A stretch of DNA of 64,000 bases. It comes from Candidatus Latescibacterota bacterium (GTDB lineage Bacteria; Latescibacterota; UBA2968). The first letter of the stretch is position 1. Each line of letters starts with the position of its first letter. Below the pieces are notes generated by a model. It was given only the letters and a program-made list of their open reading frames with translations, had not been told where the DNA came from and did no database searches. Positions 1 through 64,000 of this stretch are shown piece after piece. A program made the translations under genes and the position numbers. Where the stretch lies: positions 320,646-384,645 of the forward strand of contig OZ244847.1 of NCBI GenBank assembly GCA_965220765.1, in the 5' to 3' direction.

Positions 1-1269
1 TTCAACCGTCTAAAAACATATCTTCAGGCACTCCTTATAGCTGGCCATGCCGACGAGGCCATTCCTCTGGGCAAAGAATTGATCAACGCCGTCAATTTCG
101 CGCTTGACAACTACGACATCGAAGGAGACATAATTGACGAAGTCCCTGCCTGCATGGAAATTGTGATTCGGGCACTGCCAGCGTCCTCCCTCTCTTCGTC
201 CGAAAAATTGATATGGGCGGTGGACCTGGAATTGGCAGACAGCTACGAACTGTGTTATGACATCTTGGAAAATATATGGAATAATACAAACAAAAAATCC
301 GACTGGAGTGAACTGGCCGACGAATTGCGGAAACGCCTTGCTGTTAAACAGACAGACAAGTACCTCCGAAACCAGTTGACCGGATGGCTCATCGCTGCAC
401 TCGAGCAAACCGGACGCGAGGATGAAATCATCCCTCTACGCGAGCGAGAGGCTGAAATCACTGGCGACTATATACAACTGATAGACCTCCTGATTGAGGA
501 AAAACACTATGAAGACGCCGAAAACTGGTGCCAGAAAGCCATTGCAAACACAGACTCCAATCATCAGGGCACTATCTCAGATATTGAGGACCGGCTACGT
601 ACTATTCGAGAAAAAACGGGTGACCATCTGAGTGCTGCGACCTTTTATGCGGACGACTTTTTCTCGAACCCTTCGCTACATACTTTTCAAGAATTATGCG
701 AGGCAGCACAAAAGGCCAAAGTGGGACCAGCAGTCGAAGCCTGGACGCGCTACTTTATGGAAACAGGACACTTACCCCGCACAAAGGGCAGAAAGCGGAA
801 AGGGGAACCCAATGACAAATGGCCTTTACCAAAGACGGAATTTGAAAAAGACATTGACGCTTCAGAAGGCCCCATGATCCATCTCCTGATCGAACTTGCC
901 ATTGCAGAAAAAAAGCCAACAGAAGTTTTGAAGTGGTACGATCTCAAAGAACCCACAACAAACTATTCATGGGGCTATATGTACACATCATCGCTCAACG
1001 TAGCCCAGGCCATCAAAGAAAAATATCCAGACCGCGCCATAGATATCTGGAAAGAACAGGCCGAATCTGCGATCAGCCGCGTTGAAGTTTCTAGCTATCA
1101 AGAAGCTGGTACCTATCTCCGCGAAGTGCGAGACACATTAAAGCGTCTCAACAGAGAAAAAGAATGGGAAGCGTATTTGAGCGAGTTGAGAGACCAAAAC
1201 AAAAGAAGACCGCGCTGTCTTGAAGTCCTAAATGGTTTGGCAGGCAAGCGCATCATCGATAGGGCATAG
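1..1269 (+). CDS. hypothetical helical (TPR-like?) protein, 5'-truncated by window edge
   Basis: Frame of ORF 79..1269 is open back to nt 1 with no stop; no motif recognised. Confidence 0.45.
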   Translation, partial: FNRLKTYLQALLIAGHADEAIPLGKELINAVNFALDNYDIEGDIIDEVPACMEIVIRALPASSLSSSEKLIWAVDLELADSYELCYDILENIWNNTNKKSDWSELADELRKRLAVKQTDKYLRNQLTGWLIAALEQTGREDEIIPLREREAEITGDYIQLIDLLIEEKHYEDAENWCQKAIANTDSNHQGTISDIEDRLRTIREKTGDHLSAATFYADDFFSNPSLHTFQELCEAAQKAKVGPAVEAWTRYFMETGHLPRTKGRKRKGEPNDKWPLPKTEFEKDIDASEGPMIHLLIELAIAEKKPTEVLKWYDLKEPTTNYSWGYMYTSSLNVAQAIKEKYPDRAIDIWKEQAESAISRVEVSSYQEAGTYLREVRDTLKRLNREKEWEAYLSELRDQNKRRPRCLEVLNGLAGKRIIDRA

Positions 1270-1352
1270 GTTATGTATGAGCGATGGTCCAAACCCGATC
1301 AGGAACGAACGCCCGTAATCCAGCGGGATCATGTCGATTTGCATATCTTCAC

Positions 1353-3686
1353 TCACTGGTCTTCCTCCCCGCGACGAGAATCCGCTGGCAATTCCCCAGT
1401 TTTCGATTCAGCCTGGAGACGTCCGCTGAGGAGATATCGATATAGCTTGAGAGCAAGTCCTTCCTCGTTCTCCTCCAGCCAGCTGCGGGCGACCAGTGTC
1501 AGCACCATCGTTCGGCAGGATTCGTCCGCAACCACAGAGGTCTGGTCTGGCGCGTCCTCCGGCCATATCGCATCGCCAGGACCGAACTGAAACAGGCGCG
1601 CACCTGCGGCGTCGTAGCCGGAAGCCCGGCCCGAAAGCAGCAATTGCAGATCTTCCTGGGACGCATCCGGTCCTGCGATAGTCTCGCCAGCGGAGTACTC
1701 GTGAGGATTCAGATAGCGTTGAAGTCCCTCTATCAAATCCTCGAAATCAATCTGCCGCTCCAGATACCGCTCGAGGTCATCGGCGGCGTGATCCAGCAGC
1801 GAAGCGCGCCGCTCGTCTGCCATATCCACATCCGTATTCCACACCTCAATAACAATATCCTCGCAGCGCTCGAGGGCACCATCCACATTCTGCTCCACCT
1901 GCAACTCATCATATACAGAAGGCGGAAGATTGTGCTCAATCCCGGCCCTCAACCCCCCGGACAATCCGCTCAGAACGACCCGCACCCTGGCCGCGTTTGC
2001 CGTCTGCAAAAACCTGCACAGAACGTTCACCGCCGAAAAGTCAAAACCGGAGACAGCGCCGAAGTCCAGTATCAAGCAAGTGGGACGCGAAGCACCGCTC
2101 AGGGACTGCCTGAGATGATCGGCCAGAGGGCACACGCTGCCAAAAAAGATGTAACCGCGCAGCCGGTATGCATGAACCCGCTCTCCCTCCTCCAGCAAGA
2201 TGGCGCGATCGGGGACAGGACGTGCTCTGTTGCTCGCGTGCTCTCGTGCGGTAAACCGCGATTCAATCAGATCCACGCGGCTGAGGCGCACGGTGAAAAA
2301 CACCAGGGTAGCGAGCATCCCGACAGCCACGCCCTCGATCAGTCCGAAGGACATAATCGTAAAAAATATCAACATAATAATGCCGTACTCCGACCAGGGA
2401 AGCCGCTTACAGCTTGCCACGAGACCCTGGTCCAGCAGGCCAAGACCCGTAAAGATCAGGATTCCGCCTACGAGTGGTGCCGGGACGAATTCCAGCATCC
2501 CGTCGCCCAGGAACAACGCGCCCCCGATGACCAGTGCGGCGACCAGTCCCGTCAACCTCGTTGAGGCCCCCAACAACTTGCTGCGCAGGGACGCCGGGAC
2601 GATAATGGTCGCCACCGTACCGCCACCCAGCCCGGCGATCACACTCGCAACCCCTGTCACGCGGAACTCCCGGTCCCAGTCCAACTCCTGATTCGCAGCC
2701 AACTCGAGACCGGCGAAATTCATGACCACACAGATGAAAGCAACCAGAATCAGTGTCAGCATGTGGGGGATCTGACCGGCGATCAAGGTCCATTCCACCT
2801 GCAGCAGATCGGCGGGCAACAGAGCCGGCCACAGGCTCCCGTCCGCCGTGCTCGTGAGCAGCAAGCCCTCTGCCCGCGCCTCGTCGCCCGAAATGCCGAG
2901 ACCGACGAGTGCGAGATGGTACGCAGCTACGGCAAGTGCGACGCTCACCGACAGGATCAGCGGGCTGCCCCAGCGCTTCATCGCAAGGTACAGGACAATC
3001 CCATACACCGCACCCGGGCTCCACTTCCACAGAATGGGAGGCTCTATGAGTGCGGGAATCAACCACCATTTCAGTTCCGCCCCCATCAACGACATCGCCG
3101 CCAGACACACGACGTCCCCGATACCCGCCACAAATCCGCCTGCCACCGGATAGGGGATGAAGCGCATCAGGTTGGCGAGTCCGAAATGCCCGATCATGAG
3201 GCAGGAAAAGCCGGTGACGACTGCGCTGATGATAAGCGCGAATGCCGTAGTGACGAACAGCGCATCGCCTTCGGCGTCTATCCAGGATCCGATCAGTGCC
3301 ATGACGAGCACCAGTGCGGGAGACAGCCCCGCAATCACCCCGCGGTAGCTACTTGCGAGAGCGAAGACCAGACACGTCGCAAAATTCCCAAACAGCACCA
3401 GGCCGACGCCCTGAGAGGAATAGGAAGCCAGAGGTCCCGAGAATATGAAGCTCCCGAAGGCAACCTGAGCGACGAGCAGACCCAGGCCCGAGGTAAAGCC
3501 GGCTGACAGTGCCGGAACAGCCTTCCCGGACCGGAGATCGGCGCGAAACTCAGATGAAAAGTCTCGGAGTGTGGATAGCATCTTGCGATAAATAGAATAG
3601 TTAATAAGTTCAACAAACCGATTGTCAACATATCTGTTGAAACATCTAAAAACAACAAAAACCATCTGGATCGCGGCTAACAGCAT
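1353..3686 (-). CDS. SulP-family anion permease fused to STAS and C-terminal cyclic-nucleotide-binding-like domain
   Basis: Multiple TM segments with SulP-like glycine-rich helices; STAS-like segment (ILDFGAVSGFDFSAV..VVLSGL); C-terminal cNMP-like segment (YSAGETIAGPDASQEDLQLLLSGRAS..FQFGPGDAIW). Confidence 0.65.
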   Translation of the reverse strand: MLLAAIQMVFVVFRCFNRYVDNRFVELINYSIYRKMLSTLRDFSSEFRADLRSGKAVPALSAGFTSGLGLLVAQVAFGSFIFSGPLASYSSQGVGLVLFGNFATCLVFALASSYRGVIAGLSPALVLVMALIGSWIDAEGDALFVTTAFALIISAVVTGFSCLMIGHFGLANLMRFIPYPVAGGFVAGIGDVVCLAAMSLMGAELKWWLIPALIEPPILWKWSPGAVYGIVLYLAMKRWGSPLILSVSVALAVAAYHLALVGLGISGDEARAEGLLLTSTADGSLWPALLPADLLQVEWTLIAGQIPHMLTLILVAFICVVMNFAGLELAANQELDWDREFRVTGVASVIAGLGGGTVATIIVPASLRSKLLGASTRLTGLVAALVIGGALFLGDGMLEFVPAPLVGGILIFTGLGLLDQGLVASCKRLPWSEYGIIMLIFFTIMSFGLIEGVAVGMLATLVFFTVRLSRVDLIESRFTAREHASNRARPVPDRAILLEEGERVHAYRLRGYIFFGSVCPLADHLRQSLSGASRPTCLILDFGAVSGFDFSAVNVLCRFLQTANAARVRVVLSGLSGGLRAGIEHNLPPSVYDELQVEQNVDGALERCEDIVIEVWNTDVDMADERRASLLDHAADDLERYLERQIDFEDLIEGLQRYLNPHEYSAGETIAGPDASQEDLQLLLSGRASGYDAAGARLFQFGPGDAIWPEDAPDQTSVVADESCRTMVLTLVARSWLEENEEGLALKLYRYLLSGRLQAESKTGELPADSRRGEEDQ

Positions 3687-3759
3687 GCCGCGATGACGGC
3701 ACTTGTTGATAGCTTCTTTTTCACATTTCCTACTTCACACTTCTTGTATCTTAAAAATA

Positions 3760-3779
3760 GGGCGAGGCATGCCTCGCCC
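3760..3779 (-). terminator. rho-independent terminator of the 2-hydroxyacid dehydrogenase operon
   Basis: 20-bp perfect palindrome GGGCGAGGCATGCCTCGCCC followed on the minus strand by TATTTTTAA. Confidence 0.5.
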
Positions 3780-3797
3780 CTACATGGCATTGGAGGT

Positions 3798-3817
3798 GGG
3801 CGAAAAATTTTTCGCCC
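3798..3817. promoter_or_regulatory. second 20-bp perfect palindrome (GGGCGAAAAATTTTTCGCCC) in the SulP upstream region
   Basis: Shares GGGCGA/TCGCCC arms with the palindrome at 3760..3779; no U-tract follows on either strand, so probably a protein-binding site. Confidence 0.35.
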
Positions 3818-3831
3818 TTACATCTTGTATC

Positions 3832-4854
3832 TCACTTCAAAAACCCCTGAACCCGCGGGTGATCGAGCACATCAGTATTCAGCACATCTCTGGGCGTGCG
3901 ACCCTCAAGCGCGTCAATAATTTGTTCTACGCAGCACTCGTCAAGCCGAATAGCGGACTCAACGGTAATACCCGCGTTGTGATTGGTACAGATAATGCGG
4001 GGGTGATCTTCGTGAATCGCACGCGTCTGATTGACGGGATCATCGACCATATAATAATAGAGCCGCTCTTCTTTAATCGCCCGGTTCACCGCCTCATCAT
4101 CCACCAGATTGCCGCGCGAGGGATTGATCACTGAAGCGTGGGGTTTCATCGCGCAGAGCAAATCGTAAGTCACAACCGTATCATCGCCTGAAAGATGGAG
4201 AGAAATCGCATCGCATTCCTCAAAAAGAACGCGGGGATCATCGACCACCTCGGCATCGTATTGCGCGGCGACCTCGTCAATATCCGGACGGATATCATAG
4301 ACGAGCAAACGTCCCGAATCCCCCAGAAGCGGACGCGCGCGCTCCGCCATAGCCTGACCGATCCGTCCCAGCCCCCAGATCCCCAGCGTAGAACCTTCCG
4401 CGTCATAAGTCCTGATAATCTCAAAATTCCCCGCATGGCTATTTCGGTTCAACGTATAAACGCGCTTCAGCGCGGCCATCCACTGCGCGATCGCAAATTC
4501 GGCAACCGTAACCATATGCACAGGGGCAACCGTGACGATAACACCGCAATCAGTCGCGCGCGGCACATCGACCTTTTCAAACCCGACCCCCCAGCGCGCA
4601 ACAATGCGCAAATCGCGCGCCGTGGCGTAAAACTCGGGCGAGAACACAACCGAATCCGCCAGAACACCCACCACACCCTCGGCGTGTTCGGCACCAAATT
4701 CGGACTCAGAGTAAAACGCCACCTCGGCGTAATCGCGCAACCTATCAATCGCCTTTGTCCGCTCCTCAGATGCGAACTCGGGACCCTGCAATTTATCTGT
4801 AATGAGAATTTTTTGAGCCATAATTTTGCCTTTAAAAAATGAGTTGCTATCCAA
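3832..4854 (-). CDS. D-isomer-specific 2-hydroxyacid dehydrogenase (NAD-binding)
   Basis: GIWGLGRIGQAMAERA Rossmann GxGxxG motif; overall fold-family resemblance. Confidence 0.75.
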   Translation of the reverse strand: MDSNSFFKGKIMAQKILITDKLQGPEFASEERTKAIDRLRDYAEVAFYSESEFGAEHAEGVVGVLADSVVFSPEFYATARDLRIVARWGVGFEKVDVPRATDCGVIVTVAPVHMVTVAEFAIAQWMAALKRVYTLNRNSHAGNFEIIRTYDAEGSTLGIWGLGRIGQAMAERARPLLGDSGRLLVYDIRPDIDEVAAQYDAEVVDDPRVLFEECDAISLHLSGDDTVVTYDLLCAMKPHASVINPSRGNLVDDEAVNRAIKEERLYYYMVDDPVNQTRAIHEDHPRIICTNHNAGITVESAIRLDECCVEQIIDALEGRTPRDVLNTDVLDHPRVQGFLK

Positions 4855-5740
4855 TCAGCGGCAACAAAGTATCAGCAGTCTTCTTCACCAGAAAAGTGTA
4901 AAACTCCTCACTCAACAGACTGCTCCCGTGATCCTGAATAAATTTTAGCTCCTCGGGCGTAATATCAACGGGATTGGTCTCAACCGCATTGGGGTATTCA
5001 TTCGCAGGCGTCCGATCAATCGGCGCGACAAACTCCACCGTCAGCGCGTCATCATACCCCACCTCTTTGAGCGTCGCCACCAATTTTCCCCAATCCCAGT
5101 TCCCCAGCCCACACGCCATGCGATTATTATCCGCCACGTGAAAATCCACGAGCCGGTCACCGGCGTCTCGGATAGCTTGATACGGATCCGCCTCTTCGAT
5201 ATTGATATGAAAAGCATCTAAACACACGCCGCAATTCGCACCCGTCGCCTCTGCCAGAGCAAGTGCCTGAGCACCCCGGGTAATAAAATACGTCTCAAAC
5301 CGATTGATGGGTTCAATAGCGAGGCGAACTCCCTCACTTTCGGAATGATCGTAAACCTCCTGCATGCCCGCCACAGCCCATTGCCATTCCTCATCGGGCG
5401 TGGCATCCGGTTCGATTTTCCCCACAGTAGCCGGCACCACAGTCAGCTCATACCCATCGAGTTCTTTGACCATCGTAACACAATCCTTGACGTATTGCAC
5501 GGATTGTGCCCGAATCCCCACATCTTTGGCCAGCATATTGCGGTCGCCCATCATCAACGTCACCGCTCCCCAGCAGCGGATATTGTATTTACCGAGCAAA
5601 GCACGCACCTCTGACGTATCATACCGCTCGGGTTCACCACTCAGTTCAATACTCTCGTACCCAAATTTTGCCAACCTCTCAAGCGTGACTTCGAGAGACT
5701 CCGACCGCATCCAATTGTGCATAGATAAATGCATCATCAA
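4847..5740 (-). CDS. sugar phosphate isomerase/epimerase (xylose-isomerase-like TIM barrel)
   Basis: Family resemblance (FGYESIELSG..., metal-binding E/D/H pattern); overlaps neighbours by 4-8 nt, indicating an operon. Confidence 0.65.
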   Translation of the reverse strand: MMMHLSMHNWMRSESLEVTLERLAKFGYESIELSGEPERYDTSEVRALLGKYNIRCWGAVTLMMGDRNMLAKDVGIRAQSVQYVKDCVTMVKELDGYELTVVPATVGKIEPDATPDEEWQWAVAGMQEVYDHSESEGVRLAIEPINRFETYFITRGAQALALAEATGANCGVCLDAFHINIEEADPYQAIRDAGDRLVDFHVADNNRMACGLGNWDWGKLVATLKEVGYDDALTVEFVAPIDRTPANEYPNAVETNPVDITPEELKFIQDHGSSLLSEEFYTFLVKKTADTLLPLIG

Positions 5741-6555
5741 CCTCCCTGAACAATAATATCCGGCGTATTTTCAACGCGCCCCCACCAGAGCGCCAAATCA
5801 AAAGTGGGATCTCCCGTCAGAAAACGCCAGAACTTGATGCGATTCATAAGCTCAATGCGATGGCGTTGCCCGTGCCAGGGAATCTTCTGGTTGAGTGCTT
5901 GTTTAACCTCGGGACTATCGAGATCGTCGGTATTCCACAAACGCTGCTGCCGAACCGTGGGATTGAGGCGCAGCTTAAACATATACCGATCCCTATCCGT
6001 AAAATTGCTCCGCGCCGAATGCCATATATTGGTATGCCAGAAAAACATCGTCCCCGCTTCGCAAACCGCCTGCACCTGTCCTATGATATTTTGATAGCGT
6101 TTGATCTCCGCTTCGTGAACCCGGCGAAACTGCGTGCCCGGCACAAAAAGCGTACCCCCGCTTTCCAGCGGCGTATCTTCTGGAAAAAAGGAAATCTGAA
6201 TATCGAAATGCAAATCGCGAACATCGTATTCGGCATCCTGATGCAAATTGGCACCCTTGCGCGTATTTGCCGGCGTAAGATGCGCCGCGTGGTGATCGTA
6301 TCGCGGATTGGGACCCACCAGACTGTGAATAATCGCTGCCACTTTGGGCAGGCGAAAAACCTTGCCAATAGCTTCATCGGGCCAGGACTCGCTAAAAGGT
6401 GAACCCATCGGAGCGCGGCGCCTCAGCTTGCCCGTACTCATCTCGTCATGGGCAGCTTCGCAGAGTTCGCGCGGCACCAGATTGTCAAAACGCAAAAAAC
6501 CCGTACTTGCAAACTGCGCCATTTCTACAGACGTAAGCAAAAGATTTTTATCCAT
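5737..6555 (-). CDS. phytanoyl-CoA dioxygenase (PhyH) family Fe/2-oxoglutarate oxygenase
   Basis: HQDAEYD (HxD iron-binding motif) and PhyH-like N-terminal region. Confidence 0.6.
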   Translation of the reverse strand: MDKNLLLTSVEMAQFASTGFLRFDNLVPRELCEAAHDEMSTGKLRRRAPMGSPFSESWPDEAIGKVFRLPKVAAIIHSLVGPNPRYDHHAAHLTPANTRKGANLHQDAEYDVRDLHFDIQISFFPEDTPLESGGTLFVPGTQFRRVHEAEIKRYQNIIGQVQAVCEAGTMFFWHTNIWHSARSNFTDRDRYMFKLRLNPTVRQQRLWNTDDLDSPEVKQALNQKIPWHGQRHRIELMNRIKFWRFLTGDPTFDLALWWGRVENTPDIIVQGG

Positions 6556-6838
6556 CTATAGCCTCCATTTTTTCCAGGACAAATTCAAAATCGAGATAGT
6601 CATTTTCGTATTCGCGTCCAACTTGCGGCGTTTTCAGAAAAGGCACCTGAATAACGCGCCAGCCATCGCGCATGGCATCCAACACAGAATTATAAGGCGG
6701 CTCGGCATCTTCACCTGCAGCTTCAAACACCTCATCAGTTGTCCCATCGTAAAGCGACCAGCCAACAACTTCACTCTCCAAACTGGAATTGCCCAGATAG
6801 AGAAAGAGAAGTTTTTGTCTCAGTTGTGTTTCAGGCAT
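6548..6838 (-). CDS. hypothetical protein (96 aa), first gene of the PhyH operon
   Basis: ORF with 8-nt overlap to the downstream gene. Confidence 0.4.
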   Translation of the reverse strand: MPETQLRQKLLFLYLGNSSLESEVVGWSLYDGTTDEVFEAAGEDAEPPYNSVLDAMRDGWRVIQVPFLKTPQVGREYENDYLDFEFVLEKMEAIDG

Positions 6839-6869
6839 TCGCAGATTCCTTTTAATAAATAGGGAGTTA

Positions 6870-7097
6870 TCAAACGAGGTTTTTCGTTGGAATCGTTCTT
6901 AAAAGATTCCCCATCACTTTTTTTGCATTAAAGATATCGATCAGATAAACCTGATTATCTTTAAATTCAACCGTAAAACCATCTCCTTCGATCACCTGGT
7001 CAGGTATGCCTCGCATATCTCGCCGAAAAAAGAGAATATTTCCGGTTTGAGGATCGATCTTCTTGTCAAAAAGTTCAGGCTTAAAGTTTAAATCCAT
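6870..7097 (-). CDS. hypothetical small protein (75 aa)
   Basis: ORF only. Confidence 0.3.
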   Translation of the reverse strand: MDLNFKPELFDKKIDPQTGNILFFRRDMRGIPDQVIEGDGFTVEFKDNQVYLIDIFNAKKVMGNLLRTIPTKNLV

Positions 7098-7137
7098 CGT
7101 TTTGCCTAAAAACAGTGCCTTTTTTTATTTATCTGTT

Positions 7138-7437
7138 TCATACATCAAACACCAGCACATCATCGACAATTGGACGTATAAATGTCTGGCTGAGAGCTTT
7201 GTGATCCGGATGTGGCAAATAAAAGTCTCGCGCAGCCTCATCCGCAAACCGAATAATAAATCCCCAGTCATACCCGTAATTTTTGCCCTCCGGGCTATTG
7301 TTATACCCGCCCGAAATCTCTTCCATTCCCGGGATACTACCCTTTTCTTTAAGCGCAATCAAACCATCGTGGAGCGCCCGGGTCTGTTCCCGCGTAACCC
7401 CATCTTTGAGCTTGAGAAGAACAATATGATCTATCAT
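7138..7437 (-). CDS. Dabb (stress-responsive A/B barrel) domain protein
   Basis: MIDHIVLLKLKDGVTRE... 99 aa, typical Dabb length and N-terminal pattern. Confidence 0.6.
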   Translation of the reverse strand: MIDHIVLLKLKDGVTREQTRALHDGLIALKEKGSIPGMEEISGGYNNSPEGKNYGYDWGFIIRFADEAARDFYLPHPDHKALSQTFIRPIVDDVLVFDV

Positions 7438-7449
7438 AAAAAAATCCTT

Positions 7450-9837
7450 TCACGTTACTGCGCGTTTCCGGTGCAAATTCCAAACACACCACAGAACAAG
7501 CGCGTAAGCCACAGCGGCAATATAAAAATTAATGGATATCCCAAATATAATAGAAACAAACACAGCCAGAGCAGAACACAGCACACCCATAATCCCGTTC
7601 AGTGCCCAGAACCACGGCGTCTCATCTTCATAATGGGACTGAACCAGACGCATACCCGTCGGAAAAAATAGCCCCATGAGCATCCCCACGGGAAAAATGA
7701 CCAGAACAGACATCAGTATTTTTGTCGTTGTATCCTCAGCCATCATATGGGACAGCAAATAGTGGAGTACCGTATTGAGAGCAACAACACTCACCGCCGT
7801 TATAATAGGAAAAACATAAACCCACGGCTTTCGCGTAAGCGGAAGATGATCGCTTACAAAACTGCCCATACCCGTGCTTGCAATAAGTGTAAACAGCAAT
7901 ATACCCAGCGAATAGATGGGATGTCCAGTAAATACGTTGAGCCGTTGAATCAGGGCAATCTCCACAAACATAAAAGCCGAGCCAATCAAAGAAAAATACA
8001 ATGCACCGAACCAGAAACCGCGTGTTTGCATCAACGTTGGGGGTCTATGGGCAAACCACAAAGGCACCCCAATCGTCGCAACAGCGAATACCCCGAGCAC
8101 AATCAAAAGCGCGAGAAGCGTAATCATAGCTCTTAAATTCCCGCTGATAACGCCCTCTTTCACGCTCAGTGCAGTCCCTATGTGATTCAGCTTCAACATA
8201 TTAAAAAAATAGGGATTGTCATCTGTCGGCGGGCTGTAATCGAGTTCGGCATGGGCTATGGCTTCTGCGAGTTGATTTGAGGATTGGGCAGATAAAATTT
8301 GCCTCAAAATGGGTTCAGCAGGCAAACTATCGGGCACATGCACAATCTGATATTGCAACTCCTCGCACACCTGTCTCAACCGGTTAACATCGGACTCACT
8401 CAGCGGCTGCCGGCAAATCAGCAAAGTCGAAATATCGCCAATTGTGATCAGTGCCATGTGATCGGCCGGTCTTTTTACCTTGAGTCGCAAAAGCGATTCA
8501 ACGCCCAAACTCAATACCCGACCGGTTTCCCCAATATGTTCGGCACTATACCACCGCGACACCGCAAAAATACCGTCTTCTGTCAGACGGCCGAGAAATG
8601 TCTGCCAGGCTTCCACAGTATAGAGCGCATTTTCAGACAGTGAAAATGCACCCGCGCCCGTCGCTGCCCAGGTATCGATTAACGCCATCTGAATAACGGA
8701 AAACTGCGTGCGACTTTGCGACAAAAAACTGCGCGCATCATCAACCACAAACGTCACGTCATCCCGATTGGCAAGCCCCGCAAAATCGCGAAACTCATTC
8801 TGAAGCAAATCGACAAAAATCGGATTGACCTCAATACCCAAAACCGCGTCGTGACCAAAAAAGAGCGCACTCTGGATATCTTTCCCTCCGCCCACACCAA
8901 TAATACACGCTTTGCCCCGTCTATTGAGATAATATCCGACATTTGTGATATCATAACGCAGATGTTCAATATCTCTGGGTGAAGCAAAAGATCTAATAGC
9001 CGTACCCGCTGCTCCGTCAATCGTCATCCCGTGAAAAAAAATCTTCTCTCCCTCCGCCACGGGACTACCGCCCCAGAGTTGCGGAGACAAAAATTGCTGG
9101 CGATAGACAACAACGCGCGAAAAGGAATTCCACCGTTCTAAAATCTGGTCGTGAAGTCTTTGAAATCTCTCCTTCACAAACATCGGACGAATGCCATGTG
9201 GGGTCTGGGCATTGAGAATCCCCAACACAAAAAACAGCAACGCGAACGCGATATAACGACGAACAGAGCGAGACTGCACAACACGGGCAAAACATGCACC
9301 AGATAGCGCACCAATACCGCTACACCACAACATCAAACTCGGCGCATCAAGGATCTCGAGACCACCCAGAACAATTAGACAACCAGCAGAAGCACCTGTC
9401 AAATCACTGGCATACAGCCTGCCAATCGGCGCATTGAACCGCGTCAACACAGTCGTGATAACAAGGCCCGCATAATAAAACGGCCAGGCGCAGACCAGAG
9501 TAGCTACAAAAAGCACGATCAGACTCAGAATACTTTTGTAAAAGCCGATAGGCAGAACGCACAAAAGGATCAGAGACGCGGGAATAGACAGCGCAAACCC
9601 GGCACATGCGCGAGTAATCGCTTCGATCTTATTCTCATCGTCAAAGCGCTCTTTTTGTACATAGACCTGGATAGCCCCCGCCGTCATACCCAGCATGGCA
9701 ATAGAAATTGAAAAAAATGCCAGATGGTACCATGTAATAACACTCAGCAGACGCACCAGAACAATCTGGATCGCCAGCGACGCCAAAGCGATTAAAAAAA
9801 GACCCGTATAAGCTGCGATTGAACGTTCGTCTTTCAT
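7450..9837 (-). CDS. spermidine/spermine-synthase-like aminopropyltransferase domain embedded in a polytopic membrane protein
   Basis: N- and C-terminal multi-TM regions; central methyltransferase-fold segment (IIGVGGGKDIQSALFFGHDAVLGIEVNP). Confidence 0.6.
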   Translation of the reverse strand: MKDERSIAAYTGLFLIALASLAIQIVLVRLLSVITWYHLAFFSISIAMLGMTAGAIQVYVQKERFDDENKIEAITRACAGFALSIPASLILLCVLPIGFYKSILSLIVLFVATLVCAWPFYYAGLVITTVLTRFNAPIGRLYASDLTGASAGCLIVLGGLEILDAPSLMLWCSGIGALSGACFARVVQSRSVRRYIAFALLFFVLGILNAQTPHGIRPMFVKERFQRLHDQILERWNSFSRVVVYRQQFLSPQLWGGSPVAEGEKIFFHGMTIDGAAGTAIRSFASPRDIEHLRYDITNVGYYLNRRGKACIIGVGGGKDIQSALFFGHDAVLGIEVNPIFVDLLQNEFRDFAGLANRDDVTFVVDDARSFLSQSRTQFSVIQMALIDTWAATGAGAFSLSENALYTVEAWQTFLGRLTEDGIFAVSRWYSAEHIGETGRVLSLGVESLLRLKVKRPADHMALITIGDISTLLICRQPLSESDVNRLRQVCEELQYQIVHVPDSLPAEPILRQILSAQSSNQLAEAIAHAELDYSPPTDDNPYFFNMLKLNHIGTALSVKEGVISGNLRAMITLLALLIVLGVFAVATIGVPLWFAHRPPTLMQTRGFWFGALYFSLIGSAFMFVEIALIQRLNVFTGHPIYSLGILLFTLIASTGMGSFVSDHLPLTRKPWVYVFPIITAVSVVALNTVLHYLLSHMMAEDTTTKILMSVLVIFPVGMLMGLFFPTGMRLVQSHYEDETPWFWALNGIMGVLCSALAVFVSIIFGISINFYIAAVAYALVLWCVWNLHRKRAVT

Positions 9838-10101
9838 AGGCTTTATCTATACAATATAGGGGTGGTGTCTATCCGTATATCCGTATATCCACCCCGAAGG
9901 TACACCGAATCGGCAAACTCATCAAGCCCAATACATCCACCGCTCGTTTTCGGGAATATCAGGCAAAAAAGAATTGCAAATGTTTGTTAATATCTTATAT
10001 TAGTAAGTACCCACTCATCTTTATAGTGTGGCTGGAAAAAACAGGGGAATTATGAATAAATCTATTTGACTTTGAATTTCTTATTTTGCATACTAAACAG
10101 C

Positions 10102-10133
10102 GAGGGTCGTGTCTCGGCAAAGACACGACCCTC
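10102..10133 (+). promoter_or_regulatory. stable stem-loop in the 5' leader of the dockerin gene
   Basis: 13-bp perfect inverted repeat GAGGGTCGTGTCT / AGACACGACCCTC with 6-nt loop, 31 nt before ATG 10165. Confidence 0.45.
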
Positions 10134-10164
10134 AGAAAAGTATCTCTTTAACGGGAGAGATGAA

Positions 10165-10917
10165 ATGACAATAGGCAAGATAGTCACAAGAGTCAAGGGT
10201 GTTCTGCTGTTTATTACTGCTCTGACGACAAGCATTATTACGCCATTTAATGAGTCCTCGGGCGGTGAATTTGCAGGCATGCGGCTTTATCTCGATACCG
10301 AGGTTGAAACGCCCCCTGTATTGAATAACACATTGACCATTCCCAAAAAGAGACCTGGCAATACGATACAATTTCAACTCTTTGCACCCACGACCGCAGA
10401 CCAGCGAACATACGGCTATGAAATGGAACTTGCCCTGTCCGACGACAAGGCATTTTTCGATCATATCGGGAACATATCGGGAAAGGGTTTTACTGGCGCG
10501 TCTCTGCGCCGAACACCCGGCCATCCCCGCATAGCCGCACTGATTCTTTCTATCCCCACAGTGCCAGAAAACGGCTATCTCGGTCAAATTAACCTGGAGG
10601 TCATCAAACCTCTCGAAGAAGAGACAACTCTTACTGTCAAAACCATTGTGATGGCCGGACTCAGTGGTGAACTCGACTATTTAGATATATCTGAAGCCGC
10701 AATCTCTTTTATCGGTACTTTTGAACCGAGTGATTCCAATGGCGATTTCGATGGCGATTTCGACGTTGACTTTGCCGATTTTCTCGCCTTTGTTGGCGTC
10801 TTTGGATTGTCGATATCAGACACCAATTTCGACGCGCACATGGATGTGAACGGCGATGGTATCATTAATTTTGTGGATTTTCTCGCCTTTGTCGATGCCT
10901 TTGGCAACAACCCGTAG
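10165..10917 (+). CDS. secreted protein with C-terminal type-I-dockerin-like tandem calcium-binding repeats
   Basis: Signal-peptide-like N-terminus (MTIGKIVTRVKGVLLFITALTTS); two dockerin repeats (DSNGDFDGDFDVDFADFLAFVGVFG and DVNGDGIINFVDFLAFVDAFG); RBS GGGAGAG before ATG 10165 (ORF track start 10066 is a distant alternative). Confidence 0.6.
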   Translation: MTIGKIVTRVKGVLLFITALTTSIITPFNESSGGEFAGMRLYLDTEVETPPVLNNTLTIPKKRPGNTIQFQLFAPTTADQRTYGYEMELALSDDKAFFDHIGNISGKGFTGASLRRTPGHPRIAALILSIPTVPENGYLGQINLEVIKPLEEETTLTVKTIVMAGLSGELDYLDISEAAISFIGTFEPSDSNGDFDGDFDVDFADFLAFVGVFGLSISDTNFDAHMDVNGDGIINFVDFLAFVDAFGNNP

Positions 10918-10976
10918 AGGAATAAGCCGAAGCTGCTGACTGTAAGAAGTTGTCTTAAATATCAGGTACTGGATTT

Positions 10977-11008
10977 AAAAAGCACGCTCTAAATAGAGCG
11001 TGCTTTTT
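10977..11008 (+). terminator. rho-independent terminator after the dockerin gene
   Basis: AAAAA-GCACGCTCT-AAAT-AGAGCGTGC-TTTTT. Confidence 0.7.
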
Positions 11009-11017
11009 CATTCTCCC

Positions 11018-11046
11018 TTGACAGCCTCAATTCGCAGACCTATATA
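11018..11046 (+). promoter_or_regulatory. sigma70-type promoter giving a leaderless transcript for the membrane-protein/glycosyltransferase operon
   Basis: TTGACA (11018-11023), 17-nt spacer, TATATA (11041-11046); ATG at 11052, only 5 nt after the -10 element. Confidence 0.45.
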
Positions 11047-11051
11047 AAGTT

Positions 11052-12998
11052 ATGGCTGAAGTCGCTCGAGAACACGAACAAAAAGACGCCACCGCACGCG
11101 CATTGACCTATAAGTCAATCATACTGGGGTTGGCACTTGTACTGATAGCTGCGCTCGGTGGATTTTATGCACGGCACATCTTGCACACAACGCGGCTGGC
11201 GCAAAATCACCTGTCCCTCGCCGTGGTATTCCCCTTTGCAATAACCGTCGTCTTCTTGCGGCATTATCTCAAACTCCATCGAGGCGAACTTCTGGTCATC
11301 TTTTCAATGGGCCTGATCGCCTCAACCCTGCCAACGTATTTCTTAAGCCGGTTGATTGCCAGCTTTTGCGTACCGTATTACCTCGCCGACCCGACAAATC
11401 GATGGGGTGAATTTACACACGATTACCTGCCATCCTGGGCTGTAATTGAACCCGGTCCGGCACTGACGTGGTTTTTTGAGGGCTTGCCGCGTGGCGCGCC
11501 TGTTCCATGGGAAGTGTGGATCGGACCTCTGTTCTGGTGGTTGAGCCTGCTCGCGGCACTCTGTGCGGTCTTGTTATGCACAGCGGTAATCTTGCGCAAG
11601 CAATGGATCGAATACGAGCGACTCGACTACGCCCTCATGGAATTGCCCCTCGCAATGGTCGAAGAAGGCGATACACCGTCCCGCCTGCCGCCATTCATGC
11701 GCTCGCCGCTCTTCTGGATTGGTTTTTCCTTTTCGATCTTCGGCATACTATGGAACATCGTATCCTATTTTAATCCCACATTTCCCGTATTCCCCTGGCG
11801 ATTTGAAGCCATATCCTTTGGACGAGATTTTCAGGCAATTCGCATGAACCTCTACTGGCCCATTGTGGGATTTGCCTACTTTATCAACTTAGACGTCTCG
11901 TTTAGCATCTGCTTTTTCTACTTCCTCGCGGTCATCGAAGAGGGATTATTTAACCGATTTGGCGTCATAATTTCAGAAGCGAACTTTTGCGGCACCTCCT
12001 TTGTGCCCGTAGGCTGGCAAATGATCGGCGTGTGGTTTACCGTCGTCGGCTGGGGGCTTTGGATTGCGCGGTCGCATTTGCGCGATGTCTTTCGCAAAGC
12101 ATTCAAAGGCGATGCAAAAATCGATGACTCGGACGAATTGCTCTCTTATCGAAGTGCTGTCTTCGGCCTATTGGGCGGGCTGCTTTACATGGCCTGCTGG
12201 TTTTACGCTTCGGGCATGGGCCTGTGGGTCATCGCGGTATTTCTCATCGTCATGATGGTCGTCTATATCGGAATCTCGCGCATTATTGCCGAAACCGGCG
12301 TCATCACCATCCGCGCGGTCATGGTACCGCAAACATTTATCATGTTCACATTTGGCACCACGCGGCTATCTGCACAAACCATGGTCGCACTCGGCATGTC
12401 ATTTGGCTGGTGTGGCGACATGAAAACAACGCTCATGCCCGCATTGACCCACTCCGTCCGCTTATTTGACACCATTCAACATCACAAACGGCAACTCGCC
12501 TGGGCCATATGTCTGGCAATGGGCGTGGGCATTGTCGCATCCTGTTTGTATATCATATCCATGGGGTATGAAGGTGGTGCGGGCAATTACGGATCGCAAA
12601 TCTCCGGAGGCCTGGCGCGCGGACCCTGGGATTTCGTGGTTAAATACGCAAGAGATCCCGTCAATCCCGACTGGCGCAAAATGGCCTTCTTCACCAGCGG
12701 CATCGCCTTTGCTGCTCTGTTGTACTTTTTACGCTATCGCTACACCTGGTGGCCTCTGCATCCACTGGGGCTGGCAACCGGGCCTGCGTATCCCGTAACC
12801 CATGTCATTTTTCCAATATTTCTCGGCTGGCTGAGCAAACTCGCGATCTTGCGTTTTGGCGGCAGCAGAACCTATCGCAGTGCCCGCCCCTTCTTCCTCG
12901 GACTGATCATGGGATACTACGTGGGTGCGGGCATCTCGTTCTTCGTCGATATGATCTGGTTTTACGGACAGGGCCACGGCGTCCCATTTTCCGATTGA
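11052..12998 (+). CDS. large polytopic membrane protein of unknown function (paralog 1)
   Basis: 648 aa, 12 or more hydrophobic segments; clear paralogy with 14928..16949 (e.g. LVIFSMGLIASTLPTYF vs LVIFSMGLVASALPSYF; FFEGLP..PWE.WI; ILRKQW.E.ERL). Confidence 0.65.
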   Translation: MAEVAREHEQKDATARALTYKSIILGLALVLIAALGGFYARHILHTTRLAQNHLSLAVVFPFAITVVFLRHYLKLHRGELLVIFSMGLIASTLPTYFLSRLIASFCVPYYLADPTNRWGEFTHDYLPSWAVIEPGPALTWFFEGLPRGAPVPWEVWIGPLFWWLSLLAALCAVLLCTAVILRKQWIEYERLDYALMELPLAMVEEGDTPSRLPPFMRSPLFWIGFSFSIFGILWNIVSYFNPTFPVFPWRFEAISFGRDFQAIRMNLYWPIVGFAYFINLDVSFSICFFYFLAVIEEGLFNRFGVIISEANFCGTSFVPVGWQMIGVWFTVVGWGLWIARSHLRDVFRKAFKGDAKIDDSDELLSYRSAVFGLLGGLLYMACWFYASGMGLWVIAVFLIVMMVVYIGISRIIAETGVITIRAVMVPQTFIMFTFGTTRLSAQTMVALGMSFGWCGDMKTTLMPALTHSVRLFDTIQHHKRQLAWAICLAMGVGIVASCLYIISMGYEGGAGNYGSQISGGLARGPWDFVVKYARDPVNPDWRKMAFFTSGIAFAALLYFLRYRYTWWPLHPLGLATGPAYPVTHVIFPIFLGWLSKLAILRFGGSRTYRSARPFFLGLIMGYYVGAGISFFVDMIWFYGQGHGVPFSD

Positions 12999-13023
12999 TT
13001 TAAGACCTGTATTGCTTTTGATT

Positions 13024-13058
13024 TTCATCCTGTTCATCCTTTCATCCTGCACATCCTG
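13024..13058 (+). repeat. four imperfect tandem copies of (T)TCATCCT(G) in the 70-nt spacer before the glycosyltransferase gene
   Basis: tcatcctg / tcatcct / tcatcctg / catcctg with an 8-10 nt period. Confidence 0.5.
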
Positions 13059-13067
13059 ATCTGAGCT

Positions 13068-14894
13068 ATGAAAAAAAATAACGAGATAGATCGGATCTCG
13101 CACTATTTTCCCTATATTGTGGGCGGCACTGCGATTGTAATCCGGTTTTTTTATCTCTGGTCATTCTGGGCCAATCACCCGTTCTCGCAGAAACTGATCT
13201 CAGACGCACGGATATTCGACGACTGGGCGCTGCGCATCGCCTCGGGGGACTGGCTCGGCACGGCTGAAGTCTTCATTCTACCCCCCCTGTATCCATACCT
13301 CCTGGGAATCGTCTATACGATCTTTGGACACGCGCCCAAATTGATAATAGGCTTACAAGCCGCCGCCGGATGTGCCAGTGCGATACTGGTCTATCGATTG
13401 GGCGCGCGGCATTTTGGCGCTTATGCGGGATTATTTGCGGGATTGTTATTCGCGAGCTATGGTCCCCAACTATTTTACGAAGGCATGCTACTGGGCACAT
13501 CGGGTGCCGTATTCCTCAGCCTGCTGGGCTTGACGCTAATCTCGGAAAAAAATAAAACCCACTGGCACCTGGGACTGGCCGGATTGATTTTTGGACTGGC
13601 CGCACTCATGCGCCCCAATATCTTATCCGCAATCCCATTTTTGCTATTCGGCGCGTGGTGGGCCTACCACAAAGCAACACCGGCAAAACGTTCAATACGG
13701 CTGGCGAGTTACTTTCTATGGGGACTCATCCTCCCACTCCTCCTGTGCGGACTGCGCAATGGCCTGGTCGCAGACGACTGGGTACTGATGACCGCGCACG
13801 GCGGCATCAACTTTTACATGGGCAATCACCCCGATGCGCCGGGCTGGTTTTCCGCACCTCCAGGAGTGGATGCACAGATCACCCCGGAAGGGGCACAGGG
13901 TAATTTGGAAGAACCGCGCCGCGTGGCCGAAAGTGCTCTGGGACGATCTCTGAAAGCATCTGAAGTCTCTTCCTTCTGGTTTAATAAGGGCCTCGCATTC
14001 TGGATAGACGATCCAATAGGCGCGATAGCCGTAACCTTGCGAAAAGTGCGCCTATTTGCATCGGGATACGAAATCCCGCTCAATTACAATTTTTATTACC
14101 AGAAAAAATTTTCTGCCCTCTTGCGCTTTCCAATCACAGAATTGTGGATATTATTTCCCCTATCCATTGTGGGACTCATCGTCGCAGCCCGGCAATTTGA
14201 TCGCCACGCCATCCTGTATCTGTGGCTCATTGGATATGCGGCAGGGGTATTGGCTTTTCACGTATCATCGCGCTATCGCATGCCCGCAATCCCCATCCTC
14301 ATGATATTTGCAGGCATGGGAATATGGACATTGATATCCTGTGTACAATCGCAAAAGTGGAAAAACCTGTGCATCAGCGCAGTGGCGCTGATCATCCTGT
14401 GGACCGGCTACCGCATAGAACTAAACGCACAACTCGCCCAAAACAACTGGGCGATGGATCCCTTTAATTTGGGCACGGCTTATTTGTGGTCCAACGAAAA
14501 TGAACCGGCGCGATTATATCTCGAAGAGGCAGAAAAATACGGACAGGGTGATGCCGTCTTGTATTACAATTTGGGATTGGCTTATGCACGTACCCAAAAA
14601 ATGGACGCCGCCAAAAACGCGTATCAACAGGCACTATCCCGAGATCCCAACCTGGTACGCGTCTATGTCAACCTCGGCAACATCCTGTTTCACGAAGAAA
14701 AATTTCACGAAGCGATAAATAACTATCGAGAAGCATTGAAACGAGATCCCAATACCCACAATGCGCGTGCGAACATGGGCTGGGCATATTGGTCTTTGGG
14801 AAGAATAGACGAAGCGCGCAGCGCCTGGCAGCAGGTCTTGCAAACAGCACCCGATCACCCCTCGGCAAAAGCTGGGATGGCGCGCACGCGTTAA
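13068..14894 (+). CDS. GT-C fold glycosyltransferase (GT39/ArnT/PMT-like) with C-terminal TPR repeats
   Basis: N-terminal multi-TM region resembling PMT/ArnT-family transferases; C-terminal TPR units (YYNLGLAYARTQKMDAAKNAYQQAL..., VYVNLGNILFHEEKFHEAINNYREAL...). Confidence 0.6.
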   Translation: MKKNNEIDRISHYFPYIVGGTAIVIRFFYLWSFWANHPFSQKLISDARIFDDWALRIASGDWLGTAEVFILPPLYPYLLGIVYTIFGHAPKLIIGLQAAAGCASAILVYRLGARHFGAYAGLFAGLLFASYGPQLFYEGMLLGTSGAVFLSLLGLTLISEKNKTHWHLGLAGLIFGLAALMRPNILSAIPFLLFGAWWAYHKATPAKRSIRLASYFLWGLILPLLLCGLRNGLVADDWVLMTAHGGINFYMGNHPDAPGWFSAPPGVDAQITPEGAQGNLEEPRRVAESALGRSLKASEVSSFWFNKGLAFWIDDPIGAIAVTLRKVRLFASGYEIPLNYNFYYQKKFSALLRFPITELWILFPLSIVGLIVAARQFDRHAILYLWLIGYAAGVLAFHVSSRYRMPAIPILMIFAGMGIWTLISCVQSQKWKNLCISAVALIILWTGYRIELNAQLAQNNWAMDPFNLGTAYLWSNENEPARLYLEEAEKYGQGDAVLYYNLGLAYARTQKMDAAKNAYQQALSRDPNLVRVYVNLGNILFHEEKFHEAINNYREALKRDPNTHNARANMGWAYWSLGRIDEARSAWQQVLQTAPDHPSAKAGMARTR

Positions 14895-14927
14895 ATTAAA
14901 TAGACACCTGATATTGCCATACGTATA

Positions 14928-16949
14928 TTGGCTCGATTCATCATCCGCGCTATCCGCGTAATCCCCGTAATCCGCGATCCGATTCGGAGTCCCTCAATGG
15001 CCATTCGCGAAACCCAAACACAGACAGCACCACTTCAACGAGCCGTAACCGCGCGGTCCATTGTGATAGGTGCCCTGTGCGCGGGTTTCCTGGGATGGGG
15101 TGGACATTTTACGCGACACATTGCACACACGACAAAAATGGCGCAGGATCACTTGCCGTGGGGCGCAGTCGTGCCATTTTTGTTGATCGCGGTCGTATTG
15201 AATAAAGTACTGGAAAAAGTGCGCCCGCAATGGGTCTTGCGCCCTTCGGAATTGCTGGTCATCTTCAGCATGGGTCTGGTCGCATCGGCATTGCCCAGCT
15301 ATTTCATGGGACATTTGATCGCCAACGTCTCAGCGCCATTTTATTTTGCCAACACAGAGAACCGATGGGCAGATGACATACATCCTTATTTGCCCGACTG
15401 GGCGGTTGTAACCGATGTGACGGCTGCGCGGTGGTTCTTTGAGGGACTGCCAGCAGGTGCAACCATCCCCTGGGAAATCTGGATAACGCCGATGATCTGG
15501 CGATTGAGCCTGGTATTTATGATCGGCGTATTTGGATTCTGCGCGGTTTCAATCCTGCGCAAACAATGGGTGGAACACGAGCGCCTGACATTTCCATTGA
15601 TGACATTGCCACTGGAACTCGTCAACAGAGAACCGCGCGGATTCTGGCCCGTGGGCATAATGAATCGCCCCGTATTCTGGTGGGGATTCGCGCTGGCCTC
15701 ATTTCCCATATACTGGAACATGGTTGGATATTTCCAGCCGCTTTTTCCAACCATTCCCCGAGACCTGGGATTGATGGAATTCGGTCAGTATTTCCCGCCG
15801 ATTCATACGCGGTTTTACCCCGTAATCATTGGCGTATCGTATTTTATGGACCTGGATGTATTGCTCAGCATCATCGTCTTTCACCTGTTACTCACCCTTG
15901 AAATGGGGCTGTTCAACCGCCTGGGAATCGAAATAGGACCAACCCATGTGTGGCCGGCATCGCAATTTGAAAACTGGCAGGGTTTTGGTGCGCTGTGCGT
16001 ACTGGTGCCGTGGAGCTTGTGGATGGCGCGAGAACATTTGAGAAATGTATTTCGCAAAGCCGTGCTCAATGCGCGGGAGGTTGAAGACTCGGACGAATTA
16101 TTGTCCTACCGCACAGCACTCGGCGGATTGCTGGCGAGCGGACTATTTATTCTCGGCTGGTGTGTGGCGTCGGGCATGTCGGTCTTTGTCGCCCTGACCT
16201 TCTTGAGTCTTGTGGGCATAATCTGGCTGGGCATCACGCGCGTCTGCGTGGAAGGCGGCATGATCAGCAGCCGCATGATACAGGGACAATTTGTCGCCTA
16301 TCACCTGCTCGGTCCCGTGAATATTTCGCCATCGGGAATGGCGGCATTTGCGCTTACTGAAACATGGCACCACGATATAAAAACCATATTGATGGCGAAC
16401 CTGGCCAATGCCACGCGGCTTTACGACAGCATACGGCACGAAAGAATACGCCTGGTCATTGCCCTGGGACTGGCCATGCTGGTGGTGATAACCACAAGTG
16501 CATATTATCAAATATCATCGAGTTATGTAACCGGCGCATTTAATTACGGCGGCATTTACGGTCCCTATGTGCAAAACACTTTTGATACCATAGCCGGTCA
16601 TATTCGGGACCCCTTTGCCCTGAAGCGCGAGCGCATGCTCATCGCGCTCATTGGAATGGCAACCACGGCACTGATGCTGGCCCTGCGCTATGTATGGCCC
16701 TGGTGGCCCTTGCATCCGATCGGGTTTGCTGCCGTAACAGCCTATCCGGTCAATCGCATTGTATTTTCGATCTTCTTTGCATGGTTTTCCAAATTTATCA
16801 TATTGCGGGCGGGTGGCATTGATCTGTACCGCAAAGCATCGCCGTTTTTCCTGGGACTTATGGTGGGGTATTTCACGGGCGTATTTGTGTCATTTCTGGT
16901 AGATTGTATATGGTTCCCTGGGCAGGGACATTCACTGGCGTTGTATTAG
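14928..16949 (+). CDS. large polytopic membrane protein of unknown function (paralog 2)
   Basis: 673 aa from TTG 14928; alternative ATG at 14997 preceded by GGAG; paralogous to 11052..12998 along its full length. Confidence 0.65.
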   Translation: MARFIIRAIRVIPVIRDPIRSPSMAIRETQTQTAPLQRAVTARSIVIGALCAGFLGWGGHFTRHIAHTTKMAQDHLPWGAVVPFLLIAVVLNKVLEKVRPQWVLRPSELLVIFSMGLVASALPSYFMGHLIANVSAPFYFANTENRWADDIHPYLPDWAVVTDVTAARWFFEGLPAGATIPWEIWITPMIWRLSLVFMIGVFGFCAVSILRKQWVEHERLTFPLMTLPLELVNREPRGFWPVGIMNRPVFWWGFALASFPIYWNMVGYFQPLFPTIPRDLGLMEFGQYFPPIHTRFYPVIIGVSYFMDLDVLLSIIVFHLLLTLEMGLFNRLGIEIGPTHVWPASQFENWQGFGALCVLVPWSLWMAREHLRNVFRKAVLNAREVEDSDELLSYRTALGGLLASGLFILGWCVASGMSVFVALTFLSLVGIIWLGITRVCVEGGMISSRMIQGQFVAYHLLGPVNISPSGMAAFALTETWHHDIKTILMANLANATRLYDSIRHERIRLVIALGLAMLVVITTSAYYQISSSYVTGAFNYGGIYGPYVQNTFDTIAGHIRDPFALKRERMLIALIGMATTALMLALRYVWPWWPLHPIGFAAVTAYPVNRIVFSIFFAWFSKFIILRAGGIDLYRKASPFFLGLMVGYFTGVFVSFLVDCIWFPGQGHSLALY

Positions 16950-16959
16950 AGGCTATGCC

Positions 16960-19539
16960 ATGTCTAACGGCAAAAGAAAAATTCTCTCCATTCGCGAACC
17001 CATCCTTATCGCCTTCATTCTCTTGACATGTGCGCCAGCCTGGGGAGACAGCCTGCAGGAAAGTTTCGATGTACGGGCAGATTCCCTCGCTGCGGTTCTG
17101 ATCGCAGAACGCGCCGGACCAGACAGCGCAGCCATCTATCGGGCATTGAATCGGGAAGAGAAAGCACAATTTTTGCTGGACTTCTGGCAACGACAAAATC
17201 CCGTAGTACTGCAATTTTATTACGAGTATCACATCGGGCGTCGCTACCTGACGGTATCAGACGCTTTTTTTGAACGCGGGCGATTGATACCCCAGCGCTA
17301 TAAAACGCGCGCCGCACCACCAGATCCCGCCCTGCTCGACGACGCTGTTGCACTATTTGAACGAATACTACGGGACGATGGCGAAAACCGAATTGCCCTG
17401 TGCGCGCTGGGATATTGTCTGTTAGAACAGCACAAAGGCCTGGAAGCAGAACGCATTTTTGTGCGCGTACTGGAAAAAGATCGGCGGTTTCTCATCGCGC
17501 GACACGGCCGGGCACTGGCGTGCTTGATCCAGAAAAAACAGGTGCGCCGGGCACTGGACCTTTTTCAGGATACCGTCTCTCTCGATTCGAAATACGAAGC
17601 GGCGTATTACAATTTAGCAATGTGCCACCTGGCAATGCGCAGCGTGGATATGGACCATCATTTTAGCAATGTGGTCAAACGCTTCCCGCAACATCGCGAT
17701 GCGTATTTTAAGCTGGGGGTGTTTTACGAATCGCTCTATTATTTTGAAAAAGCCGTCAAGGCATTGTCAAAACAGGTCGCTGTAAATCCAGCGCACAGCG
17801 TGGCACGGGGCAGGTTAGCGCGCGTGGCTATGGAATTGAAGTATTTGAAACAAGAATTGCACACCACCACAGAATTGCGCGATCTCGCCCAAAAAGACCC
17901 CGAGCGTTATCTGCCGCTTTTGGGCGCACAATATCTGGAATCGGGTGCGTACGAACAAGCAGAAGCGTCATTTTCGCAATTTTTATCCATCCTGCCGCAA
18001 AATGAACGCGACCTGTACGAAGATGTCACCCTGATCCTGTCTGCAAAAGAATTTGAGACCTTTCGCATGATCGGAGGAGAGGAAAAACGCGCATTTACCA
18101 ACTTGTTCTGGCGCAAAATAGACCCAACACCCACCACACTGGTTAACGAGCGCAGGTTGGAACACTACCGGCGCGTCAATTACGCGATACAGAACTTTTC
18201 CGAAGGCCGAATACCCTGGGATGCGCGCGGCGATGTATATATCCGATTTGGTCATCCCGATCACAGAAGCTGGTCCGATCACCTCGTATTCGAAACCAAT
18301 GCAAAAGTGATTCGGGTAAAAAACCGACTCATGGACCTCGCGGGACAAGCACTGCACGAAATCGTTCCCACGACATCGCTACAGATAGAATCGTCTTTGG
18401 GCGCAAGCACGGTAATGAAGGCGACACCCGAGGTTCGGGGACTGCCGATATTTCCCATGCCGCACCAGGGGGCAGTATTTCGAGATGGCGCGTCTTTGAA
18501 CTACAAGTGGGAAACCTGGATTTACGCCCATATTGGCGAGGGATTTGAAGTGACATTCCTCGATGCCCTGGGCAATTTCAATTTTCAATTTCCCCAGCCG
18601 CCTGTTGACTCGCCCAATCGATTGCTGTGGCAACACCTCGCACCCGAAGCCGTGGTCGCACGGGTCGTCAACCGCACGCCCTCTGTTTACCACTATCCAT
18701 ATCCCGGAGACCCAATGCCGCTGCTTATGTCGGTCGCAGATTTCCGGGGAAATGGACGCGATACGCGCCTGGATGCTTTTATCGGCATTCCCTGGGCTGC
18801 ACTGAAAACGCAAAAACGGGGAACACAGATATCGGCTTCGGTGAATCGAATGTGGGTCCTCTATGACGCACAGGGAACAGAAATTGCCCGCGACAGCCTG
18901 AACACGCGAGCAACACAGCCCGAAACCGTTGACGACCCCGGCGTTTTATGGGTGGATCAGATCACAACAGAAGTTAAACCCGGCCACTATCTCATGGCTG
19001 TACGAGTGTCCGACCCTGCCTCAGGGAAACTACAAATCCGCCGACAACTCGTCGATATAGAAGCATATAACGCCCCGACCCTGATGGTAAGCGACCTTGT
19101 CGTGGCGGGAAAAATTGCAACAATAGAAGCCCGTGCAGAAGGCAAATTCATCCGAGACGAACTCGAAGTGCTCCCCCTGCCATCACACACCTTTGCCCCA
19201 GAACAGCCAGTCTATCTGTACTATAAAGTGTACAACCTCTTCCGAGATGACACAGGACAAACGCATTACCGCGTGGATTATGCTGTACGCGGCAGCAAAA
19301 ATGCCGGCGCCCGGGTGCTAAAAGGCATCGGCACATTGCTGGGCATATCTGAAAGGCAAGAAGGGGTACAGGTATCTTATGAACATCGGGGCAACACGGA
19401 AACAGAACCCGTATATGTTGCCCTCAATGTAGCGGCAAAACCGGGACAAAAACTCACGATAGGCGTAACCGTAACCGACCTGAACCGCCCGGGGAAACCA
19501 ACAGCGACAAAAGATGTTTGGGTAGCAATAGGAAAATAA
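16960..19539 (+). CDS. secreted TPR-repeat protein with GWxTD-type domain
   Basis: Signal peptide (ILIAFILLTCAPAWG); TPR-like repeats; region FTNLFWRKIDPTPTTLVNERRLEHYRRVNYAIQNF..GRIPWDARGDVYIRFGHPD matches the GWxTD domain pattern as remembered. Confidence 0.55.
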   Translation: MSNGKRKILSIREPILIAFILLTCAPAWGDSLQESFDVRADSLAAVLIAERAGPDSAAIYRALNREEKAQFLLDFWQRQNPVVLQFYYEYHIGRRYLTVSDAFFERGRLIPQRYKTRAAPPDPALLDDAVALFERILRDDGENRIALCALGYCLLEQHKGLEAERIFVRVLEKDRRFLIARHGRALACLIQKKQVRRALDLFQDTVSLDSKYEAAYYNLAMCHLAMRSVDMDHHFSNVVKRFPQHRDAYFKLGVFYESLYYFEKAVKALSKQVAVNPAHSVARGRLARVAMELKYLKQELHTTTELRDLAQKDPERYLPLLGAQYLESGAYEQAEASFSQFLSILPQNERDLYEDVTLILSAKEFETFRMIGGEEKRAFTNLFWRKIDPTPTTLVNERRLEHYRRVNYAIQNFSEGRIPWDARGDVYIRFGHPDHRSWSDHLVFETNAKVIRVKNRLMDLAGQALHEIVPTTSLQIESSLGASTVMKATPEVRGLPIFPMPHQGAVFRDGASLNYKWETWIYAHIGEGFEVTFLDALGNFNFQFPQPPVDSPNRLLWQHLAPEAVVARVVNRTPSVYHYPYPGDPMPLLMSVADFRGNGRDTRLDAFIGIPWAALKTQKRGTQISASVNRMWVLYDAQGTEIARDSLNTRATQPETVDDPGVLWVDQITTEVKPGHYLMAVRVSDPASGKLQIRRQLVDIEAYNAPTLMVSDLVVAGKIATIEARAEGKFIRDELEVLPLPSHTFAPEQPVYLYYKVYNLFRDDTGQTHYRVDYAVRGSKNAGARVLKGIGTLLGISERQEGVQVSYEHRGNTETEPVYVALNVAAKPGQKLTIGVTVTDLNRPGKPTATKDVWVAIGK

Positions 19540-19547
19540 GGCAGCGA

Positions 19548-20765
19548 TCAACGGCTCAAATCCAAACAAACCATCTCACTGTGGTTTCGAAGATAAAGCC
19601 TGCCATTCGCCAGCGTGGGTGGCGTCCAGCAACGGGGCGACAAAACCTGAGCACTGGCTTTTTCTATGTACGCTTCAGGTGTAGCTTCTACCAGAGCCAG
19701 CTTACCCTGTTCGCCCAGGACGATCAAATACCCGTCCGCAAAGATGAGTGACCCCTTTTGAAAGCCGCGTTTGCGCCATTGCTCCTGCCCGGTATCCGCG
19801 GCAATGCACTTGAGAATGGCGTTGTCAAAGCCATAGAGGTACCCTTCGTGACGTATGGAAGAGGCAAAGTGATTTCTCATACCGCGATTGAACCATACTT
19901 TTTTTACCGAAAACTGACCATTCTGGGAAATAAGCTGAATAACCGTCGCGCCTTTGCCATACCCCGAAGAGATAAAAAGTCTATCCGGAGCGAGAAAAAC
20001 AGGCGTAGCGGCATTGACATCGGGGCCCGTTTGCCAGGGATATCGCCACAGAAATCGGCCATCTCTGGCAGCGACACCAACCAGGCCAGAGGCTGGAAAA
20101 AAGACAATTTGCCGAACATCAGACACAGTAATAGCAATGGGTGAAGCATAAGAAGGCGCGTCATCTTGAGATGCCCATGCGACATTGCCGGTGGTTTTAT
20201 CAAAGGCAATAAAAGAGTTTCCAGAGGAACCCCCAACCTCTACAATCAGCAAGTCACCTTCTATCAAAGGGGAAGTAGAAAAGCCCCAGTGAGGGGGATC
20301 ACTTATGTATTCAGTCTGTAAATGGTGAGACCATACCGTTTCGCCGTCCTCAACATTGAGTGCATAAAGTTGTCCGTTTGCTCCCAAAAAGAAGGCCCGT
20401 TCTTTGTCAATTATGGGTGTCGATCTGGGACCATTCCCCCCCTGCCAGTCCGAAAAATTGCTTCCCGTCTTAACGCGCCAGCGCTCTTCCCCTGTAGCAG
20501 CATCCAGACATACCGCGTACTCATCTGTGCCTTCAGCAAACATAGTATAAGCTGCGCCCCGTGCAACGGCAATGCTCGAAAAACCCTCGCCCAGCGGGAT
20601 TCGCCAGAGAACAGCGGGCCCGGAATCAGGCCAGTTTTTGAGCACGCCTGTCTCAGAGGAAATCCCATCGCGATTGGGACCAAACCACTGCGGCCAATCG
20701 GCAGCAAAGCCACTGCCCGTCAGGAAGAGCGAGGCAATTGATAAAGTGATCATGAGGATGTGCAT
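19548..20765 (-). CDS. PQQ-like beta-propeller repeat protein (BamB-like), secreted
   Basis: Signal peptide from internal Met (MHILMITLSIASLFLTGSGFAADWPQWFGPNRDG), ATG complement at 20763-20765; repeated WRxxxG propeller motifs; ORF track start 20801 is GTG. Confidence 0.6.
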   Translation of the reverse strand: MHILMITLSIASLFLTGSGFAADWPQWFGPNRDGISSETGVLKNWPDSGPAVLWRIPLGEGFSSIAVARGAAYTMFAEGTDEYAVCLDAATGEERWRVKTGSNFSDWQGGNGPRSTPIIDKERAFFLGANGQLYALNVEDGETVWSHHLQTEYISDPPHWGFSTSPLIEGDLLIVEVGGSSGNSFIAFDKTTGNVAWASQDDAPSYASPIAITVSDVRQIVFFPASGLVGVAARDGRFLWRYPWQTGPDVNAATPVFLAPDRLFISSGYGKGATVIQLISQNGQFSVKKVWFNRGMRNHFASSIRHEGYLYGFDNAILKCIAADTGQEQWRKRGFQKGSLIFADGYLIVLGEQGKLALVEATPEAYIEKASAQVLSPRCWTPPTLANGRLYLRNHSEMVCLDLSR

Positions 20766-21051
20766 GGAAACGCCTCCGCGTAAGAATCTATTTACAGGCA
20801 CAGCAAAGCGATAACGGGCCTGCCATTAATCTATGATTACTTCTTACCACTAACACTCTGTAAAACAACATCTTTCCAAACACTCTGTCAAGGGCTATGC
20901 GCGATTTTTGTTTTATATTTCTGGCAAATGTTAGTAAAAAATATTCTTGCAAGACTTTCTATAACTGCATAACATGGCACGCTCGTCCTCAACGCATTTG
21001 TGTCGTGTGGTGCTGCGTGCCATTCTTTAGTATGCCATTGGAAACCCTGCT

Positions 21052-21978
21052 ATGAATAACGTGTGGGAAATACCTGAACCTCTTTCGACATGCGAAGTCC
21101 AGCTCGACGATGACACCGTCACCACCTTACGGCGGCATGGAAATCCCGAAGGCCCCCGACTCGTTCTGAGCCACGGCAATGGCCTCGCAATAGATCTCTA
21201 TTACCCCTTCTGGTCACTTCTCGCCGATGATTTCGACCTCGTCATCTTCGACCTCAGAAATCACGGCTGGAATACCGTTGGTTCACGCGAAAAACACAAT
21301 ATCCCGACGCTGGTTCGCGACCAGCTCTGTATTTTTGAATCCATTGACCGTCGCTATGGGAATAAACCAAAAACCGGTATATTTCACTCTGCTTCTGCGC
21401 TGATAACCCTCCTATCGTCAACCGCTATGGCAGACCTGTGGTCGTCTGCTCAAAACAGCCATTTATCGGCGATGATTTTATTTGATCCCCCCTTGTGCAA
21501 GCCCGGCAATAGCCAGATAGAATTTGATAAGGCCATCGAACACGCAGCCGCAACTACCCGCCGCCGCGGGTATCTGTTTCAAACAGAAGAGGATTTTGCA
21601 GAACTCCTCAGCTATCTGCCCGGCTTCTCACGCGTCGTTTCCGGGGTTCGGGAACTCATGGCACTAACAACGCTTCGAAAGTCTGCTGATGAACAGGGTT
21701 ACGAACTTCGGTGTCCTCGCGAATACGAAGCGCAGATCACTGATTATTTCAGGAGTTTTTCTGCATTGGCGGATTTTGAAACACTGTCTTGTCCCACAAA
21801 GGTCATCGGAGCCGACCCCACCTTGCCCTATGCATTTCTGCCGACCATTGACCTTGGTGACATTCTAACTGTAGATTACGATTTCGTGCCAGAGGCAACG
21901 CATTTACTTCAATTGGAAAAACCAGCGAAATGCGTTGATATGGTCCGGGCATTTCTCGAAATTAATCGCCTGTTGTAA
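21052..21978 (+). CDS. alpha/beta-hydrolase fold protein, first gene of the PKS operon
   Basis: HGNGLAIDLYY...DLRNHG pattern of alpha/beta hydrolases; ends 26 nt before the PKS start. Confidence 0.6.
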   Translation: MNNVWEIPEPLSTCEVQLDDDTVTTLRRHGNPEGPRLVLSHGNGLAIDLYYPFWSLLADDFDLVIFDLRNHGWNTVGSREKHNIPTLVRDQLCIFESIDRRYGNKPKTGIFHSASALITLLSSTAMADLWSSAQNSHLSAMILFDPPLCKPGNSQIEFDKAIEHAAATTRRRGYLFQTEEDFAELLSYLPGFSRVVSGVRELMALTTLRKSADEQGYELRCPREYEAQITDYFRSFSALADFETLSCPTKVIGADPTLPYAFLPTIDLGDILTVDYDFVPEATHLLQLEKPAKCVDMVRAFLEINRLL

Positions 21979-22004
21979 AACCCGTGCGAACATGGAGGTG
22001 TCAC

Positions 22005-25000
22005 ATGAAGCCGGATAAATCAGACCAACCAATAGCGATCATAGGTATGGCGTGTCGATTTCCCAACGCGCCGAATATCTCTGCCTTCTGGCGTCTGCTC
22101 GAAGCCGGTCAGAACGCCGTGACAGAAGGGGCCCCAGGCTCTGGCGTTGGTCGCGTGGGCACGCTCTTCCCAAACGCTGAGGTGCAGAACGACGCCTGCC
22201 GTTTCGGCGCCTTCGTCGATGACATCGACCTGTTCGACGCCACCTTCTTCCGCATTTCGCCGGTCGAAGCGCAACTGCTGGATCCCCAGCAACGGATGAT
22301 GCTGGAGACGAGTTGGCAGGCGCTTGAGGACGCGGGGATAGATCCGGATCGGCTAAAGGGTAGCCGCACCGGTGTGTACGCAGGAATCAGCAACAACGAT
22401 TATCGGGGCGTAATTCTGGGATCCAGCAGAACTGCCGAGCCTTCCGCCAGCCTCTTCTCTGTCGCGGGCACCTCTCTGAACACAGCCATAGGTCGAGTAG
22501 CCTTCGCATTGGGTCTGGGGGGACCGGCAATGGCGGTAGATACTGCCTGTTCGTCGTCGCTGGTTGCGACAAACCAGGCGGTTGCTGAATTGCAGCAGGG
22601 CAAAGCGGATCTGGCACTGGCGGGCGGGGTGCAGGCGATCCTTTCCGGGCGGCTAACCGAACTGCGGGGAAATGCCGGAATGTTGTCGCCAGACGGGCAA
22701 TGCAAGGCGTTTGATGCATCTGCGAATGGCTTCGTGCGAGGTGAAGGCTGCGGAATTGTGGTCCTCAAACGACTGAGCGAAGCAGAGGCCGATGGCGATC
22801 ACATCTGGGGCGTCATCCGAAGCACCGCGGTAAACCAGGATGGCGCGAGTACAGGCCTGACGGTACCAAACGGTCCGGCACAGGAGCGCGTGATCGAAGA
22901 GGCACTATCGCGGGCGGGAATTCTGCCATCGGAAGTCGATTATGTAGAGGCACACGGAACGGGCACAGAGGTGGGCGACCCCATTGAGATAAACGCGACA
23001 GCAGCGGTGTACGGCAAGGGGCGCGAGGAGGACAACCCGATACTCGTCGGCTCGGTAAAAACAAATATCGGTCATCTGGAGCCAACCGCGGGGATTGCGG
23101 GCCTGATCAAGACCGTACTCTCGATGAAGCAGGGCGTGATCCCAAAGCATCTGCACTTCGAGAATCCCAATCCGAACATGGACTGGGATCGACTACCTCT
23201 GCGAGTGACTTCCGAGGCAATGGACTGGCCGCTCAACGCCGAACGACCACCGATTGCGGGAGTGAATTCGTTCGGATGGTCGGGCACAAACGCGCATGTT
23301 ATAGTGGAAGGGTACGGAACACCAAAAAGCAGTGATGAAGAGTATTTACCCGTGGGACTCGCACGGCCTGTTGCCATTTCTCTACCGAAGTCAGTGCTAC
23401 CGTCGGAGGAAGAACTCGGCGCGCGCAGGACGCGATTGCTGCCGCTATCGGGAAAATCCGATGAAGCGCTTCGAGACCTGGCGAGGCAGTACCTGAAACG
23501 CGATTTTGCTTCCGAAGATGAAGCCCTGCTTGCCGACATGGCGTGGACAGCCGGCGTGGGACGAAGCCATTTCCCTCACCGCGCGGGCATCGTATTCAGC
23601 GATGGCGCATCGCTGCGCGAGAGCCTGAATGCACTCGCAGAGATCAGCACGAGACCTGCGCCGCAAACACCCTCCAAAATCGCATTTGTATATACCGGAC
23701 AGGGTAGCCAGTGGGTCGGCATGGGCGAGCACCTGTACCACACCGAACCAGTGGTGCGGACAGTGCTGGACCAATGCGACGCCGTGCTGCGGGAAGCGAG
23801 AGGTGCCTCGTTGCTCGATGTGATATTCGGTCGCGCTGGTGATTTATCCGACCAGGAGTGGACACAACCAGCCATTTTTGCGATAGAATGTGCACTGACA
23901 GCACTCTGGAAAAGTGTGGGTATTACACCCGGTGTGGTGCTCGGACACAGTCTTGGAGAACTGGCAGCGGCGCAAGCAGCAGGTGTCTTTAGCATAGAAG
24001 AAGGTGTGCGATTTGCTGCGGCGAGAGGCGAACTGACAGCGACACTGCCCGGTGGTGGGGCCATGGCGGCCATTTTTGCGGACGTGTCACAGGTAGAATC
24101 AGCCCTCGACGAATTGAACGCAGCCTCCACAGGCGTGGGACTGAGCATTGCGGCATACAACGGAGCGCATCAGGTGGTGAGCGGTCCCGAAGAAGAGATC
24201 GAGACGATCTCCGAGCACTTCCTCGCGCAGGACATTCGGGTCAGCCGCTTGCGCACCACGCACGCATTCCACAGTGCATTGGTAGAGCCGATGCTGGACA
24301 AACTGGATGCCATAGTCTCAGAGATCGCGATCGCGCCCCCATCGCTCACCCTGGTGAGCAATGTGACGGGTCAGGTGCTGGAAACGGGAAAACGTCAGGA
24401 TAGTGCGTATTGGCGTCAGCACACGCGAAAGCCAGTGGCATTTGCGCCAAGCATCGAGACATTGGCTGGGCTGGGCGTCGATCTGGTCATTGAAGTGGGT
24501 CCGCACGCCGTGCTGAGTACAATGGCGACCCTGTCGTGGCCAGACACGGCAGGGGATCCTCCTGTTGCGCTACCGAGCTTATTGCGTCCCTCGTCCAAAG
24601 TGTCGCAAGCAGAAGCCGACCGCGCATTTACAGAGGCAGTTGCAAATGCTTATGAGGCGGGTCTTTCCGTGTCCTTTGCCGGACTGTTCGCAGGTGAAAC
24701 CCGGCGCCGTATTTCGCTACCGGGCTATCCTTTCCAGCGCGAACGCTACTGGGTCGAAACACCGAAACGACGGCGGCAAAGCACCGGTCATCCCCTCCTG
24801 GGCGAGAGGCATGAATCCGCCAGCGGCGAAATTGCGTTCGAGACGGAGATTTTTCCATCGGATCCGACTTGGCTGAACGATCACAGGGTGTTCGGCCGTG
24901 TCATAGCCCCGGGCGCGTTCTATGGGGCAATGGCGATATCGGCATCCACCGCCGAGAGAAGCGGATCGATGGTCATCGAGGAAATGCAACTGCACAATGC

Positions 25001-28000
25001 GCTGATCTTCCCGGAGGAGAGTGCGGATAACGATGAAGGCAGGGGCCGGGAAATGCAGGTTCTGCTCGAGGCTCCAGGGGAGGCACCCTCGCGCCTCGTT
25101 CGAATATTCAGCAAAGGAGAGGCCGAGGAGGATTGGACGCTGCACGCGGAATGTCGCGCGCCATCGGATGCCGGCGCCAGGCAAGCCTCTGAGCAGGTGG
25201 ATCTGGAAAGCCTGAAGGCCGGTCTGTCGCCCGAGGACGTGCCGGCGTTTTACCGCGCCAAGGCGGGCGTCGGGATTGATCTCGGCCCATCGTTCCGCAC
25301 GCTGAGGATGGTCTGGTCCCGGGCGGGCGAGGCGTTGGGAGAAGTGTGTTTTCCCGAGGCTCTCGGCGGGAACGATCTCGACGTACACCCGCTCCTGCTC
25401 GACGGTTGCTTTCAGGTGATGGGAGCCGCGCGCAATCCGGGTGGAGCCGAAGACGGAATCACCTATCTGCCGTTCGGCTGGGAGCGGCTGTGGCTGCCGG
25501 ATCGGCTACCGGATCGGTTTCTCTGCCACGTGCGCATGCGGGAGGCTTCGAAGAATCGGGAACCGGATGCCGAAACCGGCGGGTCGCCAGAGGTCTTCGT
25601 GGGGGATTTCCTTCTCTACGACCAGAGTGGGGTCCTGATCGGCGAATTGAGCGGATTCATGGTGAAGCGCGCGACGCGGGCGGCGCTGCTCTCGGCAGTG
25701 GAAGGGGTTCAGGAACTGCTCTACGAGGTCATGTGGCGCGAAAGCGCCCTTGCGCCGGGACTGCTGCCAGCGGATTTCCTTCCGAGTCCGGGAGAGGTTG
25801 CGGACCGCTGGGAGCTGTTCTCCGACTACCTGGCAGCGGAAGGAGTCGACGCCGGATTGAGGCCCGCCTGGTTGGCGGACCTCTCGTGCATGGCGCGGCA
25901 TTTTGCGCTCTCGGCCCTGGAGAAACTCGGATGGGAGAGGAAGGTGGGCACCGCCGTGGACTCCGAAGATTTGCGGCAGCGCCTGGGAGTCCTGGATGAA
26001 CACAGCCGTCTGTTCCGCCGGATGCTCGAAATATTGGCTCGCGCAGGCGTTCTGGAGGCGGCGGGCGAAGATTTTGTCGTTGCCGTAGGGGCTGGAGATC
26101 CCTTGCCAGAAGGAATTCCGGGCAATCCCGAGCAGTTCGCGGCACAAGTGAGCGAGCGTTACTCGTATGCTTCAAGCGAGATCGGGATTTTTCGCAGAAG
26201 CGCGGGTGCCCTGGCGGAAGTGCTTCGCGGCGAAGAGGATCCGCTGTCGCTTCTCTTCGGCAGCGGAGAACCCAGCGCCGCGGATCTCTATTTCAAGGCA
26301 CCGATATATCGAGCGTCGAACCGGATGCTGGGAGACGCGGTGCGAACACTTGTAGCCGGGTTGCCCGAAGGACGGCGCTTGAGGGTGATTGAGGTCGGGG
26401 CGGGTACCGGATCGGCGACCGAATCCGTCCTGCCTGAGCTTCCCGAAGGGCGGTACGACTACATGTACACGGATATCTCGGCGGGTTTCTTCGCGCAGGC
26501 AGAGGGGTTGTTCGGCGATGAGTGTATCGAGTACCGGGTGCTGGATATCGAAAAAGACCCCGTAGAACAGGGATTCGACGCCCACGGTTATGATTTGTTG
26601 ATTGCGTCCAATGTGCTGCACGCCACGCGGTACCTGGAGGAAACGCTGACGCATTGCAGGAGCCTTCTCGCGCCGTCGGGACATCTCGTGGCACTCGAGA
26701 ACCTTTGCGGCCAGGATTGGCTGGATATGACTTTCGGACAATTGGACGGCTGGTGGCGGTTCTCAGACGACTGCCGCCCCACCTACGCCCTGGCGGGGCC
26801 AGACGTATGGCGACAGTCCCTCGGCAGCGTGGGTTTCGAAGGCGTGGAGATTCTGGGACTGGGCGGACCCGACGCCGCCGAGATTCCGGATAGAGGCGTG
26901 ATTCTGGCGCAGCTGCCCGAGGACGTAGCCGAAAGACGCGGAGTATGGGTTCTGGCGGAGGACCGCGGCGGCGCGGCGGCGGTACTGGCCATGGAGTTGG
27001 CGGCGCGCAACCAGACGGTTGTGCTGGCGAGCGATGCAGGTTCGACGGGAGAGGGTCCGGCGGATGAAAAAACTGCTGTCATCCATACGTCCCTGGAGAT
27101 GGAGCACCGAGAATCGTGGCAGTCGCTGCTGGAAGGTCTGCCCGCAGATGCGCCGCTCAGCGGCGTCGTGCATCTCGTGGCGCTCGACGGTCGCGGGTCT
27201 GATACGACGACTGCTGAGATGGCGGAGGACGTAAAACGAGTAGGAGCGAGCGCATTGGCGCTGGCGCAGGGTCTGGCCGACGCCGATGTGACACCCGAGA
27301 AGGGCTTGTGGTTCCTCACGCGGGGCGCGCAGGTGCTGGAGCGCGAACGCGCCGGAGAGCTTGTCGGCGCGACGCTATGGGGTTTCGGAAAGGTACTGGC
27401 CCGGGAAGCATCCCACATGCAGCCGAAGATGATCGATCTGGATCCCGAGCCTACGGCACCGCCGATAGACCTCGCCAATGAACTGCTCTATCCCGATACG
27501 GAAGACCAAATCGTACACCGAGGCAGCCGACGCCGCGTAGCCCGCCTTGTCCGGACCGGCGAGGGGACGGATAGGATAAACTTGCCCGAAGAGCCGGGCT
27601 GGATGCTGGGGGTCGGCGAAGACGGCGCGATCGCTGACCTGCAGGTGGCGCCGACGCCGCTGGAGTCGAAAGAAGTTCGCGTGGCTGTCGAGGCCGCCGG
27701 GTTGAACTTCTGGGATGTGTTCGCGGCGCTCGGTTTGATTGACGAGAAATTCCTGGGCACGGAGTTTTGCGGCCATACCATCGAGGTCGGCTCCGAGGTG
27801 GCGAGCGTTGCGGTGGACGAGCGCGTGGTCGGATTGGCATTCGGCTCTTTCGGGCCGGAAGTGGTGACCCGGGCGGAACTCTTGGCACCCGCGCCACCGG
27901 ATTTGTCCGCCACGGCGCTCGCCTCAATGCCGACGGTGTTCGTGTCAGTCGCGCTGTCTTACGAACTCGCGGGGCTGAAAGCCGGTGACCGCGTGCTGAT

Positions 28001-31000
28001 TCACGCAGGCGCAGGCGGCGTGGGGCTTGCGGCCATCCAGTGGGCGCAGGCAGCGGGAGCGGAAGTGTTCGCGACGGCGAGCGCGCCGAAACAGGCGTAT
28101 CTCCGCTCGCTCGGTGTAAAGCATGTGTTCGACAGCCGTCAGACGAAATTTGGGGAGGAAATCCTCAAGGCCACGGACGGCGCAGGGGTCGATGTGGTAT
28201 TGAACAGCCTGACGGCGGAGGGTTTCATAGACGCGAGTCTGGCGTGTCTGGCGCATGGTGGCCGGTTCGTGGAATTGGCGGCGCGGGACATTCTGAGCGA
28301 GGAAGAGATGGCGGCCGTACGGCCGGACGTGGCCTATTACATCGTGAATCTTCATGCCCTGAAGGGGGATGACCCGGCGCGACCCGGCGCTTTGCTGAGA
28401 GACATCATGGAACGGCTGTCAGCGGGAGAACTAACGCCGCTCATCCACACCAGATGGCCGCTTGCCGAAGCGAGACGGGCCATTGAGTTCATGCGCGACG
28501 GCAGACACATCGGAAAAATCGCCTTTGCGAATTCGCCGCTCACCAGTGGGCGGTTGCGAGAGGATCGAACCTATCTGGTAACAGGTGGTCTGGGTGGGAT
28601 CGGGTGCGTAATGGCCGACTATTTGGCGGATCGCGGCGCAGGTGCAATCGCGCTAAACGGGCGCCGGGCACCGGACCCTGAAGCCGAAGAGACGATCCGC
28701 AGGCTGCGGGAACGCGGCGTGACAGTGCAGGTAGAGATCGCAGATGTGACGGACGCCGATGCAATAGATGAGATGCTGGCGCGGATGGATGAGACGCTAC
28801 CGCCGCTCGGGGGCGTAATCCACAGCGTGGGGGTATTGTCGGACGGTGCGCTCGGGAACCAGAGTTGGGAAAGATTCGAGCAGGTGCTGTGGCCGAAGGT
28901 GTTGGGCGCGTGGCATCTGCATCGCGCGACTGAGGACCGCGATCTGGATATGTTTGTCCTCTTCTCCAGCGTGGCCGGCGTGCTGGGCAATCCGGGCCAG
29001 TCGAATCACGCGGCGGCCAATGCGTTTCTGGATCAACTCGCCGCGCATCGCCGCGCACTCGGACTTCCGGGACAGACCATCGCCTGGGGCGCCTGGTCGG
29101 AACTCGGCGAAGCGGAAGAACAACGGGAACGGATTGCCGAACGGCTGGAAGCGCGAGGAACGGATTGGATCACGCCGCAGCAAGGTCTCAGGGCATTCGA
29201 CCAACTGGTGCGCGAGGACGCCGCGACATCCGTCGTGCTGGCAGCCGATTGGTCGTCTTACGAGGAGGGCCTGGAATACCGGATGCCCCTGCTGGAGGAT
29301 CTGCTCTCCACCATTTCAGAAGACGAGGCCGATTCGCCTGCTCTGGCGGACGACCTGATGTCCCGTCTGGCGGAAACGCCCGCGGCGGAGCGTGAAGCCC
29401 TGTTGGTATCGTTCCTACAGCAGGAATTACAGGCGGTGCTGAGGTTGCCGACAGCACCGGAGCCTACAGTGGGATTTTTCGATCTGGGGATGGACTCGCT
29501 GATGGCCGTAGAGTTGCGAAACCGCCTGAACCGGGCATTTGCCGATGAGTACGTGGTACCCAACACTGTGGTATTTGACTACCCGGACATCGCCCGTCTC
29601 GCCAACCATCTAATTGAGGAACTCGGCGAAGTCAGCACTGCGCCCGTCCCTCCACCCCAGGTGCAACCCGAACCAGAACCACAGACGGAAGTACAGCGCG
29701 AGGACAACGGTATTGCGATTGTGGGCATGGCCTGCCGCTTCCCCGGCGCCCCGGATCTTTCCGCCTTCTGGCAGCAGCTCGAAGCAGGTGCGGACGCGGT
29801 GACCAACGGACGCCGGGATTCCGGTTCATGGAACGCTCTTGCCAAAGACCTTCCTCCCGAATACGCCGCCTATCGCCGGGGCGGATTTGTGGAGGGAATT
29901 GATCAATTTGACGCGAGATTCTTTCGGATTGCGCCGATTGAAGCGCGCATGATGGATCCGCGGCAACGCATGATGCTGGAGACGACCTATCAAGCGCTCG
30001 AGGATGCGGGAATTGATCCAGACAAATTGAGGGGCAGCCGCACCGGGCTATACGCTGGCATCGCCACCAGCGAATACCGGGACCTGATGACAGCCAGCGA
30101 CCACGGCATCAGTTATCTGAGCACTGCCGCGAGCATGACGGTCGGGCGAATTGCTTTCCTTCTCGGTTTGGAGGGACCAACGATACCGGTGGAACTCAAC
30201 TGCGCGTCATCATTGGTCGCGGTACATCAGGCAGTGATGGGTTTGCGAGAGGGCGAAGTGGATATGGCTCTGGTTGGAGGGACACACGCAGTTCTGTCTC
30301 CTGAGTTAACCAAAGAGATGGCGGAGTTGGGGATATTATCGCGGGAAGGGCAGTGCAAAACCTTCGATGCCTCTGCGGATGGCTTCGTCCGGGGTGAGGG
30401 CTGTGGGATGATCGTCCTCAAACGGCTGAGCGAGGCAGAAGCCGATGGCGACCGCATCTGGGGCGTGATCCGCGGGTCAGCGGTCAACCAGAACGGGGCC
30501 AGCGCAGGACCCACAGTACCAAACGGACCGGCGCAGGAGCGGGTGATTGAGGAAGCACTGTCGCGAGCGGGCGTTGCCCCATCAGAAGTGGATTATCTGG
30601 AAGCACACGGGGGTGCGTCGGAGTTGGGCGATCCGATCGAAGTGCAGGCAGCGGCTACTGTTTATGGCAAGGGACGCGAAGCAGACCGACCGCTTTTGAT
30701 CGGCTCTGTGAAGACCAACATCGGTCACCTGGAACCAGCTGCTGGCGTTGCGGCTCTGATCAAGGCAGTACTCGCCATGAAGCGGGGGGTGATTCCTAAA
30801 AACCTGCACTTTGAGAATCCGAGCCCGCATATAGACTGGGACCGGCTTCCAGTACGAGTAACTTCAGAACTGACAGACTGGCCGCGCCATCCCGACCGAC
30901 CGCCGCGGGCGGGGGTCAGCGCCTTCGGGATATCGGGCACAAATGCCCATGCTGTCGTAGAAGGATATGACAGCCCGGATGCAACGCCTGTGGGTTCCGC

Positions 31001-32063
31001 GCAACCCGTTTCTCTGTCGGTCGTGGATCTCATAGGCGAGGAAGAAGAATTCGCTCTGCGCCAGACGCGGCTCCTGCCCCTATCGGGAAAATCCGATGAG
31101 GCACTGCGAGATCTGACAGGACGCTATCTATCGTGGCTCGACGAGCTTGCATCCGAAGATGAGGCGACACTTGCCGACATGGCGTGGACAGCAGGTGTGG
31201 GGCGCAGCCATTTCGATCACCGCGCAGGCATCGTATTCCAGGATGTTGAATCGCTGAGAGAGAGGTTACAGACACTCGCAGAGATCGGTGAAAGACCAGA
31301 ACCGCATACGGCGACAAAGGTCGCCTTCGCGTACACCGGACAGGACAGCCAGTGGATCGGCATGGGGAAAGACCTCTACGAAAGCGAGCCGGTAGTCCGC
31401 GCAGTTCTGGACCGTTGCGACGAAGTCCTTCGGGAAGAGCGTGGCACCTCGTTGCTGGACGTGATGTTCGGTCAGACCGACGATCTATCTGATCTGCCAG
31501 CCATCTATGCACTGGAATCCGCACTTACAGCACTGTGGTCAAGCGTGGGGATTCAGCCCAGCGTGGTGGTCGGACGCGATATCGGGGAAATTGCAGCAGC
31601 GCAAGCGGCAGGCGTCTTTAGCTTAGAGGATGGCTTGCGAATCGCGCTGGAGCGGGACACAGACAGTCTGGAAGCCACCCTCGCAGACGTCACAATCGCA
31701 CCGCCATCTTTGACTCTGGTGAGCAGTGTAACAGGAGAGATCGAGAGCCTTGACGCAGCATACTGGCATCGGCAAGCGCAGGCGCCAGTGGCATTCGACA
31801 AATGCATGAAGAAGCTGGCCGATCAGGGGATTGATGTACTCATCGAGATTGGTCCAAACTCAGTGCTGGACCCGATAGAGGGCGACGCGGAACCACCCGT
31901 TGTCTTGTCGAGCCTGGGAGACGACGGGTTTGTAGAAGCAGTAGCGAAGGCGTATGAAGCGGGACTTTCTGTTTCATTTCCCGGACTATTTGAGGGAGAA
32001 ACGCGCCGCCGCATCTCCTTGCCGAGCTATCCATTCCAGCGTCAGCACTACTGGATTCAATAG
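22005..32063 (+). CDS. type I polyketide synthase: KS-AT-DH-cMT-ER-KR-ACP-KS-AT(degenerate), no ACP/TE at C-terminus
   Basis: Motifs read directly: DTACSSS, HGTGT, GHSLGE, HAFHS, HRVFGRVIAP, VIEVGAGTGS, LIHAGAGGVGLAA, YLVTGGLGGIG, LGMDSLMAVEL, ELNCASS, HGGAS, GRDIGE; RBS GGAGGTG 4 nt before ATG 22005. Confidence 0.9.
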   Translation: MKPDKSDQPIAIIGMACRFPNAPNISAFWRLLEAGQNAVTEGAPGSGVGRVGTLFPNAEVQNDACRFGAFVDDIDLFDATFFRISPVEAQLLDPQQRMMLETSWQALEDAGIDPDRLKGSRTGVYAGISNNDYRGVILGSSRTAEPSASLFSVAGTSLNTAIGRVAFALGLGGPAMAVDTACSSSLVATNQAVAELQQGKADLALAGGVQAILSGRLTELRGNAGMLSPDGQCKAFDASANGFVRGEGCGIVVLKRLSEAEADGDHIWGVIRSTAVNQDGASTGLTVPNGPAQERVIEEALSRAGILPSEVDYVEAHGTGTEVGDPIEINATAAVYGKGREEDNPILVGSVKTNIGHLEPTAGIAGLIKTVLSMKQGVIPKHLHFENPNPNMDWDRLPLRVTSEAMDWPLNAERPPIAGVNSFGWSGTNAHVIVEGYGTPKSSDEEYLPVGLARPVAISLPKSVLPSEEELGARRTRLLPLSGKSDEALRDLARQYLKRDFASEDEALLADMAWTAGVGRSHFPHRAGIVFSDGASLRESLNALAEISTRPAPQTPSKIAFVYTGQGSQWVGMGEHLYHTEPVVRTVLDQCDAVLREARGASLLDVIFGRAGDLSDQEWTQPAIFAIECALTALWKSVGITPGVVLGHSLGELAAAQAAGVFSIEEGVRFAAARGELTATLPGGGAMAAIFADVSQVESALDELNAASTGVGLSIAAYNGAHQVVSGPEEEIETISEHFLAQDIRVSRLRTTHAFHSALVEPMLDKLDAIVSEIAIAPPSLTLVSNVTGQVLETGKRQDSAYWRQHTRKPVAFAPSIETLAGLGVDLVIEVGPHAVLSTMATLSWPDTAGDPPVALPSLLRPSSKVSQAEADRAFTEAVANAYEAGLSVSFAGLFAGETRRRISLPGYPFQRERYWVETPKRRRQSTGHPLLGERHESASGEIAFETEIFPSDPTWLNDHRVFGRVIAPGAFYGAMAISASTAERSGSMVIEEMQLHNALIFPEESADNDEGRGREMQVLLEAPGEAPSRLVRIFSKGEAEEDWTLHAECRAPSDAGARQASEQVDLESLKAGLSPEDVPAFYRAKAGVGIDLGPSFRTLRMVWSRAGEALGEVCFPEALGGNDLDVHPLLLDGCFQVMGAARNPGGAEDGITYLPFGWERLWLPDRLPDRFLCHVRMREASKNREPDAETGGSPEVFVGDFLLYDQSGVLIGELSGFMVKRATRAALLSAVEGVQELLYEVMWRESALAPGLLPADFLPSPGEVADRWELFSDYLAAEGVDAGLRPAWLADLSCMARHFALSALEKLGWERKVGTAVDSEDLRQRLGVLDEHSRLFRRMLEILARAGVLEAAGEDFVVAVGAGDPLPEGIPGNPEQFAAQVSERYSYASSEIGIFRRSAGALAEVLRGEEDPLSLLFGSGEPSAADLYFKAPIYRASNRMLGDAVRTLVAGLPEGRRLRVIEVGAGTGSATESVLPELPEGRYDYMYTDISAGFFAQAEGLFGDECIEYRVLDIEKDPVEQGFDAHGYDLLIASNVLHATRYLEETLTHCRSLLAPSGHLVALENLCGQDWLDMTFGQLDGWWRFSDDCRPTYALAGPDVWRQSLGSVGFEGVEILGLGGPDAAEIPDRGVILAQLPEDVAERRGVWVLAEDRGGAAAVLAMELAARNQTVVLASDAGSTGEGPADEKTAVIHTSLEMEHRESWQSLLEGLPADAPLSGVVHLVALDGRGSDTTTAEMAEDVKRVGASALALAQGLADADVTPEKGLWFLTRGAQVLERERAGELVGATLWGFGKVLAREASHMQPKMIDLDPEPTAPPIDLANELLYPDTEDQIVHRGSRRRVARLVRTGEGTDRINLPEEPGWMLGVGEDGAIADLQVAPTPLESKEVRVAVEAAGLNFWDVFAALGLIDEKFLGTEFCGHTIEVGSEVASVAVDERVVGLAFGSFGPEVVTRAELLAPAPPDLSATALASMPTVFVSVALSYELAGLKAGDRVLIHAGAGGVGLAAIQWAQAAGAEVFATASAPKQAYLRSLGVKHVFDSRQTKFGEEILKATDGAGVDVVLNSLTAEGFIDASLACLAHGGRFVELAARDILSEEEMAAVRPDVAYYIVNLHALKGDDPARPGALLRDIMERLSAGELTPLIHTRWPLAEARRAIEFMRDGRHIGKIAFANSPLTSGRLREDRTYLVTGGLGGIGCVMADYLADRGAGAIALNGRRAPDPEAEETIRRLRERGVTVQVEIADVTDADAIDEMLARMDETLPPLGGVIHSVGVLSDGALGNQSWERFEQVLWPKVLGAWHLHRATEDRDLDMFVLFSSVAGVLGNPGQSNHAAANAFLDQLAAHRRALGLPGQTIAWGAWSELGEAEEQRERIAERLEARGTDWITPQQGLRAFDQLVREDAATSVVLAADWSSYEEGLEYRMPLLEDLLSTISEDEADSPALADDLMSRLAETPAAEREALLVSFLQQELQAVLRLPTAPEPTVGFFDLGMDSLMAVELRNRLNRAFADEYVVPNTVVFDYPDIARLANHLIEELGEVSTAPVPPPQVQPEPEPQTEVQREDNGIAIVGMACRFPGAPDLSAFWQQLEAGADAVTNGRRDSGSWNALAKDLPPEYAAYRRGGFVEGIDQFDARFFRIAPIEARMMDPRQRMMLETTYQALEDAGIDPDKLRGSRTGLYAGIATSEYRDLMTASDHGISYLSTAASMTVGRIAFLLGLEGPTIPVELNCASSLVAVHQAVMGLREGEVDMALVGGTHAVLSPELTKEMAELGILSREGQCKTFDASADGFVRGEGCGMIVLKRLSEAEADGDRIWGVIRGSAVNQNGASAGPTVPNGPAQERVIEEALSRAGVAPSEVDYLEAHGGASELGDPIEVQAAATVYGKGREADRPLLIGSVKTNIGHLEPAAGVAALIKAVLAMKRGVIPKNLHFENPSPHIDWDRLPVRVTSELTDWPRHPDRPPRAGVSAFGISGTNAHAVVEGYDSPDATPVGSAQPVSLSVVDLIGEEEEFALRQTRLLPLSGKSDEALRDLTGRYLSWLDELASEDEATLADMAWTAGVGRSHFDHRAGIVFQDVESLRERLQTLAEIGERPEPHTATKVAFAYTGQDSQWIGMGKDLYESEPVVRAVLDRCDEVLREERGTSLLDVMFGQTDDLSDLPAIYALESALTALWSSVGIQPSVVVGRDIGEIAAAQAAGVFSLEDGLRIALERDTDSLEATLADVTIAPPSLTLVSSVTGEIESLDAAYWHRQAQAPVAFDKCMKKLADQGIDVLIEIGPNSVLDPIEGDAEPPVVLSSLGDDGFVEAVAKAYEAGLSVSFPGLFEGETRRRISLPSYPFQRQHYWIQ
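22026..23315 (+). other. PKS domain KS1 (active-site Cys codon 22548-22550)
   Basis: GMACRF..DTACSSS..EAHGTGT..NIGHLE..GTNAHVIVEGY. Confidence 0.8.
23678..24545 (+). other. PKS domain AT1 (active)
   Basis: YTGQGSQW, GHSLGE (Ser codon 23949-23951), THAFHS. Confidence 0.75.
24790..25660 (+). other. PKS domain DH
   Basis: HPLLGER...LNDHRVFGRVIAPGAFY (HxxxGxxxxP). Confidence 0.65.
26190..26880 (+). other. PKS domain C-methyltransferase
   Basis: SAM motif I VIEVGAGTGS at 26385-26414; ...LLIASNVLHAT. Confidence 0.65.
27500..28535 (+). other. PKS domain ER
   Basis: LIHAGAGGVGLAAIQWAQAAGAEVFATAS NADPH motif. Confidence 0.7.
28560..29100 (+). other. PKS domain KR
   Basis: YLVTGGLGGIG Rossmann motif; ...NHAAANAFLD. 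Confidence 0.7.
29380..29600 (+). other. PKS domain ACP (in cis)
   Basis: LGMDSLMAVELRNRL (Ser codon 29496-29498). Confidence 0.7.
29710..30970 (+). other. PKS domain KS2 (Cys codon 30201-30203)
   Basis: GMACRF..ELNCASS..EAHGGAS..NIGHLE..GTNAHAVVEGY. Confidence 0.75.
31318..32060 (+). other. degenerate, truncated AT2 (Ser to Asp at 31578-31580; about 110 aa shorter, HAFH region missing)
   Basis: YTGQDSQW, GRDIGE in place of GHSLGE; no HAFH motif; ends YPFQRQHYW. Confidence 0.7.
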
Positions 32064-32154
32064 CCAAAACGACCACAAAAATAATTTGACTTTACGCCTG
32101 CCGATCACTATCTTTTCGGCTCAAACCATCTACCCTTACGAAAGGAGCTTAACA

Positions 32155-32394
32155 ATGGCTTCAACTGCAGAACGTATCAGAAACCTCATCGCGGAAAATC
32201 TGGAAGTTGATGGGCAGCCAATTTCGTTGCCCGATGACCTGAGCATCAGCCTCTTGGAGGCCGGAATTTCCTCCGTAGATCTCGTCGCGTTCGCGAAAAT
32301 AGTCGAACAAGAATTTGACGTTAAATTGACTCTTGAAGATTGTGCTAATCTCAACAGCGTACAGGAACTGGTCGCGCGGCTGGACGCAGCCTGA
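32155..32394 (+). CDS. discrete acyl carrier protein (79 aa)
   Basis: MASTAERIRNLIAENLEV...LLEAGISSVDLVAFAKIVEQEF (four-helix ACP pattern with Ser in GISSVD); RBS AAAGGAG 7 nt before ATG 32155. Confidence 0.7.
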   Translation: MASTAERIRNLIAENLEVDGQPISLPDDLSISLLEAGISSVDLVAFAKIVEQEFDVKLTLEDCANLNSVQELVARLDAA

Positions 32395-32436
32395 GACTGA
32401 AATCCTCTCCAGCCGGAGAACGTACGCTTCTTATAG

Positions 32437-32473
32437 AACAGGCCCCGGATGGAAATTCGGGGCCTGTTGGTTT
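32437..32473 (+). terminator. terminator-like hairpin after the ACP gene
   Basis: AACAGGCCCCG-GATGGAAATT-CGGGGCCTGTT followed by GGTTTA. Confidence 0.45.
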
Positions 32474-32521
32474 ATGGGAATTCGATGAAGGTTCCGCTTA
32501 TTTAACCTTTCACACTTCACA

Positions 32522-34264
32522 ATGAATACCAATAATCCCAGCGGTGACACAGGTATCCGCTACCAGCCCGACGAAAGGCCTCCGGCGACACTCGCCCTCG
32601 GCCTTGGCTTGCAACTCGCCGTTCTCAGCATAGCCGCCATCATATTGGTCCCGACAGTCGTGATGCGCGCCGCAGGTACGACTGAAGCCTATCTGTCATG
32701 GGCCGTGTCTGCCACGGTCGTAGTTGGCGGGGTGGCCACAATTCTGCAATCAATCCGCATCGGTCGAATCGGCATGGGTTACCTGCTCATTATGGGTCCA
32801 TCCGGAGCCTTCATCGCGGTCTGCATCACGGCCATTACCGAAGGCGGTCCGGCGATGCTCGCCACCCTGGTCGTCATCTCATCCTTCGTCCCGCTTGTAC
32901 TTTCCCATCGGCTTTCGCTGTTTCAGCGACTCTTGACGCCGACCGTCGCGGGAACAGTAATCATGCTGATACCCATTACGATAATGCCGCCCATTTTCAA
33001 TCTGCTATCGGCGCCCGGCGCACCAGCGTTCGCTGCGCCGCTGAGTGCGCTTGCAACAATCATCATTATCAGCGGCATCGCGCTAAAGGCGACTGGGGTG
33101 TTACGCCTCTGGGCACCGGTTATCGGCGTTGTCGTCGGCTCGATAATTGGCGGCTTCTTCGGCCTATACGAAGTGGACCGCATTGCCGAGGCTTCGTGGA
33201 TCGGCCTGCCGCCGAACGAATGGCCGGGCTTTGATCTCGATTTTGGACCAACTTTCTGGGCACTTCTTCCCGCATTCTTGCTCGTAGCCATAATCAGTAC
33301 CATCCGAACGATCAGCAGCTCCGTCGCCATCCAGCGCATATCGTGGCGTCAGAGCCGAGCAGTGGATTTCCAAGCGGTGGGTGGTGCGATAACCGTAGAT
33401 GGGATAAGCAACTTGATTTCCGGTCTCGCAGGAACAATACCCAACACAGCCAACACGCTGGGCGTGTCGATGGCCGAACTCACCGGGGTTGGTGCCCGCA
33501 GCGTCGGGGTTGCCACCGGAGCAGTGTTCATTGCTATGGCATTTCTTCCGAAAGTACTCGCTCTGATCCTCGCGATACCAGGTCCCGTCATCGCAGCTTA
33601 TCTCACCGTACTCCTGGCGGCACTCCTCGTAGTCGGAATAAAGATACTCACTCAGGATGGAATTGACTATCGCAACGGCATGATCGTCGGCATCGCGTTC
33701 TTTGTAGGGATTGGTTTTCAGAGCGGCCTGATATTTCCCGAATATATCTCGGAATTTGCAGGCGGTCTTTTAGAGAATGGAATGAGCGCGGGTGGTTTCA
33801 CTGCCATTCTCATGACGCTGTTTGTGGAACTAACAGAACCTCGCCGCAGCCGGATAGAGATGACATTCGATTTTTCCGCCCTGCCAAAAATCAGGGACTT
33901 TCTCAGCGCATTTGCATCCCGCAATAGTTGGGACGCCGCAATGGCGAACCGTCTGGACGCCGCTGCTGAGGAAACATTGCTAACACTCATACCAGATGAA
34001 GAAGAACACGACCGCCGGCACTTGCGCCTGATTGCGTACAAAGAAGAAGGCGACGCGGTTCTCGAGTTCGTTGTCTCGTCGGGAGAAGATAACCTTCAGG
34101 ATCGGATCGCGCTGCTCAGCGAACAGACGGACGAAACCCCTGTGGAGCGAGAAGTTTCTCTTCGGCTGTTGCGACATCTCGCATCATCTGTTCGCCACCA
34201 GCAATACCACGAAACAGATATCGTAACCGTGCGTGTGAAAGCCCACCATCACGCACCGCCATAA
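32522..34264 (+). CDS. APC-superfamily permease (NCS2/SulP-like) with about 140-aa C-terminal cytoplasmic domain
   Basis: About 12 hydrophobic segments with Gly-rich helices typical of NCS2/SulP 7+7 transporters; charged soluble C-terminal tail. Confidence 0.5.
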   Translation: MNTNNPSGDTGIRYQPDERPPATLALGLGLQLAVLSIAAIILVPTVVMRAAGTTEAYLSWAVSATVVVGGVATILQSIRIGRIGMGYLLIMGPSGAFIAVCITAITEGGPAMLATLVVISSFVPLVLSHRLSLFQRLLTPTVAGTVIMLIPITIMPPIFNLLSAPGAPAFAAPLSALATIIIISGIALKATGVLRLWAPVIGVVVGSIIGGFFGLYEVDRIAEASWIGLPPNEWPGFDLDFGPTFWALLPAFLLVAIISTIRTISSSVAIQRISWRQSRAVDFQAVGGAITVDGISNLISGLAGTIPNTANTLGVSMAELTGVGARSVGVATGAVFIAMAFLPKVLALILAIPGPVIAAYLTVLLAALLVVGIKILTQDGIDYRNGMIVGIAFFVGIGFQSGLIFPEYISEFAGGLLENGMSAGGFTAILMTLFVELTEPRRSRIEMTFDFSALPKIRDFLSAFASRNSWDAAMANRLDAAAEETLLTLIPDEEEHDRRHLRLIAYKEEGDAVLEFVVSSGEDNLQDRIALLSEQTDETPVEREVSLRLLRHLASSVRHQQYHETDIVTVRVKAHHHAPP

Positions 34265-35706
34265 GCCCTCGCAAAGTAGGTCTGAAACCCCTCTGGCCCG
34301 GGCCAGCCATCGAAAAGGTGACAGTTCTCGGGCACCTCGCCTTCTGCGCCGTTTTTGAGCCAGTCGATCAGAATGGGATCAGCACCCCGGCGCTCGAGTT
34401 CAGAAAGACCCGCGGCATGCAGGTTCTGGACGCGGGCGGGATATTCCGACGCCGTATTGTCCAGCGACCCATAAGGCGTGAGCATGCAGTCTGCTGCTTC
34501 GGGTTGCCATTCCAGATACCCCTCCTGATCGAACACAGTGAAAAAACCGCGCTGTTTTGCCCATCCTCGGGCAGTGCCCGCAAGCGCGAGTTGTCGCATC
34601 CCTGAACTGCTTTCCCGCGCGGCGGTGAGAATATCCTGGCTGTCTATATTTCCCGGAATGGGCGCACCAGCCAGATTGGCGACAGTAGCGTAAAAATCCT
34701 GGGGTTGGAAGATGGCAGAACTGCGCCCCGCGTCACCCTCGGGCGTTTTAATAATAAGCGGAATGTGAATCTCCTGCTCATACACAGGCGCGTACTTGCC
34801 AAAGCGCCCGCGCTCGCCTACATTGGTCCCGTGATCCCCGGCAATAATAATCGCGGTATTTTTGCTCAGGCCCGTGGCGTCGAAGGCTTCGAGAAACCGC
34901 CCAAAGCAGTGATCCATCCATGTGACCTTGGCGGCATAACTCGCTTTGAGGCGTGTTTTGGCTTCATCGGGTAAATTGGGATTGTTGCGTCCCCCGCCCT
35001 GAAAAGCGCGGGGATCAAGCCGCCCATCGTAACCGGGAGTTTTGTCGTATTTCAGCATAAAAGCCGGCGGCACATCCCACGGTTCGTGGGGATCGAAACA
35101 ATCAATCCACAGAAAGAAATTTTCCCGCCGCGCATTATCCCGCAAGAATTGAGCTGCGGTATTGAACAACTTCGCGCAATTCCAGTCGTCTAAATTTGTG
35201 CGCCCCCGGTTAGTACGGGCATACGTGTAATTGTGTTTTGTCAGATCTGCGTCCTCTCCCAGAACATCGAATACGGGATCTTTGCACCAGTTGGTCGGCC
35301 ACTGCGCTTCGTCGTCCATCCAGGCCCGGTCAACTTCTGCACCGCGAATAAATGTCCATGTGTGGAACGGATAATCAAATGCGTGCCCACCGTTGACGAG
35401 ATGAGGCGTATCGTGAATGAGTTGTGTCGCGTATCCCGTTTCGCCCAGCACAGAGGGAAGAGAGCGCGTGTCAAAAGGCAGGGGTTTCCAGGTGTGGAAC
35501 GGACTGCCGTATTTTCCAGTCATAACATCCGTGCGATAGGGAATGGTCGGAAAGCTGGCGGCAAAAGCGCGGTCAAAACACCACGACTGCGCGGATAGAC
35601 GGTCGAGATTGGGCGTTTCGATCCAGTCATTTCCGTTCGCACCAATATAGTCATAGCGCATTGTATCAATAATAATGAGGACAATATTCATGGAATCTCC
35701 CTTCAC
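34249..35706 (-). CDS. sulfatase-family (alkaline-phosphatase superfamily) protein lacking the formylglycine Cys/Ser (TxPxR instead of C/SxPxR)
   Basis: IIIDTMRYD...AFAASFPTIPYRTDVMTG aligns to the sulfatase signature region with Thr at the FGly position. Confidence 0.55.
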   Translation of the reverse strand: MKGDSMNIVLIIIDTMRYDYIGANGNDWIETPNLDRLSAQSWCFDRAFAASFPTIPYRTDVMTGKYGSPFHTWKPLPFDTRSLPSVLGETGYATQLIHDTPHLVNGGHAFDYPFHTWTFIRGAEVDRAWMDDEAQWPTNWCKDPVFDVLGEDADLTKHNYTYARTNRGRTNLDDWNCAKLFNTAAQFLRDNARRENFFLWIDCFDPHEPWDVPPAFMLKYDKTPGYDGRLDPRAFQGGGRNNPNLPDEAKTRLKASYAAKVTWMDHCFGRFLEAFDATGLSKNTAIIIAGDHGTNVGERGRFGKYAPVYEQEIHIPLIIKTPEGDAGRSSAIFQPQDFYATVANLAGAPIPGNIDSQDILTAARESSSGMRQLALAGTARGWAKQRGFFTVFDQEGYLEWQPEAADCMLTPYGSLDNTASEYPARVQNLHAAGLSELERRGADPILIDWLKNGAEGEVPENCHLFDGWPGPEGFQTYFARAYGGA

Positions 35707-36479
35707 ACTTCCTGAATCACCGGTGGTCGTCTTCCCGCAGATGGTGGCGTTAAGATACGCCGCTGTTGATCTGATGGATTGGTATAGTCATCCGCATTGT
35801 AAAAATTATTGGAATACGCCAGATGGCCCGGGGCGTATTTGTACAGAAAAGCTCGGCGTTCATGGCTTGCTCGCCACGGCATCGTGCCGTGCATCAGCGC
35901 CTCTGTAAAAATCAGCGCATCGCCTGCTTCTACTTCGGGTTGAACCATATAGTCGGGAACGCGTTCAAAACCTCGTACTTCGGGTGGCACATTTTGTCCA
36001 AAATTGGTCTTATGGCTTCCGGGAATACAGGTAAAGCCACCATCTCCCGCCTTTGCATCTGCCAAAAAGAACGTCACCACACTCAACCCATTCAACATCT
36101 CACCTTCCAGATACAGGTACTTGCGTTGGCTGCCCGTATGCCCGCCGGGCGCACCGTGCAGGCGGCCACAAGCAGCCCCCGGCCTCATAAAGATGCAATA
36201 ATCGTGATCGAGGCGAAAACCTGGACCGAGCAATTCAATTAAATACGGTAAAATGCGCGGATGATCGATCAGAGCCTGTGTCTCTGGCGACCACGCAGAC
36301 ACGCGCCCCACTTGTCGGCGCCCTGCTCGCCCCTTTGAGTCCTTGCCCGGATCGTCGTAATCCCGCACAAATGTCGCATCAGCGACCTCATTGAGCCGTT
36401 TGACTTCCTCAGGCGTCAACACATTTTTAATGATCAAATACCCATCGAGGTCAAACATAAACCGTTCTTCTGGTGTCAT
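35703..36479 (-). CDS. PhyH-family Fe/2-oxoglutarate dioxygenase
   Basis: MTPEERFMFDLDGYLIIKNVLTPEEV... PhyH-like N-terminus; HxD..H pattern; 4-nt overlap with the downstream gene. Confidence 0.6.
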   Translation of the reverse strand: MTPEERFMFDLDGYLIIKNVLTPEEVKRLNEVADATFVRDYDDPGKDSKGRAGRRQVGRVSAWSPETQALIDHPRILPYLIELLGPGFRLDHDYCIFMRPGAACGRLHGAPGGHTGSQRKYLYLEGEMLNGLSVVTFFLADAKAGDGGFTCIPGSHKTNFGQNVPPEVRGFERVPDYMVQPEVEAGDALIFTEALMHGTMPWRASHERRAFLYKYAPGHLAYSNNFYNADDYTNPSDQQRRILTPPSAGRRPPVIQEV

Positions 36480-36493
36480 TTCGCCCTCCTCTT

Positions 36494-37639
36494 TTAAATA
36501 TAATTCGTCGAACCATCGGGCGCTTTGGTACTCCCCCGTTCCCAGTGGACGTATTCACCCGCTTTGATGACCTCTTCATTCACTTCCACACCCAAACCGG
36601 GACGATCTGGCCTCAATTCCAGATATCCATCCACGGGCCAATAGGGTTCGTCCAACCAATTCAGCGCGTTGCTCTCATCGGGCAAGTGATATTCCAGAAT
36701 TTTGAAATTGGGTGTGGCGGCGGCAAAATGGACATTGACCGCTGTAGCCAATGGTCCCATCGGATTGTGCGGTGCCACCGTCACATAATACGCCTGTGCA
36801 ATCGCGGCGATCTTCCGCATCTCCAATAACCCACCGCATATACAAACATCTGGCTGAATAATATCTGCGCCGTCTTTCGATAACAAATCCAAAAATTCAA
36901 ACTTTGTGTACAGAGATTCACCTGTTGCCAGCGGAACCTGCATTTGTGAACGCAACCGCGCCCACGCATCGCTATTCTCGGGCCTTAAAGGTTCTTCATA
37001 AAAGAGCGGATCGTAAGGGGCAAGGGCGTTAGCCAGTTGCAATGCGCGAATTGGCTCAAAAATTTTGGCGTGAGGGTCAAATGCAAATTCCCAATTGTCA
37101 TCCGAATGCTTTCGCAATGCCTCAAAATAATCGGCGGCAGCCGCACATACTCGCCCCCATCGATCTGCACTGGGATCCAGGCGAAACGGACTGGTCTTAA
37201 ATGCCGTAATACCGTGCTCTTCATTGAGCTTGCGCGCAACCCTTGCTGCTTCCCTGCCGTCTTTTCCACCGACACTCCGATAAACCTGAATGCGATCGCG
37301 CACAGCACCACCCAATAGCATATAAACCGGCAATCCAGCAGCCTTACCACTGATATCCCACAGCGCGTGATCCAGGCCCGACATAGCGGAAAGACCTATT
37401 GCGCCTGGTGGAAATCTGAACTGCTGAAACAGCTTGAGCATGATGTATTCAATCCGCCGCGGATCTTCGCCTTTAACCAGCTCAAAAATATAATCCATCG
37501 TTGGACCAATTGCCAGATCGGGCCCGGGGCTATAACACTCTCCCCATCCGTAAATGCCTTCATCGGTTTCGACCTTTACCAGCGCCCGAGACCGCTGTCC
37601 CATGCTCGCCATAAACGTCTTGATAGCTGTGATTTTCAT
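36494..37639 (-). CDS. enolase-superfamily dehydratase (mandelate racemase/muconate lactonizing enzyme family; sugar-acid dehydratase-like)
   Basis: MKITAIKTF...KVETDEGIYGWGE typical MR/MLE N-terminus and metal-ligand pattern. Confidence 0.7.
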   Translation of the reverse strand: MKITAIKTFMASMGQRSRALVKVETDEGIYGWGECYSPGPDLAIGPTMDYIFELVKGEDPRRIEYIMLKLFQQFRFPPGAIGLSAMSGLDHALWDISGKAAGLPVYMLLGGAVRDRIQVYRSVGGKDGREAARVARKLNEEHGITAFKTSPFRLDPSADRWGRVCAAAADYFEALRKHSDDNWEFAFDPHAKIFEPIRALQLANALAPYDPLFYEEPLRPENSDAWARLRSQMQVPLATGESLYTKFEFLDLLSKDGADIIQPDVCICGGLLEMRKIAAIAQAYYVTVAPHNPMGPLATAVNVHFAAATPNFKILEYHLPDESNALNWLDEPYWPVDGYLELRPDRPGLGVEVNEEVIKAGEYVHWERGSTKAPDGSTNYI

Positions 37640-37642
37640 TTT

Positions 37643-38515
37643 CTATCCTCCCACTGTACACGCCACGCGATAAACATCGGTTCTCGCTGTAAAAAATAAC
37701 GTCTTCCGATCCTCACCGCCCCAGTTCAAATTGGCAGCGGGAAGAGGCAGTTTAATTTTTCCAAGGAGGTCACCCACAGGATTAAACACCCACACAGCAC
37801 CCGGTCCCGTGCAATAAATATTCCCATTGCGATCCAGCTTCAGGCCATCGGGCGCACCATCTTCATCACCTTTGAGTTCAGCCAATACCCTGCCATTTGC
37901 GAGAGAGCCATCTTCCTGCACATCAAATGCGCGAATATGTCCCCGATGCGTGTCATCGATGTACAGAGTTTTTTCATCGGCTGTTATCGCCAGCCCATTG
38001 GGGCGTTCAAAATCGTCAATCAAAAGAATGGGTTCTGATTCCCCCATAGGCAGGCGATACACCCCCAGAAACGGCAATTCCTGTTCTCCCGGCACACCAT
38101 GCCTGCCCGACAGACCATAAGGTGGATCCGTGAAAATGATGTCCCCATTCTGACAGACAACCAGATCATTGGGCGAATTGAGCTTTTTGCCCTGATAAGA
38201 ATCTACCAGCGTCTTCAATTCGCCATCTGCCTCAATGCTCACCCGCCGGCCAGAGTGCTCGCACGAAAGGAGCCTTCCCTGTCCATCTAATGTCAAACCA
38301 TTTGAATGATAACTCGGTTGGCGATAGGCGACCACACCCCCTTCTGGCGTCCACTTAAAAATGGTATTTGCCGGAATATCCGAAAAAAACAAACACACCT
38401 GTGCGGGGTCCCAGACCGGACCTTCGGTGAACTGAAACCCATCTGCAACCAATTCGGGTTCTGCCGCGGGATCAACCAGATCGGCCATCTCGTCCCGGAT
38501 AACTTCAATACCCAT
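37643..38515 (-). CDS. SMP-30/gluconolactonase/LRE-like lactonase
   Basis: EGPVWDP...; beta-propeller repeats typical of gluconolactonases. Confidence 0.65.
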   Translation of the reverse strand: MGIEVIRDEMADLVDPAAEPELVADGFQFTEGPVWDPAQVCLFFSDIPANTIFKWTPEGGVVAYRQPSYHSNGLTLDGQGRLLSCEHSGRRVSIEADGELKTLVDSYQGKKLNSPNDLVVCQNGDIIFTDPPYGLSGRHGVPGEQELPFLGVYRLPMGESEPILLIDDFERPNGLAITADEKTLYIDDTHRGHIRAFDVQEDGSLANGRVLAELKGDEDGAPDGLKLDRNGNIYCTGPGAVWVFNPVGDLLGKIKLPLPAANLNWGGEDRKTLFFTARTDVYRVACTVGG

Positions 38516-38552
38516 TGTATGAACCTTTCATAAAAGAGTTGTAAAAAAATGG

Positions 38553-38750
38553 TTATACGGTCACTTCCTGGTACGAAAATTCCCTGAGTCCTGCATTGGC
38601 TTTGGCGTGCTCAATTGTCATACTCACGAGATTGCCCTCTTCATCGAGATCGACATAGATGTTTTCATTGATTTCTCTGGTCTCAAAAATTTTTCTATTT
38701 ACAAATTCAACCAGTGCCGTATCAGTATCGGAAAAGTATCGTACTTTCAT
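38553..38750 (-). CDS. DUF2283-like small protein
   Basis: MKVRYFSDTDTALVEF... 65 aa pattern. Confidence 0.45.
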   Translation of the reverse strand: MKVRYFSDTDTALVEFVNRKIFETREINENIYVDLDEEGNLVSMTIEHAKANAGLREFSYQEVTV

Positions 38751-38778
38751 ATCTCAAAGTCTCTACAAAAAAAAGCCT

Positions 38779-38794
38779 TGTGAACCGTTTCACC
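38779..38794 (+). promoter_or_regulatory. CRP/FNR-type binding-site candidate upstream of nupC
   Basis: TGTGA-ACCGTT-TCACC, 71 nt before the nupC ATG. Confidence 0.3.
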
Positions 38795-38864
38795 GTCTTA
38801 TATTAAGGGCAACGAACCAATTTAAAAGCATTCACACACATCGGCAACCGTTAAAGGAGGGGTT

Positions 38865-40097
38865 ATGGAGCGGATAATCAGCGTGCTGGGTCTGGTGGTC
38901 ATGATGGGCCTGGCCTGGGCTATGAGTGAACACAAAAAGCAGGTGAACCTTCGCGTGGTATGGGGCGGGTTGTTGTTGCAACTTATCCTCGCGGTATTCA
39001 TTTTAAAAACATCAATCGGTGCTGCCATATTTCAAAGCATTGGAGACTTTTTCACCGCCACATTGGGCTTTGTCGATGCGGGCACAAGCCTGGTATTTGG
39101 AGAAGAATACGTCCACCACTTCTTTGCCTTCAAAGTATTGCCCACCATCATCTTCTTTTCCTCATTGATGTCCATTCTCTACTACCTCGGCATCATTCAA
39201 AAAGTCGTCGAAGCATTTGCATGGGTCATGCAACGCACATTGGGCACTTCGGGATCGGAAACACTCGCAGCAGCAGCCAATATTTTTGTTGGACAAACCG
39301 AAGCCCCGCTGATGGTGCGTCCGTACATAAGCAGCATGACAAAATCGGAACTCATGGCATTGATGGTCGGTGGCTTTGCGACCATTGCCGGGGGCGTTCT
39401 GGTCGCCTATGTAGGCATGGGTATAGACGCGGGACACCTCGTAGCCGCGTCGGTCATCTCCGCACCTGCAGCATTGCTCATTTCCAAACTGATGATTCCC
39501 GAAACCGAGCAATCCAGGACCTTGGGACACGTCGAATTAAGTGTAGATGAAAAACATGTCAATGTCGTGGATGCTGCAACCAAAGGGGCTTTGGACGGCA
39601 TGAAACTAACCCTCAACGTCGTCGCAATGCTCATCGCTTTCCTTGCCCTTGTCGCGCTGGTTGATGCCATTCTCGGGCTGATTGGTGAGTGGACTGGCGC
39701 GCTCTTTGGATATAACTGGCACTGGTCCCTTGCCGCACTTTTCGGTTATATCTTTGCACCGTTCGCCTATCTGCTGGGCATTCCCTGGGGCGATTGCTTT
39801 TATGCCGGTGAATTACTGGGCAAGAAGATGGTGCTCAACGAATTTATCGCCTATGCACAAATGATGGAATGGTCCCAGCCCGATTCGGGCGTGGTCTTGA
39901 GCGAGCGGAGCACCTTGATCCTGACTTACGCATTGTGCGGCTTTGCCAACTTTGGCAGTGTGGGCATTCAAATCGGCGGCATCGGCGGCATTGCCCCAGA
40001 GCGCCGTGCAGAATTAGCCATCCTCGGCATACGCGCCATGATCGGCGGCACACTTGCAATGATGATGACCGCCTGTATTGCTGGTATTTTAATTTGA
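38865..40097 (+). CDS. nupC: concentrative nucleoside transporter (NupC/CNT family)
   Basis: Length, TM pattern and conserved CNT segments (..GFATIAGGVLVAYV.., ..NEFIAYAQ..). Confidence 0.75.
   Translation: MERIISVLGLVVMMGLAWAMSEHKKQVNLRVVWGGLLLQLILAVFILKTSIGAAIFQSIGDFFTATLGFVDAGTSLVFGEEYVHHFFAFKVLPTIIFFSSLMSILYYLGIIQKVVEAFAWVMQRTLGTSGSETLAAAANIFVGQTEAPLMVRPYISSMTKSELMALMVGGFATIAGGVLVAYVGMGIDAGHLVAASVISAPAALLISKLMIPETEQSRTLGHVELSVDEKHVNVVDAATKGALDGMKLTLNVVAMLIAFLALVALVDAILGLIGEWTGALFGYNWHWSLAALFGYIFAPFAYLLGIPWGDCFYAGELLGKKMVLNEFIAYAQMMEWSQPDSGVVLSERSTLILTYALCGFANFGSVGIQIGGIGGIAPERRAELAILGIRAMIGGTLAMMMTACIAGILI
40058..40097 (+). repeat. left 40-bp direct repeat (3' end of nupC)
   Basis: aatgatgatgaccgcctgtattgctggtattttaatttga; 38/40 identical to 41129..41168. 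Confidence 0.85.
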
Positions 40098-40217
40098 TAC
40101 CTGAGCCCACCCTCGCGCAGATAAAATGAAAGCTGTTGGTTGACTTTTATTGTTGGGTATGGTAATTTCCGATATATAAGTGGTTCATGCCCCATACAGT
40201 CAATTCCAAAGGAGAAA

Positions 40218-40403
40218 ATGATGGACACACTTGATGTGCGAGGCTTGCCCGATGAATATACCATCTGGCTGCAGAAGATGGTTGATAGTTTGCGGGAACA
40301 AACCCAGCACAGAAAGGCACACAAAGGCAAAGAAATCGTGTTTGCGACGCACAAGTCCCACCTGATTGGCGGATATGATCGAGCAGCGGCTTATGAACCA
40401 TAA
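40218..40403 (+). CDS. RHH (ribbon-helix-helix)-like antitoxin-type small protein
   Basis: LDVRGLPDEYTIWLQKMVDSL fits the beta-strand/helix RHH pattern; RBS AAAGGAG; ATG 40218 or 40221. Confidence 0.35.
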   Translation: MMDTLDVRGLPDEYTIWLQKMVDSLREQTQHRKAHKGKEIVFATHKSHLIGGYDRAAAYEP

Positions 40404-40409
40404 TCCCGA

Positions 40410-40437
40410 GGATATGGCGTTACTGGACACCATATCC
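40410..40437 (+). promoter_or_regulatory. inverted repeat GGATATGG-N12-CCATATCC between the RHH gene and the Phd antitoxin gene (operator or attenuator candidate)
   Basis: 8-bp perfect arms. Confidence 0.3.
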
Positions 40438-40458
40438 TGATTTATGGAGAATTTTGCA

Positions 40459-40707
40459 ATGAATTGTTTTGAGTTGGATCAAGCACAGCAACGGTTCCCT
40501 GAACTCGTGGAGCGAGCCAGACGCGGCGAGGATGTCATTATTACGGAACGCAATCAACCTGTGGTCAAATTTGTGGCTGTTGAGCAGAATGCAACTGTAC
40601 CAGCAGTTCCAACTAAGCGGCGACGGCGACCCGGAAGTGCCAAAGGGCTTGTTCATATAAGCGATGATTTCGACGAACCGCTCGAAGATTTCCGGGAATA
40701 TATGTAA
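40459..40707 (+). CDS. Phd/YefM-family type II antitoxin
   Basis: MNCFELDQAQQRFPELVERARRGEDVIITERNQPVVKFVAV matches the Phd/YefM N-terminal pattern; stop overlaps the toxin ATG (ATGTAATG); alternative ATG at 40444. Confidence 0.65.
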   Translation: MNCFELDQAQQRFPELVERARRGEDVIITERNQPVVKFVAVEQNATVPAVPTKRRRRPGSAKGLVHISDDFDEPLEDFREYM

Positions 40708-41093
40708 TGCGCCTTTTACTCGATACGCACAGTTTTTTATGGTATATAGAAGACGATGACAAGCTCAGCCAGAGAGCAGAGCAAATCATCTCTAATATAG
40801 ATAATGAGGTGTTGCTGAGCATAGGGAGCCTGTGGGAGATAGCCATTAAGTATGGTATTGGTAAGTTGAGCCTGTCGCGTGCCTTCAGCGAGTTCATCCC
40901 AAGGCAACTTCTGATAAACCAAATAGATGTACTACCTATCTCATTACCTCATCTTGCAACATATACCGAACTTCCTTTTTATCACCGCGACCCGTTTGAC
41001 CGCTTGATTATTGCACAGGCTATGGTAGAGGACATACCAGTGGTTAGCAGAGACAAACCCTTTCAGGCGTATTCAATTGATGTGATATGGTAA
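40707..41093 (+). CDS. vapC: VapC-family PIN-domain toxin
   Basis: MRLLLDTHSFLW...SLWEIAIKYGIGKL...HRDPFDRLIIAQA (PIN acidic residues and VapC hallmark segments). Confidence 0.8.
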   Translation: MRLLLDTHSFLWYIEDDDKLSQRAEQIISNIDNEVLLSIGSLWEIAIKYGIGKLSLSRAFSEFIPRQLLINQIDVLPISLPHLATYTELPFYHRDPFDRLIIAQAMVEDIPVVSRDKPFQAYSIDVIW

Positions 41094-41128
41094 TCGTCGC
41101 AGGTAAAAAGTCTTCACTAACGTGGGAT

Positions 41129-41168
41129 AATGATGATGACCGCCTGTGTTGCTGGTATTTTAATATGA
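41129..41168 (+). repeat. right 40-bp direct repeat (copy of the nupC 3' end, still encoding MMMTACVAGILI-stop)
   Basis: aatgatgatgaccgcctgtgttgctggtattttaatatga. Confidence 0.85.
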
Positions 41169-41175
41169 GAAATGC

Positions 41176-41210
41176 AAAAAGGAGATACCGTCTGCTGGTA
41201 TCTCCTTTTT
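41176..41210. terminator. bidirectional rho-independent terminator
   Basis: AAAAAGGAGATACC-GTCTGCT-GGTATCTCCTTTTT, 14-bp perfect stem with A and T tracts on both sides. Confidence 0.75.
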
Positions 41211-41375
41211 CTATTCAATAAAAAAACAGGGACGCACCTGGGCGTCCCTGGGGTAGAAACAATCGAACACACGTTAATTCCCTATACGGGCGACGGTTCG
41301 ATGGGTCATGTTGGTAAACATATTGTCCTATATCGGCAGCAATGTCAATCTATTTTTGGGATATATAATTATAAA

Positions 41376-42671
41376 TCATCCATGAGACCCCTTCACACCA
41401 ATCGGCCAATTAGGGGAGTCTGTGCGCGCATCTTTCATAAAACTCTCGATTTCAGCGATCACATCCGGATGATCCGCGGCGACATCGTTTTCCTCGCCAA
41501 TATCCCTGTCCAAATCGTATAACTCGAGTGGTTCGTCAAGCAATAGGGGCGACGGATTGCGCACGGCCTTCCAATTTTTCCAGCGCACAGCCTGTTTGAA
41601 ACCCCCGCTAAAGCGCTCCCAGTACAAAAAGCGCTCCCCAAGATCCTGTGATTCACCCAACAGCGTCGGCAATATGCTAACGCCATCCATATTCTCTGGC
41701 GCGTCTGTGCCGGTCACGTCTGCAACCGTAGGCATAAAATCGGCGTAATACCACACCTGATCGCTCACAGTCCCCGCAGGGATACGATCGGGCCAATGCA
41801 CAATCATAGGCGTACGCAAACCACCTTCATACATCGTCCCTTTTTGCCCGCGCAAAGCACCACAACTGCCAAATGGTTCCCACCGGCGTGCGGCCCCATG
41901 GTCAGAACCAAAAAACAAAAGCGTATTGTCCTTTACCCCCAGTTCGCGCAACAAATCCGCAATTTGTCCAACCTGTGTATCAATCTTTGTAATCATCGCC
42001 GCATAAACTTTCTCATCATCCGTCCAGGGTTTATCGTCCCAGGCACTCGCATCGGGGATTTCATATCTCCCGTGCGGCAATGTCCACGGCAAGTACAAAA
42101 AAAACGGACCATCGCTATTGTTGCGAATAAAGTCACAGGCAAAGTCAAAAATCATATCGTGAGAATAGTCGTTCTCCTCGCCGTCCAGATTGCCCTTGAG
42201 AATAACCTTCTCTTCATTGTGCCACAAAAAAGGCGGATAATACGAATGCGCATTGCGCTGGTTGAGATAGCCAAACCATTCATCAAATCCCTTGCGCGTG
42301 GGAATACCCGCCGAATCGGGTTCACCCAATCCCCATTTCCCCGTTATCCCAGTGGTATATCCCCCCTCCTTGAGCATCTCGGCAACCGTAAAATCCTCCG
42401 GCTCAAGCGGCACCCGTTTCTGCTCTCCCACACCGCCCACAATGCCCATATTGTCGCGCACCCTCGTATGCCCACTGTGCAAACCCGTCATTAAAACCGA
42501 GCGAGATGGCGCGCAGATTGAAGACCCGGTATAACACTGTGTGAACCGCATGGATTCCGACGCAAGCTGGTCCAATCGGGGTGTGGGAATAACCTTTTGC
42601 CCATAACAACCCAGATCGCCATAGCCAATATCATCACAGAGAATAAAAATAATGTTGGGCAATGACATCAT
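41376..42671 (-). CDS. Cys-type sulfatase (arylsulfatase family)
   Basis: LCDDIGYGDLGCYG...SSICAPSRSVLMTGL (CxPxR FGly motif). Confidence 0.8.
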   Translation of the reverse strand: MMSLPNIIFILCDDIGYGDLGCYGQKVIPTPRLDQLASESMRFTQCYTGSSICAPSRSVLMTGLHSGHTRVRDNMGIVGGVGEQKRVPLEPEDFTVAEMLKEGGYTTGITGKWGLGEPDSAGIPTRKGFDEWFGYLNQRNAHSYYPPFLWHNEEKVILKGNLDGEENDYSHDMIFDFACDFIRNNSDGPFFLYLPWTLPHGRYEIPDASAWDDKPWTDDEKVYAAMITKIDTQVGQIADLLRELGVKDNTLLFFGSDHGAARRWEPFGSCGALRGQKGTMYEGGLRTPMIVHWPDRIPAGTVSDQVWYYADFMPTVADVTGTDAPENMDGVSILPTLLGESQDLGERFLYWERFSGGFKQAVRWKNWKAVRNPSPLLLDEPLELYDLDRDIGEENDVAADHPDVIAEIESFMKDARTDSPNWPIGVKGSHG

Positions 42672-42716
42672 GAGATATTTTCCGATATCTTTACGTTTAT
42701 TAACTTAAACCACTGG

Positions 42717-42784
42717 ACGCCTGCTTAAAACATGCAGGCGTGACGAGCAATAGGTGTCATTCCGGCATGGTTTTGAGCCGGAAT
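42717..42784 (-). terminator. tandem hairpins downstream of the S41 protease gene
   Basis: ACGCCTGC-N9-GCAGGCGT (42717-42741) and ATTCCGGC-N10-GCCGGAAT (42759-42784). Confidence 0.35.
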
Positions 42785-42797
42785 CCAGTCCATCAAT

Positions 42798-44708
42798 TCA
42801 CTCTTCCACCAATGCCAATTTTTGCGCGTAAACAGCCCGATCCTTTAACAGACGAACAGCCTCTTGAAACTGCTTATCACCCTTCAGCGTCGCTAAAATT
42901 TTGCCATTAGTGCCCCATACGCGATTGGCCAATGCCCGTTCAATTTCCAGACGGATATACGGCTCGGCCTTATTATAATCGGCTTCGCGCTCGCGCTCGG
43001 CAGCCTGTGACAATTGATTGAGTGCGGCTATGGTCTCGTCTATCAATACATCCTTCTCTTTTAGTGATTTCTTGACTTCTTGCACTTGAATTTCTGTATC
43101 CGCTTTATAGTCAAAACCCTCGGCATTGGATGAATCTGCCATGAAAGTCCAGAATTGAGCGACAATATCTTCGGGCAAGGTGTAGTCTTCAAACCGATTG
43201 GGGAATGATTGCTTTGTTGCAAAATCAACCGCAAAATCAAAAATCAATCCCTCGCGCAATAATGCTATCACCAGCCGTGGCCTGCGCTCTTGTTGCACCA
43301 CCACATCGGGCTTAATCCCACCGCCGCCATAAACTTTGCGCTTGTTCACGCGCGTTGTAAATACCTTTTCAGGATCGACATCTTCAGGTCCGTTATGCTC
43401 GCTGGAAGCCAATCCCAACAACCCTTCCAATCGCATTCCAAGGACTTCTTCTGCCAGGTCTTTGTCCAGACCAAATCTCTCCTCGAGTTCCGTAATAACA
43501 TCTTCGCGTCGTTCAGCCTGACCAATAATGCCAAAGAGTTCATAGGCCGAGACCTTGCTTGAATTTCCCACAGTAATCTCAATGGGACCGCCGCGATATC
43601 GGCGCTTCTCAGCATTGTGAATGCTGCGTCCACTCGGCGTATAATAGGCCGCTGTTGTAAGCTTCAAAGCCTTATCGCCCTGACGCCCCAGTTGGCGCAC
43701 GGTTTGTACAGAGCCTTTTCCAAATGTTTGCGTGCCCACTATAACCCCCCGGTCCCAATCCTGAATTGCCCCTGCGACAATTTCTGATGCACTGGCACTG
43801 CGCTCGTCAACCAGGATCACGAGTGGAATCTCGGCGGGCAATACGGAGTCGTCGCGCGTTTTGTGACTGCGACTCTGATCCGAAAGACGACCTCTGGTTG
43901 ACACGACCAGGCGATCAGATGGCAAAAATTTATCGACCACATCAACCGCCGCGTTGAGTAAGCCTCCCGGATTGCTGCGCAAATCCAGGATAATCCCCGT
44001 AGCACCATTATTGAGCGATCTTATCAGTGCCTGTTGCAACTCTCCTCCTGTGCGTTCAGTAAATCGAGAAGCACTGAGCCAGGACATGGAAATATAACCG
44101 ATATCGGGATCGACTTCGCCCGGAATTTGTACACTTGAAATGTCAATGCGCGCCCGAATAATGGGCTGATCAAAGGGGTCCTTCATCCCTGGTCGCTCAA
44201 TTTTAATGGTCACGCCAGCACCTGGATCACCCCGCAAAACATTGACAATTTCGCGCAGATCCTTGTCAAAAGTCGGATCTCCGTCAATGGCGACAATGCG
44301 ATCTCCCACAACGAGCCTGGTAGAGTCGGCAGGCGTGCCTTCAATAACACTCATCACAACCGGAGGCCCATCATCCTTTCCTCGCTTGCTGATCATAATG
44401 CCCAGCCCACCAAATTTGCCCTGTGTTTCAATCTGAAGTTGCTTGAGGTCGCTACTATCAAAAAGGGTCGTATAAGGATCCAGATCCCACAACATTCCGG
44501 AAATGGCAGCCTTGCTCAAATCCTCTGGCTTCAGCTCATCGACATACTGGTTGAAGAGTAGCTGGTAGGCTTCGTTAATCTCCTCAAAACCGCTCCCCAC
44601 TTTTGCATAAGCATCTTCGCCGGTCACCAACCGGGAATCGAGCACCAGATAAACACCTAAAACAGAAATTAAAGTTATAAAAATGGCGAATTTTCTTCGG
44701 AGAAACAT
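42798..44708 (-). CDS. C-terminal processing peptidase (S41 family, PDZ-containing)
   Basis: N-terminal TM anchor; PDZ-like GDRIVAIDG; catalytic-region resemblance (..GPTASASEIVAGAIQD..). Confidence 0.7.
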   Translation of the reverse strand: MFLRRKFAIFITLISVLGVYLVLDSRLVTGEDAYAKVGSGFEEINEAYQLLFNQYVDELKPEDLSKAAISGMLWDLDPYTTLFDSSDLKQLQIETQGKFGGLGIMISKRGKDDGPPVVMSVIEGTPADSTRLVVGDRIVAIDGDPTFDKDLREIVNVLRGDPGAGVTIKIERPGMKDPFDQPIIRARIDISSVQIPGEVDPDIGYISMSWLSASRFTERTGGELQQALIRSLNNGATGIILDLRSNPGGLLNAAVDVVDKFLPSDRLVVSTRGRLSDQSRSHKTRDDSVLPAEIPLVILVDERSASASEIVAGAIQDWDRGVIVGTQTFGKGSVQTVRQLGRQGDKALKLTTAAYYTPSGRSIHNAEKRRYRGGPIEITVGNSSKVSAYELFGIIGQAERREDVITELEERFGLDKDLAEEVLGMRLEGLLGLASSEHNGPEDVDPEKVFTTRVNKRKVYGGGGIKPDVVVQQERRPRLVIALLREGLIFDFAVDFATKQSFPNRFEDYTLPEDIVAQFWTFMADSSNAEGFDYKADTEIQVQEVKKSLKEKDVLIDETIAALNQLSQAAEREREADYNKAEPYIRLEIERALANRVWGTNGKILATLKGDKQFQEAVRLLKDRAVYAQKLALVEE

Positions 44709-44749
44709 AGGTCGCCTCCAGTTTGTGGTAACAGGTTCTTACGGCAAAC

Positions 44750-45820
44750 TCATTTGTCGTGCATGATCAGTCCGAGATGCCACAGCTTATATGCAACTGT
44801 GGGAGCACCTTGATTGAACTTTGCGGGTTCCTCACCCAATTCAGAACGAATACGCTCTTGTATTCCGGTCCACAACTCGGACCGAGAAATATCGGGCTTT
44901 TCTAAAATGTATTCCAACGCCAGAATCGCATAGGCTCCATTCGTTGAACAGTTCCATATCTCTTTCAATTCTGGATTTCGAAAAGGCTTTCTGCTGCCTT
45001 TTATTCTTCCCAGTCGATACAGGATCTCTGTGCCGTTCATAGGTGAGAATTTACGTCCGCTTTCTTTGCTCTTGCCTCCCAGCTCGAAATATGTCTCTTG
45101 CCACGCATAGTTCCAAGCAGTCCCTTTTTCTACCTTCTCAATGGTACTAAATACCCAGTCTTTCAAGTTAATCTTATATAAATCTCTGACAGAGATTTGA
45201 TTAACAACTACCTTTTTAACATCCTTAAACACAGCACTGATGGACCCCGTTCCATCCACCCTGAAAATGCGGTCGGGTTCAGATTGACACACTTCTTTAA
45301 AACCTTGCCGAACCCTTTCAAAAAATGTTTTCTCTCCTCCTCTATCTTCTGATTCAATGCGATCTGAAAAAAGTGGCAATTCCCGTTTTTGAACCGTCTG
45401 CAAATCGACATCTATCCAGATTGTGATATCTGGTTTTAAACCACCCGTGGCCACGTTTTGAACCATTCTCAGGTCATCGAGATTCAACCCGCGACCATAG
45501 CCTTGATAAGCCAATGTAGAATCGACGTAACGATCTGAAATTACCACTTTGCCCGCATCCAGCGATGGCCGAATCAATTCGTTAACATGCTGTACGCGAT
45601 CCGCTGAAAATAAGAACATTTCGGCAGTTGCATCAATCTCGCCTTGCGATTTCCTTTCGAGTACGAGACGCCGAATTTCTTGACCGAGTTCTGTATCGCC
45701 CGGCTCATAAGTAAATACAACCTCGTACCCACGCTCCTGCAAATGATCAAATAGCAACTTAGCCTGGGTGCTTTTCCCGCTTTGATCAATGCCTTCAAAT
45801 GATATGAAAATACCGGACAT
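44750..45820 (-). CDS. tmk: thymidylate kinase with about 150-aa uncharacterised C-terminal extension
   Basis: MSGIFISFEGIDQSGKSTQ (P-loop), DRY-like DRYVDST, lid region; the protein is 356 aa versus about 210 for canonical Tmk. Confidence 0.7.
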   Translation of the reverse strand: MSGIFISFEGIDQSGKSTQAKLLFDHLQERGYEVVFTYEPGDTELGQEIRRLVLERKSQGEIDATAEMFLFSADRVQHVNELIRPSLDAGKVVISDRYVDSTLAYQGYGRGLNLDDLRMVQNVATGGLKPDITIWIDVDLQTVQKRELPLFSDRIESEDRGGEKTFFERVRQGFKEVCQSEPDRIFRVDGTGSISAVFKDVKKVVVNQISVRDLYKINLKDWVFSTIEKVEKGTAWNYAWQETYFELGGKSKESGRKFSPMNGTEILYRLGRIKGSRKPFRNPELKEIWNCSTNGAYAILALEYILEKPDISRSELWTGIQERIRSELGEEPAKFNQGAPTVAYKLWHLGLIMHDK

Positions 45821-45902
45821 TTGTTCCCACGTTTTTCTGTAAGGAAAAAAAGAACCCGGCGGTACCCCCGGGTTTTATCATCCTGTATTCGACAACCAGG
45901 CC

Positions 45903-46496
45903 TTATGATTTCGTCAGCTTTCGAAAGTGAATTACCCGCTCCATCGCAGTAAAATTTCCCAACAGAGCAATTGCCCAGACCACAACGATCAAACCAATAT
46001 CCCCAATCAAAGGTACGATCACCCCGCCAGCGCCAATGGCAATAATGCGCTCGGGACGCTGCATAAACCCAACTTTACACTCCGCCCCAAGACCCTCAAT
46101 GCGCGCGCGCACATAACTCACCATCAGAGATCCTGCCAGTGCAAAAAAGACCGCCGAGCTTGTCCAGAGATCATCAGCTCGTATAAAACTGATCGCGATA
46201 CCAAACCAGATAAAAATTTCGGAATATCGATCAACAGTAGAATCGAGAAGCGCACCAAATTTGGATTCTGTTTTACCCTTGCGCGCCACCTGCCCGTCGA
46301 GAAAATCAAAAATACCCGCAACAAGCACCGTCAACCCGGCCCACATATACAATCCAAAGCCAAAGAGCACGGCGGCACCTATATTGAAAACAAACCCGAT
46401 CATCGTCAACAAATCGGGAGTAAAGCGTTTTTCGACGAGATATTCCGTAGAAGGTGCCAAAATCTCGGCAACATCATCTTTAACTTTTTCAATCAC
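45903..46496 (-). CDS. CDP-alcohol phosphatidyltransferase family protein
   Basis: DFLDGQVARKGKTESKFGALLDSTVDRYSE matches D-G-x2-A-R-x8-G-x3-D-x3-D. Confidence 0.65.
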   Translation of the reverse strand: MIEKVKDDVAEILAPSTEYLVEKRFTPDLLTMIGFVFNIGAAVLFGFGLYMWAGLTVLVAGIFDFLDGQVARKGKTESKFGALLDSTVDRYSEIFIWFGIAISFIRADDLWTSSAVFFALAGSLMVSYVRARIEGLGAECKVGFMQRPERIIAIGAGGVIVPLIGDIGLIVVVWAIALLGNFTAMERVIHFRKLTKS

Positions 46497-46622
46497 TGTT
46501 AAACCCCACGGAGAGTGAAGTTTTTATTTGAATTTTCTACTGTTAGAACAAATCCAAATATAGGCCAATTCTGTAGGTGTAGCAAGCGAAATATCCCTTC
46601 CGCACAGGCCAAAAAACAACCC

Positions 46623-46638
46623 GAAATGCCTGCATTTC
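46623..46638. promoter_or_regulatory. 16-bp perfect palindrome GAAATGC-CT-GCATTTC
   Basis: Read directly from the sequence. Confidence 0.3.
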
Positions 46639-46662
46639 AGCGTTGGGAAATCTGAGAGGAAT

Positions 46663-46767
46663 TGTGGAAAAGTATGTGGATAACTTTCACATCTCCATAT
46701 CAATTTATTCCGTTATTAAATAAAATCAACTACTTAAATTGTTGATAATATTATCCACTTTTCCACA
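46663..46767. promoter_or_regulatory. secondary cluster of four DnaA-box-like 9-mers
   Basis: TGTGGAAAA (46663), TGTGGATAA perfect consensus (46675), TTATCCACT (46751), TTTTCCACA (46759) within a 400-bp non-coding gap. Confidence 0.4.
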
Positions 46768-46902
46768 TTCGATGCGACACATCTCCTTTGATGAACTTGC
46801 TGCCGCAGGCATGCTCGGAGCGGTGTACAACTGCGACGGTTCATCATCAGCTCATTACTCGCCTTCATACACCGCTTGCCCATCTCATCTCTTCACACCT
46901 AT

Positions 46903-47586
46903 CTATCGAAACACATCTATGCGCTTGATCACCACGGGTTTTAGAGGTCGATCCCCTGGTGCGGTTTCGACCATTGCAATACTATTAACCACATCCATTC
47001 CCTTTGTCACTTCTCCAAAAGCAGTATATTGATTGTCCAAATTGGGGGAAGACCCATGCATAATGAAAAATTGTGAGCCAGCACCCGCCGACACATCTGA
47101 AATGCGTGCCATAGAAAGAATACCCGGTACATGTTTTGTATCATTAAATTCATGAGGGATATGTACGAGGGGTCCCCCCGTTCCATAATCAGATGGATCA
47201 TCGTCCTTTGAATTTGGATCGCCGCCCTGAATCATAAAATTTTTAATTACGCGATGAAACTTGGTATTGTCATAAAACCCACTTTCTGCCCGCGCGATAA
47301 AGGCAAAACAATGAACAGGTGCCTTTTCGGGATGGAACTTCAATTCAATATCCCCCATATTCGTCGCGATACGCGCTCGCACATCCCGAATCTGTTTTAC
47401 CAGAAATAGCATTCGGCCTCCGACCTCGCCAGCCCGCTTAATCTGGTTTTGCGCCTTGTTCAAAGAGCTTTTCAACGACCGATTCTCATTGTTCAACTTC
47501 TCATTGGCTTGTTTTAAATCTTCCATTCCACTACCTCCACAGGCCGCTATCGAAAGGCATAGCCCAAAAAAAACAAATCGTTTCAT
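46903..47586 (-). CDS. cyclophilin-type peptidyl-prolyl cis-trans isomerase, lipoprotein
   Basis: Lipoprotein signal (LCLSIAACGG); cyclophilin core (FHRVIKNFMIQGGDP...GILSMAR...GSQFFI). Confidence 0.8.
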   Translation of the reverse strand: MKRFVFFGLCLSIAACGGSGMEDLKQANEKLNNENRSLKSSLNKAQNQIKRAGEVGGRMLFLVKQIRDVRARIATNMGDIELKFHPEKAPVHCFAFIARAESGFYDNTKFHRVIKNFMIQGGDPNSKDDDPSDYGTGGPLVHIPHEFNDTKHVPGILSMARISDVSAGAGSQFFIMHGSSPNLDNQYTAFGEVTKGMDVVNSIAMVETAPGDRPLKPVVIKRIDVFR

Positions 47587-47793
47587 AGACAGTTCTCCTT
47601 AACCAAAACAACACCGCCTGGTATATGGTACTGTTTCTAAATATAAGTCCAGACGCTCATCATAGACAACAATCCGTTTGCACATTTTAAGCGAAAAAAA
47701 ACACCCCCAAATCTTCCTTGACAGTGGTTCTTCTCCGCGCTTTATTGTTCGCGGAACAACACAAACCTCCACATTTCCAAGGACAACATCATT

Positions 47794-48654
47794 ATGCGAC
47801 TTGTGACATTTTCGCACCGGGGACTGCGTCGACTCGGTGCCCGATCAGGCGATTCGATCATTGACCTCAGTGCTGCCGATCCTTCGATCCCCACGACCAT
47901 GAGAGACTTTATCGAAGCAGGTGATAACGCCATTTCCAGAGCCAGGGCAGTGATTGATAGAGGAGACCATGCCATTTCTGAAACAGGTGTCAGCATTCAT
48001 GCTCCCATCGACAATCCAGAAAAAATTATTTGCATAGGTCTCAACTACGCCGACCATGCCGCCGAGAGCGGTATGCCTATTCCCGACGAACCCATTGTCT
48101 TTTCCAAATATGCATCATCCATCATCGGCCCAGATGAGAATATCGTGGCTCCCAGCGCGAGTTCCCAGGTTGACTACGAAGTCGAGCTTGTTGTCGTTAT
48201 TGGCAAACGCGGTCGCAATATCTCTGAAGAAGATGCCCTCGACCACGTTGCAGGCTACATGGTTGGGCACGACGTGAGTGCTCGCGATTACCAGCTTGAA
48301 AAACCGGGTGCACAATGGATGATGGGCAAAACCTTTGACACATTTGCTCCAATAGGACCTGACCTGGTCACAACAGACGATGTGCCCGATCCTCATAACC
48401 TGGGCATTCGCTGTATTCTCAATGGCGAAACAGTACAGGATTCCAATACATCTCAACTGATCTTCGACGTCCCCAAACTCATTGCTTATCTCACACATGT
48501 ATTCACACTTGCCCCCGGAGATTTGATTTTTACTGGCACACCTCCCGGTGTGGGTATGGGGCGTGAGCCGCAACTCTGGCTCAAACACGGCGACCATGTA
48601 ATATGTGAAATTGACGGACTGGGGCGACTCGAAAATCCGGTTGTTTCAGATTGA
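47794..48654 (+). CDS. fumarylacetoacetate hydrolase (FAH) family protein
   Basis: ..IICIGLNYADHAAE...DYEVELVVVIGK.. typical FAH-family segments. Confidence 0.75.
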   Translation: MRLVTFSHRGLRRLGARSGDSIIDLSAADPSIPTTMRDFIEAGDNAISRARAVIDRGDHAISETGVSIHAPIDNPEKIICIGLNYADHAAESGMPIPDEPIVFSKYASSIIGPDENIVAPSASSQVDYEVELVVVIGKRGRNISEEDALDHVAGYMVGHDVSARDYQLEKPGAQWMMGKTFDTFAPIGPDLVTTDDVPDPHNLGIRCILNGETVQDSNTSQLIFDVPKLIAYLTHVFTLAPGDLIFTGTPPGVGMGREPQLWLKHGDHVICEIDGLGRLENPVVSD

Positions 48655-48697
48655 GCTATCCCAAAGTTACAGGGACCTGGATGTTTGGGGAGGGAAA

Positions 48698-49048
48698 TCA
48701 AACAGAGGGCAAACGGCTCCGCAATTCTGCCAACTCGCGTTCGAGATGATCCAATCTGAGTGAAACTTCACGCTCGTGCAACAGCCGATCAGCAGTACCC
48801 ATGCCATCGTGTATGATCGAAAGCCTGCGCTTTAGCTGTTCGCAGATGTGACCGACTTCTGATATATCAGCCTCGACCTGAGCCTGACGTGTGCTTATTT
48901 TGCGAATTGCATCCTGCACATTTTGGATATCAGATCGAACTTCTACAAACTGCCTGGCGACCATTTGAGCAAAGTTTTCTTGCGAAGACTCAATGGCATT
49001 GTGAACGGTTTCTCGAATGAGATCGAGTTCGCCAGCATCAAGGGCCAT
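48698..49048 (-). CDS. hypothetical coiled-coil protein
   Basis: ORF only; heptad-like composition. Confidence 0.3.
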   Translation of the reverse strand: MALDAGELDLIRETVHNAIESSQENFAQMVARQFVEVRSDIQNVQDAIRKISTRQAQVEADISEVGHICEQLKRRLSIIHDGMGTADRLLHEREVSLRLDHLERELAELRSRLPSV

Positions 49049-49131
49049 GGGCGATTTCCTGAAAAAGACAGATGGAGTACGAAAGAATACCCGTACTTGA
49101 ATGTAGAAAAAAAGGGGAGAAAAAGGGGAAA

Positions 49132-49198
49132 TGGGGAGGATAAGCCTGACGATCTGGGGAGAAAGGGGAATCAGAGCAAGATCGGTTTATCCTCCCCA
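49132..49198 (+). other. long hairpin (12-bp stem TGGGGAGGATAA / TTATCCTCCCCA, 43-nt loop with inner CGATCT/AGATCG pairing) in a purine-rich intergenic region
   Basis: Read directly; preceded by the AAAGGGGA-type repeats AAAGGGGAG AAAAAGGGGAA ATGGGGAGGA. Confidence 0.35.
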
Positions 49199-49202
49199 CC
49201 CA

Positions 49203-49265
49203 ATAAAGAGAGACTTAAATTCAGGGGAAATAGAATTTAACTGAATTGCGTTTCTCTTTATTTTC
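49203..49265 (+). other. second hairpin (AATAAAGAGA ... TCTCTTTATT) followed by a T-tract; terminator-like with no upstream plus-strand CDS (candidate sRNA 3' end)
   Basis: 10-bp arms at 49203-49212 and 49253-49262 with nested TTAAATTCAG/CTGAATT pairing, then TTTTCC. Confidence 0.3.
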
Positions 49266-49495
49266 CAGGACTTTAAGCCCTGAACAAACACAAACAAGTG
49301 TGTGTTCATTGCCTTCTGTATGGGGAGTATCAGAAAGCAATTACCCGAATATACACTCTCAAGTTTGTGTTGTCAAGAGTAAATATTTTCATTTAACCTA
49401 TCTGTTTCTTAAGGATTTAGCTTGCCACGCGGCTCTTTTCAATTCATATTATGTTATCAGATTTTTAAACGCGACCGATCTTTTGGGAGGGGTGT

Positions 49496-49999
49496 ATGAG
49501 GTTTGGTGAAATAATAAAACAAGCTCGAAACGGAAGATTTAGCCAGCAGGCTTTGGGGGAAAGTATTGGGGTGTGGGGCACTTATATTTATCAAATAGAA
49601 AAAGGCGAACGCATACCATCCGACGACGTGTGTACGAATCTTGCAAAAACACTCGATCTCGACCCTCAAAGGCTTCTTTTTTTAGCTTACAAAGAACGCG
49701 CACAGAAAACACCCGAAGGCCGCAAACTTTTTACCCAGATGGAAAAGCTGATAACAGATCCCGTCATCAGCCAGATTATTGCCAACCCCAAAATGCTCAA
49801 TGCAAGCATTGCCAAAGCACTTCAAAGCCCCGATATTCGCAAGGTACTCAAGAACAAGCAGTGGTGCGAAGCCCTGAACGCGAGCACTTCTACTACAGAC
49901 AGGGATATTCCCGAACTCATTAAGATCATCCCTCAGATCCCCGCCCAACAATGGCAAGTATTGCTCAGTACAGCAAAAGCTTTTGCTGGCATAACCTGA
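49496..49999 (+). CDS. XRE-family helix-turn-helix transcriptional regulator
   Basis: FSQQALGESIGVWGTYIYQIEKGERIPS HTH pattern; RBS GGGAGGGG. Confidence 0.6.
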   Translation: MRFGEIIKQARNGRFSQQALGESIGVWGTYIYQIEKGERIPSDDVCTNLAKTLDLDPQRLLFLAYKERAQKTPEGRKLFTQMEKLITDPVISQIIANPKMLNASIAKALQSPDIRKVLKNKQWCEALNASTSTTDRDIPELIKIIPQIPAQQWQVLLSTAKAFAGIT

Positions 50000-50040
50000 T
50001 CTGGATTAAAGTAACTGCCCAAAATCTATTAAAATGAAAA

Positions 50041-50075
50041 GAAGCCCGTTTCTCGCGTTGAGAGACGGGCTTTTG
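50041..50075 (+). terminator. rho-independent terminator after the XRE gene
   Basis: GAAGCCCGTTTCTC-GCGTTGA-GAGACGGGC-TTTTG. Confidence 0.6.
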
Positions 50076-50270
50076 CTGGAGGTATGACCTGTAATAGTAA
50101 AGAATTCGTTAATTTAATCTTTCATTTGCTAACTAATGTTCCACGTGGAACGGGGTATGAAGGCGAGTGAGCGGGGTATAGCTGGCCTCTCTCAGGCCAG
50201 TTTATTCGAGCATGACTGGTCGGTGAATGAGCCTGAGAAACGGCTCATTGTACATCATCTTCAGACCAGT

Positions 50271-50909
50271 TCAACGTCTTTTAAGAAAGACAAAAGATCG
50301 TCTTCGTCGTGTAATGGGTAAGGTCAAAGAGGTTTCAGTAACATAGATGTGGCGTGGAACACCGTTTGTGAACTCACAGAGAGAATCTGGGCCTTTCATT
50401 GAAATAAGTACACCGTGAGGGGCGAGAAACGGTTCTGCCCAATTCCAGAGCTGGGGCAGTCGTGCAACTGCACGGGCTGTACCAACCAGAAATTTACCAG
50501 AGAATGAGGAATCTTCAACAAGGTGCTCAGCGCGATATCTGATAGCGAAAGCGTTTTGAAGGCCGAGCGCAGTAATAGCTTCCTGAAGAAAGAGGTTTTT
50601 CATGCGGGTGGGTTCAAGGAGATAAACTTCGAGGTCGGACCTCATAATCTTGATTACAATACCTGGCAGACCAGCACCTGATCCCAAATCCAGGAGAGGT
50701 CCATCTCCTGGAAGGTGCGGTACCAACGAGAGACAATCGAGAATATGACGTTCCCATATAAAATTGCGATCATTGCGAGAGATCAATCGAACGCGCCCCG
50801 ACCAATCGGTAAGCAAATCGACATATTGCTGGAGCCTGACGGTCTGTTCATAAGAAAAAGAGAGATCAAAGGATCTCTTCGCAAGCTCAATAGCTTTAGC
50901 GGATTGCAT
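50271..50909 (-). CDS. rsmG: 16S rRNA (guanine527-N7)-methyltransferase RsmG
   Basis: ..ILDCLSL...LLDLGSGAGLPGIVIKIM..DLEVYLLEPTRMKNLFLQ.. ; ATG at 50909 chosen (GTG alternative at 50984). Confidence 0.75.
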   Translation of the reverse strand: MQSAKAIELAKRSFDLSFSYEQTVRLQQYVDLLTDWSGRVRLISRNDRNFIWERHILDCLSLVPHLPGDGPLLDLGSGAGLPGIVIKIMRSDLEVYLLEPTRMKNLFLQEAITALGLQNAFAIRYRAEHLVEDSSFSGKFLVGTARAVARLPQLWNWAEPFLAPHGVLISMKGPDSLCEFTNGVPRHIYVTETSLTLPITRRRRSFVFLKRR

Positions 50910-51062
50910 TGGATATACCTTTAGAAGAGGCGGTAAGAAGCAGGCGAGATAACCGCCCACCCCCTCTTGCGTTTCACGTCTCACCGATGTTTCACGTGGA
51001 ACGTTTTACAACTGGTCGCGTCATCCCGTGAGGGTTCTACACAGGACCAGACCAGTTCAACA

Positions 51063-52409
51063 TTATTTTCCGATGCAAAAGGTTTGGAAGATTCGATCAA
51101 GAACATCATCGGGCGTGGTCTCTCCAATGATTGCAGCGAGCGCGTCCAGAGCAACGCGGAGGTCCAGAGCAATAATTTCCCCCGGATTGCCGAATTCAAG
51201 GCTTTGAAGAGCCTGGGAGAGTCCCGTTGAAGCTTGCTGAAGTGCGAGAACATGCCGTTCTTTGGTAACGATTTCGTCAGGCAGGTCGCTCTTTCCCAGG
51301 AGAGTCTCACGAAGGCGACCGCGCAGAGTGGTGATGCCATCGCCCGTTTTGGCTGAGAGAATGATTTGGGGGTGGCAAGGCTGAACGCTTTGCCACCCAG
51401 TGTAAATACCCAGATCGCTCTTATTGAGAACAAGAAACGCCTGGTCATAACGACTGATGTTGTCCAGATCCTGGGAATCTGGTGGAAGCGATCCATCTAC
51501 AATATAGAGAACAATAGCTGCGCGGTCTATGAATTGTTGAGACCGACGCGTACCCTCTCTTTCCACCGGGTCGTCGGTATCGCGAATACCAGCTGTGTCA
51601 ACCAGTGTAACAGCAATTCCATTGAGATCGATTTGCTCTTCAATTGTGTCTCGCGTTGTACCGGGAATATCTGTAACAATCGCACGATCTTCTTCGAGAA
51701 GTCGGTTGAGAAGGCTGGATTTTCCCACATTGGGTTGGCCAGCGAGGGTGACGACGGCACCTTCGCGAATAATTTTTCCGCGTTCATAGGAAAGAATGAG
51801 GTCTTCAATATGCTTTAAAGCCTGAGAGAGTGATGGCTTAATCATCTCGACATCTATCTCTACATCTTCAGAAAAGTCTAAATTAGCTTCGAGAAGCATG
51901 GCCGCCTGACGAATAGATTCTGCCATTTTTACGAAACGGCGATGAAATCCACCTCGGAGTTGAAAAAAAGCAGATTGGAGGCTCAGATCAGATTTCGCGG
52001 TGATCATATCAGAAACTGCTTCTGCCTGCGAGAGATCTATCTTGCCGTTGAGAAAAGCTCGCCTGGTGAATTCTCCTGGACCAGCCGGCCGACCACCCTC
52101 TTGAAATACTGCTTCCACAACCCGTCTGAGGAGAAAAGGGCCTCCATGGCAGTTAAATTCAACTGTATCGTCGCCGGTAAAGGAATTGGGAGCACGCATG
52201 ACCGAGACCAGGACTTTGTCAAAATCCCGACCCTGAATGTAGAGATGTCCAAAAGATAGTTGGCGAGAAGGAAGGTTGCGGAGGGGGGGTTTGCCTCTGA
52301 AGAGACGTTCTCCAATTGAGATGGCATCTGGTCCGCTGAGTCTGATAATGCCAATCGCACCTTCACCTGGAGCTGTAGCGATTGCCGCGATGGTATCGTT
52401 GTCGGACAT
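51063..52409 (-). CDS. mnmE: tRNA modification GTPase MnmE
   Basis: G1 GQPNVGKSSLLN, G-domain motifs, C-terminal CIGK. Confidence 0.9.
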   Translation of the reverse strand: MSDNDTIAAIATAPGEGAIGIIRLSGPDAISIGERLFRGKPPLRNLPSRQLSFGHLYIQGRDFDKVLVSVMRAPNSFTGDDTVEFNCHGGPFLLRRVVEAVFQEGGRPAGPGEFTRRAFLNGKIDLSQAEAVSDMITAKSDLSLQSAFFQLRGGFHRRFVKMAESIRQAAMLLEANLDFSEDVEIDVEMIKPSLSQALKHIEDLILSYERGKIIREGAVVTLAGQPNVGKSSLLNRLLEEDRAIVTDIPGTTRDTIEEQIDLNGIAVTLVDTAGIRDTDDPVEREGTRRSQQFIDRAAIVLYIVDGSLPPDSQDLDNISRYDQAFLVLNKSDLGIYTGWQSVQPCHPQIILSAKTGDGITTLRGRLRETLLGKSDLPDEIVTKERHVLALQQASTGLSQALQSLEFGNPGEIIALDLRVALDALAAIIGETTPDDVLDRIFQTFCIGK

Positions 52410-52422
52410 AGAAATAAACCTG

Positions 52423-54114
52423 TCAGGACGTGCCCAACATCGATTTGGTTTTTTCCATGATGATCTGCTGAGCGAGGGTCAGCACATTGTAGAGCGTGTA
52501 ATAAAAGACGAGGCCAGAGGACATACTCCAAAAAATATAGGTGAGAAAGATGGGCATGATATAAACGAGAATAGCCTGTTTGGGATCTTTCATCATCATC
52601 TTTTGCTGAATGAACATCGATATTCCCATTAAAAGAGGCAAGAGGTGCAGGTCAAAACCACCAATGGGAATGGTATCTGGTTGGGAAAGGTCGGTAATCC
52701 AGAGAGCGAACCCAGCTTGTCGGAGTTCAATGGTCCCGCGAAACAGTGAAAAAAGAGAGAACAATATCGGCATCTGTAAGAGCATGGGTAGGCATCCACC
52801 GATGGGATTGATCTTCTCTTCCCGGTAGAGTCTCATCATGGCCTCGTTCATCTTCTTTTGGTCGCTGGCATAACGCTCGCGAAGTTCGGCAATTTTGGGC
52901 TGGAGTGTCTGCATCTTGGCAGTAGATTCAAGACTCTTGTGCGTGAGTGGGAAGACAACGACTTTGACGAGAATAGAAAAAAGAATTATGACCACGCCGT
53001 AATTTGGAACCAGAGCGTGCATGGCGAGGAACGCTTTAAGAATTAAAATCGTAACTGGCTTGAGAATAGAGCGGACAAAATAAGGACCGTAATCGACAAA
53101 ATCATCGAGGTCCAGTTCTCGTTCAAGTCCATCGAGGTCGCGATTTTGAGCGCGTAAAATGTCATAAGAAATTGGACCAATATACGCGGAGTAATTGATC
53201 GTATGAAGTCCAGAATCAGCATACATATCAAAAGCAAAATCGCGATAAGAAAAGCCATAAGGATCAATCTTATTATCGCCGTAAAGGTCGAGGTCATAAC
53301 GACCCTCGTTGGGGATAACCGCGGCGAGAAAGTATTTATTTCTCACACCAATCCAGGTCAGTTGACCACTTGGAGGCGTCTCTTTATCTTGAAGGCGGTC
53401 TGTGTCCCATGTTTCAACTTCCCCTCCCATATAGGTAACGATTTGTTCGTAAACACCTTCGTAAAAACTCTCTGACGTCCCGCGCTTATTTTCTGTGTCA
53501 GCGAGACTTCCATCCCATGTTATCCCTAATTTATCATCTCGAGCAAGACTTTCAGCTATGACGGAAACGTGAATCCGGTATCGGTTGCCCTGAAATCGGA
53601 AACGTTTCTCGACTGGGCCACGCGGAGATTGAGCACGCAACACGATCAGATCTTGCGTATCACCATAAATATTAAGGCGATCACGATCGGGAGTAAATTC
53701 GAGACCATTTAGGGACTCACTCGCAACAGTAGCACCAAGTCCAGCACCGTTGGGTGGGATCAATTCCAGCCAATTGCCATTGCCATCAAAATAGCTCTTG
53801 AGTTGCCAACTGGTAATCACGCCACCGCGCGTGGAGATGACAGCGCGGTAGAGTTCCGCATCTATGACAATATCACGAGCTTGGAACGTCGATGTAGAGG
53901 CTGGGCTTTTGTCCTGGATAGGAGGGCGTTGAGTTTCGCGTTGTTGTGTGGGTTGAGGTTTGGGAGCTGTATCAGTAATCTGCGGTGGCTCAATCTGGCG
54001 AGGGGCGGATTTTTCTACAGGGGGTGTGTCACCTTGAAAGAATTGCATGTAATACGGCATCAGTATCAAGATCAGGCCGATTAACGCAAAGGCAAATACC
54101 GTACGTCTATCCAT
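52423..54114 (-). CDS. yidC: membrane protein insertase YidC
   Basis: N-terminal TM, large periplasmic domain, conserved C-terminal 5-TM core (..PIFLTYIFWSMSSGLVFYYT..). Confidence 0.85.
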   Translation of the reverse strand: MDRRTVFAFALIGLILILMPYYMQFFQGDTPPVEKSAPRQIEPPQITDTAPKPQPTQQRETQRPPIQDKSPASTSTFQARDIVIDAELYRAVISTRGGVITSWQLKSYFDGNGNWLELIPPNGAGLGATVASESLNGLEFTPDRDRLNIYGDTQDLIVLRAQSPRGPVEKRFRFQGNRYRIHVSVIAESLARDDKLGITWDGSLADTENKRGTSESFYEGVYEQIVTYMGGEVETWDTDRLQDKETPPSGQLTWIGVRNKYFLAAVIPNEGRYDLDLYGDNKIDPYGFSYRDFAFDMYADSGLHTINYSAYIGPISYDILRAQNRDLDGLERELDLDDFVDYGPYFVRSILKPVTILILKAFLAMHALVPNYGVVIILFSILVKVVVFPLTHKSLESTAKMQTLQPKIAELRERYASDQKKMNEAMMRLYREEKINPIGGCLPMLLQMPILFSLFSLFRGTIELRQAGFALWITDLSQPDTIPIGGFDLHLLPLLMGISMFIQQKMMMKDPKQAILVYIMPIFLTYIFWSMSSGLVFYYTLYNVLTLAQQIIMEKTKSMLGTS

Positions 54115-54167
54115 AAATTCAGTCTTTCTACACAGAGAATAATAAAGGAAGGGATTGCAAAAACAAA

Positions 54168-54497
54168 TCAGGAGTCGATAAGACCGACCTTTTGAAATGC
54201 GAGGTGTAGTTCAAGACGGAGTTGGGTATAAGAGACACCGCAGGCGTGGTCTCCTATAGAGATAAGCATGAGACAGCGAGGATGACCTGAAGGTATTAGT
54301 TCGGAACATATTGCACGTACTTGCCGGCGGATGCGATTGCGCCGAACTGCGTTCCCAAATTTTTTTCGAATTGAAATGAGCGTTAGATCCATCTCGGAAG
54401 TACCAACCTGAACATGAACCCAACGCCCACGAAAGATCTGGCCGTGCTGTCGAATTTTCGCTATTTCGCGTCGAATGCGTAGGTTAGGTGTTCCCAT
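54168..54497 (-). CDS. rnpA: ribonuclease P protein component RnpA
   Basis: Basic 109-aa protein with RNR motif (AVRRNRIRRQVR); positioned between rpmH and yidC. Confidence 0.75.
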   Translation of the reverse strand: MGTPNLRIRREIAKIRQHGQIFRGRWVHVQVGTSEMDLTLISIRKKFGNAVRRNRIRRQVRAICSELIPSGHPRCLMLISIGDHACGVSYTQLRLELHLAFQKVGLIDS

Positions 54498-54511
54498 AAC
54501 ACACCTACATA

Positions 54512-54646
54512 TCAGTGCGATAGCTGCTTGCGACCCTTTCGGCGCCGTCGATTCAGCACATGGCGACCACCGGGAGAACTCATGCGAGCGCGAAAACCGT
54601 GTTTATTTTTGCGCTTGCGATTATGTGGTTGAAACGTCCGTTTCAT
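54512..54646 (-). CDS. rpmH: 50S ribosomal protein L34
   Basis: Hand-translated: [44 protein letters not shown]; under the 60-aa cut-off of the ORF track. Confidence 0.9.
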
Positions 54647-55019
54647 CAAACCACCTCGTATCTACAAAAATTTCAATTATCTATATCGACAAAGAGTTTG
54701 GAATATAGAGGTGCATATCTGCTTTGTCAAGGGATTTCATTTTGATAGGAGAGTCCTTTTGTTACACTACTATATATAGTGTACATTTTTTTTGTACACT
54801 ATATATTGACTTTTTACTATTATTTTACTATTTTTCAAATGTTTATTAACGTTCTTCTTTGACCAAAACGCGCTTGACACCGCTTATTCCATTGCTTAAT
54901 TTTCGATTAGCTTTTAGAATCTTTTGAAATTCACTTTTGAAGTGGATTCCCCCACCGTAGTCTGCTGTTAAGAATAACCGAAATATTTCGATTTCAAAAT
55001 TTCAGAATACTTTCAATTT

Positions 55020-55028
55020 CCCCCCCCC
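55020..55028 (+). repeat. C9 homopolymer tract about 150 nt upstream of dnaA
   Basis: tttcCCCCCCCCCtcaattg. Confidence 0.6.
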
Positions 55029-55175
55029 TCAATTGAGAGCCTTCCGGCTTCTGAACCGAAATCAACCTCCCTTATATTCGGATTCCTCAGACAACGGTTT
55101 CCAATGCTTAACGCATTCTCATGATGTTTCCCTTAGTTGGCGCGTGTTTGCCAGCCATAGACGGATATTTGCACT

Positions 55176-56564
55176 ATGGATGAACGCTCTTCTAACTTAT
55201 GGAACCGGTGTCTCCACGCCATCCAGGAAAAAATACAGGATCAAAGTTTTGAAACCTGGTTCGCTCCAATTACGGCGCGGCAATTTACCTCCGAAGAAGC
55301 TATTCTGGTGGTGCCCGAGAGAATTTATGCCGATTGGTTAGAACAAAATTACATCGGGTTGATCAAAACGACCATCCAGGAAGTTTTTACCTGGAATCCA
55401 CGTATTAGTTTTGCCGTTGGTGATACTCATCAACAAATGGCATTTCCCGTGACACAGGCTCAAGGTCCTGAATACATGCAGGAAACATCTCTCGATCCTG
55501 TATCTACTGGACCATCTCTTCATTCTGGACCTCCCCAACCTGTATTTCCTCTCAACCCACGGTATCGGTTTGAAAATTTTGTTGTTGGCGAAAGCAATGA
55601 AGTGTCGTTTTCCGCTGCAAAAGCCACAGCAGAGTCGCCGGGACAAACAGCTTTTAATCCCCTTGTCCTTTATAGTGGCGTTGGATTGGGAAAAACCCAC
55701 CTGCTACAGGCTATTGGTGCATATTCCATCGAAATGGGGACGGCTCAACGGGTGGTTTATGTTACTGCACAGCAGTTTCTCACGGATTATTTAGAAGGAA
55801 TTAACCGCGGAACAACCTCTAATTTCTATCAAATCTATCGCCAGGCGGATGTATTGCTGGTTGATGACATTCAGTATTATGTGAAAACCGAAGGTTGCCA
55901 AAGAGAGTTTATCCATACATTTAATGCGCTATTTCAGGCGGATAAACAGATCATCATCAGTTCCGATCGCCCGCCATCTCATCTCAAAGGGTTTGAAGAT
56001 CGGTTGATTTCTCGATTTCAATGGGGTCTGGTTACAAATATTGAAGCACCGGACCTTTCCACGCGCGTGGCAATTTTAATGCAAAAAGCAGACGAAATGG
56101 GTATTTCATTGTCCCACGAAATTGCCAGTTTCTTAGCTGAACAGATCCATACCAATATCCGCGAACTTGAAGGAGCATTAAAACGCCTGGTGGCCTTTAC
56201 TAAATTACAACGCTATCCACTTACGATTGAAACAGCGCGAAAGACGCTTCTAAGCCCTCCCCAAAAGACCAAACCAACTGTTACTATTGAGAGCATTCAA
56301 AAAGCTGCCGCTCACTTTTTTGAAATACCTTTAGATAAACTGATTGGTGCAACTCGAAAGCAAGATGTGGCAACAGCCCGGCATGTGAGTATGTATTTGA
56401 GCAAATCTCTTACAGGTGCTCCACTCAAAACCATTGGTGTACAATTTGGAAATCGCGACCACAGTACAGTTATTCACGCGTGCCGGAGCGTCGAAAACAA
56501 AATATCATCGGATCCAGAATTTGAACATCTTGTCAGTGAACTACAAGATCATATCGTAAGTTAA
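55176..56564 (+). CDS. dnaA: chromosomal replication initiator DnaA
   Basis: Walker A GVGLGKTHLLQAIG; AAA+ sensor motifs; C-terminal DNA-binding helix (..KTIGVQFGNRDHSTVIHA..). Confidence 0.95.
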   Translation: MDERSSNLWNRCLHAIQEKIQDQSFETWFAPITARQFTSEEAILVVPERIYADWLEQNYIGLIKTTIQEVFTWNPRISFAVGDTHQQMAFPVTQAQGPEYMQETSLDPVSTGPSLHSGPPQPVFPLNPRYRFENFVVGESNEVSFSAAKATAESPGQTAFNPLVLYSGVGLGKTHLLQAIGAYSIEMGTAQRVVYVTAQQFLTDYLEGINRGTTSNFYQIYRQADVLLVDDIQYYVKTEGCQREFIHTFNALFQADKQIIISSDRPPSHLKGFEDRLISRFQWGLVTNIEAPDLSTRVAILMQKADEMGISLSHEIASFLAEQIHTNIRELEGALKRLVAFTKLQRYPLTIETARKTLLSPPQKTKPTVTIESIQKAAAHFFEIPLDKLIGATRKQDVATARHVSMYLSKSLTGAPLKTIGVQFGNRDHSTVIHACRSVENKISSDPEFEHLVSELQDHIVS

Positions 56565-56603
56565 GGAGTAATAGCCCAATAATGCATAAGCAGATAGATC
56601 TAA

Positions 56604-56643
56604 CCCCCAGATCTCATTCATAGAGGTCTGGGGGTTATTTTTA
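56604..56643 (+). terminator. dnaA terminator
   Basis: CCCCCAGATCTC-ATTCATA-GAGGTCTGGGGG (one mismatch) followed by TTATTTTTA. Confidence 0.6.
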
Positions 56644-56689
56644 TCGATTATATTCCTGTTTTAGATGTCCAGGTCGTCATTTACTCACA

Positions 56690-57060
56690 ATTTCTGTTTA
56701 TGTTATTAATAGAATGAAAATATGTACTATGATATACAACAATAATAATAACGCTGTGGATTCTGTGGAAAAGGATCGAAAAAAAGAACAACTTACAGAA
56801 AAATAGAGGGATAAGAAAATCTCTGCCAATTTGACATTGTGTATTTCTGTGTGCAAAAAGTGTGGAAAAATGGTGTGGTTTTCCACATTTGAGCATGTGG
56901 ATATCTTTTTTACACAAAGAATCCACAATTTATCCAGATTATTTTCCACACCCAAAAACTTGTGCACAGGTCTGTGCACAGAGATCCTTTCTCTTTAAAA
57001 ATCAATGAGTTTTGATTTTTTTATCCAATGGCCAGGAAATTGAGTTATCCACATTGAAAA
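56690..57060. other. oriC candidate: AT-rich unwinding region plus at least 10 DnaA boxes
   Basis: Boxes: TGTGGATTC 56755, TGTGGAAAA 56764 and 56861, TGTGGTTTTCCACA 56874-56887, TGTGGATAT 56896, GAATCCACA 56919, TTTATCCAG 56929, TTTTCCACA 56942, TTATCCAAT 57021, TTATCCACA 57045; AT-rich 56690-56750. Confidence 0.65.
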
Positions 57061-57174
57061 AATCTACTGTTGATAGGTATATCAGGCTGGTGGAGAATTT
57101 TCTATTTTTCTTCCGATATGTTTATTATTGTTCTGTGTCGTCAGGTAGGCAATCACAACAATTATTCGCAGGAG

Positions 57175-57801
57175 ATGGTCGAGGTGCTGACTTATGATTC
57201 TCAAAAAGCGATGCGTGTGTTGTGCAAAAAGGATCGCACGCTCGGCGAATTAATCCAAAGGGCAGGACCAATAAATATTGAGTTTCCCAAACGATTAAAG
57301 CCTTTTGATGCGCTTTTGCGGTCGATTATCTATCAACAACTTTCAGGGAGAGCTGCTGCCACGATTCACAAACGGGTTCGCGCCCTGTTTTCAGGGAGAG
57401 ACATCAACCCGGATGAAGTGCTCGTGATGGATGATCAGATGCTTCGCAATGCGGGAATGTCCCGGGCAAAAGTAGCCGCAGTAAATGATCTCGCGCAAAA
57501 AACTATGGATGGGCTGATTCCCTCGGGGTCACGCCTTCGCGAAATGTCTGACGCCGACATTGTAGAAAATCTCACACAGGTGCGTGGCATTGGGGAGTGG
57601 ACCGTTCAAATGCTTCTGATGTTTCATCTCGGTAGGCCAGATGTACTCCCGACAAAAGATCTGGGGGTACGCAAGGGATTTATGCTTACTTATAGGTTGG
57701 ACGAGTTGCCAGCAGAAAAGGAATTGATGGTCTATTGCGAGCGGTGGAGACCTTATCGGTCAGTGGGGAGCTGGTATATGTGGCGAGCACTTGAATTGTG
57801 A
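57175..57801 (+). CDS. HhH-GPD base-excision DNA glycosylase (AlkA/3-methyladenine glycosylase II-like)
   Basis: ..LLRSIIYQQLSGRAA..., HhH motif VRGIGEWTVQMLLMF, catalytic Asp region; RBS AGGAG before ATG 57175. Confidence 0.7.
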   Translation: MVEVLTYDSQKAMRVLCKKDRTLGELIQRAGPINIEFPKRLKPFDALLRSIIYQQLSGRAAATIHKRVRALFSGRDINPDEVLVMDDQMLRNAGMSRAKVAAVNDLAQKTMDGLIPSGSRLREMSDADIVENLTQVRGIGEWTVQMLLMFHLGRPDVLPTKDLGVRKGFMLTYRLDELPAEKELMVYCERWRPYRSVGSWYMWRALEL

Positions 57802-57825
57802 GGATAAACTTTCATTATGATATAA

Positions 57826-59196
57826 ATGGAGCGGATTATGCCAAACCTACTCGTTTTATTGAGTGACCAGTTGCGCCGACAGGCTCTTGGAGTTCACGGT
57901 GACCCGGATGCACGCACACCGCATCTGGATGCCTTTGCACAACAGGGTGTGCGATTTGACAATGCGTGTTCCACGTATCCGATCTGCGTGCCTTTCAGGT
58001 TTACACTTATGACTGGAGAATATGCCCATGTCCGCAAAATACCCGGTATTGAATACGTTATGTCGTCAGAAGAACGCACGCTGGCCGATGAGTTTAATGA
58101 GGCGGGGTATGAGACCATTTATGTGGGCAAATGGCATCTCGATGGCGGGCACGGGCGGTTGGGATCTGCTTTGCAGGTCAACCGCACGCGAGTGCCGCGT
58201 TCTCGTCAAGGTCGTTGGCAAAAATGGTATGGTTTTGAGCTGCGGAATGATCCCTTTGATACCTGTTATTTTGAAGATGACGATCCCACGCCGAAAAAAA
58301 TTGAAGGGTATCAGACCGATGGCTTGTTTCAAATTGGTATGGATTATATAAAAGACCGCGTGGATGACCGTCCTTTTTGCATGGTCATTTCTGTGGAACC
58401 GCCTCACGATCCTTTTGTGGCTCCTGACGATGTGCAATCCGCCTGGGAAGCGAGAGATATTGTATTGCCCGAAAATTTCGATGTGGCGGATCCCATACAG
58501 CGGAAAAATATGATTCTCAATCGCAAGCGCTACAATGCGATGGTTGAGAATCTGGATGCTAATGTCGGAAAGATGATGGCTTTTCTCAAAGCGGAGGGGT
58601 TATTGGATGATACAATCGTGGTCTTTTTATCCGACCACGGCGAATTGGCGGGAGCACACGGTTTGCGTGCGAAGCAGTGGCCCTATGAAGAATCTGTGGG
58701 GATTCCGCTCATGGTGTGGGATTCTCGTGTGAGAGAACGCGCGGGAACGGTGATCAAGGATCCGACATGTACCGAGGATTTATTTCCAACATTACTCGGT
58801 CTGGCGGGGTTAACCCCAAAAAATAAGGTGCAGGGGGCGAACTTAACGCCTCTCATTCATGGGGATGTCAACGCGCTTGATCGCGAGGGCATTTTGCTCG
58901 AATTTGTTGCGGAACTGCGGGAACGGCCACCATTTTTTGATGAAGTCTGGCGGGGATTTCGCACGCGGGATTACAAATATACCGTGAAGGGAAACAACAT
59001 GGGCGGCAGACCCTGGCAATTTTTTGATCTGAAAAACGATCCCGGAGAAATGGATAATCTGGTAGATGATCCCAATTACCGCGACCAGGTCGCGCACCAT
59101 CATCGCTTGTTGTGCGAGCGGATGATTGAGACAGAGGATCACTTCGTCCTGCTCCCGGCGTTTGACAGTGAAGGTGTAAACGTCTGGGAGGAATAA
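57826..59196 (+). CDS. Cys-type sulfatase
   Basis: STYPICVPFRFTLMTGEY (CxPxR), metal-ligand residues, C-terminal FFDLKNDPGEMDNL. Confidence 0.8.
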   Translation: MERIMPNLLVLLSDQLRRQALGVHGDPDARTPHLDAFAQQGVRFDNACSTYPICVPFRFTLMTGEYAHVRKIPGIEYVMSSEERTLADEFNEAGYETIYVGKWHLDGGHGRLGSALQVNRTRVPRSRQGRWQKWYGFELRNDPFDTCYFEDDDPTPKKIEGYQTDGLFQIGMDYIKDRVDDRPFCMVISVEPPHDPFVAPDDVQSAWEARDIVLPENFDVADPIQRKNMILNRKRYNAMVENLDANVGKMMAFLKAEGLLDDTIVVFLSDHGELAGAHGLRAKQWPYEESVGIPLMVWDSRVRERAGTVIKDPTCTEDLFPTLLGLAGLTPKNKVQGANLTPLIHGDVNALDREGILLEFVAELRERPPFFDEVWRGFRTRDYKYTVKGNNMGGRPWQFFDLKNDPGEMDNLVDDPNYRDQVAHHHRLLCERMIETEDHFVLLPAFDSEGVNVWEE

Positions 59197-59198
59197 CT

Positions 59199-60287
59199 TC
59201 AGGGATTCCAGATTGTCGCGCCGATATAGCGTTCGCTTTCTGGCGTATCGTTATAATAATAGGCGGTTACAAGTGAACCGTCCGGCCTCAAAACAGTGCG
59301 CGGGTACCCGATATCCGCATTGCCACCATCTTCGCGCAGTACAATGTCCTCACTCCAGGAGGTTCCGGTCGTATCACTGATCCTGGCGCGGATGCCATAA
59401 GGTGCTGCGCGATAACCGTAAGTTAGAACGATCCGCCCATCCTTCAGAAGCGTCAGTGTTGGCGGGTTTCCCCCCTGTCCAGAAGCAGGTACAGGCCGAC
59501 CAACATGTGTCCATGTCAGCCCATTATCTTCGGATAAGTACGTATCAATCCAATGTTTAGACGCTGTAAATTCTCCGCGCTCCGTGCAACGCACAGCGAC
59601 GAGAATATGCCCATTACTGAGACGCAGACTCGCTGGCATAATCTGAAAACCCGCAGGCTCTTCACTCAGCCACGATAGAAATCCAAATTTGCGCCCACCA
59701 TCATAAGACCGCGCAGCAAATACGCGGCCTTCCAGCCCATTGCGCTTATTCGCCGTTAGAAATAGCGTACATTGATCCGCGCTATCCACCAGATAATCCG
59801 TTCGCGCAGCAATGCCAGTTTGCCCCCACATAGGGAGCCAGAAAGGACCTTGCCATGACTGGCATCGGTCCTGAGAATAGTACCAGAAGGAACAGACGCC
59901 AGGACCCAGGCCTGTCTTGGCACACATCAATGCGAAGCCGGGATGCGAAAAATCCACATTGCCCGGACAATCTATCGGCGCGTGTTCACCATCGAGCATT
60001 TCACCTACGCGCAATCCCTCATTCATGTGTTCGTCGGCTGATAATCCGCGATTTCCCGGGGTTTTGCACGGCATGGGTATTACTTTCCAGGTTTCGCCGC
60101 CATCCATGCTCCGCGCTTGCATATTCACAAATGGACGCTCTTTGTCTCGCGCGTGAAAACCGCCCTGGGGATCTGTATATCCCAGCGTAAATCCCAGCGC
60201 GGTCTCGTCACCCCACGACCACACGCCGTAATTTGCAGGCCAACCCGCAAACCGTCCCGATTCTCGGTACACTGTTACGTGTTTCAT
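59199..60287 (-). CDS. BNR-repeat (sialidase-like) glycoside hydrolase family protein
   Basis: Three SxDxGxTW-type repeats: SMDGGETW, SEDNGLTW, SDTTGTSW. Confidence 0.55.
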   Translation of the reverse strand: MKHVTVYRESGRFAGWPANYGVWSWGDETALGFTLGYTDPQGGFHARDKERPFVNMQARSMDGGETWKVIPMPCKTPGNRGLSADEHMNEGLRVGEMLDGEHAPIDCPGNVDFSHPGFALMCAKTGLGPGVCSFWYYSQDRCQSWQGPFWLPMWGQTGIAARTDYLVDSADQCTLFLTANKRNGLEGRVFAARSYDGGRKFGFLSWLSEEPAGFQIMPASLRLSNGHILVAVRCTERGEFTASKHWIDTYLSEDNGLTWTHVGRPVPASGQGGNPPTLTLLKDGRIVLTYGYRAAPYGIRARISDTTGTSWSEDIVLREDGGNADIGYPRTVLRPDGSLVTAYYYNDTPESERYIGATIWNP

Positions 60288-61291
60288 AATTTAACCGTGC
60301 CATCTTCCAGCATGCTCAACAGTGCGGAATCATCTACATTTAGTGGTAATTCAACCTTGCCTCGGCGACGACTCGATTCATAAGTTGCAAAAATCAATTC
60401 TGTTGCTTGCAGTGCTTTGCGCCCTGAAAGTTCGGGTTCACGCCCGTTTTTTATGGCATCGACGAGGTCCAGCACGGAAACGGTTGTCGCATCGCGCTGA
60501 CTCACCATGCCGCTGAGGTCCACATCTATCTCCCGGGTGCCCGATACAGCGCGGAGTGGGCGAGCATCGCGGCCTCCAATTTCAATGAACCCTTCGCTCC
60601 CCACCAACCGATTCGCAATGCCCTGCATCCTGGTTATACCTGTAACCAACAATCCCTCGCGTCCGTTTTGATACCGAATCCACGAAATCCCGCTGCCTTC
60701 TACGGGCGTCCCAAATACCTCGCGCCCGCCTTCTGCGTCAATTTGCCCGATTACCCACTCGGCGGGCTCATCGTCATTATAAAAGAAAAACATATCAAAC
60801 CAGTGCGTGCCCCAGTCAAACATGTTTGGACAATTGCCCTCAAAACGCCGCAGTTCGCCAATGGCGCCAGATTTCGCAATCTCCTTTGCCTTTATAAATT
60901 GCCCGGCAAATCGCCTCTGATGACAAAATGTAATGACCACGTCATTATCTACGCATGCTTGATATAGCGATTTTGCTTCTCCCCAGGTCGGTGCCATGGG
61001 TTTTTCGGCGTGAATGGCCTGTATTCCACTGCCCGCCGCATCCACAATCATATCGTGATGCAGTCCGGTCCAGGTGCATACGCTAACAAAGTCCAGGTCT
61101 TCTTTTTCCAACATGTCTCGGTAGTCTTCGTAGCCATTTTCAACACCAAATTCTTCCATATACGCCGAACGCGGCGCTTCAAACGGATCGGAGCACGCTA
61201 CGAGAACCACATCATCTGACGCGGTCCACCCGCGTGCGTGCGCTTTCCCTCGTCCCCCACAACCGATAACACCAGCTTTAAAATCTGCCAT
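60284..61291 (-). CDS. Gfo/Idh/MocA-family NAD(P)-dependent oxidoreductase
   Basis: MADFKAGVIGCGGRGKAHARGW Rossmann N-terminus; RBS AGGAG before ATG 61291. Confidence 0.75.
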   Translation of the reverse strand: MADFKAGVIGCGGRGKAHARGWTASDDVVLVACSDPFEAPRSAYMEEFGVENGYEDYRDMLEKEDLDFVSVCTWTGLHHDMIVDAAGSGIQAIHAEKPMAPTWGEAKSLYQACVDNDVVITFCHQRRFAGQFIKAKEIAKSGAIGELRRFEGNCPNMFDWGTHWFDMFFFYNDDEPAEWVIGQIDAEGGREVFGTPVEGSGISWIRYQNGREGLLVTGITRMQGIANRLVGSEGFIEIGGRDARPLRAVSGTREIDVDLSGMVSQRDATTVSVLDLVDAIKNGREPELSGRKALQATELIFATYESSRRRGKVELPLNVDDSALLSMLEDGTVKL

Positions 61292-61354
61292 TTTTTTCTC
61301 CTGATAAATGATAAAAAGAACTGTTACCCAAACGAGCGGCACGGAGCACAGCCC

Positions 61355-62326
61355 CTACGTTGTATAAATCGATGTTGCATCTACCACATACCCCTTTTGA
61401 TTATCCACCACATTTAACAGGGGTTCTCCGGCACAGAATCGCCGGACATTTTCTACGATTAATGCCTTTCTGCGCTTATCAATATCGGGCGAAACGCCGG
61501 CGACATGTGGTGTCAAAATTACGTTTTCCATGGACCACAGGACGTGATCTTGGGATAGTGGCTCTTCTTCATACACATCGAGACCCGCACCGCCGATCTG
61601 TCCAGATTGCAATGCGCTGGTCAGTGCGTGCAATTGGACTACTTTGCCGCGACCAATATTGATTAGTATTCCCGTATTTTTCATCGCGCGAAACATATCC
61701 GTATCGAATAACCCTTCGGTCTCGGCTGTATGCGGTACGCATATCACTACAAAATCCGATACACCGACCATATCCGAAAGTTCATCTGGGGAATAAATAC
61801 GCGCGATAAAATCGGGTTTTCCCTTTGGTGCAGGATCCATCCCCACCACGCGCATGCCAAATACCGGTCCCCGCTCGGCAACGGCTAACCCGATGCCACC
61901 CAAACCGACTACGCCCAATGTCGTTCCCGCAAGATGGATAACCGGTGCGCCTTTTTCCCATTTGCTCTGAGATTGATTGCGAATATAGTGATGCAGTCCG
62001 CGCGCAAATGCCATCACCATTGAAAAGACGTGATCGGCGATTACATCGCTGTATATCCCGCGGATATTCGTCACTGTTAAATCGCTTTGCCGCAGTTCTG
62101 GAAAGTAATATCCATCCAGCCCGGCACTCGTCGCCTGCACCCATCGCAGTTTTTTCGCTGCGTTCAAGATCTGCGGGGACATGCCGCCGAAATAGGCATC
62201 TGCATCGCCAATTTCGGATAATAAGTCTTCTTCGGACTTCATAACCACAGTTTCCACACCCAGGTCGCGGATCTGCTGCATGTATTCATCTTCCAACGCC
62301 CGCTGCAAAACCATTTTTATTGCCAT
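61355..62326 (-). CDS. D-isomer-specific 2-hydroxyacid dehydrogenase family protein
   Basis: GVVGLGGIGLAVAERG NAD motif; catalytic R/E/H pattern; RBS GGAGG before ATG 62326. Confidence 0.7.
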   Translation of the reverse strand: MAIKMVLQRALEDEYMQQIRDLGVETVVMKSEEDLLSEIGDADAYFGGMSPQILNAAKKLRWVQATSAGLDGYYFPELRQSDLTVTNIRGIYSDVIADHVFSMVMAFARGLHHYIRNQSQSKWEKGAPVIHLAGTTLGVVGLGGIGLAVAERGPVFGMRVVGMDPAPKGKPDFIARIYSPDELSDMVGVSDFVVICVPHTAETEGLFDTDMFRAMKNTGILINIGRGKVVQLHALTSALQSGQIGGAGLDVYEEEPLSQDHVLWSMENVILTPHVAGVSPDIDKRRKALIVENVRRFCAGEPLLNVVDNQKGYVVDATSIYTT

Positions 62327-62342
62327 TTTACAACCTCCAGTA

Positions 62343-63614
62343 CTATGCTTGCCAGGGCACACTGCCATTTTGCTGCATTTCCGTCTGCAACAACTCACCC
62401 ATCTCTCGAAATGCGCCTGTTTTTGCCTGGTCTGATGTTTCTTGAGGGTCATTGCCCAGATCGTAAAGTTCCAGCGGTTCAAAAGGGCTGTTGTGCAGCA
62501 ATTTGATATTGCCGCGTCGAACAGCGTGCTGGTTTAGTCCGAGAAATGAGTTGCCCCCGTCTTTTCGAACCCAGTACATCGCGCGATCAGAAAAATTCTG
62601 GTTTTCTCCTCTCAGCGTTGGCAAAATGGACAGTCCCTCAATATCGTGGTTGACCGATACACCTGCTGTCTCGCAGGCTGTGGGGAACAGGTCCATGAGC
62701 ATCGCAACGTTATCACACACCTGGCCTTTTTCGATACCATCTGCCCACATTGCACAGGTGGGTACCCGAATGCCGCCTTCATACATCTGTCCCTTTCCGC
62801 CTTTTAAATCTCCGTTGGTCGCGCCCACATTTAACTGTCCGCCATTGTCTGACGTGTAAATCACGAGTGTATTAGCGAGTTGTCCGGTGTTCTCGAGCGC
62901 GTCCAGGACCCGACCAATGCCCGCATCCATGTGCTCGACCAGTGCGATGTATTTCACCCGTTCGGGTGAGGCATCAGGTTCGCGCTGGCGCACCCGTTCA
63001 ATCCAATCCTCTGGCGGTTGAATGGGTGTGTGTGGCGCATTATAAGCCAGATAAAGAAAAAACGGCTGTGACGAATGCGCGTGTCCGCGAACCACTTCTA
63101 TTGCCCATTCTGTAAATAAATCCGTCGCGTGTCCACGCGGATCAATTACTTCGAGGTCCTTCCGCATGTAATTCTGGTCATGCCGCAAATGCGTGTAATA
63201 ATCGTCCATCATGTCGCCTAAAAAACCGTGGAAGTGATCAAATCCGCGCTTGCACGGGTGGTTTTCTGGTTCGAGACCGAGGTGCCATTTTCCAACAATT
63301 GACGTGTGGTAGTCTTTTTGTTTCAGCATTGATGGCAGTGTTATGGCATCACGGCTGAAATATCCCCAATTACTCTCTGGATACGTGCGAATCACGCCAG
63401 GCACGCCAACCCGATCGGGATACCGCCCCGTCATCAATGCTGCGCGACTGGGGGAGCACACGGATGAATTTGCGTAGAATTGTGTCAAGCGAATGCCGTT
63501 TTCAGCAATGCGATCGATATTTGGTGTTTGAATATGCGGTCCCTGATGCGCTGAGATATCGCCGTAACCGTGATCATCGCCCAGGATTATCAAGATATTT
63601 GGCAACTGTGCCAT
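62343..63614 (-). CDS. Cys-type sulfatase
   Basis: ILGDDHGYGDIS...NSSVCSPSRAALMTGRYP (CxPxR); RBS AAGGAG before ATG 63614. Confidence 0.8.
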   Translation of the reverse strand: MAQLPNILIILGDDHGYGDISAHQGPHIQTPNIDRIAENGIRLTQFYANSSVCSPSRAALMTGRYPDRVGVPGVIRTYPESNWGYFSRDAITLPSMLKQKDYHTSIVGKWHLGLEPENHPCKRGFDHFHGFLGDMMDDYYTHLRHDQNYMRKDLEVIDPRGHATDLFTEWAIEVVRGHAHSSQPFFLYLAYNAPHTPIQPPEDWIERVRQREPDASPERVKYIALVEHMDAGIGRVLDALENTGQLANTLVIYTSDNGGQLNVGATNGDLKGGKGQMYEGGIRVPTCAMWADGIEKGQVCDNVAMLMDLFPTACETAGVSVNHDIEGLSILPTLRGENQNFSDRAMYWVRKDGGNSFLGLNQHAVRRGNIKLLHNSPFEPLELYDLGNDPQETSDQAKTGAFREMGELLQTEMQQNGSVPWQA

Positions 63615-63725
63615 TTCATCTCCTTTAATAAACTTACATGTGCCGGAGCATGTCGCCGTATTTCCAACTCTGCTCCGCAATATTTTTCCGGATTTTATCA
63701 TTTTGCATGACTAAAAACCCTCCTC

Positions 63726-64000
63726 TTACTCATTGGGACGTTTTCCAATTGTGTCCGCGAGGTGATCCATCAGGTCATCGAGTGCTTGCCGCGATGTGCG
63801 ACCGCGAAATGCTTCGAGTGCCGGGTCGTTTGTTTCCACCATCCATTCTTCGAGCGCGTTTCTCAAGCTCTGAATTTCATCGGCGTAATTGGGATCATCA
63901 ATGAGGTTGTTCAGCGCGTTGGGGTCGTTTTCAAAATCGTAAAATTCTTCGAGTACGCGATAGCTGAACAAATTGTTTCGCGCAGCCAATTCCGAATCGT
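63726..64000 (-). CDS. sulfatase C-terminal region, 5' part beyond the window edge
   Basis: FYDFENDPNALNNLIDDPNY typical sulfatase C-terminal motif; frame open to nt 64000. Confidence 0.5.
   Translation of the reverse strand, partial: DSELAARNNLFSYRVLEEFYDFENDPNALNNLIDDPNYADEIQSLRNALEEWMVETNDPALEAFRGRTSRQALDDLMDHLADTIGKRPNE

Follow-up and report, generated by a model that had tools for sequence, protein, structure and literature searches.

Several described systems bear on the locus reported here. The OPT/YSL transporters (TC 2.A.67) are plant and fungal oligopeptide carriers typified by barley HvYS1 (PDB 7wsr/7wst), and it is only for HvYS1 that proton-coupled import of peptides or metal chelates, together with dimeric assembly, is known. 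The polysaccharide utilisation loci (PULs) of Bacteroidota combine an adjacent SusC-like receptor and SusD-like lipoprotein with catabolic enzymes and a dedicated inner-membrane transporter, which in PULs is an MFS permease. GT-C glycosyltransferases with C-terminal TPRs include bacterial PMT_2/ArnT-like proteins (GT39/GT83) and the eukaryotic O-mannosyltransferases TMTC1-4. GT-C enzymes of the ArnT/GtrC type need a flipped lipid-linked donor; the donor flippases of these three-component systems (GtrA, ArnE/F) are small 4-TM proteins, and lipid-linked glycosylation further requires a polyprenyl-phosphate-sugar synthase. The locus that we analysed shares features with each of these systems and departs from all of them. 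It lies in a 64-kb stretch of DNA (hereafter the window), whose relevant features are as follows.

3832-6555, minus strand: catabolic trio encoding a 2-hydroxyacid dehydrogenase, an AP_endonuc_2 sugar isomerase-type TIM barrel and a PhyH dioxygenase
10066-10917, plus strand: dockerin-like secreted ORF upstream of gene 1 (Dockerin_1 20.7 bits, below the cut-off of 22.9)
11018-11046, plus strand: promoter-like TTGACA-17 nt-TATATA
11052-12998, plus strand: gene 1, DUF6785+DUF6784 membrane protein, 648 aa from an ATG start
13024-13058, plus strand: tandem array of four 9-nt units (TTCATCCTG-like) between genes 1 and 2
13068-14894, plus strand: gene 2, 608-aa GT-C glycosyltransferase (Pfam PMT_2) carrying a TPR domain at its C-terminus
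14901-14929, plus strand: promoter-like TAGACA-17-TATATT before gene 3
14928-16949, plus strand: gene 3 as the longest ORF, 673 aa from a TTG
14943-14978, plus strand: tandem array of four 9-nt units (ATCCGCGNN) in the gene 3 5' region
14997-16949, plus strand: gene 3, DUF6785+DUF6784 paralog of gene 1, 650 aa from the ATG at 14997
16960-19539, plus strand: gene 4, secreted TPR and GWxTD protein ending in two beta-sandwich domains, 859 aa
19548-20801, minus strand: convergent PQQ_2 (BamB-like) beta-propeller gene (PQQ_2 E 2.3e-44)

The four plus-strand, co-directional reading frames spanning 11052-19539 are present in the sequence at the starts listed by the initial annotation (11052, 13068, 14928 and 16960). 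As called, the gaps between them are 69, 33 and 10 nt; the first had been given as 70, and the second changes with the start of gene 3. This start is most likely the ATG at 14997 rather than the TTG at 14928, since orthologs are 650 aa long and the promoter-like sequence of 14901-14929 recurs unchanged in the close relatives L003, L026, L028, L029 and L030, and the gap between genes 2 and 3 would therefore be 102 nt. The site at 11018-11046, read directly from the sequence as a putative promoter, ends 5 nt before the gene 1 ATG, so that the gene 1 mRNA may be leaderless; it is missing from the output of the consensus promoter scan because of the last base of its -10 hexamer. The same scan, whose counts barely differed from those expected after shuffling and whose promoter consensus may not be the lineage's own, found no terminator within the three intergenic gaps.

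Genes 1 and 3 encode paralogs, as had been recognised at the outset, with 43% identity over 650 aa (E 7e-176). Both match the Pfam profiles DUF6785 and DUF6784 in the required order, DUF6785 then DUF6784, and above the respective cut-offs of 25 and 26.4 bits: gene 1 scores 369.5 bits (E 3e-110) and 83.3 bits (E 1.5e-23), and gene 3 scores 357 bits (E 1.6e-106) and 81.6 bits (E 5e-23). The fold search, which was the sole informative search for the membrane proteins, recovered the core and scaffold domains of the OPT/YSL fold, and each protein thus has the fold of a complete secondary transporter. It gave no match to flippase, exporter or ligase families (MOP/Wzx, RND, O-antigen ligase), which the initial annotation had suggested for comparison, having proposed that the pair might act as flippase or transporter halves. 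That they are transport proteins of an uncharacterised family is supported, but each is complete, has a solute-symporter fold and resembles no known flippase.

At the sequence level the relationship disappears. Identity to HvYS1 is 12%, the Pfam OPT profile (PF03169) gave no match to DUF6785/DUF6784 proteins even at E <= 10, and PDB sequence searches with single sequences and with a 50-sequence profile returned no matches, so that neither PF03169 nor similarity to HvYS1 places the proteins in the OPT family. There being no sequence-level link to OPT, the proposed transport direction and coupling are drawn from a comparison of folds with a single eukaryotic structure. In contrast to OPT/YSL proteins, the DUF6785/DUF6784 family is bacterial and confined to few lineages, is catalogued only under DUF names, and has partners (GT-C/TPR, GWxTD, TonB receptor, FtsX-M28) that are not known for OPT proteins. 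It comprises about 7,300 clusters at 50% identity, is multi-copy in Latescibacterota and Gemmatimonadota genomes, and is strongly expanded in these two phyla and in some Planctomycetota. Our literature search found no paper mentioning DUF6785, DUF6784 or GWxTD. By analogy with HvYS1, genes 1 and 3 would most likely encode proton-coupled, elevator-type importers acting as dimers, and the two paralogs could form homo- or heterodimers.

The neighbourhood of the four genes, whose conservation the initial annotation had put forward for comparison across genomes, is retained well beyond close relatives. The trio of GWxTD, GT-C/TPR and DUF6785 genes recurs where the glycosyltransferase is only 43-68% identical; a GWxTD gene stands immediately upstream of the GT-C/TPR ortholog at 7/8 informative metagenome loci and a DUF6785 gene immediately downstream at 4/7, and gene 3 orthologs (69-76% identity) directly follow the GT-C/TPR gene in L095, L096 and L138. 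Orthologs of all four genes lie co-directionally on a contig from another genome (JAYODI010000087.1). Adjacent GWxTD or DUF6785 genes were seen at none of the 33 loci whose GT-C is <=34% identical. The idea that synteny is confined to near-identical relatives was overturned by a reciprocal scan starting from the glycosyltransferase. These data support a real conserved neighbourhood as opposed to a chance run of genes, and the refuting case named in the initial annotation, a lack of synteny in every relative, did not arise.

It could nevertheless be argued that the genes are functionally uncoupled neighbours in a plastic region: two permeases for nutrients, an envelope glycosyltransferase with a housekeeping role, and a GWxTD protein. 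Gene 1 is indeed loosely attached to the cluster: in close relatives, anything between 13 nt and 5 kb separates it from gene 2, opposite-strand genes or terminators may intervene, and several genomes have a terminator and a separate promoter before gene 2. Promoter-like sites precede genes 1 and 3 in the window, gene 3 homologs of 61-79% identity exist with no GT-C neighbour, and a 76%-identical gene 1 homolog exists without genes 2-4. However, the GWxTD / GT-C-TPR / DUF6785 adjacency persists to about 43% identity and through changes of order, which would not be expected without selection, and the co-directional set of four orthologs in a different genome points the same way. We therefore consider a complete lack of coupling very unlikely. 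As a separate observation, the closest gene 1 and gene 3 homologs that were examined individually had unrelated neighbours.

The relatives carry a longer version of the cluster. Its extended order runs DUF6785, long GWxTD-TPR, GT-C/TPR, DUF6785 and a SusC-like TonB-dependent receptor, followed by a 705-aa surface-type protein, a PorV/PorQ-like barrel, SBP_bac_5 and GWxTD-TPR. JAYODI010000087.1 holds, besides the four orthologs, the TonB receptor, a PorV/PorQ family protein (166 bits), SBP_bac_5 and a second GWxTD gene, and L098 shows the same gene order. The extended cluster adjoins PhyH, AP_endonuc_2, 2-hydroxyacid-dehydrogenase and UxuA-type catabolic genes. The families of the window's own catabolic trio are kept upstream of gene 1 in relatives and flank the cluster in L003, L026, L028 and L030. 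A PhyH gene immediately precedes the gene 1 ortholog in L138 and, in L096, the long GWxTD gene. The 64-kb window is itself rich in sulfatase, MR_MLE, lactonase and PhyH genes; the host lineage belongs to the FCB superphylum and is sulfatase-rich (PMC4454575). Near-identical contigs occur in TARA samples.

This arrangement recalls a PUL, in that the relatives' cluster has a SusC/RagA-type receptor (CarboxypepD_reg + Plug), a surface-type protein, a dedicated inner-membrane transporter and catabolic enzymes nearby. It differs in that no SusD was found in the relatives that have the SusC-like receptor (TIGR04056 partial, CarboxypepD_reg + Plug), its place being taken by an unknown 705-790-aa protein and a PorV/PorQ-family barrel; the locus is thus not a SusC/SusD-type utilisation locus. 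Furthermore, the permease has the OPT rather than the MFS fold, GWxTD-TPR and GT-C/TPR proteins have no PUL counterpart, and the window cluster is without the receptor block. There is also a resemblance to the PorQ-PorZ arrangement of the T9SS, in that the relatives' NF033709 barrel (129-177 bits) comes directly after the 705-790-aa protein and before GWxTD genes, and the C-terminus of that protein weakly resembles a PorZ/T9SS tail (E 2.5e-4, below threshold). In contrast to the T9SS, the genes for the barrel and the 705-790-aa protein are absent from the window and the relatives' clusters contain no other T9SS genes.

Across the wider family, DUF6785 genes mostly adjoin genes for sugar-acid catabolic enzymes, sulfatases and SusC-like TonB-dependent receptors. 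Catabolic families of the sugar-acid/sulfatase type are present at 43/74 distant genome loci, and at 9/74 the block of SusC-like receptor, unknown 7xx-aa protein and PorV-like barrel is directly upstream of DUF6785. The closest single-copy gene 1 homologs (68-71% identity) sit amid GH2, GH43, GFO/IDH/MocA, aldo-keto reductase, lactonase, ADH and DHDPS genes. This family-wide context, with its TonB-dependent receptors, SBP_bac_5, sugar-acid enzymes and sulfatases, speaks for uptake and catabolism. The cluster itself resembles a route for taking up nutrients more than a machine for exporting glycans. We propose, with about an even chance of being right, that the products of genes 1 and 3 act as importers at the inner membrane, within a trans-envelope uptake cluster specific to this lineage, in which the GT-C/TPR and GWxTD-TPR proteins are periplasmic accessories.

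In such a cluster, of which the window's four genes would be a reduced form, the receptor would carry out the outer-membrane step, binding and scaffold proteins (SBP_bac_5, GWxTD-TPR) the periplasmic step, and the OPT-fold permeases the inner-membrane step. Its job would most likely be the uptake of an organic oligomer or sugar-derived compound; an Rfam scan of the whole 64-kb window, in which a riboswitch might have given a clue to the substrate, returned no matches. Several observations sit awkwardly with uptake. What a glycosyltransferase would do in an uptake route is not obvious. The window cluster is without a TonB receptor, PorV-like barrel or SBP_bac_5, and tblastn with the relatives' receptor and a Pfam scan of 28 window ORFs found no TonB receptor anywhere in the 64 kb. 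Gene 3 homologs occur without a GT-C neighbour, as noted above, and DUF6785 is tied elsewhere to FtsX-M28 giants.

The glycosyltransferase itself is as first described, a GT-C enzyme with a TPR tail: gene 2 matches PMT_2 over residues 72-212 (36.6 bits against a cut-off of 26.1) and TPR_1/2/8 at residues 498-606. Like other proteins of this architecture, which is widespread across many phyla, it combines a polytopic N-terminal PMT_2 region (a hydropathy scan gave 6-9 hydrophobic segments in each ortholog from six close relatives) with a TPR domain predicted to lie on the non-cytoplasmic side. A conserved acidic residue, Asp46, may occupy the first loop; it belongs to an SDA motif that closely follows the first hydrophobic segment and is a putative counterpart of the catalytic Asp of solved GT-C enzymes, none of which could be aligned. 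The 22 orthologs compared all keep Asp46 and the motif HGGINFYMGNH (244-254). Gene 2 has no detectable sequence similarity to solved GT-C enzymes, either with the GT domain alone or with a 9-sequence GT-only profile, and its linkage to GWxTD and OPT-fold genes is clade-specific. A full-length gene 2 profile, tried as a route to the closest solved GT-C, returned TPR proteins only. The GT-C gene of L020, overlapped by antisense ORFs, was located by tblastn.

Asp46 in a putative catalytic loop and the long invariant, presumably periplasmic motif suggest an active enzyme, and this has a bearing on the original proposal of a lipid-linked glycosylation or export machine. In that model the DUF6785 proteins would serve the GT-C enzyme by flipping a polyprenyl-phosphate-sugar or exporting a glycoconjugate, and the enzyme would glycosylate a periplasmic target presented by the TPR/GWxTD protein. 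As in the Gtr and Arn systems, a GT-C gene lies beside membrane-protein genes that could in principle supply the flipped donor that such enzymes require, and gene 3-clade DUF6785 directly follows GT-C/TPR at 43-75% identity despite rearranged surroundings. However, the GT2 polyprenyl-phosphate-sugar synthase was not found in any cluster variant, where the neighbours were AP_endonuc_2, UxuA, GNAT and PhyH; the candidate flippases are 650-aa OPT-fold carriers rather than small 4-TM proteins like GtrA or ArnE/F; and the surroundings are of the catabolic or uptake type. Moreover, most DUF6785 family members lie amid catabolic genes with no GT-C nearby, and GT-C/TPR homologs at <=34% identity never have an adjacent DUF6785 gene. 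The glycosyltransferase, the transporters and the conserved neighbourhood thus survive from the original proposal, but the machine as a whole is distinctly unlikely. Returning to the uptake reading, gene 2, as a predicted active polyprenyl-phosphate-sugar-dependent glycosyltransferase, would probably modify a periplasmic or surface component of the uptake system.

Other partners of the family hint at a role for DUF6785 beyond simple solute import. At 14/74 loci it is paired with a giant FtsX/MacB-type + M28 membrane protein of 1,520-1,750 aa, often with overlapping stop and start codons; these loci carry a second, distant OPT-like protein (hhalign probability 88.6%, E 2.7e-6), and no ABC ATPase was recognised in these clusters. 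In L076/L077, as in the window, a single large membrane protein has an OPT-like gene on either side, and one 2,120-aa protein (P0434) is a putative fusion of FtsX/MacB_PCD to DUF6785-DUF6784. It is conceivable from these data that DUF6785 proteins are membrane partners, as scaffolds or pmf-using energisers, of large periplasm-facing machines (GT-C/TPR here, FtsX/MacB-M28 giants elsewhere) and not primarily solute carriers. We give this little credence, as no OPT-fold protein is known to act in this way, the fusion may be an artefact of gene calling, many members of the family stand as single genes in catabolic operons, and a membrane-anchored M28 peptidase would fit substrate processing beside an importer equally well. 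A broader and unlikely reading would make DUF6785/DUF6784 the inner-membrane core of unrecognised modular trans-envelope systems in Latescibacterota, Gemmatimonadota and Planctomycetota. Here, heterodimeric OPT-fold pairs would be physically coupled to large periplasm-facing partners (GT-C/TPR + GWxTD-TPR, or FtsX/MacB-type + M28, with one putative fusion) and, instead of plain import, might perform pmf-powered periplasmic work or coupled glycoconjugate modification and translocation.

For three families so far known only as unknowns (DUF6785, DUF6784 and GWxTD), this analysis provides a fold or a genomic context that recurs. Little is understood of how uncultured, sulfatase-rich marine degraders carry out the inner-membrane step of glycan or organic-matter uptake; if the uptake reading is true, OPT-fold carriers would be a major class of inner-membrane nutrient importer in these organisms, working with TonB-dependent receptors in a design that resembles a PUL but has no SusD. 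For structural and mechanistic studies, the family provides well-folded relatives of the plant Yellow-Stripe transporters from bacteria, and its GT-C/TPR linkage and FtsX-M28 association are places where new envelope biology could be found.

Gene 4 is a TPR/GWxTD protein as annotated, with TPRs and a TIGR04514 match at residues 352-437 (63.7 bits against a cut-off of 28); the Pfam GWxTD profile PF20094 scores 21.6 bits, below its cut-off of 26.9, and a structural search with the GWxTD domain gave no informative match. Downstream, the PQQ_2 gene adjoins the cluster in the close relatives L003, L005, L026 and L028. Upstream, the reported dockerin-bearing protein corresponds to a real ORF whose translation contains two DxDGD-type calcium-loop-like repeats, but its Dockerin_1 score falls below the cut-off, a perfect hairpin terminator (10977-11008) separates it from gene 1, and it is present in L026 and L029 and absent from L003, L028 and L030; it is a separate, dispensable unit outside the cluster. 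The tandem 9-nt units are similarly variable: the TTCATCCTG-like units are partially retained only in L030, other close relatives having a different spacer with a terminator and promoter, and the copy number of the ATCCGCGNN unit differs among relatives.

The four genes of the cluster are separated, when starts are taken from the longest ORFs, by gaps of 69, 33, and 10 nt.

Genes of the four-gene run: coordinates, direction, and content
11052-12998, co-directional with genes 2-4: gene 1, ORF with DUF6785 and DUF6784
13068-14894, co-directional with genes 1, 3, and 4: gene 2, ORF with PMT_2 and C-terminal TPRs
14928-16949 (longest ORF), co-directional with genes 1, 2, and 4: gene 3, with DUF6785 and DUF6784
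16960-19539, co-directional with genes 1-3: gene 4, ORF with TPRs and GWxTD

The domain content proposed in the initial annotation agrees with the profile matches. Pfam places DUF6785 in gene 1 (E 3e-110) and gene 3 (E 2e-106), with DUF6784 C-terminal to it (E ~1e-23 in both), and PMT_2 in gene 2 (36.6 bits vs a cut-off of 26.1) with 3-4 TPRs at the C-terminus; gene 4 combines TPRs with GWxTD (TIGR04514, 63.7 bits vs a cut-off of 28). The paralogy of genes 1 and 3 likewise agrees with their 43% identity across 650 residues. Gene 3 probably starts at the ATG at 14997, giving 650 aa as in its orthologs; a promoter-like TAGACA-17-TATATT, kept in close relatives, stands ahead of this ATG. The dockerin-like ORF upstream of gene 1 falls outside the unit: its score is under the Pfam cut-off, a hairpin terminator follows it, and it is absent from several near-identical relatives.

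This terminator (10977-11008, 3' of the dockerin-like ORF) is a perfect bidirectional hairpin, GCACGCTC-TAAATA-GAGCGTGC, with A and T runs on its flanks. It is followed by TTGACA-17-TATATA, ending 5 nt ahead of the gene 1 ATG, a spacing that suggests a leaderless transcript. The two longer spacers each contain four tandem 9-nt units (13024-13058 and 14943-14978), TTCATCCTG-like and ATCCGCGNN, in which CAUCCU in mRNA sense is similar to the anti-Shine-Dalgarno sequence; copy number varies from 0 to 4 across near-identical relatives.

Sequence searches name the gene 1 and gene 3 proteins only as DUF6785 and DUF6784, with no NCBIfam match; they match nothing in the PDB, including with a 50-sequence profile, nor Pfam OPT at E <= 10, and a literature search on DUF6785/DUF6784 found no paper. 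By fold, however, they resemble the OPT/YSL carriers, and we regard them as very probably OPT-fold transporters; the flippase, RND, MOP, and O-antigen-ligase folds that had been considered gave no match. HvYS1, the barley Yellow Stripe transporter that represents the OPT/YSL family structurally, is a proton-driven symporter for which an elevator mechanism has been proposed, and it dimerizes via its scaffold domain (PMC9691689). Genes 1 and 3 each span an entire carrier of this type, and the earlier suggestion that the pair might be transporter halves does not hold. Because the fold agrees but the sequence fails the family profile test, we do not call them PF03169 members and instead describe them as a distant, uncharacterised branch working like an OPT carrier.

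Searching 1.84 billion cluster representatives with a profile gave 7,275 family members at E <= 1e-3, of which 2,541 remain at E <= 1e-30. Species-representative genomes contain at least 586 loci, often several per genome; almost all of them are in MAGs of Latescibacterota, Gemmatimonadota, and Planctomycetota, with one Handelsmanbacteria MAG in addition. From loci at 97-98% identity, the window itself comes from a Latescibacterota bacterium. For the neighbourhood survey, ORFs were called at 91 loci and clustered, and recurrent clusters were annotated, with counts made on the 74 loci outside the close relatives. Of the 74, 43 have families for the catabolism of sugar acids or sulfated glycans (MR_MLE, GFO/IDH/MocA, 2-hydroxyacid dehydrogenase, Zn-ADH, PhyH, sulfatase, HpcH aldolase, RGL11-like lyase). 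In nine, a block directly upstream of DUF6785 encodes a SusC-like TonB-dependent receptor, an uncharacterised protein of 740-800 aa, and a barrel of the PorV/PorQ family. At least two OPT-like genes are present in 29/74, and in 14/74 two co-directional ones are adjacent or bracket one gene. The closest full-length gene 1 homologs (68-71% identity) are single genes within GH2/GH43/oxidoreductase/lactonase/DHDPS clusters. This pattern is characteristic of a nutrient-permease family that covers many specificities.

A secreted 705-800-aa protein (L092:4595-6712, L093:6571-8727, L079:5249-7555, and relatives) always lies between the SusC-like receptor and the PorV/PorQ-family barrel, and its C-terminus has weak similarity (E 2.5e-4 and 0.077) to the sorting tail of PorZ/T9SS; this protein and the barrel may form a PorQ-PorZ-like surface anchor pair in place of SusD. 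A second recurrent module (L054, L080, L089, L039, L047, L081) joins DUF6785 to a TPR protein, to an FG-GAP/ASPIC (UnbV) protein, and to a protein resembling rhamnogalacturonan lyase 11, which makes TPR proteins a general companion of the transporter family.

In 14/74 loci, from four phyla, a giant 1,520-1,750-aa FtsX + Peptidase_M28 membrane protein adjoins DUF6785 (L025, L032, for example L032:3676-8262 and L032:11915-13897, L034, L036, L039, L041, L045, L048, L049, L053, L076, L077, L087, L088). Most of these loci also encode a polytopic protein of 660 aa that matches no Pfam family; hhalign identifies it as a distant homolog of DUF6785 (probability 88.6%, E 2.7e-6). The giant gene of L076, like that of L077, is flanked by two DUF6785 genes, mirroring the window layout. 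P0434, a 2,120-aa protein from the representative library with no locus, is an apparent natural fusion of an FtsX/MacB_PCD-type region (residues ~975-1301) to a full DUF6785-DUF6784 unit (1483-2110), and may be either a Rosetta-stone link or an artefact of gene calling. Both the association and the apparent fusion support a more unusual possibility, in which DUF6785 proteins assist or energise large machines facing the periplasm, but we consider it very unlikely.

Individual homologs gave a first impression that the four-gene order is not conserved: a gene 1 homolog (76% identical) lacks genes 2-4 alongside, and gene 3-like proteins (61-79% identity) have no GT-C neighbour. This was overturned by a reciprocal scan, in which aligned gene 2 orthologs served as the query against metagenome contigs and the flanks of matches were then searched. 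Where the gene 2 ortholog is 43-68% identical, the gene immediately upstream encodes a GWxTD-TPR protein in 7/8 informative loci, and the one immediately downstream encodes DUF6785 in 4/7, with 69-75% identity to gene 3 in the closest cases; GT-C homologs at <= 34% identity have neither neighbour (0/33 loci). The first impression had drawn too on close relatives, where genes 1 and 2 lie anywhere from 13 nt to 5 kb apart and the spacer may hold opposite-strand genes, or a terminator and a separate gene 2 promoter. Synteny in relatives, on which the idea of a unit depended, is borne out by JAYODI010000087.1, where orthologs of all four genes share one contig and all genes one strand, in the order PhyH, gene 1 ortholog (67%), 1,151-aa GWxTD-TPR, gene 2 ortholog, gene 3 ortholog (76%), SusC-like receptor, 705-aa unknown, PorV/PorQ-family barrel (166 bits), SBP_bac_5, and gene 4 ortholog (56%). 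L098 repeats part of this order (long GWxTD, GT-C, DUF6785, receptor, 705-aa protein), and L093 runs from long GWxTD through receptor, unknown protein, and PorV-like barrel to gene 4-like GWxTD. On these gene orders, the window cluster is a reduced, rearranged form of a larger conserved trans-envelope cluster, with the GWxTD gene after the permease rather than ahead of the GT-C, and no receptor block. That the four genes are merely co-located has a very low probability, given that the neighbourhood persists through sequence divergence and gene-order change.

Conserved linkage extends to a TonB-dependent receptor, a PorV-like barrel, and an oligopeptide-type binding protein, and to PhyH, AP_endonuc_2, UxuA, and 2-hydroxyacid-dehydrogenase genes. 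We infer, at about even odds, an uptake system for an organic oligomer or sugar-derived compound with OPT-fold importers at the inner membrane. In this model, the TonB-dependent receptor, where present, would work at the outer membrane, binding and scaffold proteins would act in the periplasm, and the OPT-fold proteins would serve as proton-coupled importers, possibly as a heterodimer, since HvYS1 is dimeric and OPT-like genes are often paired. Gene 4 encodes a secreted TPR-GWxTD protein whose C-terminus forms two beta-sandwich domains (model pLDDT 87.9) with generic Ig-like structural matches only. Gene 2 encodes a PMT_2-type GT-C with periplasmic TPRs; it looks active, with Asp46 and the HGGINFYMGNH motif unchanged across 22 orthologs, and at a guess it might glycosylate a periplasmic or surface component. 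The lipid-linked glycosylation or export machine of the initial annotation retains the tight adjacency of GT-C and DUF6785 genes, but the symporter fold, the lack of a GT2 lipid-sugar synthase in any cluster variant, and the catabolic family context render it unlikely.

In its logic (receptor, surface protein, enzymes, permease) the extended cluster is like a Bacteroidota PUL, but it is without SusD, has a permease of the OPT fold instead of the MFS type, and includes GWxTD-TPR and GT-C/TPR components with no counterpart there. The GT-C/TPR architecture is itself widespread and is reminiscent of eukaryotic TMTC enzymes. Three unknown families thereby gain a fold assignment or reproducible genomic context in an uncultured, ecologically important lineage, and two couplings, to GT-C and to FtsX-M28, are exposed without explanation; no established view is overturned, and the mechanism is inferential.

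Other features of the window
7450-9837, minus strand: 795-aa protein, no Pfam or NCBIfam match
21052-21978: alpha/beta-hydrolase gene preceding the polyketide synthase
21984-32063, plus strand: type I polyketide synthase, 3,359 aa, KS-AT-DH-MT-ER-KR-ACP + second KS, just downstream of the cluster
34249-35706, 41376-42671, 57826-59196, 62343-63701, and also 35703-38515: four sulfatase genes with PhyH, MR_MLE dehydratase, and gluconolactonase genes
51063-56564: mnmE, yidC, and dnaA, grouped

The 795-aa protein is conserved at 91-93% identity in every close relative, where its gene lies upstream of gene 1 in divergent orientation. GC rises to 0.62 over the polyketide synthase gene vs ~0.50 around it. 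The grouping of mnmE, yidC, and dnaA indicates that the window holds the chromosomal replication-origin region. Beside the sulfatases are PhyH, MR_MLE dehydratase, and gluconolactonase genes, a set typical of a sulfated-polysaccharide degrader, and this catabolic gene set matches the DUF6785 neighbours in other loci.

Follow-up and report, generated by a model that had tools for sequence, protein, structure and literature searches.

The polyketide synthase (PKS) locus described here probably represents a copy of the sup (sponge symbiont ubiquitous PKS) cassette, and this assignment, taken together with the working proposed below, offers the best explanation of what was found in the window, the whole 64 kb stretch of DNA analysed. 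The host carries the label Candidatus Latescibacterota and is an uncultured bacterium associated with sponges. Rather than a new kind of system, the window holds another copy of a known cassette, complete and carried on a long assembled contig (5.71 Mb) of the chromosome. The sup cluster, supA-E, was reportedly first described by Fieseler et al. in 2007 (AEM 73:2144), and Hochmuth et al. 2010 (ChemBioChem 11:2572) is a further source on it. In the 2007 account SupA is reportedly drawn as KS-AT-DH-MT-ER-KR-ACP-KS-AT, together with genes for an ACP, a PPTase and a hydrolase; the locus in the window was matched to this order by description and gene content. In PKS surveys of sponge microbiomes, genes of the Sup type predominate, and they are the foremost candidates for making the mid-chain methyl-branched fatty acids characteristic of bacteria-rich sponges.

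Sup enzymes have been described as unusual small monomodular PKSs, widespread and confined to high-microbial-abundance sponges, and as candidates for making mid-chain-branched fatty acids; in one sponge, sup-type sequences made up >99% of KS amplicons (PMC4245539). Like sup, the PKS in the window is a small type I enzyme whose one complete reducing module contains a methyltransferase. Recovery of supA from sponge DNA relies on degenerate primers against the KS motifs DPQQ and HGTGT (PMC4245539), both of which are carried by the first ketosynthase, KS1, whereas the second, KS2 (DPRQR, HGGAS), would not amplify. PMC3908369 gives SupE (ABE03914, clone pAPKS18) as a permease; compared by description, the NCS2-type permease directly downstream in the window corresponds to it, and a five-gene cassette with a permease as its fifth gene fits the supA-E lettering. 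SUP-like clusters have further been found in metagenome-assembled genomes (MAGs) of several phyla inside one sponge, their hosts being given as Chloroflexota, Spirochaetota, Proteobacteria and Acidobacteriota (PMC9426513). The family of the window likewise spans uncultured sponge bacteria of several phyla, as judged from MAG names, although the label of its own host, Latescibacterota, is absent from that list.

Table 1. Cassette features and synthase domains in the window
Feature	Residues and motifs	Position	Strand	Basis
Alpha/beta hydrolase, cassette hydrolase (probably supD)		21052..21978	+	Pfam Abhydrolase_6
Type I PKS, SupA-type, KS1-AT1-DH-cMT-ER-KR-ACP1-KS2-AT0	3,352 aa	22005..32063	+	ORF, Pfam, motifs
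KS1	aa 8-435; Cys182, His317, His357; DPQQ, HGTGT	22026..23309	+	Pfam, motifs
AT1	aa 561-840; nucleophile GHSLGE, HAFH	23685..24524	+	Pfam, motifs
DH	aa 929-1228; HxxxGxxxxP, DxxxQ	24789..25688	+	Pfam
C-methyltransferase	aa 1455-1580; SAM-binding motif VIEVGAGTG	26367..26744	+	Pfam, motifs
ER	aa 1888-2172; NADPH motif HAGAGGVG	27666..28520	+	Pfam, motifs
KR	aa 2189-2366; Lys-Ser-His-Asn replacing Lys-Ser-Tyr-Asn	28569..29102	+	Pfam, alignment
ACP1	aa 2471-2536; LGMDSL, Ser2498	29415..29612	+	Pfam, motifs
KS2	aa about 2566-2996; Cys2733, His2868, His2908	29700..30992	+	Pfam, motifs
AT0 (AT2), predicted dead acyltransferase scaffold	aa about 3105-3352	31317..32060	+	motifs, alignment
Free-standing ACP (probably supB)	79 aa; GISS, Ser40	32155..32394	+	Pfam PP-binding E = 2e-11
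13-bp GC-rich hairpin then UGGUUUAU		32438..32467	+	folding
NCS2-family permease (SupE-type)	580 aa	32522..34264	+	Xan_ur_permease 1.5e-42

The synthase gene (Table 1), for which a GTG at 21984 is an alternative start, encodes a protein whose identical 3,352-aa counterpart is present in a public collection. Pfam reads along it KS, AT, DH, Methyltransf_12, ER (ADH_zinc_N), KR and PP-binding, followed by a second KS, a KS-AT linker and an AT, and the polypeptide ends right after the post-AT linker (YPFQRQHYWIQ, then the stop codon), with no carrier or release domain. KS1 reads DTACSSS, HGTGT and NIGH; its primer-type motifs stand as LLDPQQRMMLE and EAHGTGT, and its Cys and both His are invariant among homologues. 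The HAFH of AT1 is a motif of the kind linked to malonyl specificity; the His and Asp of the DH do not vary among 68-69 homologues, and the domain motifs of module 1 are conserved across 68-76. By its motifs, the single polypeptide joins a complete module 1 of the malonyl type, fully reducing and C-methylating, to a second ketosynthase. The PKS gene was also seen to be swapped between genomes that are otherwise near-identical.

One detail of the family appears to be new. The first-pass annotation had called module 1 complete with all its signature motifs readable, and the domains are indeed all present; the catalytic Tyr of the KR, however, is His2335 (GQSNHAAAN, nt 29005-29007). In an alignment this residue falls where mycocerosic acid synthase (MAS) has its catalytic Tyr, and 71/71 homologues have His there. 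To our knowledge, this position is Tyr in all characterised relatives and His in the PKS family of the window. The KR Lys, Ser and Asn, its NADPH motif and that of the ER are all invariant among homologues. Being family-wide, the replacement of Tyr by His leaves a fatty acid synthase-like working of the reducing loop in doubt.

The second module very likely represents a working design and not decay. KS2 reads ELNCASS, HGGAS and NIGH, with its Cys/His/His residues intact, and in readable related loci the Cys is kept in 74/74 and the His in 76/76 at both positions. KS1 and KS2 split cleanly into separate clades in a tree, with mean identities of 83% among KS2 domains, 76% among KS1 domains and 62% between the two, making KS2 the best-conserved condensing domain. 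KS2-AT2 is a duplicate of KS1-AT1 (61% identity) in which AT2 reads GRDIGE, with Asp where the Ser nucleophile is expected, and has lost the 88 residues equivalent to AT1 676-763, the HAFH motif included. Of 76 loci with a readable nucleophile position, 73 hold Gly (60), Asp (9), Asn (3) or Arg (1) there. AT0 would accordingly be a conserved dead scaffold, an acyltransferase remnant that by its sequence lacks both the nucleophile and the small subdomain; the state is common to several phyla and is therefore old and stable. In some genomes KS2-AT0 or ACP1-KS2-AT0 is annotated as a separate intact protein.

The free ACP gene starts 92 nt past the PKS end, with AAGGAG 7 nt 5' of its ATG. Its Ser40 is kept in 91/92 family members, alongside 17 invariant columns, and it resembles type II AcpP-family carriers weakly, in a profile match below cut-off. 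Further downstream, the hairpin in Table 1 may mark a terminator-like end of the hydrolase-PKS-ACP unit: the fold of 32395-32490 reaches -40.7 kcal/mol (z = -4.9, equalled by 0/200 shuffles). It was not among the calls of a consensus terminator scan, the promoter and terminator counts of the window as a whole stood at chance level, and Rfam and tRNA scans of the window returned no RNA features. The layout that the first-pass annotation had drawn, namely a highly reducing module with a methyltransferase fused to a KS and a dead AT, a polypeptide without a terminal carrier or release domain, a split-off 79-aa ACP with its own ribosome-binding site, a hydrolase upstream and a permease downstream, is borne out by ORF, Pfam and motif evidence, as are its intact KS2 residues and its inactive AT2, which the homologues share.

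The hydrolase has a predicted triad of Ser113 (FHSAS), Asp and His284; S113, D255, D277 and H284 are invariant (49-121 homologues), and the protein is 53-64% identical to hydrolases that lie 3' of the ACP or PPTase in other cassettes. A sequence search among solved structures gave no close relative. The AlphaFold model is of moderate confidence (pLDDT 67.5), and Foldseek with it returned only generic alpha/beta hydrolases (TM 0.35-0.55), among whose top matches was the curacin thioesterase, which offloads decarboxylatively, at a TM below 0.5; the fold matches being generic, no specific hydrolase type was assigned. The permease is 36-42% identical to cassette permeases of three other loci (L007, L009, L011), and its C-terminal domain of about 150 aa weakly resembles GHKL/anti-sigma kinases, as suggested by two matches below cut-off (HATPase_c_2, E = 0.003; RsbA, E = 0.0013). 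That the permease is an unrelated chance neighbour was considered and rejected, a homologue being present in 74 of the best 80 loci. Likewise rejected was a nearby PhyH dioxygenase as a cassette member, as it is conserved only in the window's own lineage.

The most likely working, every chemical step of which we infer from the sequence, would begin with module 1 building or extending a saturated acyl chain from malonyl units, with a methyl branch from SAM. KS2 would then receive the chain from ACP1 and condense it with malonyl held on the free ACP. Given that AT0 is probably just a structural scaffold for KS2, this malonyl would be loaded by AT1 or by the cell's FabD, and an outside acyltransferase would be needed by the second module only. 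The resulting acyl-ACP might be released by the hydrolase or handed to the type II fatty acid synthase; elongation there would place the methyl group mid-chain and so yield the methyl-branched fatty acids proposed for Sup in the literature. In the lineage of the window, the PPTase for both carriers would be encoded elsewhere in the genome. A more ambitious proposal is that KS2, AT0, the free ACP and the hydrolase form a device that takes a reduced unit, methylated from SAM, off a type I module and hands it to a type II-style carrier, leaving the cell's fatty acid synthase to finish the chain, and that the Lys-Ser-His-Asn KR is a working catalytic variant unrecognised in PKS enzymology. This proposal is unlikely to hold. 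If true, the device would explain the mid-chain methyl branches of sponge lipids.

The order of events might also be the reverse, KS2 and the free ACP acting first and supplying module 1 with either a fatty acyl starter of the type II fatty acid synthase or a primer that KS2 derives from malonyl; there the methyl-branched unit would be added before the hydrolase releases the chain from ACP1. The sequence itself leaves the direction of transfer unfixed, the free ACP leans, if only weakly, towards AcpP, and a branch in mid-chain calls for either an acyl starter made beforehand or elongation afterwards, both of which would do. This order is nonetheless unlikely. KS2 stands directly after ACP1, in the usual arrangement of an upstream ACP feeding a downstream KS; one fission variant keeps ACP1 fused to KS2-AT0; and KS2 has a Cys where decarboxylating loading KS domains have Gln.

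A distinctly unlikely alternative concerns the product, which, instead of an ordinary saturated methyl-branched acid, might be an oxygenated lipid such as a beta-keto acid or a methyl ketone. With a KR that lacks its catalytic Tyr throughout the family, reduction may be absent or unusual, and since no KR, DH or ER follows KS2, such a product could be released; the curacin thioesterase match of the hydrolase points the same way, although that match is generic. Against this, the invariant KR Lys, Ser, Asn and NADPH motif, DH His and Asp, and ER NADPH motif would be hard to explain with an idle reducing loop.

ACP relatives were found in 230 species-level genomes, of which the best 80 are all MAGs and bear seven or more labels of phylum level (Latescibacterota 32, Chloroflexota 15, Acidobacteriota 11, Gemmatimonadota 9, Rhodothermales 3, Opitutales 2, Gammaproteobacteria 1 and unclassified 7). 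Among these best 80 loci, 78 have the PKS beside the ACP, and the cassette includes a permease in 74, a hydrolase in 65 and a PPTase in 43, the commonest order being PKS-ACP-PPTase-hydrolase-permease; PKS, ACP, predicted serine hydrolase and permease travel together across phyla. An identical ACP was read on 21 contigs, and the six displayed all share one gene order with the window. Set against the usual cassette and against sup, the window copy has its hydrolase moved upstream of the PKS and its permease co-directional, and it lacks a PPTase gene; tblastn with two cassette PPTases found none across the 64 kb. The first-pass annotation's report of no PPTase is hence correct for the window and fails for the family, where the 43 of the best 80 loci that have one make its absence a local feature of the window's lineage. 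The sponge association of the relatives was judged indirectly, from MAG bin names: many are names from sponge studies, such as SB06xx_bin, RHO, IRC and COS, and the closest matches listed for KS2-AT0 and the hydrolase include Nitrospira sp. SB0672_bin_25, Caldilineaceae SB0666_bin_21 and similar. Some cassette-bearing MAGs have bin names that we take to denote Aplysina aerophoba, the source sponge of two published sup clones.

It is very unlikely, then, that published Sup is a single module only and that KS-AT0 with a free ACP is an undescribed variant, as the first-pass annotation had in effect supposed in calling the architecture undescribed. Such a reading could draw on the description of Sup solely as monomodular (PMC4245539), on later Sup descriptions that leave a second KS-AT and a free ACP unmentioned, and on the matches listed for KS2-AT0, ACP and hydrolase, none of which bears a Sup name. 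A homologue search found the fused and split layout in 78 of the best 80 loci, such that a sup cluster without KS2 and AT0 would be the exception. The five-gene cassette ending in a permease corresponds to supA-E with its SupE permease (PMC3908369). Of the 80 related species-level genomes, drawn from several phyla, 78 or more carry the cassette. In content and setting it matches sup, reportedly known since 2007, whose SupA is reportedly drawn with a second KS-AT, and Aplysina aerophoba presumably housed some of the MAGs concerned. That KS2-AT0 is instead an inert remnant of a KS-AT duplication beside an unrelated or dead ACP is hardly credible, for although AT2 is missing the nucleophile along with 88 residues and the duplication is plain, the conservation of the KS2 catalytic residues and of the ACP Ser, the higher mean identity of KS2 than of KS1, and an AT0 state shared among phyla, with intact separate proteins in some genomes, already contradict decay.

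With the locus read as a sup copy, its parts can be placed among other known systems; no biochemically characterised member of the family itself was found in the literature. The KS-AT of the window has its nearest matches in cis-AT modules from cyanobacteria and actinobacteria (CurL, DEBS), and AT1 is integrated and intact, which sets the enzyme apart from trans-AT PKSs, whose modules have no AT of their own and share a free-standing one. The PUFA synthase PfaA/heterocyst glycolipid HglE type has tandem ACPs and a KR behind its KS-AT and works with KS-CLF and FabA-type DH partners; the window PKS differs from it in having a single ACP after the KR, with no tandem ACPs (TIGR02813 614, cut-off 1010), and the other ORFs scanned in the window, those of 150 aa or more up to the last five (57826-63701), include no KS-CLF, FabA-type gene or free-standing AT. 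The mycobacterial condensase Pks13 (ACP-KS-AT-ACP-TE) resembles the part order of ACP1-KS2-AT followed by carrier and hydrolase, and its structure 9f48 aligns over ACP1 and KS2 (query 2457-2987); its AT, however, is active and carboxyacyl-specific and its carrier and thioesterase are fused, whereas in the window the AT is predicted to be dead, missing the nucleophile and 88 residues, and carrier and hydrolase are separate genes (NF040607 1253, cut-off 2100).

The mycobacterial MAS is the best solved-structure match both for module 1 (9d2z, E = 9e-261) and for the KR, and is likewise an iterative, fully reducing single module (KS-AT-DH-ER-KR-ACP) making methyl-branched fatty acids. MAS, though, takes its branches from methylmalonyl-CoA via the AT, has a normal KR Tyr, and is without a methyltransferase, KS-AT0 or free ACP; the HAFH of AT1 and the C-methyltransferase place the window PKS outside the MAS-like/Pks2 type (NCBIfam NF041183 1490, cut-off 2400). 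The fungal highly reducing LovB (7cpx), also among the solved-structure matches, has the order of module 1, KS-MAT-DH-cMT-ER-KR-ACP, with its methyltransferase in line between DH and ER, but has neither a second KS-AT0 nor a free ACP, and the PKS of the window is bacterial. Similar to the window in setting is the swf (sponge symbiont widespread FAS) system, a sponge-symbiont-restricted single-module type I PKS/FAS (PMC3908369). It comprises SwfA (KS-AT-DH-ER-KR-ACP), the reductase-sulfotransferase SwfB and the radical SAM protein SwfC; SwfA differs in having no methyltransferase, second KS-AT, free ACP, DPQQ or HGTGT and in its partner genes, while one swf cluster has a SupE-like permease nearby (PMC3908369).

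The synthase (PKS) is encoded by a single ORF whose exact 3,352-aa product is present in a public collection, and the Pfam series along it (KS, AT, DH, Methyltransf_12, ER, KR, PP-binding, KS, KS-AT linker, AT) agrees with the first-pass annotation of a reducing, C-methylating module followed by a further KS and AT. That annotation had also held all signature motifs to be readable, which is true of KS1 (DTACSSS, HGTGT, NIGH), AT1 (GHSLGE, HAFH) and KS2 (ELNCASS, HGGAS, NIGH, which gives the second KS the intact Cys/His/His it had been credited with), but not of the KR, where the catalytic Tyr is His. The SAM motif of the methyltransferase is intact. The second AT (AT2, or AT0) had been judged unable to work and is indeed dead, with Asp at the position of the nucleophilic Ser in GRDIGE, and a global AT1/AT2 alignment finds 88 residues missing from it (AT1 676-763, HAFH motif included). 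The polypeptide stops as predicted, with neither carrier nor release domain, immediately after the post-AT linker, and the small ACP downstream does carry its own ribosome-binding site. The hydrolase directly upstream, the permease downstream and the lack of a PPTase were likewise read correctly, the last in that no PPTase homologue was found across the whole 64 kb window. A strong hairpin lies directly 3' of the free ACP gene, which suggests a single transcription unit made up of hydrolase, PKS and free ACP. The last 150 aa of the permease are an extra domain on an NCS2-type permease and weakly resemble GHKL/anti-sigma kinase domains, below threshold (HATPase_c_2, E = 0.003; RsbA, E = 0.0013); anti-anti-sigma factor genes adjoin a SupE-like permease elsewhere (PMC3908369).

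Features of the locus and its surroundings in window coordinates
Feature	Position	Strand	Remarks
ORF	79-1269	+	396 aa; no Pfam match at E <= 1e-4
SulP-family transporter	1353-3686	-	STAS domain; unrelated to cassette permease
PhyH-family dioxygenase	5737-6555
ORF	7450-9837	-	795 aa; no Pfam match at E <= 1e-4
ORF	10066-10917	+	283 aa; no Pfam match at E <= 1e-4
DUF6785/DUF6784 protein	11052-12998		first paralogue
TPR/PMT_2 protein	13068-14894
DUF6785/DUF6784 protein	14928-16949		second paralogue
TPR-GWxTD protein	16960-19539
Hydrolase gene	21052-21978	+	Abhydrolase_6; ends 26 nt before PKS ATG
PKS ORF	22005-32063	+	3,352 aa
KR domain	28569-29102	+
KR His2335	29005-29007	+	GQSNHAAAN vs motif GQxNYAAAN
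Free ACP gene	32155-32394	+	79 aa; 92 nt after PKS stop; AAGGAG 7 nt 5' of ATG; GISS serine motif
Hairpin	32438-32467		z = -4.9
Permease gene	32522-34264	+	NCS2-family; downstream of free ACP
Permease C-terminal domain	33812-34261	+
Sulfatase	34249-35706
PhyH-family dioxygenase	35703-36479
Sulfatase	41376-42671
gidB	50271-50984
mnmE	51063-52409
yidC	52423-54114
dnaA	55176-56564

The claim that the architecture is undescribed does not hold. Searched with an alignment of free-ACP relatives, a set holding a single genome for each species yielded such relatives in 230 species-level genomes, and the best 80 of the 230 are all MAGs, in which sponge-metagenome bin names are common (labels: Latescibacterota 32, Chloroflexota 15, Acidobacteriota 11, Gemmatimonadota 9, Rhodothermales 3, Opitutales 2, Gammaproteobacteria 1, unclassified 7). 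Among these best 80 loci the free ACP is adjoined by a PKS with KS2/AT0 in 78, by the permease in 74, by the hydrolase in 65 and by a PPTase in 43 (the PPTase of L009 lying at 10356-11081); the split layout is the rule within a large family, not unusual. The most frequent order is PKS, ACP, PPTase and hydrolase, then the permease on the opposite strand; the variant in the window (hydrolase upstream, permease co-directional, no PPTase) recurs in nine of the closest Latescibacterota loci (L013-L016, L018-L022). The exact free ACP occurs on 21 contigs examined, with identical gene order in all six inspected. The closest loci are in MAGs named 'Candidatus Latescibacterota bacterium', L013 having a free ACP 100% identical and each PKS domain 95-100% identical to the window's; matches of at least 90% identity to the neighbouring genes are proteins named for Gemmatimonadota or Latescibacteria MAGs, and the nearest KS2-AT0 and hydrolase matches bear such names as Nitrospira sp. 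SB0672_bin_25 and Caldilineaceae SB0666_bin_21. In a separate subgroup (L039-L041, L043-L046, L048, L051, L052, L054, L063, L066, L070) the order is hydrolase, reverse-strand permease and ACP, with an opposite-strand PKS converging on the ACP; its AT0 is ~40% identical to the window's and its KS2 motif reads ELNCASA. In some long-read assemblies the gene calls split the synthase at its interdomain linkers into two or three proteins, as in L093 (2173-12295; KS1-AT1, DH-to-ACP1 and KS2-AT0), L094 (2426-12784; KS1-to-KR and ACP1-KS2-AT0) and L010 (1-9930, also in pieces); either true gene fission or frameshift errors in the assembly may be the cause.

The locus is very probably a member of the sponge symbiont ubiquitous PKS (sup) cluster, which it matches in its sponge setting, its one complete C-methylating module, its KS1 primer motifs and the cluster permease. 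The five-gene cassette with the permease fifth fits the lettering supA to supE, and the 2007 description by Fieseler and colleagues, whose three sup fosmids are clones pSW1H8, pAPKS18 and pAE27P20, is said to draw SupA with a second KS-AT. Among the listed matches to KS2-AT0, ACP and hydrolase no 'Sup'-named protein was found. The locus belongs to a known, biochemically uncharacterised family, and its parts are as first described. Sup enzymes are unusual, small, monomodular PKSs that are widespread in, and only in, bacteria-rich sponges, and in one sponge provided >99% of KS amplicons (PMC4245539). Within one sponge, SUP-like clusters occur in MAGs that span several phyla (PMC9426513), and SupE of clone pAPKS18 (ABE03914) is given as a permease (PMC3908369).

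Judged by its conservation, the second module (KS2-AT0 with the free ACP) is to all appearance alive. The KS2 Cys is kept in all 74 readable related loci and each His in 76/76, while the AT2 nucleophile position holds Gly in 60, Asp in 9, Asn in 3 and Arg in 1, three further Ser cases including two mis-picked AT1 domains; about 100 database homologues of KS2-AT0 have a like pattern. In a tree of 29 loci KS1 and KS2 separate cleanly, with mean identities of 83% (KS2-KS2), 76% (KS1-KS1) and 62% (KS1-KS2), so that the KS duplication is older than the dispersal of the cassette, and KS2 is more tightly constrained than KS1. Ser40 of the free ACP is kept in 91 of 92 sequences, with 17 invariant columns, and S113 (in FHSAS), D255, D277 and H284 of the hydrolase in all compared homologues. 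The motifs of DH, methyltransferase, ER, KR (Tyr excepted) and ACP1 are invariant among homologues. The KR His, aligned opposite the Tyr of mycocerosic acid synthase, replaces Tyr in 71/71 homologous loci from several phyla; the KR Lys, Ser, Asn and NADPH motif do not vary.

From the parts, the catalytic residues and the co-inheritance of the cassette, all directly observed, we infer the following route. The methyl branch would come from SAM rather than methylmalonyl-CoA, since AT1 carries HAFH, a motif associated with malonyl specificity, and the methyltransferase SAM motif is intact. The chain would pass from ACP1 to KS2 in the normal relation of upstream carrier to downstream KS (the two stay fused in the L094 variant), and KS2, with its active-site Cys present, would be expected to condense. 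Because AT0 cannot load a carrier, malonyl on the free ACP would be supplied by AT1 or the cell's FabD, with AT0 as a putative structural partner of KS2. The cassette hydrolase might then cleave the acyl-ACP, or, since the chain sits on a discrete carrier, the type II fatty acid synthase might extend it; elongation would put the methyl group mid-chain, as required by the mid-chain-branched fatty acids proposed as Sup products (PMC4245539). The product may instead be other than a plain saturated acid, in keeping with a KR without its catalytic Tyr and a module 2 without reducing domains. In a second rival scheme, KS2 and the free ACP would come into play at the start of assembly and not at its end. 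A decayed pseudo-module, which the first-pass annotation would have accepted had the KS2 catalytic residues and the downstream ACP serine been lost, is contradicted, as both are present and KS2, free ACP, hydrolase and module motifs are conserved. A His-type ketoreductase or the hand-over of the chain to the free ACP, if real and new, would be the only points raising the interest of the locus.

The PKS gene differs in composition from its surroundings: its G+C is 60.9% (GC3 66%), against 49.7% in the window outside it, and the hydrolase and ACP genes are at 50%. In the related MAGs L018-L022 the genes around the cassette (sulfatase, PhyH, MR_MLE and SGL) match the window's at 93-99% identity and most PKS domains at only 58-90% (ACP1 91-92%), which looks like a PKS allele swapped within a stable neighbourhood. 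Two loci from MAGs labelled Rhodothermales (L034, L035; ~1-12100) have a module 1 88-97% identical to the window's, with AT0 at only 62-63%, free ACP at 72-74% and permease at 76-77%, and would be either a mosaic of cassettes whose phyla carry different labels or the outcome of faulty binning. Taken together, these contrasts suggest that sup alleles have been replaced and recombined into mosaics while the genomes around them stayed stable, in agreement with the high supA diversity described for single sponges (PMC4245539).

The surroundings of dnaA are the usual place of a replication origin, and 50271-56564 is probably the chromosomal origin region; G+C falls to 43% at 54-58 kb. Given dnaA, yidC, mnmE and gidB in the window, the sup locus is chromosomal, ~23 kb from dnaA. 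The genes at 11052-19539 form a co-directional run. The PhyH gene beside the cassette is excluded as a member of it, being conserved solely in the window's own lineage.

Of the solved structures, that of mycocerosic acid synthase matches both module 1 and the KR best, and this enzyme too makes methyl-branched acids, but via methylmalonyl-CoA and, unlike the window PKS, with neither methyltransferase nor second KS; the window PKS falls below the NCBIfam cut-offs for the mycocerosic acid synthase-type model, as it does for the PfaA and Pks13 models. The KS-AT didomains are nearest CurL and DEBS, both cis-AT modules, and LovB-type fungal synthases have the same domain order as module 1. Pks13 has the same ACP-KS-AT-carrier-hydrolase order, but with an active AT and its parts fused.

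Follow-up and report, generated by a model that had tools for sequence, protein, structure and literature searches.

Sup ('sponge symbiont ubiquitous') clusters consist of SupA and accessory genes through to the permease SupE (Fieseler et al. 2007, AEM 73:2144; Hochmuth et al. 2010; both as cited in PMC3908369, PMC4245539, and PMC9426513). SupE of clone pAPKS18 is listed as a permease (PMC3908369), and the SUP cluster family has been reported from several phyla (PMC9426513). The literature describes the Sup enzyme as an 'unusual, small monomodular PKS' that is ubiquitous in sponges, and mid-chain methyl-branched fatty acids have been put forward there as its product, as a proposal only. The published SupA reportedly has a further KS(-AT) after its ACP, and SupB is said to be an ACP.

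Other described systems resemble parts of such an enzyme. The animal FAS and mycocerosic acid synthase share the order KS-AT-DH-(MT)-ER-KR-ACP, and end in a thioesterase or nothing. In the cis-AT didomains CurL (4mz0), DEBS module 5 (2hg4), and Lsd14 (7s6b), a KS, a linker, an AT, and a post-AT linker follow each other. In the trans-AT KS + linker arrangement (PksJ/PksL, 4na1, 5erf), the KS is followed by a KS-AT-type linker domain and no working AT, so that the extender is supplied in trans.

The gene studied here lies in a window (the whole stretch of DNA that was analysed, 64 kb) and encodes a type I PKS in which Pfam places the domains in the order KS1-AT1-DH-cMT-ER-KR-ACP-KS2-AT2°, where AT2° is the degenerate second AT. 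The ORF is unbroken over 10 kb; its listed start is a GTG, and translation more likely begins with the ATG at aa 8 (nt 22005). AT1 contains GHSLGE at aa 654 and HAFH at aa 760, with YPFQR at aa 915 in the post-AT linker, and is predicted to be malonyl-specific by the established HAFH/malonyl rule (cited also in PMC3908369). The position of the catalytic Tyr of the KR is occupied by His, which makes the full reduction assumed for module 1 uncertain.

Features of the PKS gene, its C-terminal region, and the neighbouring genes (nucleotide positions in the window).
Feature	Position	Strand	Details
alpha/beta-hydrolase, 308 aa	21052..21978	+	Pfam Abhydrolase_6 E=3.9e-9; ends 6 nt before PKS ORF
type I PKS gene	21984..32063	+	3359 aa; ORF list, translation, Pfam domains
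KS1-AT1 region	22014..24758	+	KS1 aa 11-440, KS-AT linker, intact AT1, post-AT linker
integrated ACP, module 1	29415..29612	+	aa 2478-2543; Pfam PP-binding E=2.3e-12
KS2	29691..30968	+	aa 2570-2995
second-copy KS-to-AT linker domain	30969..31313	+	aa 2996-3110; Pfam CurL-like_PKS_C / RhiE-like_linker; holds RLLPLSGKSDEALRDL, LADMAWTAGVGRSHF
AT2° core, large-subdomain remnant	31314..31883	+	aa 3111-3300
post-AT linker and stop codon	31884..32063	+	AYEAGLSVSF...RRRISLPSYPFQRQHYWIQ
discrete ACP gene, 79 aa	32155..32394	+	PF00550 E=2.1e-11; GISSVD serine motif; GAAAGGAG precedes
NCS2/xanthine-uracil-type permease, 580 aa	32522..34264	+	Pfam Xan_ur_permease E=1.5e-42; NCBIfam

On the basis of architecture, distribution, and neighbours, we assign the gene to the Sup type, which makes it one more representative of an established family. 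The enzyme is a small type I PKS whose single complete, FAS-like reducing module includes a C-methyltransferase, and its gene is adjoined by permease, hydrolase, and ACP genes. Its KSs form a clade apart from the KSs of other cis-AT PKSs, as judged with a small outgroup. The architecture is common to about 58 species-level genomes of at least 10 phyla, and many of these bear names of sponge symbionts (APA_bin, RHO_bin, 'Palauibacter irciniicola', and 'Poriferisocius' among them), from which the sponge origin of individual MAGs, and hence the association with sponges, was inferred. The gene order in the window is hydrolase-PKS-ACP-permease, and a search of the 64 kb for a PPTase found none, whereas many relatives have the order PKS-ACP-PPTase-hydrolase-permease. 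The matches to AT2° and to the KS1 amplicon region contained no named SupA, only unnamed metagenome fragments or proteins called generically 'polyketide synthase', and no domain diagram of SupA was found in the literature searched. Module 1 has the domain order of animal FAS and mycocerosic acid synthase, but these enzymes have no second KS-AT° and discrete ACP.

The first-pass annotation of this DNA had described KS2-AT2 as a copy of KS1-AT1. When the two regions (aa 11-925 and aa 2570-3359) were aligned, they were collinear from end to end, with 786 aligned pairs, 64% amino acid identity, and a BLOSUM62 score of 2422, far beyond chance, which supports the view that KS2-AT2 is a paralogue of KS1-AT1. 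The repeat had also been called almost verbatim at both the protein and the DNA level. This holds for the protein, in which RLLPLSGKSDEALRDL is found at aa 484 (nt 23433) and again at aa 3029 (nt 31068), and LADMAWTAGVGRSHF at aa 516 (nt 23529) and again at aa 3063 (nt 31170); the identical peptides common to both copies are 15-16 aa long. It does not hold for the DNA, which is 67% identical over the whole aligned region, 75-77% identical in the best 300-nt tracts, and 79% identical in the peptide stretch quoted in that annotation, with no tract higher. Between the copies, identity at four-fold sites is 47%, compared with approximately 28% expected from the third-position base composition, and dS is about 1. 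Comparison of the gene with itself revealed no near-exact or long exact DNA repeat, and no gene-conversion tracts were found between the copies, the four-fold identity in sliding windows ranging from 0.27 to 0.67 with small n.

In a KS tree, the KS2 domains of 59 genes were monophyletic in 195 of 200 bootstraps, and KS1 and KS2 together formed a clade in 200/200 when compared with nine cis-AT KSs of other loci, a small outgroup; three non-Sup multimodular loci were left out of the Sup clades. The mean KS identity was 65% between KS2 domains of different genomes and 58% between KS1 and KS2 within one gene. Thus, since the synonymous sites are near saturation, KS2 forms its own clade, and the degenerate AT2 is found family-wide, both the duplication and the inactivation of AT2 predate the spread of the family.

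The changes in the second AT were largely as the first-pass annotation had listed them. GHSLGE has become GRDIGE (aa 3197), with Asp3199 (nt 31578-31580) at the position of the nucleophile, and GQGSQ of AT1 reads GQDSQ. The deletion, previously put at about 110 aa, comprises one contiguous block of 88 aa, equivalent to aa 682-769 of AT1 and containing the ferredoxin-like small subdomain and HAFH, and approximately 25 further residues spread over small gaps; the junction of the block lies at aa 3225/3226 (around nt 31659). A functional FabD-type AT has the Ser of GHSxG as well as a catalytic His (HAFH/YASH) with the small subdomain, and AT2° has neither. With no nucleophile Ser, catalytic His, or small subdomain left, AT2 cannot function as an acyltransferase. 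The protein continues for 5 residues past YPFQR, and the orthologues end likewise, within 0-15 aa.

The AT2° core has a dN/dS of 0.21, compared with 0.13 for AT1; the remnant is thus under purifying selection and not neutral. An AlphaFold (AF2) model of KS2-AT2° (pLDDT 86.8, pTM 0.81) superposed as a whole on the KS-AT didomains of CurL, Lsd14, and DEBS with TMq values of 0.80-0.85, and AT2° is accordingly modelled as a normal KS-AT didomain fold minus the small subdomain. Within the AT2° core, secondary structure as well as fold matched in the model. These didomains were also the best sequence and fold matches to KS2-AT2°, which is predicted to arrange its KS, linker, AT large subdomain, and post-AT linker as they do. 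In contrast to them, AT2° is devoid of both catalytic residues (Ser and His) and of the small subdomain, and it terminates the protein, with no processing domains or ACP behind it. The dN/dS value and the superposition on solved didomains suggest that AT2° acts as a retained structural piece, so that part of the earlier description of AT2 as a structural scaffold stands.

The same degenerate AT is found throughout the family. Among the best 120 database matches to AT2°, the small subdomain is absent from approximately 100 and the Ser from nearly all. In the genome loci, GHSLGE is kept in one (L004) only and the HAFH region in none; the nucleophile position is D, G, S, or N even in close relatives, and the GQGSQ motif is degenerate. 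Seven loci (L030, L034, and L045 among them) retain the linkers alone, and this complete loss of the AT2 core arose at least twice. As seven lineages do without the core, its structural role is not essential; the second-copy KS-to-AT linker, on the other hand, is kept in every Sup-type locus, those without the core included. The linker-only variants resemble the trans-AT KS + linker arrangement in outline. Like that arrangement, the gene in the window has a KS with a KS-AT-type linker domain behind it and no working AT, but it differs in that the AT large subdomain is for the most part kept, the ACP is separate, no free-standing AT belongs to the cluster, and the KS groups with cis-AT KSs and its own KS1 paralogue. 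We hold with high confidence that the gene carries an old, family-wide vestigial AT joined to a catalytically intact KS.

KS2 had been noted to keep its Cys and to have HGGAS in place of HGTGT, and both observations were confirmed: the Cys is Cys2740 (in NCASS, aa 2739; nt 30201-30203), and HGGAS at aa 2875 corresponds to HGTGT at aa 324 of KS1. HGGAS retains the catalytic His (His2875, nt 30606-30608), and Lys2910 and His2915 are present as Lys-x4-His in KTNIGH (nt 30726-30728), so that the full Cys-His-His set is kept. Across 59 orthologues, the Cys, the Lys, and the second His are present in 59/59 and the first His in 56/59. In the KS2 clade as a whole, the looser motif H[GA]x[GA]S takes the place of HGTGT. 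The dN/dS of KS2 was 0.10, compared with 0.087 for KS1. Judged from residue conservation, KS2 appears to be catalytically intact, with the effect of HGGAS on decarboxylative condensation as a caveat.

A discrete ACP gene, overlooked in the first-pass annotation, lies 92 nt downstream of the PKS gene. A homologue with a conserved GVSSxD motif is found near 45 of the 58 Sup-type loci, linker-only loci included; the other 13 have no discrete ACP in the flank examined, and some of these flanks end at contig ends. We propose that the discrete ACP is the partner of KS2. A homologue of the hydrolase is present near 43 of the 58 species-level loci, and its product is a conserved accessory protein and a candidate chain-releasing enzyme. 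The permease, a protein of the same kind as SupE, was found near 27/58 loci, and hydrolase, permease, and PPTase are recurrent accessory genes at related loci. There was no stand-alone AT gene in the window or among the cluster neighbours.

The discrete ACP and the near-universal catalytic residues of KS2 suggest that KS2-AT2° is the front half of a split module and not a mere scaffold; in this respect the earlier description does not suffice. Since AT2° is dead, the discrete ACP would have to be loaded in trans. The complete reading, to which we give a probability of roughly 0.6, is that KS2, the vestigial AT, and the discrete ACP of Sup-type PKSs constitute a split, trans-loaded second module. 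In its history, an ancestor of the family gained a second copy of the KS-AT didomain at the C-terminus of the PKS, and the AT of this copy then lost its Ser and His together with the small subdomain, leaving the large-subdomain remnant and two linkers that wrap the KS. Module 1, to judge from its domain set, would extend an acyl primer and add a methyl branch, and Cys2740 of KS2 would take over the chain from the integrated ACP. KS2 may then condense it with malonate that AT1 or the cellular FabD has loaded in trans onto the discrete ACP of 79 aa, and the product on the free ACP may be processed further or released by the adjacent alpha/beta-hydrolase.

The most serious alternative is that KS2 does not elongate but is a gatekeeper or transacylating domain, like the KS0 domains of trans-AT systems, or a dimerisation element, the chain being passed unchanged to the discrete ACP or the hydrolase. 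The relaxed HGTGT motif, the lack of a working AT or processing domains in the module, and the presence of a hydrolase that could accept the chain directly would agree with this. In non-elongating KS0 domains, however, the His of HGTGT is typically lost, whereas KS2 keeps both His residues and the Lys at the frequencies given above, evolves under a constraint like that of KS1, and has a dedicated ACP conserved along with it; we thus regard a non-elongating KS2 as unlikely, though it deserves consideration. It is very unlikely that AT2° is still an enzyme, whether by using another nucleophile or by binding or delivering malonyl-CoA or a trans-acting AT. The purifying selection, an equivalent of the carboxylate-binding Arg in many members (ALERD / AAARG), and the one member with GHSLGE could be cited for it, but no member retains the catalytic His or the small subdomain, which makes up half of the active-site cleft, the nucleophile position varies among close relatives along with a degenerate GQGSQ, and the core has repeatedly been lost altogether.

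The history given in the first-pass annotation, a recent tandem KS-AT duplication in the gene followed by decay of the second AT to an inert scaffold, has collinear paralogues with identical peptides in its favour, as well as an AT2 devoid of catalytic residues whose nucleophile position is free (D, G, or S) in close relatives. It conflicts with the dS between the copies and the lack of a near-exact DNA tract, with the monophyly of KS2 in 59 genes from many phyla, and with a degenerate AT2 that occurs in approximately 58 species-level genomes and has a constrained core, and we consider it highly improbable. The possibility that the truncated AT2 is an artefact of assembly or gene calling is practically negligible. 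Many database proteins of the family are fragments starting at an internal Met, showing that gene calls at these loci are often broken, but the ORF in the window is uninterrupted, and the same junction is found in seven near-identical independent assemblies and dozens of other genomes, complete chromosomes included.

In PKS surveys of sponge microbiomes, Sup genes predominate. When genomes are annotated, truncated ATs like this one should be taken neither for pseudogenes nor for recent events. The reading of the C-terminus preferred here, with a live KS2, a dead AT, and a separate ACP, implies that the extender is loaded in trans, and it indicates which proteins would need to be co-expressed for reconstitution of the pathway. 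For engineering work in which AT domains are removed or exchanged, the graded way in which the AT was lost may be a useful natural example. Tentatively, and as a possibility rather than an expectation, the Sup family may show side by side three stages in the conversion of a cis-AT module into an AT-less, trans-loaded one, namely the full AT1, the AT without the small subdomain, and the linker-only form with its at least two origins, and the intact KS2 and free ACP may serve as an adaptor through which a methyl-branched chain made by a type I synthase reaches the type II fatty acid machinery of the cell.

The PKS most probably carries an old, family-wide vestigial AT joined to a live KS, and we put the probability of this reading at about 0.9. 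Pfam analysis of the protein showed the domain order KS-AT-DH-C-methyltransferase-ER-KR-ACP, followed by a second KS and a partial second AT. Local alignment of aa 1–935 with aa 2561–3359 gave 786 aligned pairs with 64% identity, the two copies (KS1-AT1 and KS2-AT2) being collinear from each KS start to the YPFQR...W motif that closes each post-AT linker. All landmarks located by the first-pass annotation were recovered at the protein level, including two repeated stretches of 15–16 residues that are exactly identical between the copies. AT1 carries GHSLGE and HAFH, the malonyl signature, and the motif changes reported for AT2 were present (GHSLGE to GRDIGE, and GQGSQ to GQDSQ). The reported deletion of approximately 110 aa was also borne out by the AT1/AT2 alignment: AT1 aa 682–769, a block of 88 residues, is absent from AT2, and approximately 25 further residues are gone in short gaps. 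The absent block begins just past the conserved Arg and stops after HAFH; as is established for FabD-type transferases, it comprises the ferredoxin-like small subdomain together with the catalytic His.

Features of the PKS cluster and its surroundings (positions in the window)
Feature	Position	Strand	Remarks
DUF6785+DUF6784 membrane protein/TPR protein pair, first copy	11052-12998 with 13068-14894		
DUF6785+DUF6784 membrane protein/TPR protein pair, second tandem copy	14928-16949 with 16960-19539		
alpha/beta-hydrolase gene	21052..21978		homologue at 43/58 loci
type I PKS ORF	21984..32063	+	3359 aa; second KS-AT pair in last quarter
KR motif within the PKS	about 28970-29020		PKS aa about 2330-2345; GNPGQSNHAAANAFLD
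discrete ACP gene	32155..32394		79 codons; 92 bases past PKS stop, preceded by GAAAGGAG
NCS2-type permease gene	32522..34264		homologue at 27/58 loci
sulfatase genes	34249-35706, 41376-42671		flank the cluster

The repeat had also been described as near-verbatim at the DNA level, which was not found: the quoted stretch is just 79% identical, the longest repeat tracts 71–77%, and the entire aligned KS-AT region 67%. Where both copies encode the same amino acid, their four-fold degenerate sites agreed at 47% (n=298); the gene's third-position base composition predicts approximately 28% by chance, and the synonymous divergence was approximately 1 substitution per site. No outlier that would mark a gene-conversion tract between the copies appeared in sliding windows. 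The verbatim peptides are explained by selection at the protein level, not by recency.

To assess the age and spread of the duplication, the AT2 region was used as a query, which yielded 489 proteins (E <= 1e-20). Among the best 120 of these 489 matches, approximately 100 were without the small subdomain, nearly all were without the nucleophile Ser (mostly GxGxGE), and the C-terminus directly follows YPFQRxxxW. All listed database homologues of the 3359-aa PKS (P0001–P0271) are fragments of <600 aa, and those inspected begin at an internal Met; full-length calls of 3119–3354 aa are present on contigs, so conclusions based on the lengths of the listed homologues would mislead. A genome scan with one genome sampled per species gave 79 loci, and a tblastn domain map showed the order KS1-AT1-DH-cMT-ER-KR-ACP-KS2-AT2° (AT2° being the inactive AT2 remnant) to be common to approximately 58 species-level genomes, from groups that include Latescibacterota, Gamma- and Alphaproteobacteria, Chloroflexota/Dehalococcoidia, Gemmatimonadota, Nitrospirota, Dadabacteria, Binatia, Acidobacteriota, Acidimicrobiia, and Rhodothermaceae. 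Names such as APA_bin, RHO_bin, ‘Palauibacter irciniicola’, and ‘Poriferisocius’ point to sponge association of many isolates. In a neighbour-joining tree (200 bootstraps) built from 50 KS1 domains, 59 KS2 domains and nine other cis-AT KSs, KS2 formed a clade in 195/200 bootstraps, KS1 in 122/200, and the two jointly in 200/200. Mean identity was 58% between KS1 and KS2 within a gene and 65% between KS2 domains of different genomes. The duplication therefore took place a single time, ahead of the diversification of the family, with no homogenisation of the copies since. The duplication had been called recent, a view contradicted by the synonymous divergence, the KS2 clade, and the breadth of the architecture.

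GHSLGE is kept in AT2 by one locus only (L004), the HAFH region by none, and GQGSQ is degenerate among loci. The tail after KS2 falls into two length classes. The longer tails (340–443 aa; the window's 364 aa is among the shortest) consist of an AT core that lacks the small subdomain. In linker-only loci (167–191 aa; L030, L032, L034, L040, L045, L048, and L051) the entire AT core is absent, and two linkers are left: the KS-AT linker domain and, with its YPFQRxxxW motif, the post-AT linker. In the KS2 tree, linker-only forms branch at two or more distinct points. Pooled Nei-Gojobori estimates from seven relatives nearly identical to the window gene (L002, L082–L087) gave dN/dS values of 0.087 for KS1, 0.10 for KS2, 0.13 for the AT1 core, 0.21 for the AT2° core, and 0.3–0.5 for the linkers of both copies; by these estimates, constraint on AT2° in this lineage is somewhat relaxed and clearly non-neutral. 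An AlphaFold2 model of aa 2563–3359 (80-row alignment) had a mean pLDDT of 86.8 and a pTM of 0.81, and superposed as a whole on KS-AT didomain structures with TMq values of 0.84 (CurL, 4mz0), 0.85 (Lsd14, 7s6b), and 0.81 (DEBS module 5, 2hg4). By overall superposition, the usual arrangement of KS, linker, AT large subdomain, and post-AT linker is predicted to be retained. Of the proposed decay into a scaffold, the death of the AT and the retention of a scaffold-like remnant stand, and the recency does not.

KS2 keeps its Cys and has HGGAS in place of HGTGT, as first read. Among 59 orthologues, Cys was found in 59/59, the first His in 56/59, Lys in 59/59, and the second His in 59/59; the catalytic His is retained within HGGAS, relaxation being limited to the flanks of the first His (H[GA]x[GA]S). 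In trans-AT systems, ketosynthases that do not elongate usually lack the HGTGT-type His, which KS2 keeps. As judged from its residues, KS2 is not degenerate. The first-pass annotation was right about the dead AT and incomplete in overlooking the intact KS2 and the discrete ACP downstream of the PKS.

The discrete ACP has a GISSVD serine motif and matches PF00550 (E=2.1e-11), matches to type II ACP families being weak and sub-threshold. A homologue with conserved GVSSxD lies within the flanking sequence covered at 45 of the 58 Sup-type loci (Sup, sponge symbiont ubiquitous PKS), linker-only loci included. A ‘Candidatus Aldehydirespirator sp.’ genome (L040, about 370-18100) has two tandem Sup-type clusters with one discrete ACP each. 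A PPTase occurs in about 26 loci and none was found in the window; neither a second PKS gene nor a free-standing AT was found near the window PKS. G+C content is 61% in the PKS gene, 48–51% in the flanks, and 50% in the hydrolase and ACP genes next to it; this contrast and the many-phyla spread suggest that the PKS gene was acquired horizontally. PhyH, enolase-superfamily, and SMP-30/gluconolactonase genes accompany the flanking sulfatase genes, also in L001 and L082–L087, and synteny downstream is retained in six near-identical genomes (5.7–6.3 Mb).

We propose that module 1 would extend an acyl primer with malonate, in keeping with the AT1 signature, and then methylate and reduce the chain, which would pass to Cys2740 of KS2 for condensation with malonate carried by the discrete ACP. 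Since AT2° is incapable of loading, AT1 or FabD would have to load the discrete ACP in trans; the hydrolase or cellular fatty acid enzymes may then take the chain. The analysis establishes the anatomy and its conservation, and we infer each chemical step; we incline slightly towards this scheme as a whole. The KR has His at the catalytic Tyr position (the comparison motif of type I PKS/FAS ketoreductases is GQxNYAAAN), as do 62/62 Sup-type KR matches in the fetched loci; other multimodular PKS KRs in the same loci have Tyr (24) or His (8). Multimodular PKSs of repeated Sup-like modules (KS-AT-DH-cMT-ER-KR-ACP) occur in Bryobacterales, Vicinamibacteria, and Rhodobacter MAGs (L058, L061, L063, L065, and L066), with KSs 57–64% identical to the window KS1.

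The second module is proposed to work similarly to an AT-less trans-AT module; unlike such a module, it retains an AT remnant, its KS groups with those of cis-AT systems, and a discrete AT is absent from the cluster. Published SupA reportedly has a further KS(-AT) past the ACP, and SupB is said to be an ACP; homologue searches with the AT2° and KS1 regions returned no named SupA sequence. The sup genes are ‘unusual, small monomodular’ type I PKSs, dominant in PKS surveys of high-microbial-abundance sponges, with mid-chain methyl-branched fatty acids as their proposed products (PMC4245539, PMC3908369); they occur in MAGs from several phyla (PMC9426513), and SupE is a permease (PMC3908369). The window cluster fits all Sup features examined (architecture, distribution, and neighbours), and its PKS is a further member of this known family. 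That the AT has been lost by degrees among Sup PKSs is a minor curiosity of evolution, and it offers a practical hint for reconstitution experiments.

Follow-up and report, generated by a model that had tools for sequence, protein, structure and literature searches.

In rhs, CDI and T6SS effector loci, displacement of the 3' end of a gene (C-terminal displacement) has been described (Jackson et al. 2009, PMC2935791; Kirchberger et al. 2017, PMC5361080), and the routes proposed there, a RecA-driven circular intermediate or homology-facilitated illegitimate recombination (HFIR), need no integrase (PMC2935791, PMC5361080). The locus analysed here resembles them in that a stretch of gene would have come in with new downstream genes by homology on one side, in that the old 3' end would have been shunted downstream, where it is silent and lies beside its original downstream DNA, and in that repeats of a gene fragment bracket the insert. 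It differs in that the gene is a housekeeping transporter rather than a polymorphic toxin, in that no more than 40 nt were displaced and these encode the same peptide, so that nothing new is placed on the protein, in that the cargo is a toxin-antitoxin (TA) operon rather than a toxin tip with its immunity gene, and in that the arrays are only one to two units deep rather than long strings. When direct repeats restore a gene's 3' end, the usual interpretation is that they are att sites. Integrative elements at gene 3' ends and their integrase-less derivatives (CIMEs, satellites) share with this locus the end repeats, the intact target, the existence of empty sites and tandem stacking; here, unlike there, the scanned cargo contains no integrase, the repeats lack site-like conservation, one "repeat" can be shown to be the tail left by a second, since deleted copy of the gene, and the module also occurs without a repeat. 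Integron gene cassettes, including the TA cassettes of chromosomal integrons, are likewise small modules, often TA pairs, at one position, but the locus has no intI and no imperfect hairpin of the attC type, and its modules have a promoter-like box of their own and are sited where an unrelated gene ends.

All positions refer to the window, which is the whole 64-kb stretch of DNA that was analysed, in forward numbering. An intact gene on the + strand (38865..40097) encodes a 410-aa concentrative nucleoside transporter of the CNT/NupC family, with Pfam matches to Nucleos_tra2_N, Gate and Nucleos_tra2_C (best, Nucleos_tra2_C, E=7e-79) and 87-97% amino acid identity to its orthologues in Latescibacterota MAGs. 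The stop codon of this nupC gene and the 13 codons before it, reading MMMTACIAGILI up to the stop, constitute copy 1 of a 40-nt direct repeat (40058..40097, +), and copy 2 (41129..41168, +) begins 1,071 nt after the start of copy 1, leaving 1,031 nt in between. The copies differ at 2/40 positions, which in the nupC frame amount to one Ile to Val replacement and one silent change of ATT to ATA, and homology stops at 40 nt on either side. The repeat was thus correctly described in the initial annotation, and the search for further copies that it proposed, run over the entire window with up to three mismatches allowed, returned just these two; 100 shuffled sequences gave no match. The 40-mer contains no hairpin and no inverted repeat, and neither copy, folded as DNA on either strand, did better than shuffles (z from 0 to -1.1). 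Eight nucleotides past copy 2 begins hairpin 1 (41177..41209), which has an A-run, a 14-bp stem and a T-run and resembles a bidirectional intrinsic terminator, as had been noted from the sequence. Hairpin 2 (41227..41250, -), which is GC-rich, resembles a terminator for the convergent sulfatase gene (41376..42671, -; PF00884, E=1.4e-52), and the hairpin region folds with -52.1 kcal/mol (z = -4.6). The sulfatase gene is a conserved neighbour in relatives and forms the right-hand flank of a gap, beginning after nupC, whose contents vary.

Between the copies lie the three small genes that had been reported, preceded by two short segments. A spacer after the nupC stop, the "leader" (40098..40133, +), follows nupC in cassette-bearing relatives and is a shortened form of the 46-nt leader found in L011, L036 and L168. 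It is followed by a conserved box (40134..40170, +) that includes TTGACT (40140-40145), two direct repeats of GGTTGG, and TAATTTCC (40163-40170), which is similar to the -7 motif of Bacteroidota. The 22-nt core of the box, GTTGACTTTTRTKGTWGGGTAT, occurs once in the window and, in 12 related loci, only at the nupC-sulfatase locus; it has no occurrence in viral contigs. Judged by its conservation and position, the box is probably the promoter or operator of the module. The promoter-like sequence claimed earlier is present as a conserved element, but a sigma-70 scan does not flag it, and TTGACT is separated from TATGGT by 12 nt. The next segment is a mini-module (40171..40413, +) that is present or absent among relatives and contains ORF1 (40218..40403, +), an orphan coding sequence of 61 aa. 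The suggestion that its product is RHH-like is left unproven by the absence of any Pfam or NCBIfam match and by an AlphaFold (AF2) model that consists of one long helix and a conserved low-confidence C-terminus (mean pLDDT 68). Only 33 homologues of ORF1 were found, each at least 60% identical, and this 243-nt ORF1 block also stands on its own within type I R-M loci. Carriage of the box elsewhere by ORF1 was considered and rejected, as those loci have the 243 nt alone in common with the window, without box or 40-mer.

The other two genes are an antitoxin gene (40459..40707, +), whose 82-aa product joins a Phd/YefM N-terminus (PF02604, E=6.6e-8) to a DUF2281/VapB-type C-terminus (PF10047, E=2e-7) and matches the NCBIfam models TA_VapB and phd_fam, and a gene for a VapC-type PIN-domain toxin of 128 aa (40707..41093, +; PF01850 over residues 4-122, E=1.3e-15). 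The acidic positions D6, E44, D98 and D116 of the toxin are present in the translation, read by eye. The antitoxin gene is upstream and co-oriented and overlaps the toxin gene by 1 nt. By these features the pair is a predicted type II TA system of the VapBC type, a PIN toxin with its adjoining antitoxin, and the Pfam and NCBIfam matches bear out the Phd/YefM and VapC identities first assigned. It is like VapBC systems with an antitoxin of the Phd/YefM fold in gene order, in the 1-nt overlap and in the size of both products, and nothing sets it apart from them except the additional upstream 61-aa ORF, which only some alleles possess. VapC has thousands of homologues, and those named in their source are labelled VapC family toxin. 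A metagenome scan with VapC found relatives at no more than 58% identity and thus no further alleles of the locus; in an exact look-up, neither the VapC of the window nor P0135 was on record. Of the 13 relatives that carry the pair, 7 have it in degraded form, which implies that selection for it is weak. The idea that the pair is a self-contained mobile unit was rejected, because in two unrelated contexts (L166 and L167, 85% nucleotide identity) only the two coding sequences are in common with it, without box and without repeat.

The locus was compared with the fetched loci of about 25 related sponge-type Latescibacterota genomes. Empty sites, in which nupC, a terminator and the sulfatase gene lie within approximately 60-120 bp, are found in four outgroup genomes and in the ingroup genomes L004, L008, L009 and L020. 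Their occurrence in outgroups and in some close relatives identifies the TA module as an insertion, as the initial annotation had supposed. Near-identical relatives differ in a patchy manner: L020 is empty, L161 has the TA module with the repeat and L162 has it without. In L006, nupC directly abuts a hairpin equal to hairpin 1 of the window; from this contiguity it follows that copy 2, which stands before hairpin 1 in the window, is the old end of nupC, and that copy 1 is the one that now completes the gene. The corresponding orphan copy of L002 is followed by termB, the terminator type of the empty genomes L004 and L008, and so the orphan is contiguous with native downstream DNA in both comparisons. 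On its other side, copy 2 of the window abuts the spacer after VapC (41094..41128, +) at a junction, ...CACTAACGTGGGAT|, that is also present in L002, L007, L036, L161 and L168 with slippage of an ATG triplet as the sole difference. Independent assemblies, some of them chromosome-level, show the arrangement of the window too, and it is therefore not an assembly artefact. The orphan copies of L002, L007 and L161 have lost the stop codon, and orphan copies also take non-synonymous changes, while all 17 of 17 functional nupC ends retain the reading frame and the stop codon and show no replacements beyond conservative ones between Ile and Val; the orphan is unconstrained where the attached copy is intact.

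The gap itself is highly variable. At least 12 distinct deletion or fusion junctions are found within its 1-4 kb in approximately 15 genomes, from which it follows that illegitimate joins are common there, and the deletions are too many for a single ordered history of all gap alleles to be reconstructed. Other cargo of the gap in relatives comprises an IS256 element, an NYN-domain gene, a trio of PP2C, vWA and kinase genes, and extra sulfatase genes. Remnants of termB were considered after the orphan of L161 and rejected, since alignment with L010 revealed another native segment, the junction to which has short TAAA/ATAT microhomology. An apparent second cassette, consisting of a sulfatase gene and DegT, is the only other cargo bounded by the 40-mer, and it is not enclosed between clean att copies. 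On its right it is bounded by a nupC promoter with 25-138 nt from the start of that gene, fused to the 40-mer. In L036, L168 and L169 the middle 40-mer is joined to the nupC promoter, the start codon and approximately 25 nt, and the fusion falls at CTTG microhomology; L005 keeps the second nupC promoter and 138 nt with an in-frame stop; and in L007 the second nupC copy has been deleted entirely. By its sequence, this boundary is a decayed second copy of nupC and not an att core.

The explanation that probably accounts for the locus, held with some confidence rather than with certainty, is that copy 2 is the displaced original 3' end of nupC, left behind by homology-anchored recombination in a gap prone to rearrangement. 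The nupC-sulfatase gap would be a rearrangement hot spot in this sponge-type Latescibacterota clade, into which came DNA consisting of the end of a nupC gene and a TA operon with its box and, optionally, the 61-aa ORF. Recombination would have been anchored by nupC homology on the left side, and on the right side the incoming DNA would have been joined at a point 40 nt short of the resident stop codon, either illegitimately, by HFIR, or from a small circle containing about 40 nt of nupC that was integrated by a single crossover; the junction of such a circle would read ...CACCAACGTGGG-40-mer-leader-box. The incoming copy would now complete nupC, and the resident last 40 nt with the resident terminator would have been pushed 1,071 nt downstream to become a silent, decaying orphan. 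Afterwards the 40-mers, together with the long nupC and sulfatase flanks, would allow the module to be moved or swapped between strains, or deleted, by host homologous recombination, with no dedicated recombinase needed at any step. We infer how, and in which direction, the founding event took place, and a dependence on RecA, from the arrangements that survive. A donor genome with the predicted arrangements was not found among the fetched loci of relatives. Microhomology is present as CTTG at the L036/L168 junction and is not recognisable at the junction of the window. Besides the missing donor and the lack of recognisable microhomology at that junction, three observations tell against displacement of the resident 3' end: the source of the 7 nt ACGTGGG that adjoin copy 2 is not recognised; the junction of the nupC start with the 40-mer in L036 and L168 ends about 8 nt from the first junction, a coincidence of approximately 1% for random breakpoints; and one and the same element-side junction is found before native downstream sequences of two kinds, which would require a crossover within at most 40 nt of homology, possible for RecA but inefficient.

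A purely local origin would dispense with incoming DNA: if the TA genes had originally followed nupC, unequal exchange could have produced a tandem duplication whose start lay 40 nt ahead of the stop, and deletions could then have removed most of the second unit. Deletions are indeed rampant in the gap, segmental duplication of nupC is documented in L005, L036 and L168, and in L003 and L011 the leader and box directly follow nupC with no second 40-mer. Such a history is nevertheless unlikely, as a tandem duplication would predict the leader after the orphan, whereas the orphan adjoins DNA found after nupC where the arrangement is module-free (hairpin 1 in L006, termB in L004 and L008); the sites that distinguish the two copies are polymorphic among lineages, and at least three events are needed in place of one. 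Direct repeats that bracket an insert could also be a transposon-type target-site duplication, a chance match or an assembly error, and the probability left for these together is negligible: 40 nt is far above known target duplications, as the initial annotation had argued; the module has neither terminal inverted repeats nor a transposase; no shuffle out of 100 contained a second copy; and the structure is repeated in independent long-read assemblies.

The 40-mer might instead be the att core of a recombinase encoded elsewhere, the units from box to 40-mer being integrase-less cassettes, CIME-like or integron-like, that are mobilised in trans. In favour of this, the target gene regains its 3' end through the direct repeats, and there are empty sites with a single copy; the same element-side junction stands before two native downstream sequences; L036 and L168 hold two tandem units, each with a box at the start and a 40-mer at the end; and two independent junctions lie no more than about 8 nt apart. 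An att model does not, however, predict a nupC promoter and start codon fused to the middle 40-mer, nor the 138 nt of that second nupC that L005 retains. The module is also found without a second 40-mer (box, Phd and VapC in L006, L162 and L001) and elsewhere relative to the terminator (downstream of it in L006), and relatives having the segment without repeats were what the initial annotation had named as evidence against its proposal. Moreover, orphan copies decay and the left edge shifts by triplet slippage, and neither copy has the inverted-repeat or hairpin architecture of an attC-type site. The search for a tyrosine or serine recombinase that had been recommended found no recombinase or transposase, and no intI, among the 37 largest ORFs of the window, in agreement with the earlier remark that no integrase is nearby. 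In the scanned gap cargo ORFs of L003, L010 and L011 there was one IS256 transposase and no integrase or recombinase, so that neither the element nor a related element at the same site supplied one among the ORFs scanned; the called genes of L161, L162 and L168 with precomputed Pfam matches were all accounted for. The 40-mer and the box had no match in 2.9 million viral contigs, and thus no phage or satellite there has a matching attP. Mobilisation in trans of this kind is quite improbable, and the proposed att duplication of the integron or integrase type is unsupported. Its most far-reaching form, in which the last 40 nt of nupC are a true site of a trans-acting recombinase and the units from box to 40-mer are integron-like cassettes that bear promoters, would explain the spacing of about 8 nt between junctions and the single element-side junction before different native terminators, and it would make the end of a housekeeping gene a docking site for cassettes with either the TA module or the sulfatase and DegT genes, but it is very unlikely.

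On the best reading, the TA module is of an ordinary type, its setting is a recombination hot spot, and no new kind of system is involved. It offers a well-sampled case, with several chromosome-level genomes of uncultured sponge symbionts among those compared, in which a chromosomal TA module has the look of a site-specific mobile cassette although a scar left by host recombination is the simpler explanation. It is thus a caution for the prediction of islands and att sites, and its alleles form a natural series for 3'-end displacement outside polymorphic-toxin loci.

The window's nupC gene (38865-40097), encoding a 410-aa CNT-family transporter with the Pfam domains Nucleos_tra2_N, Gate and Nucleos_tra2_C, ends in 40 nt (copy 1, 40058-40097) that recur at 41129-41168 (copy 2) with two mismatches, which in the nupC frame amount to one Ile-to-Val and one silent change; homology ends sharply on either side. 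These are the only two copies in all 64 kb at up to three mismatches, and none of 100 shuffled sequences contained a second one. The 1,031 nt between them hold a 36-nt leader, a conserved box (40134-40170) of TTGACT and two GGTTGG repeats, the 61-aa ORF1 (40218-40403), an 82-aa antitoxin with Phd/YefM and DUF2281 matches (40459-40707) and, overlapping it by one base, a 128-aa PIN toxin (40707-41093). Two strong hairpins come after copy 2 (41177-41209 and 41227-41250; -52.1 kcal/mol, z = -4.6), and beyond them lies a convergent sulfatase gene (41376-42671), whose 3' end comes first. The initial annotation described the repeat, gene content and terminator accurately, apart from calling ORF1 RHH-like: ORF1 has no Pfam or NCBIfam match, and AF2 predicts a single long helix and a tail of low confidence. 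The ORF1 family is tiny, with about 33 members, all from sponge-symbiont-type metagenomes, and both of its termini are conserved, the C-terminal one reading IVFATHKSHLIxGYDRAAAYE. Related genomes also have the ORF1 block (40171-40413, 243 nt) by itself, without the box, within type I restriction-modification operons, where it lies on the opposite strand (loci L170-L177, around 4950-5195). A palindrome with 12-nt arms (AGGATATGGCGT / ACACCATATCCT) and a 6-nt loop, between ORF1 and the antitoxin gene (40409-40438), may act as an operator or as a small terminator.

About 22 Candidatus Latescibacterota MAGs, many assembled to chromosome level, encode orthologues of the nupC protein that are 87-97% identical, and further loci of the same neighbourhood were gained through VapC and ORF1 homologues; the window region was divided into named segments, each of which was mapped by BLAST onto every related locus. 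Across these relatives, what lies between nupC and the sulfatase gene (the gap) is extremely variable. In four outgroup genomes (L012, L013, L014, L031) and four ingroup genomes (L004, L008, L009, L020) the site is empty, with nupC, a short terminator (termB) and the sulfatase gene all within about 60-120 bp, which bears out the claim that the module is an insertion. The claim that the insert regenerates the end of nupC is likewise supported, since L006 has, directly after its nupC, the same hairpin that the window has behind copy 2; in L006 the box, phd and vapC lie 190 nt further, past the terminator region, without flanking 40-mers. The full module of the window recurs in L002 together with a second 40-mer, after which comes termB; L161 has box, phd and vapC with a second 40-mer; and L162, very near kin of L161 and of the empty L020, has the module of L161 without that 40-mer. 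Modules are partly deleted in L001, L003, L010 and L011. Trees made for nupC, for the sulfatase and for the gene after it show a patchy spread of these states among close relatives, and therefore recombination in the core genes on either side is exchanging whole alleles of the gap. Upstream of nupC, a DUF2283 gene (38553-38750) is also variable, being absent in L161 and joined by an extra 81-aa gene in L162.

Other cargo of the gap includes an IS256 transposase (L010), an NYN-domain gene (L010, L011), a class-V aminotransferase adjoining a 449-aa protein with no Pfam match (L011), a trio of PP2C phosphatase, vWA protein and protein kinase (L003), and a second sulfatase with a DegT aminotransferase (L005, L007, L036, L168). 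Such cargo lies at L003 9237-12884, L010 10053-11375 and L011 7607-11493, and part of it resembles a candidate defence-island hot spot. The NYN-domain gene is intact at L010 8915-9607 and L011 7607-8299, and the window's terminator region after copy 2 (41117-41272, minus strand) contains a remnant of its 5' end and upstream region, in which a small ORF (MCSIVSTPGTPRCVPVF...) corresponds to MCSIIFTPRDAKCVPVF... of the intact gene; thus the terminator segment is itself a deletion relic.

L036, L168 and L169 each contain three 40-mers. A first impression of two tandem cassettes was undone by what lies left of the middle 40-mer: a nupC promoter region with its ribosome-binding site, then the ATG and some 25 coding nucleotides, which continue in frame into the 40-mer across a CTTG microhomology. 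In L005 this promoter precedes 138 nt of nupC that include an in-frame stop, and the deletion junction that comes next is a different one; in L007 everything is deleted from where DegT starts as far as the final 15 nt of vapC. From these remnants of varied length and the L007 deletion it follows that the lineage once had a second nupC. Judging from the sequences, this second gene was evidently worn down by different deletions, and the 40-mer there is the tail of the dead copy. The junction before copy 2 (...CACTAACGTGGGAT|AATGATGATG) is common to the window, L002, L007, L036, L161 and L168, the sole difference being the number of ATG triplets. Orphan 40-mers carry non-synonymous changes and have lost the stop codon in L002, L007 and L161; functional copies keep frame and stop (17 of 17), with at most conservative Ile/Val changes.

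The integrase/att mechanism proposed in the initial annotation is not supported, because no recombinase or transposase is encoded among the window's 37 largest ORFs, the 40-mer folds no better than shuffled sequence (both copies, both strands), and the L162 and L006 modules lack a second 40-mer. These 37 ORFs are all metabolic or housekeeping and include several sulfatases, a 3,359-aa type I polyketide synthase (21984-32063; KS, AT, DH, methyltransferase, ER, KR, ACP and second KS domains) and dnaA (55176-56564) with yidC, mnmE and gidB just upstream (50271-56564); the window likely covers the replication-origin region, about 14 kb from the repeat. Elsewhere, at 11052-19539, after each of two DUF6785/DUF6784 proteins (11052-12998, 14928-16949) comes a protein rich in TPRs (13068-14894, which also has a PMT_2 domain, and 16960-19539). 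The IS256 transposase is the sole mobility gene among scanned cargo ORFs of the relatives' gaps, no terminal inverted repeats of the module were found, and both 40-mer and box are absent from a viral-contig collection. The box is confined to the nupC locus among all 178 fetched loci; the phd-vapC pair turns up in two unrelated contexts, 85% identical in nucleotides, and only these two coding sequences are common with the window there.

On balance, copy 2 is probably the resident nupC end, still attached to the resident terminator, copy 1 having come with the inserted DNA through homology-anchored recombination. The simplest route would be recombination anchored by nupC homology, with the other end joined 40 nt before the resident stop, either by homology-facilitated illegitimate recombination or by one crossover with a small circle that bore some 40 nt of nupC; survivors would be only those events that left nupC intact. 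At least a dozen other illegitimate junctions lie within the same few kilobases of the gap, so one more needs no special enzyme. With two 40-mers in place, host recombination could delete the module or carry it into another nupC background, which would account for termB in L002 versus hairpin 1 (41177-41209) in the window. That the repeat arose purely locally, through a tandem duplication and later deletions, is unlikely, and service of the 40-mer as an att site by a recombinase encoded elsewhere is doubtful indeed. A slim chance is kept for a true site-specific system at the nupC 3' end, for two reasons. The window-type and L036/L168 junctions are independent events, yet in a gene of 1.2 kb their end points lie no more than about 8 nt apart; and one element-side junction stands ahead of two different native terminators, for which an exchange inside 40 nt or less is required. 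A microhomology hot spot at the ATG triplets and CTTG, with RecA acting on short homology, can explain both.

On this preferred reading, the repeat is the displaced tail of nupC, and the module is an ordinary toxin-antitoxin operon of the VapBC type, sited in a recombination hot spot. The same process has been put forward to explain how C-terminal tips came to be displaced at rhs loci (PMC2935791) and how orphan immunity arrays formed at T6SS loci (PMC5361080), and the nupC tail adds a new example to this known kind of event.
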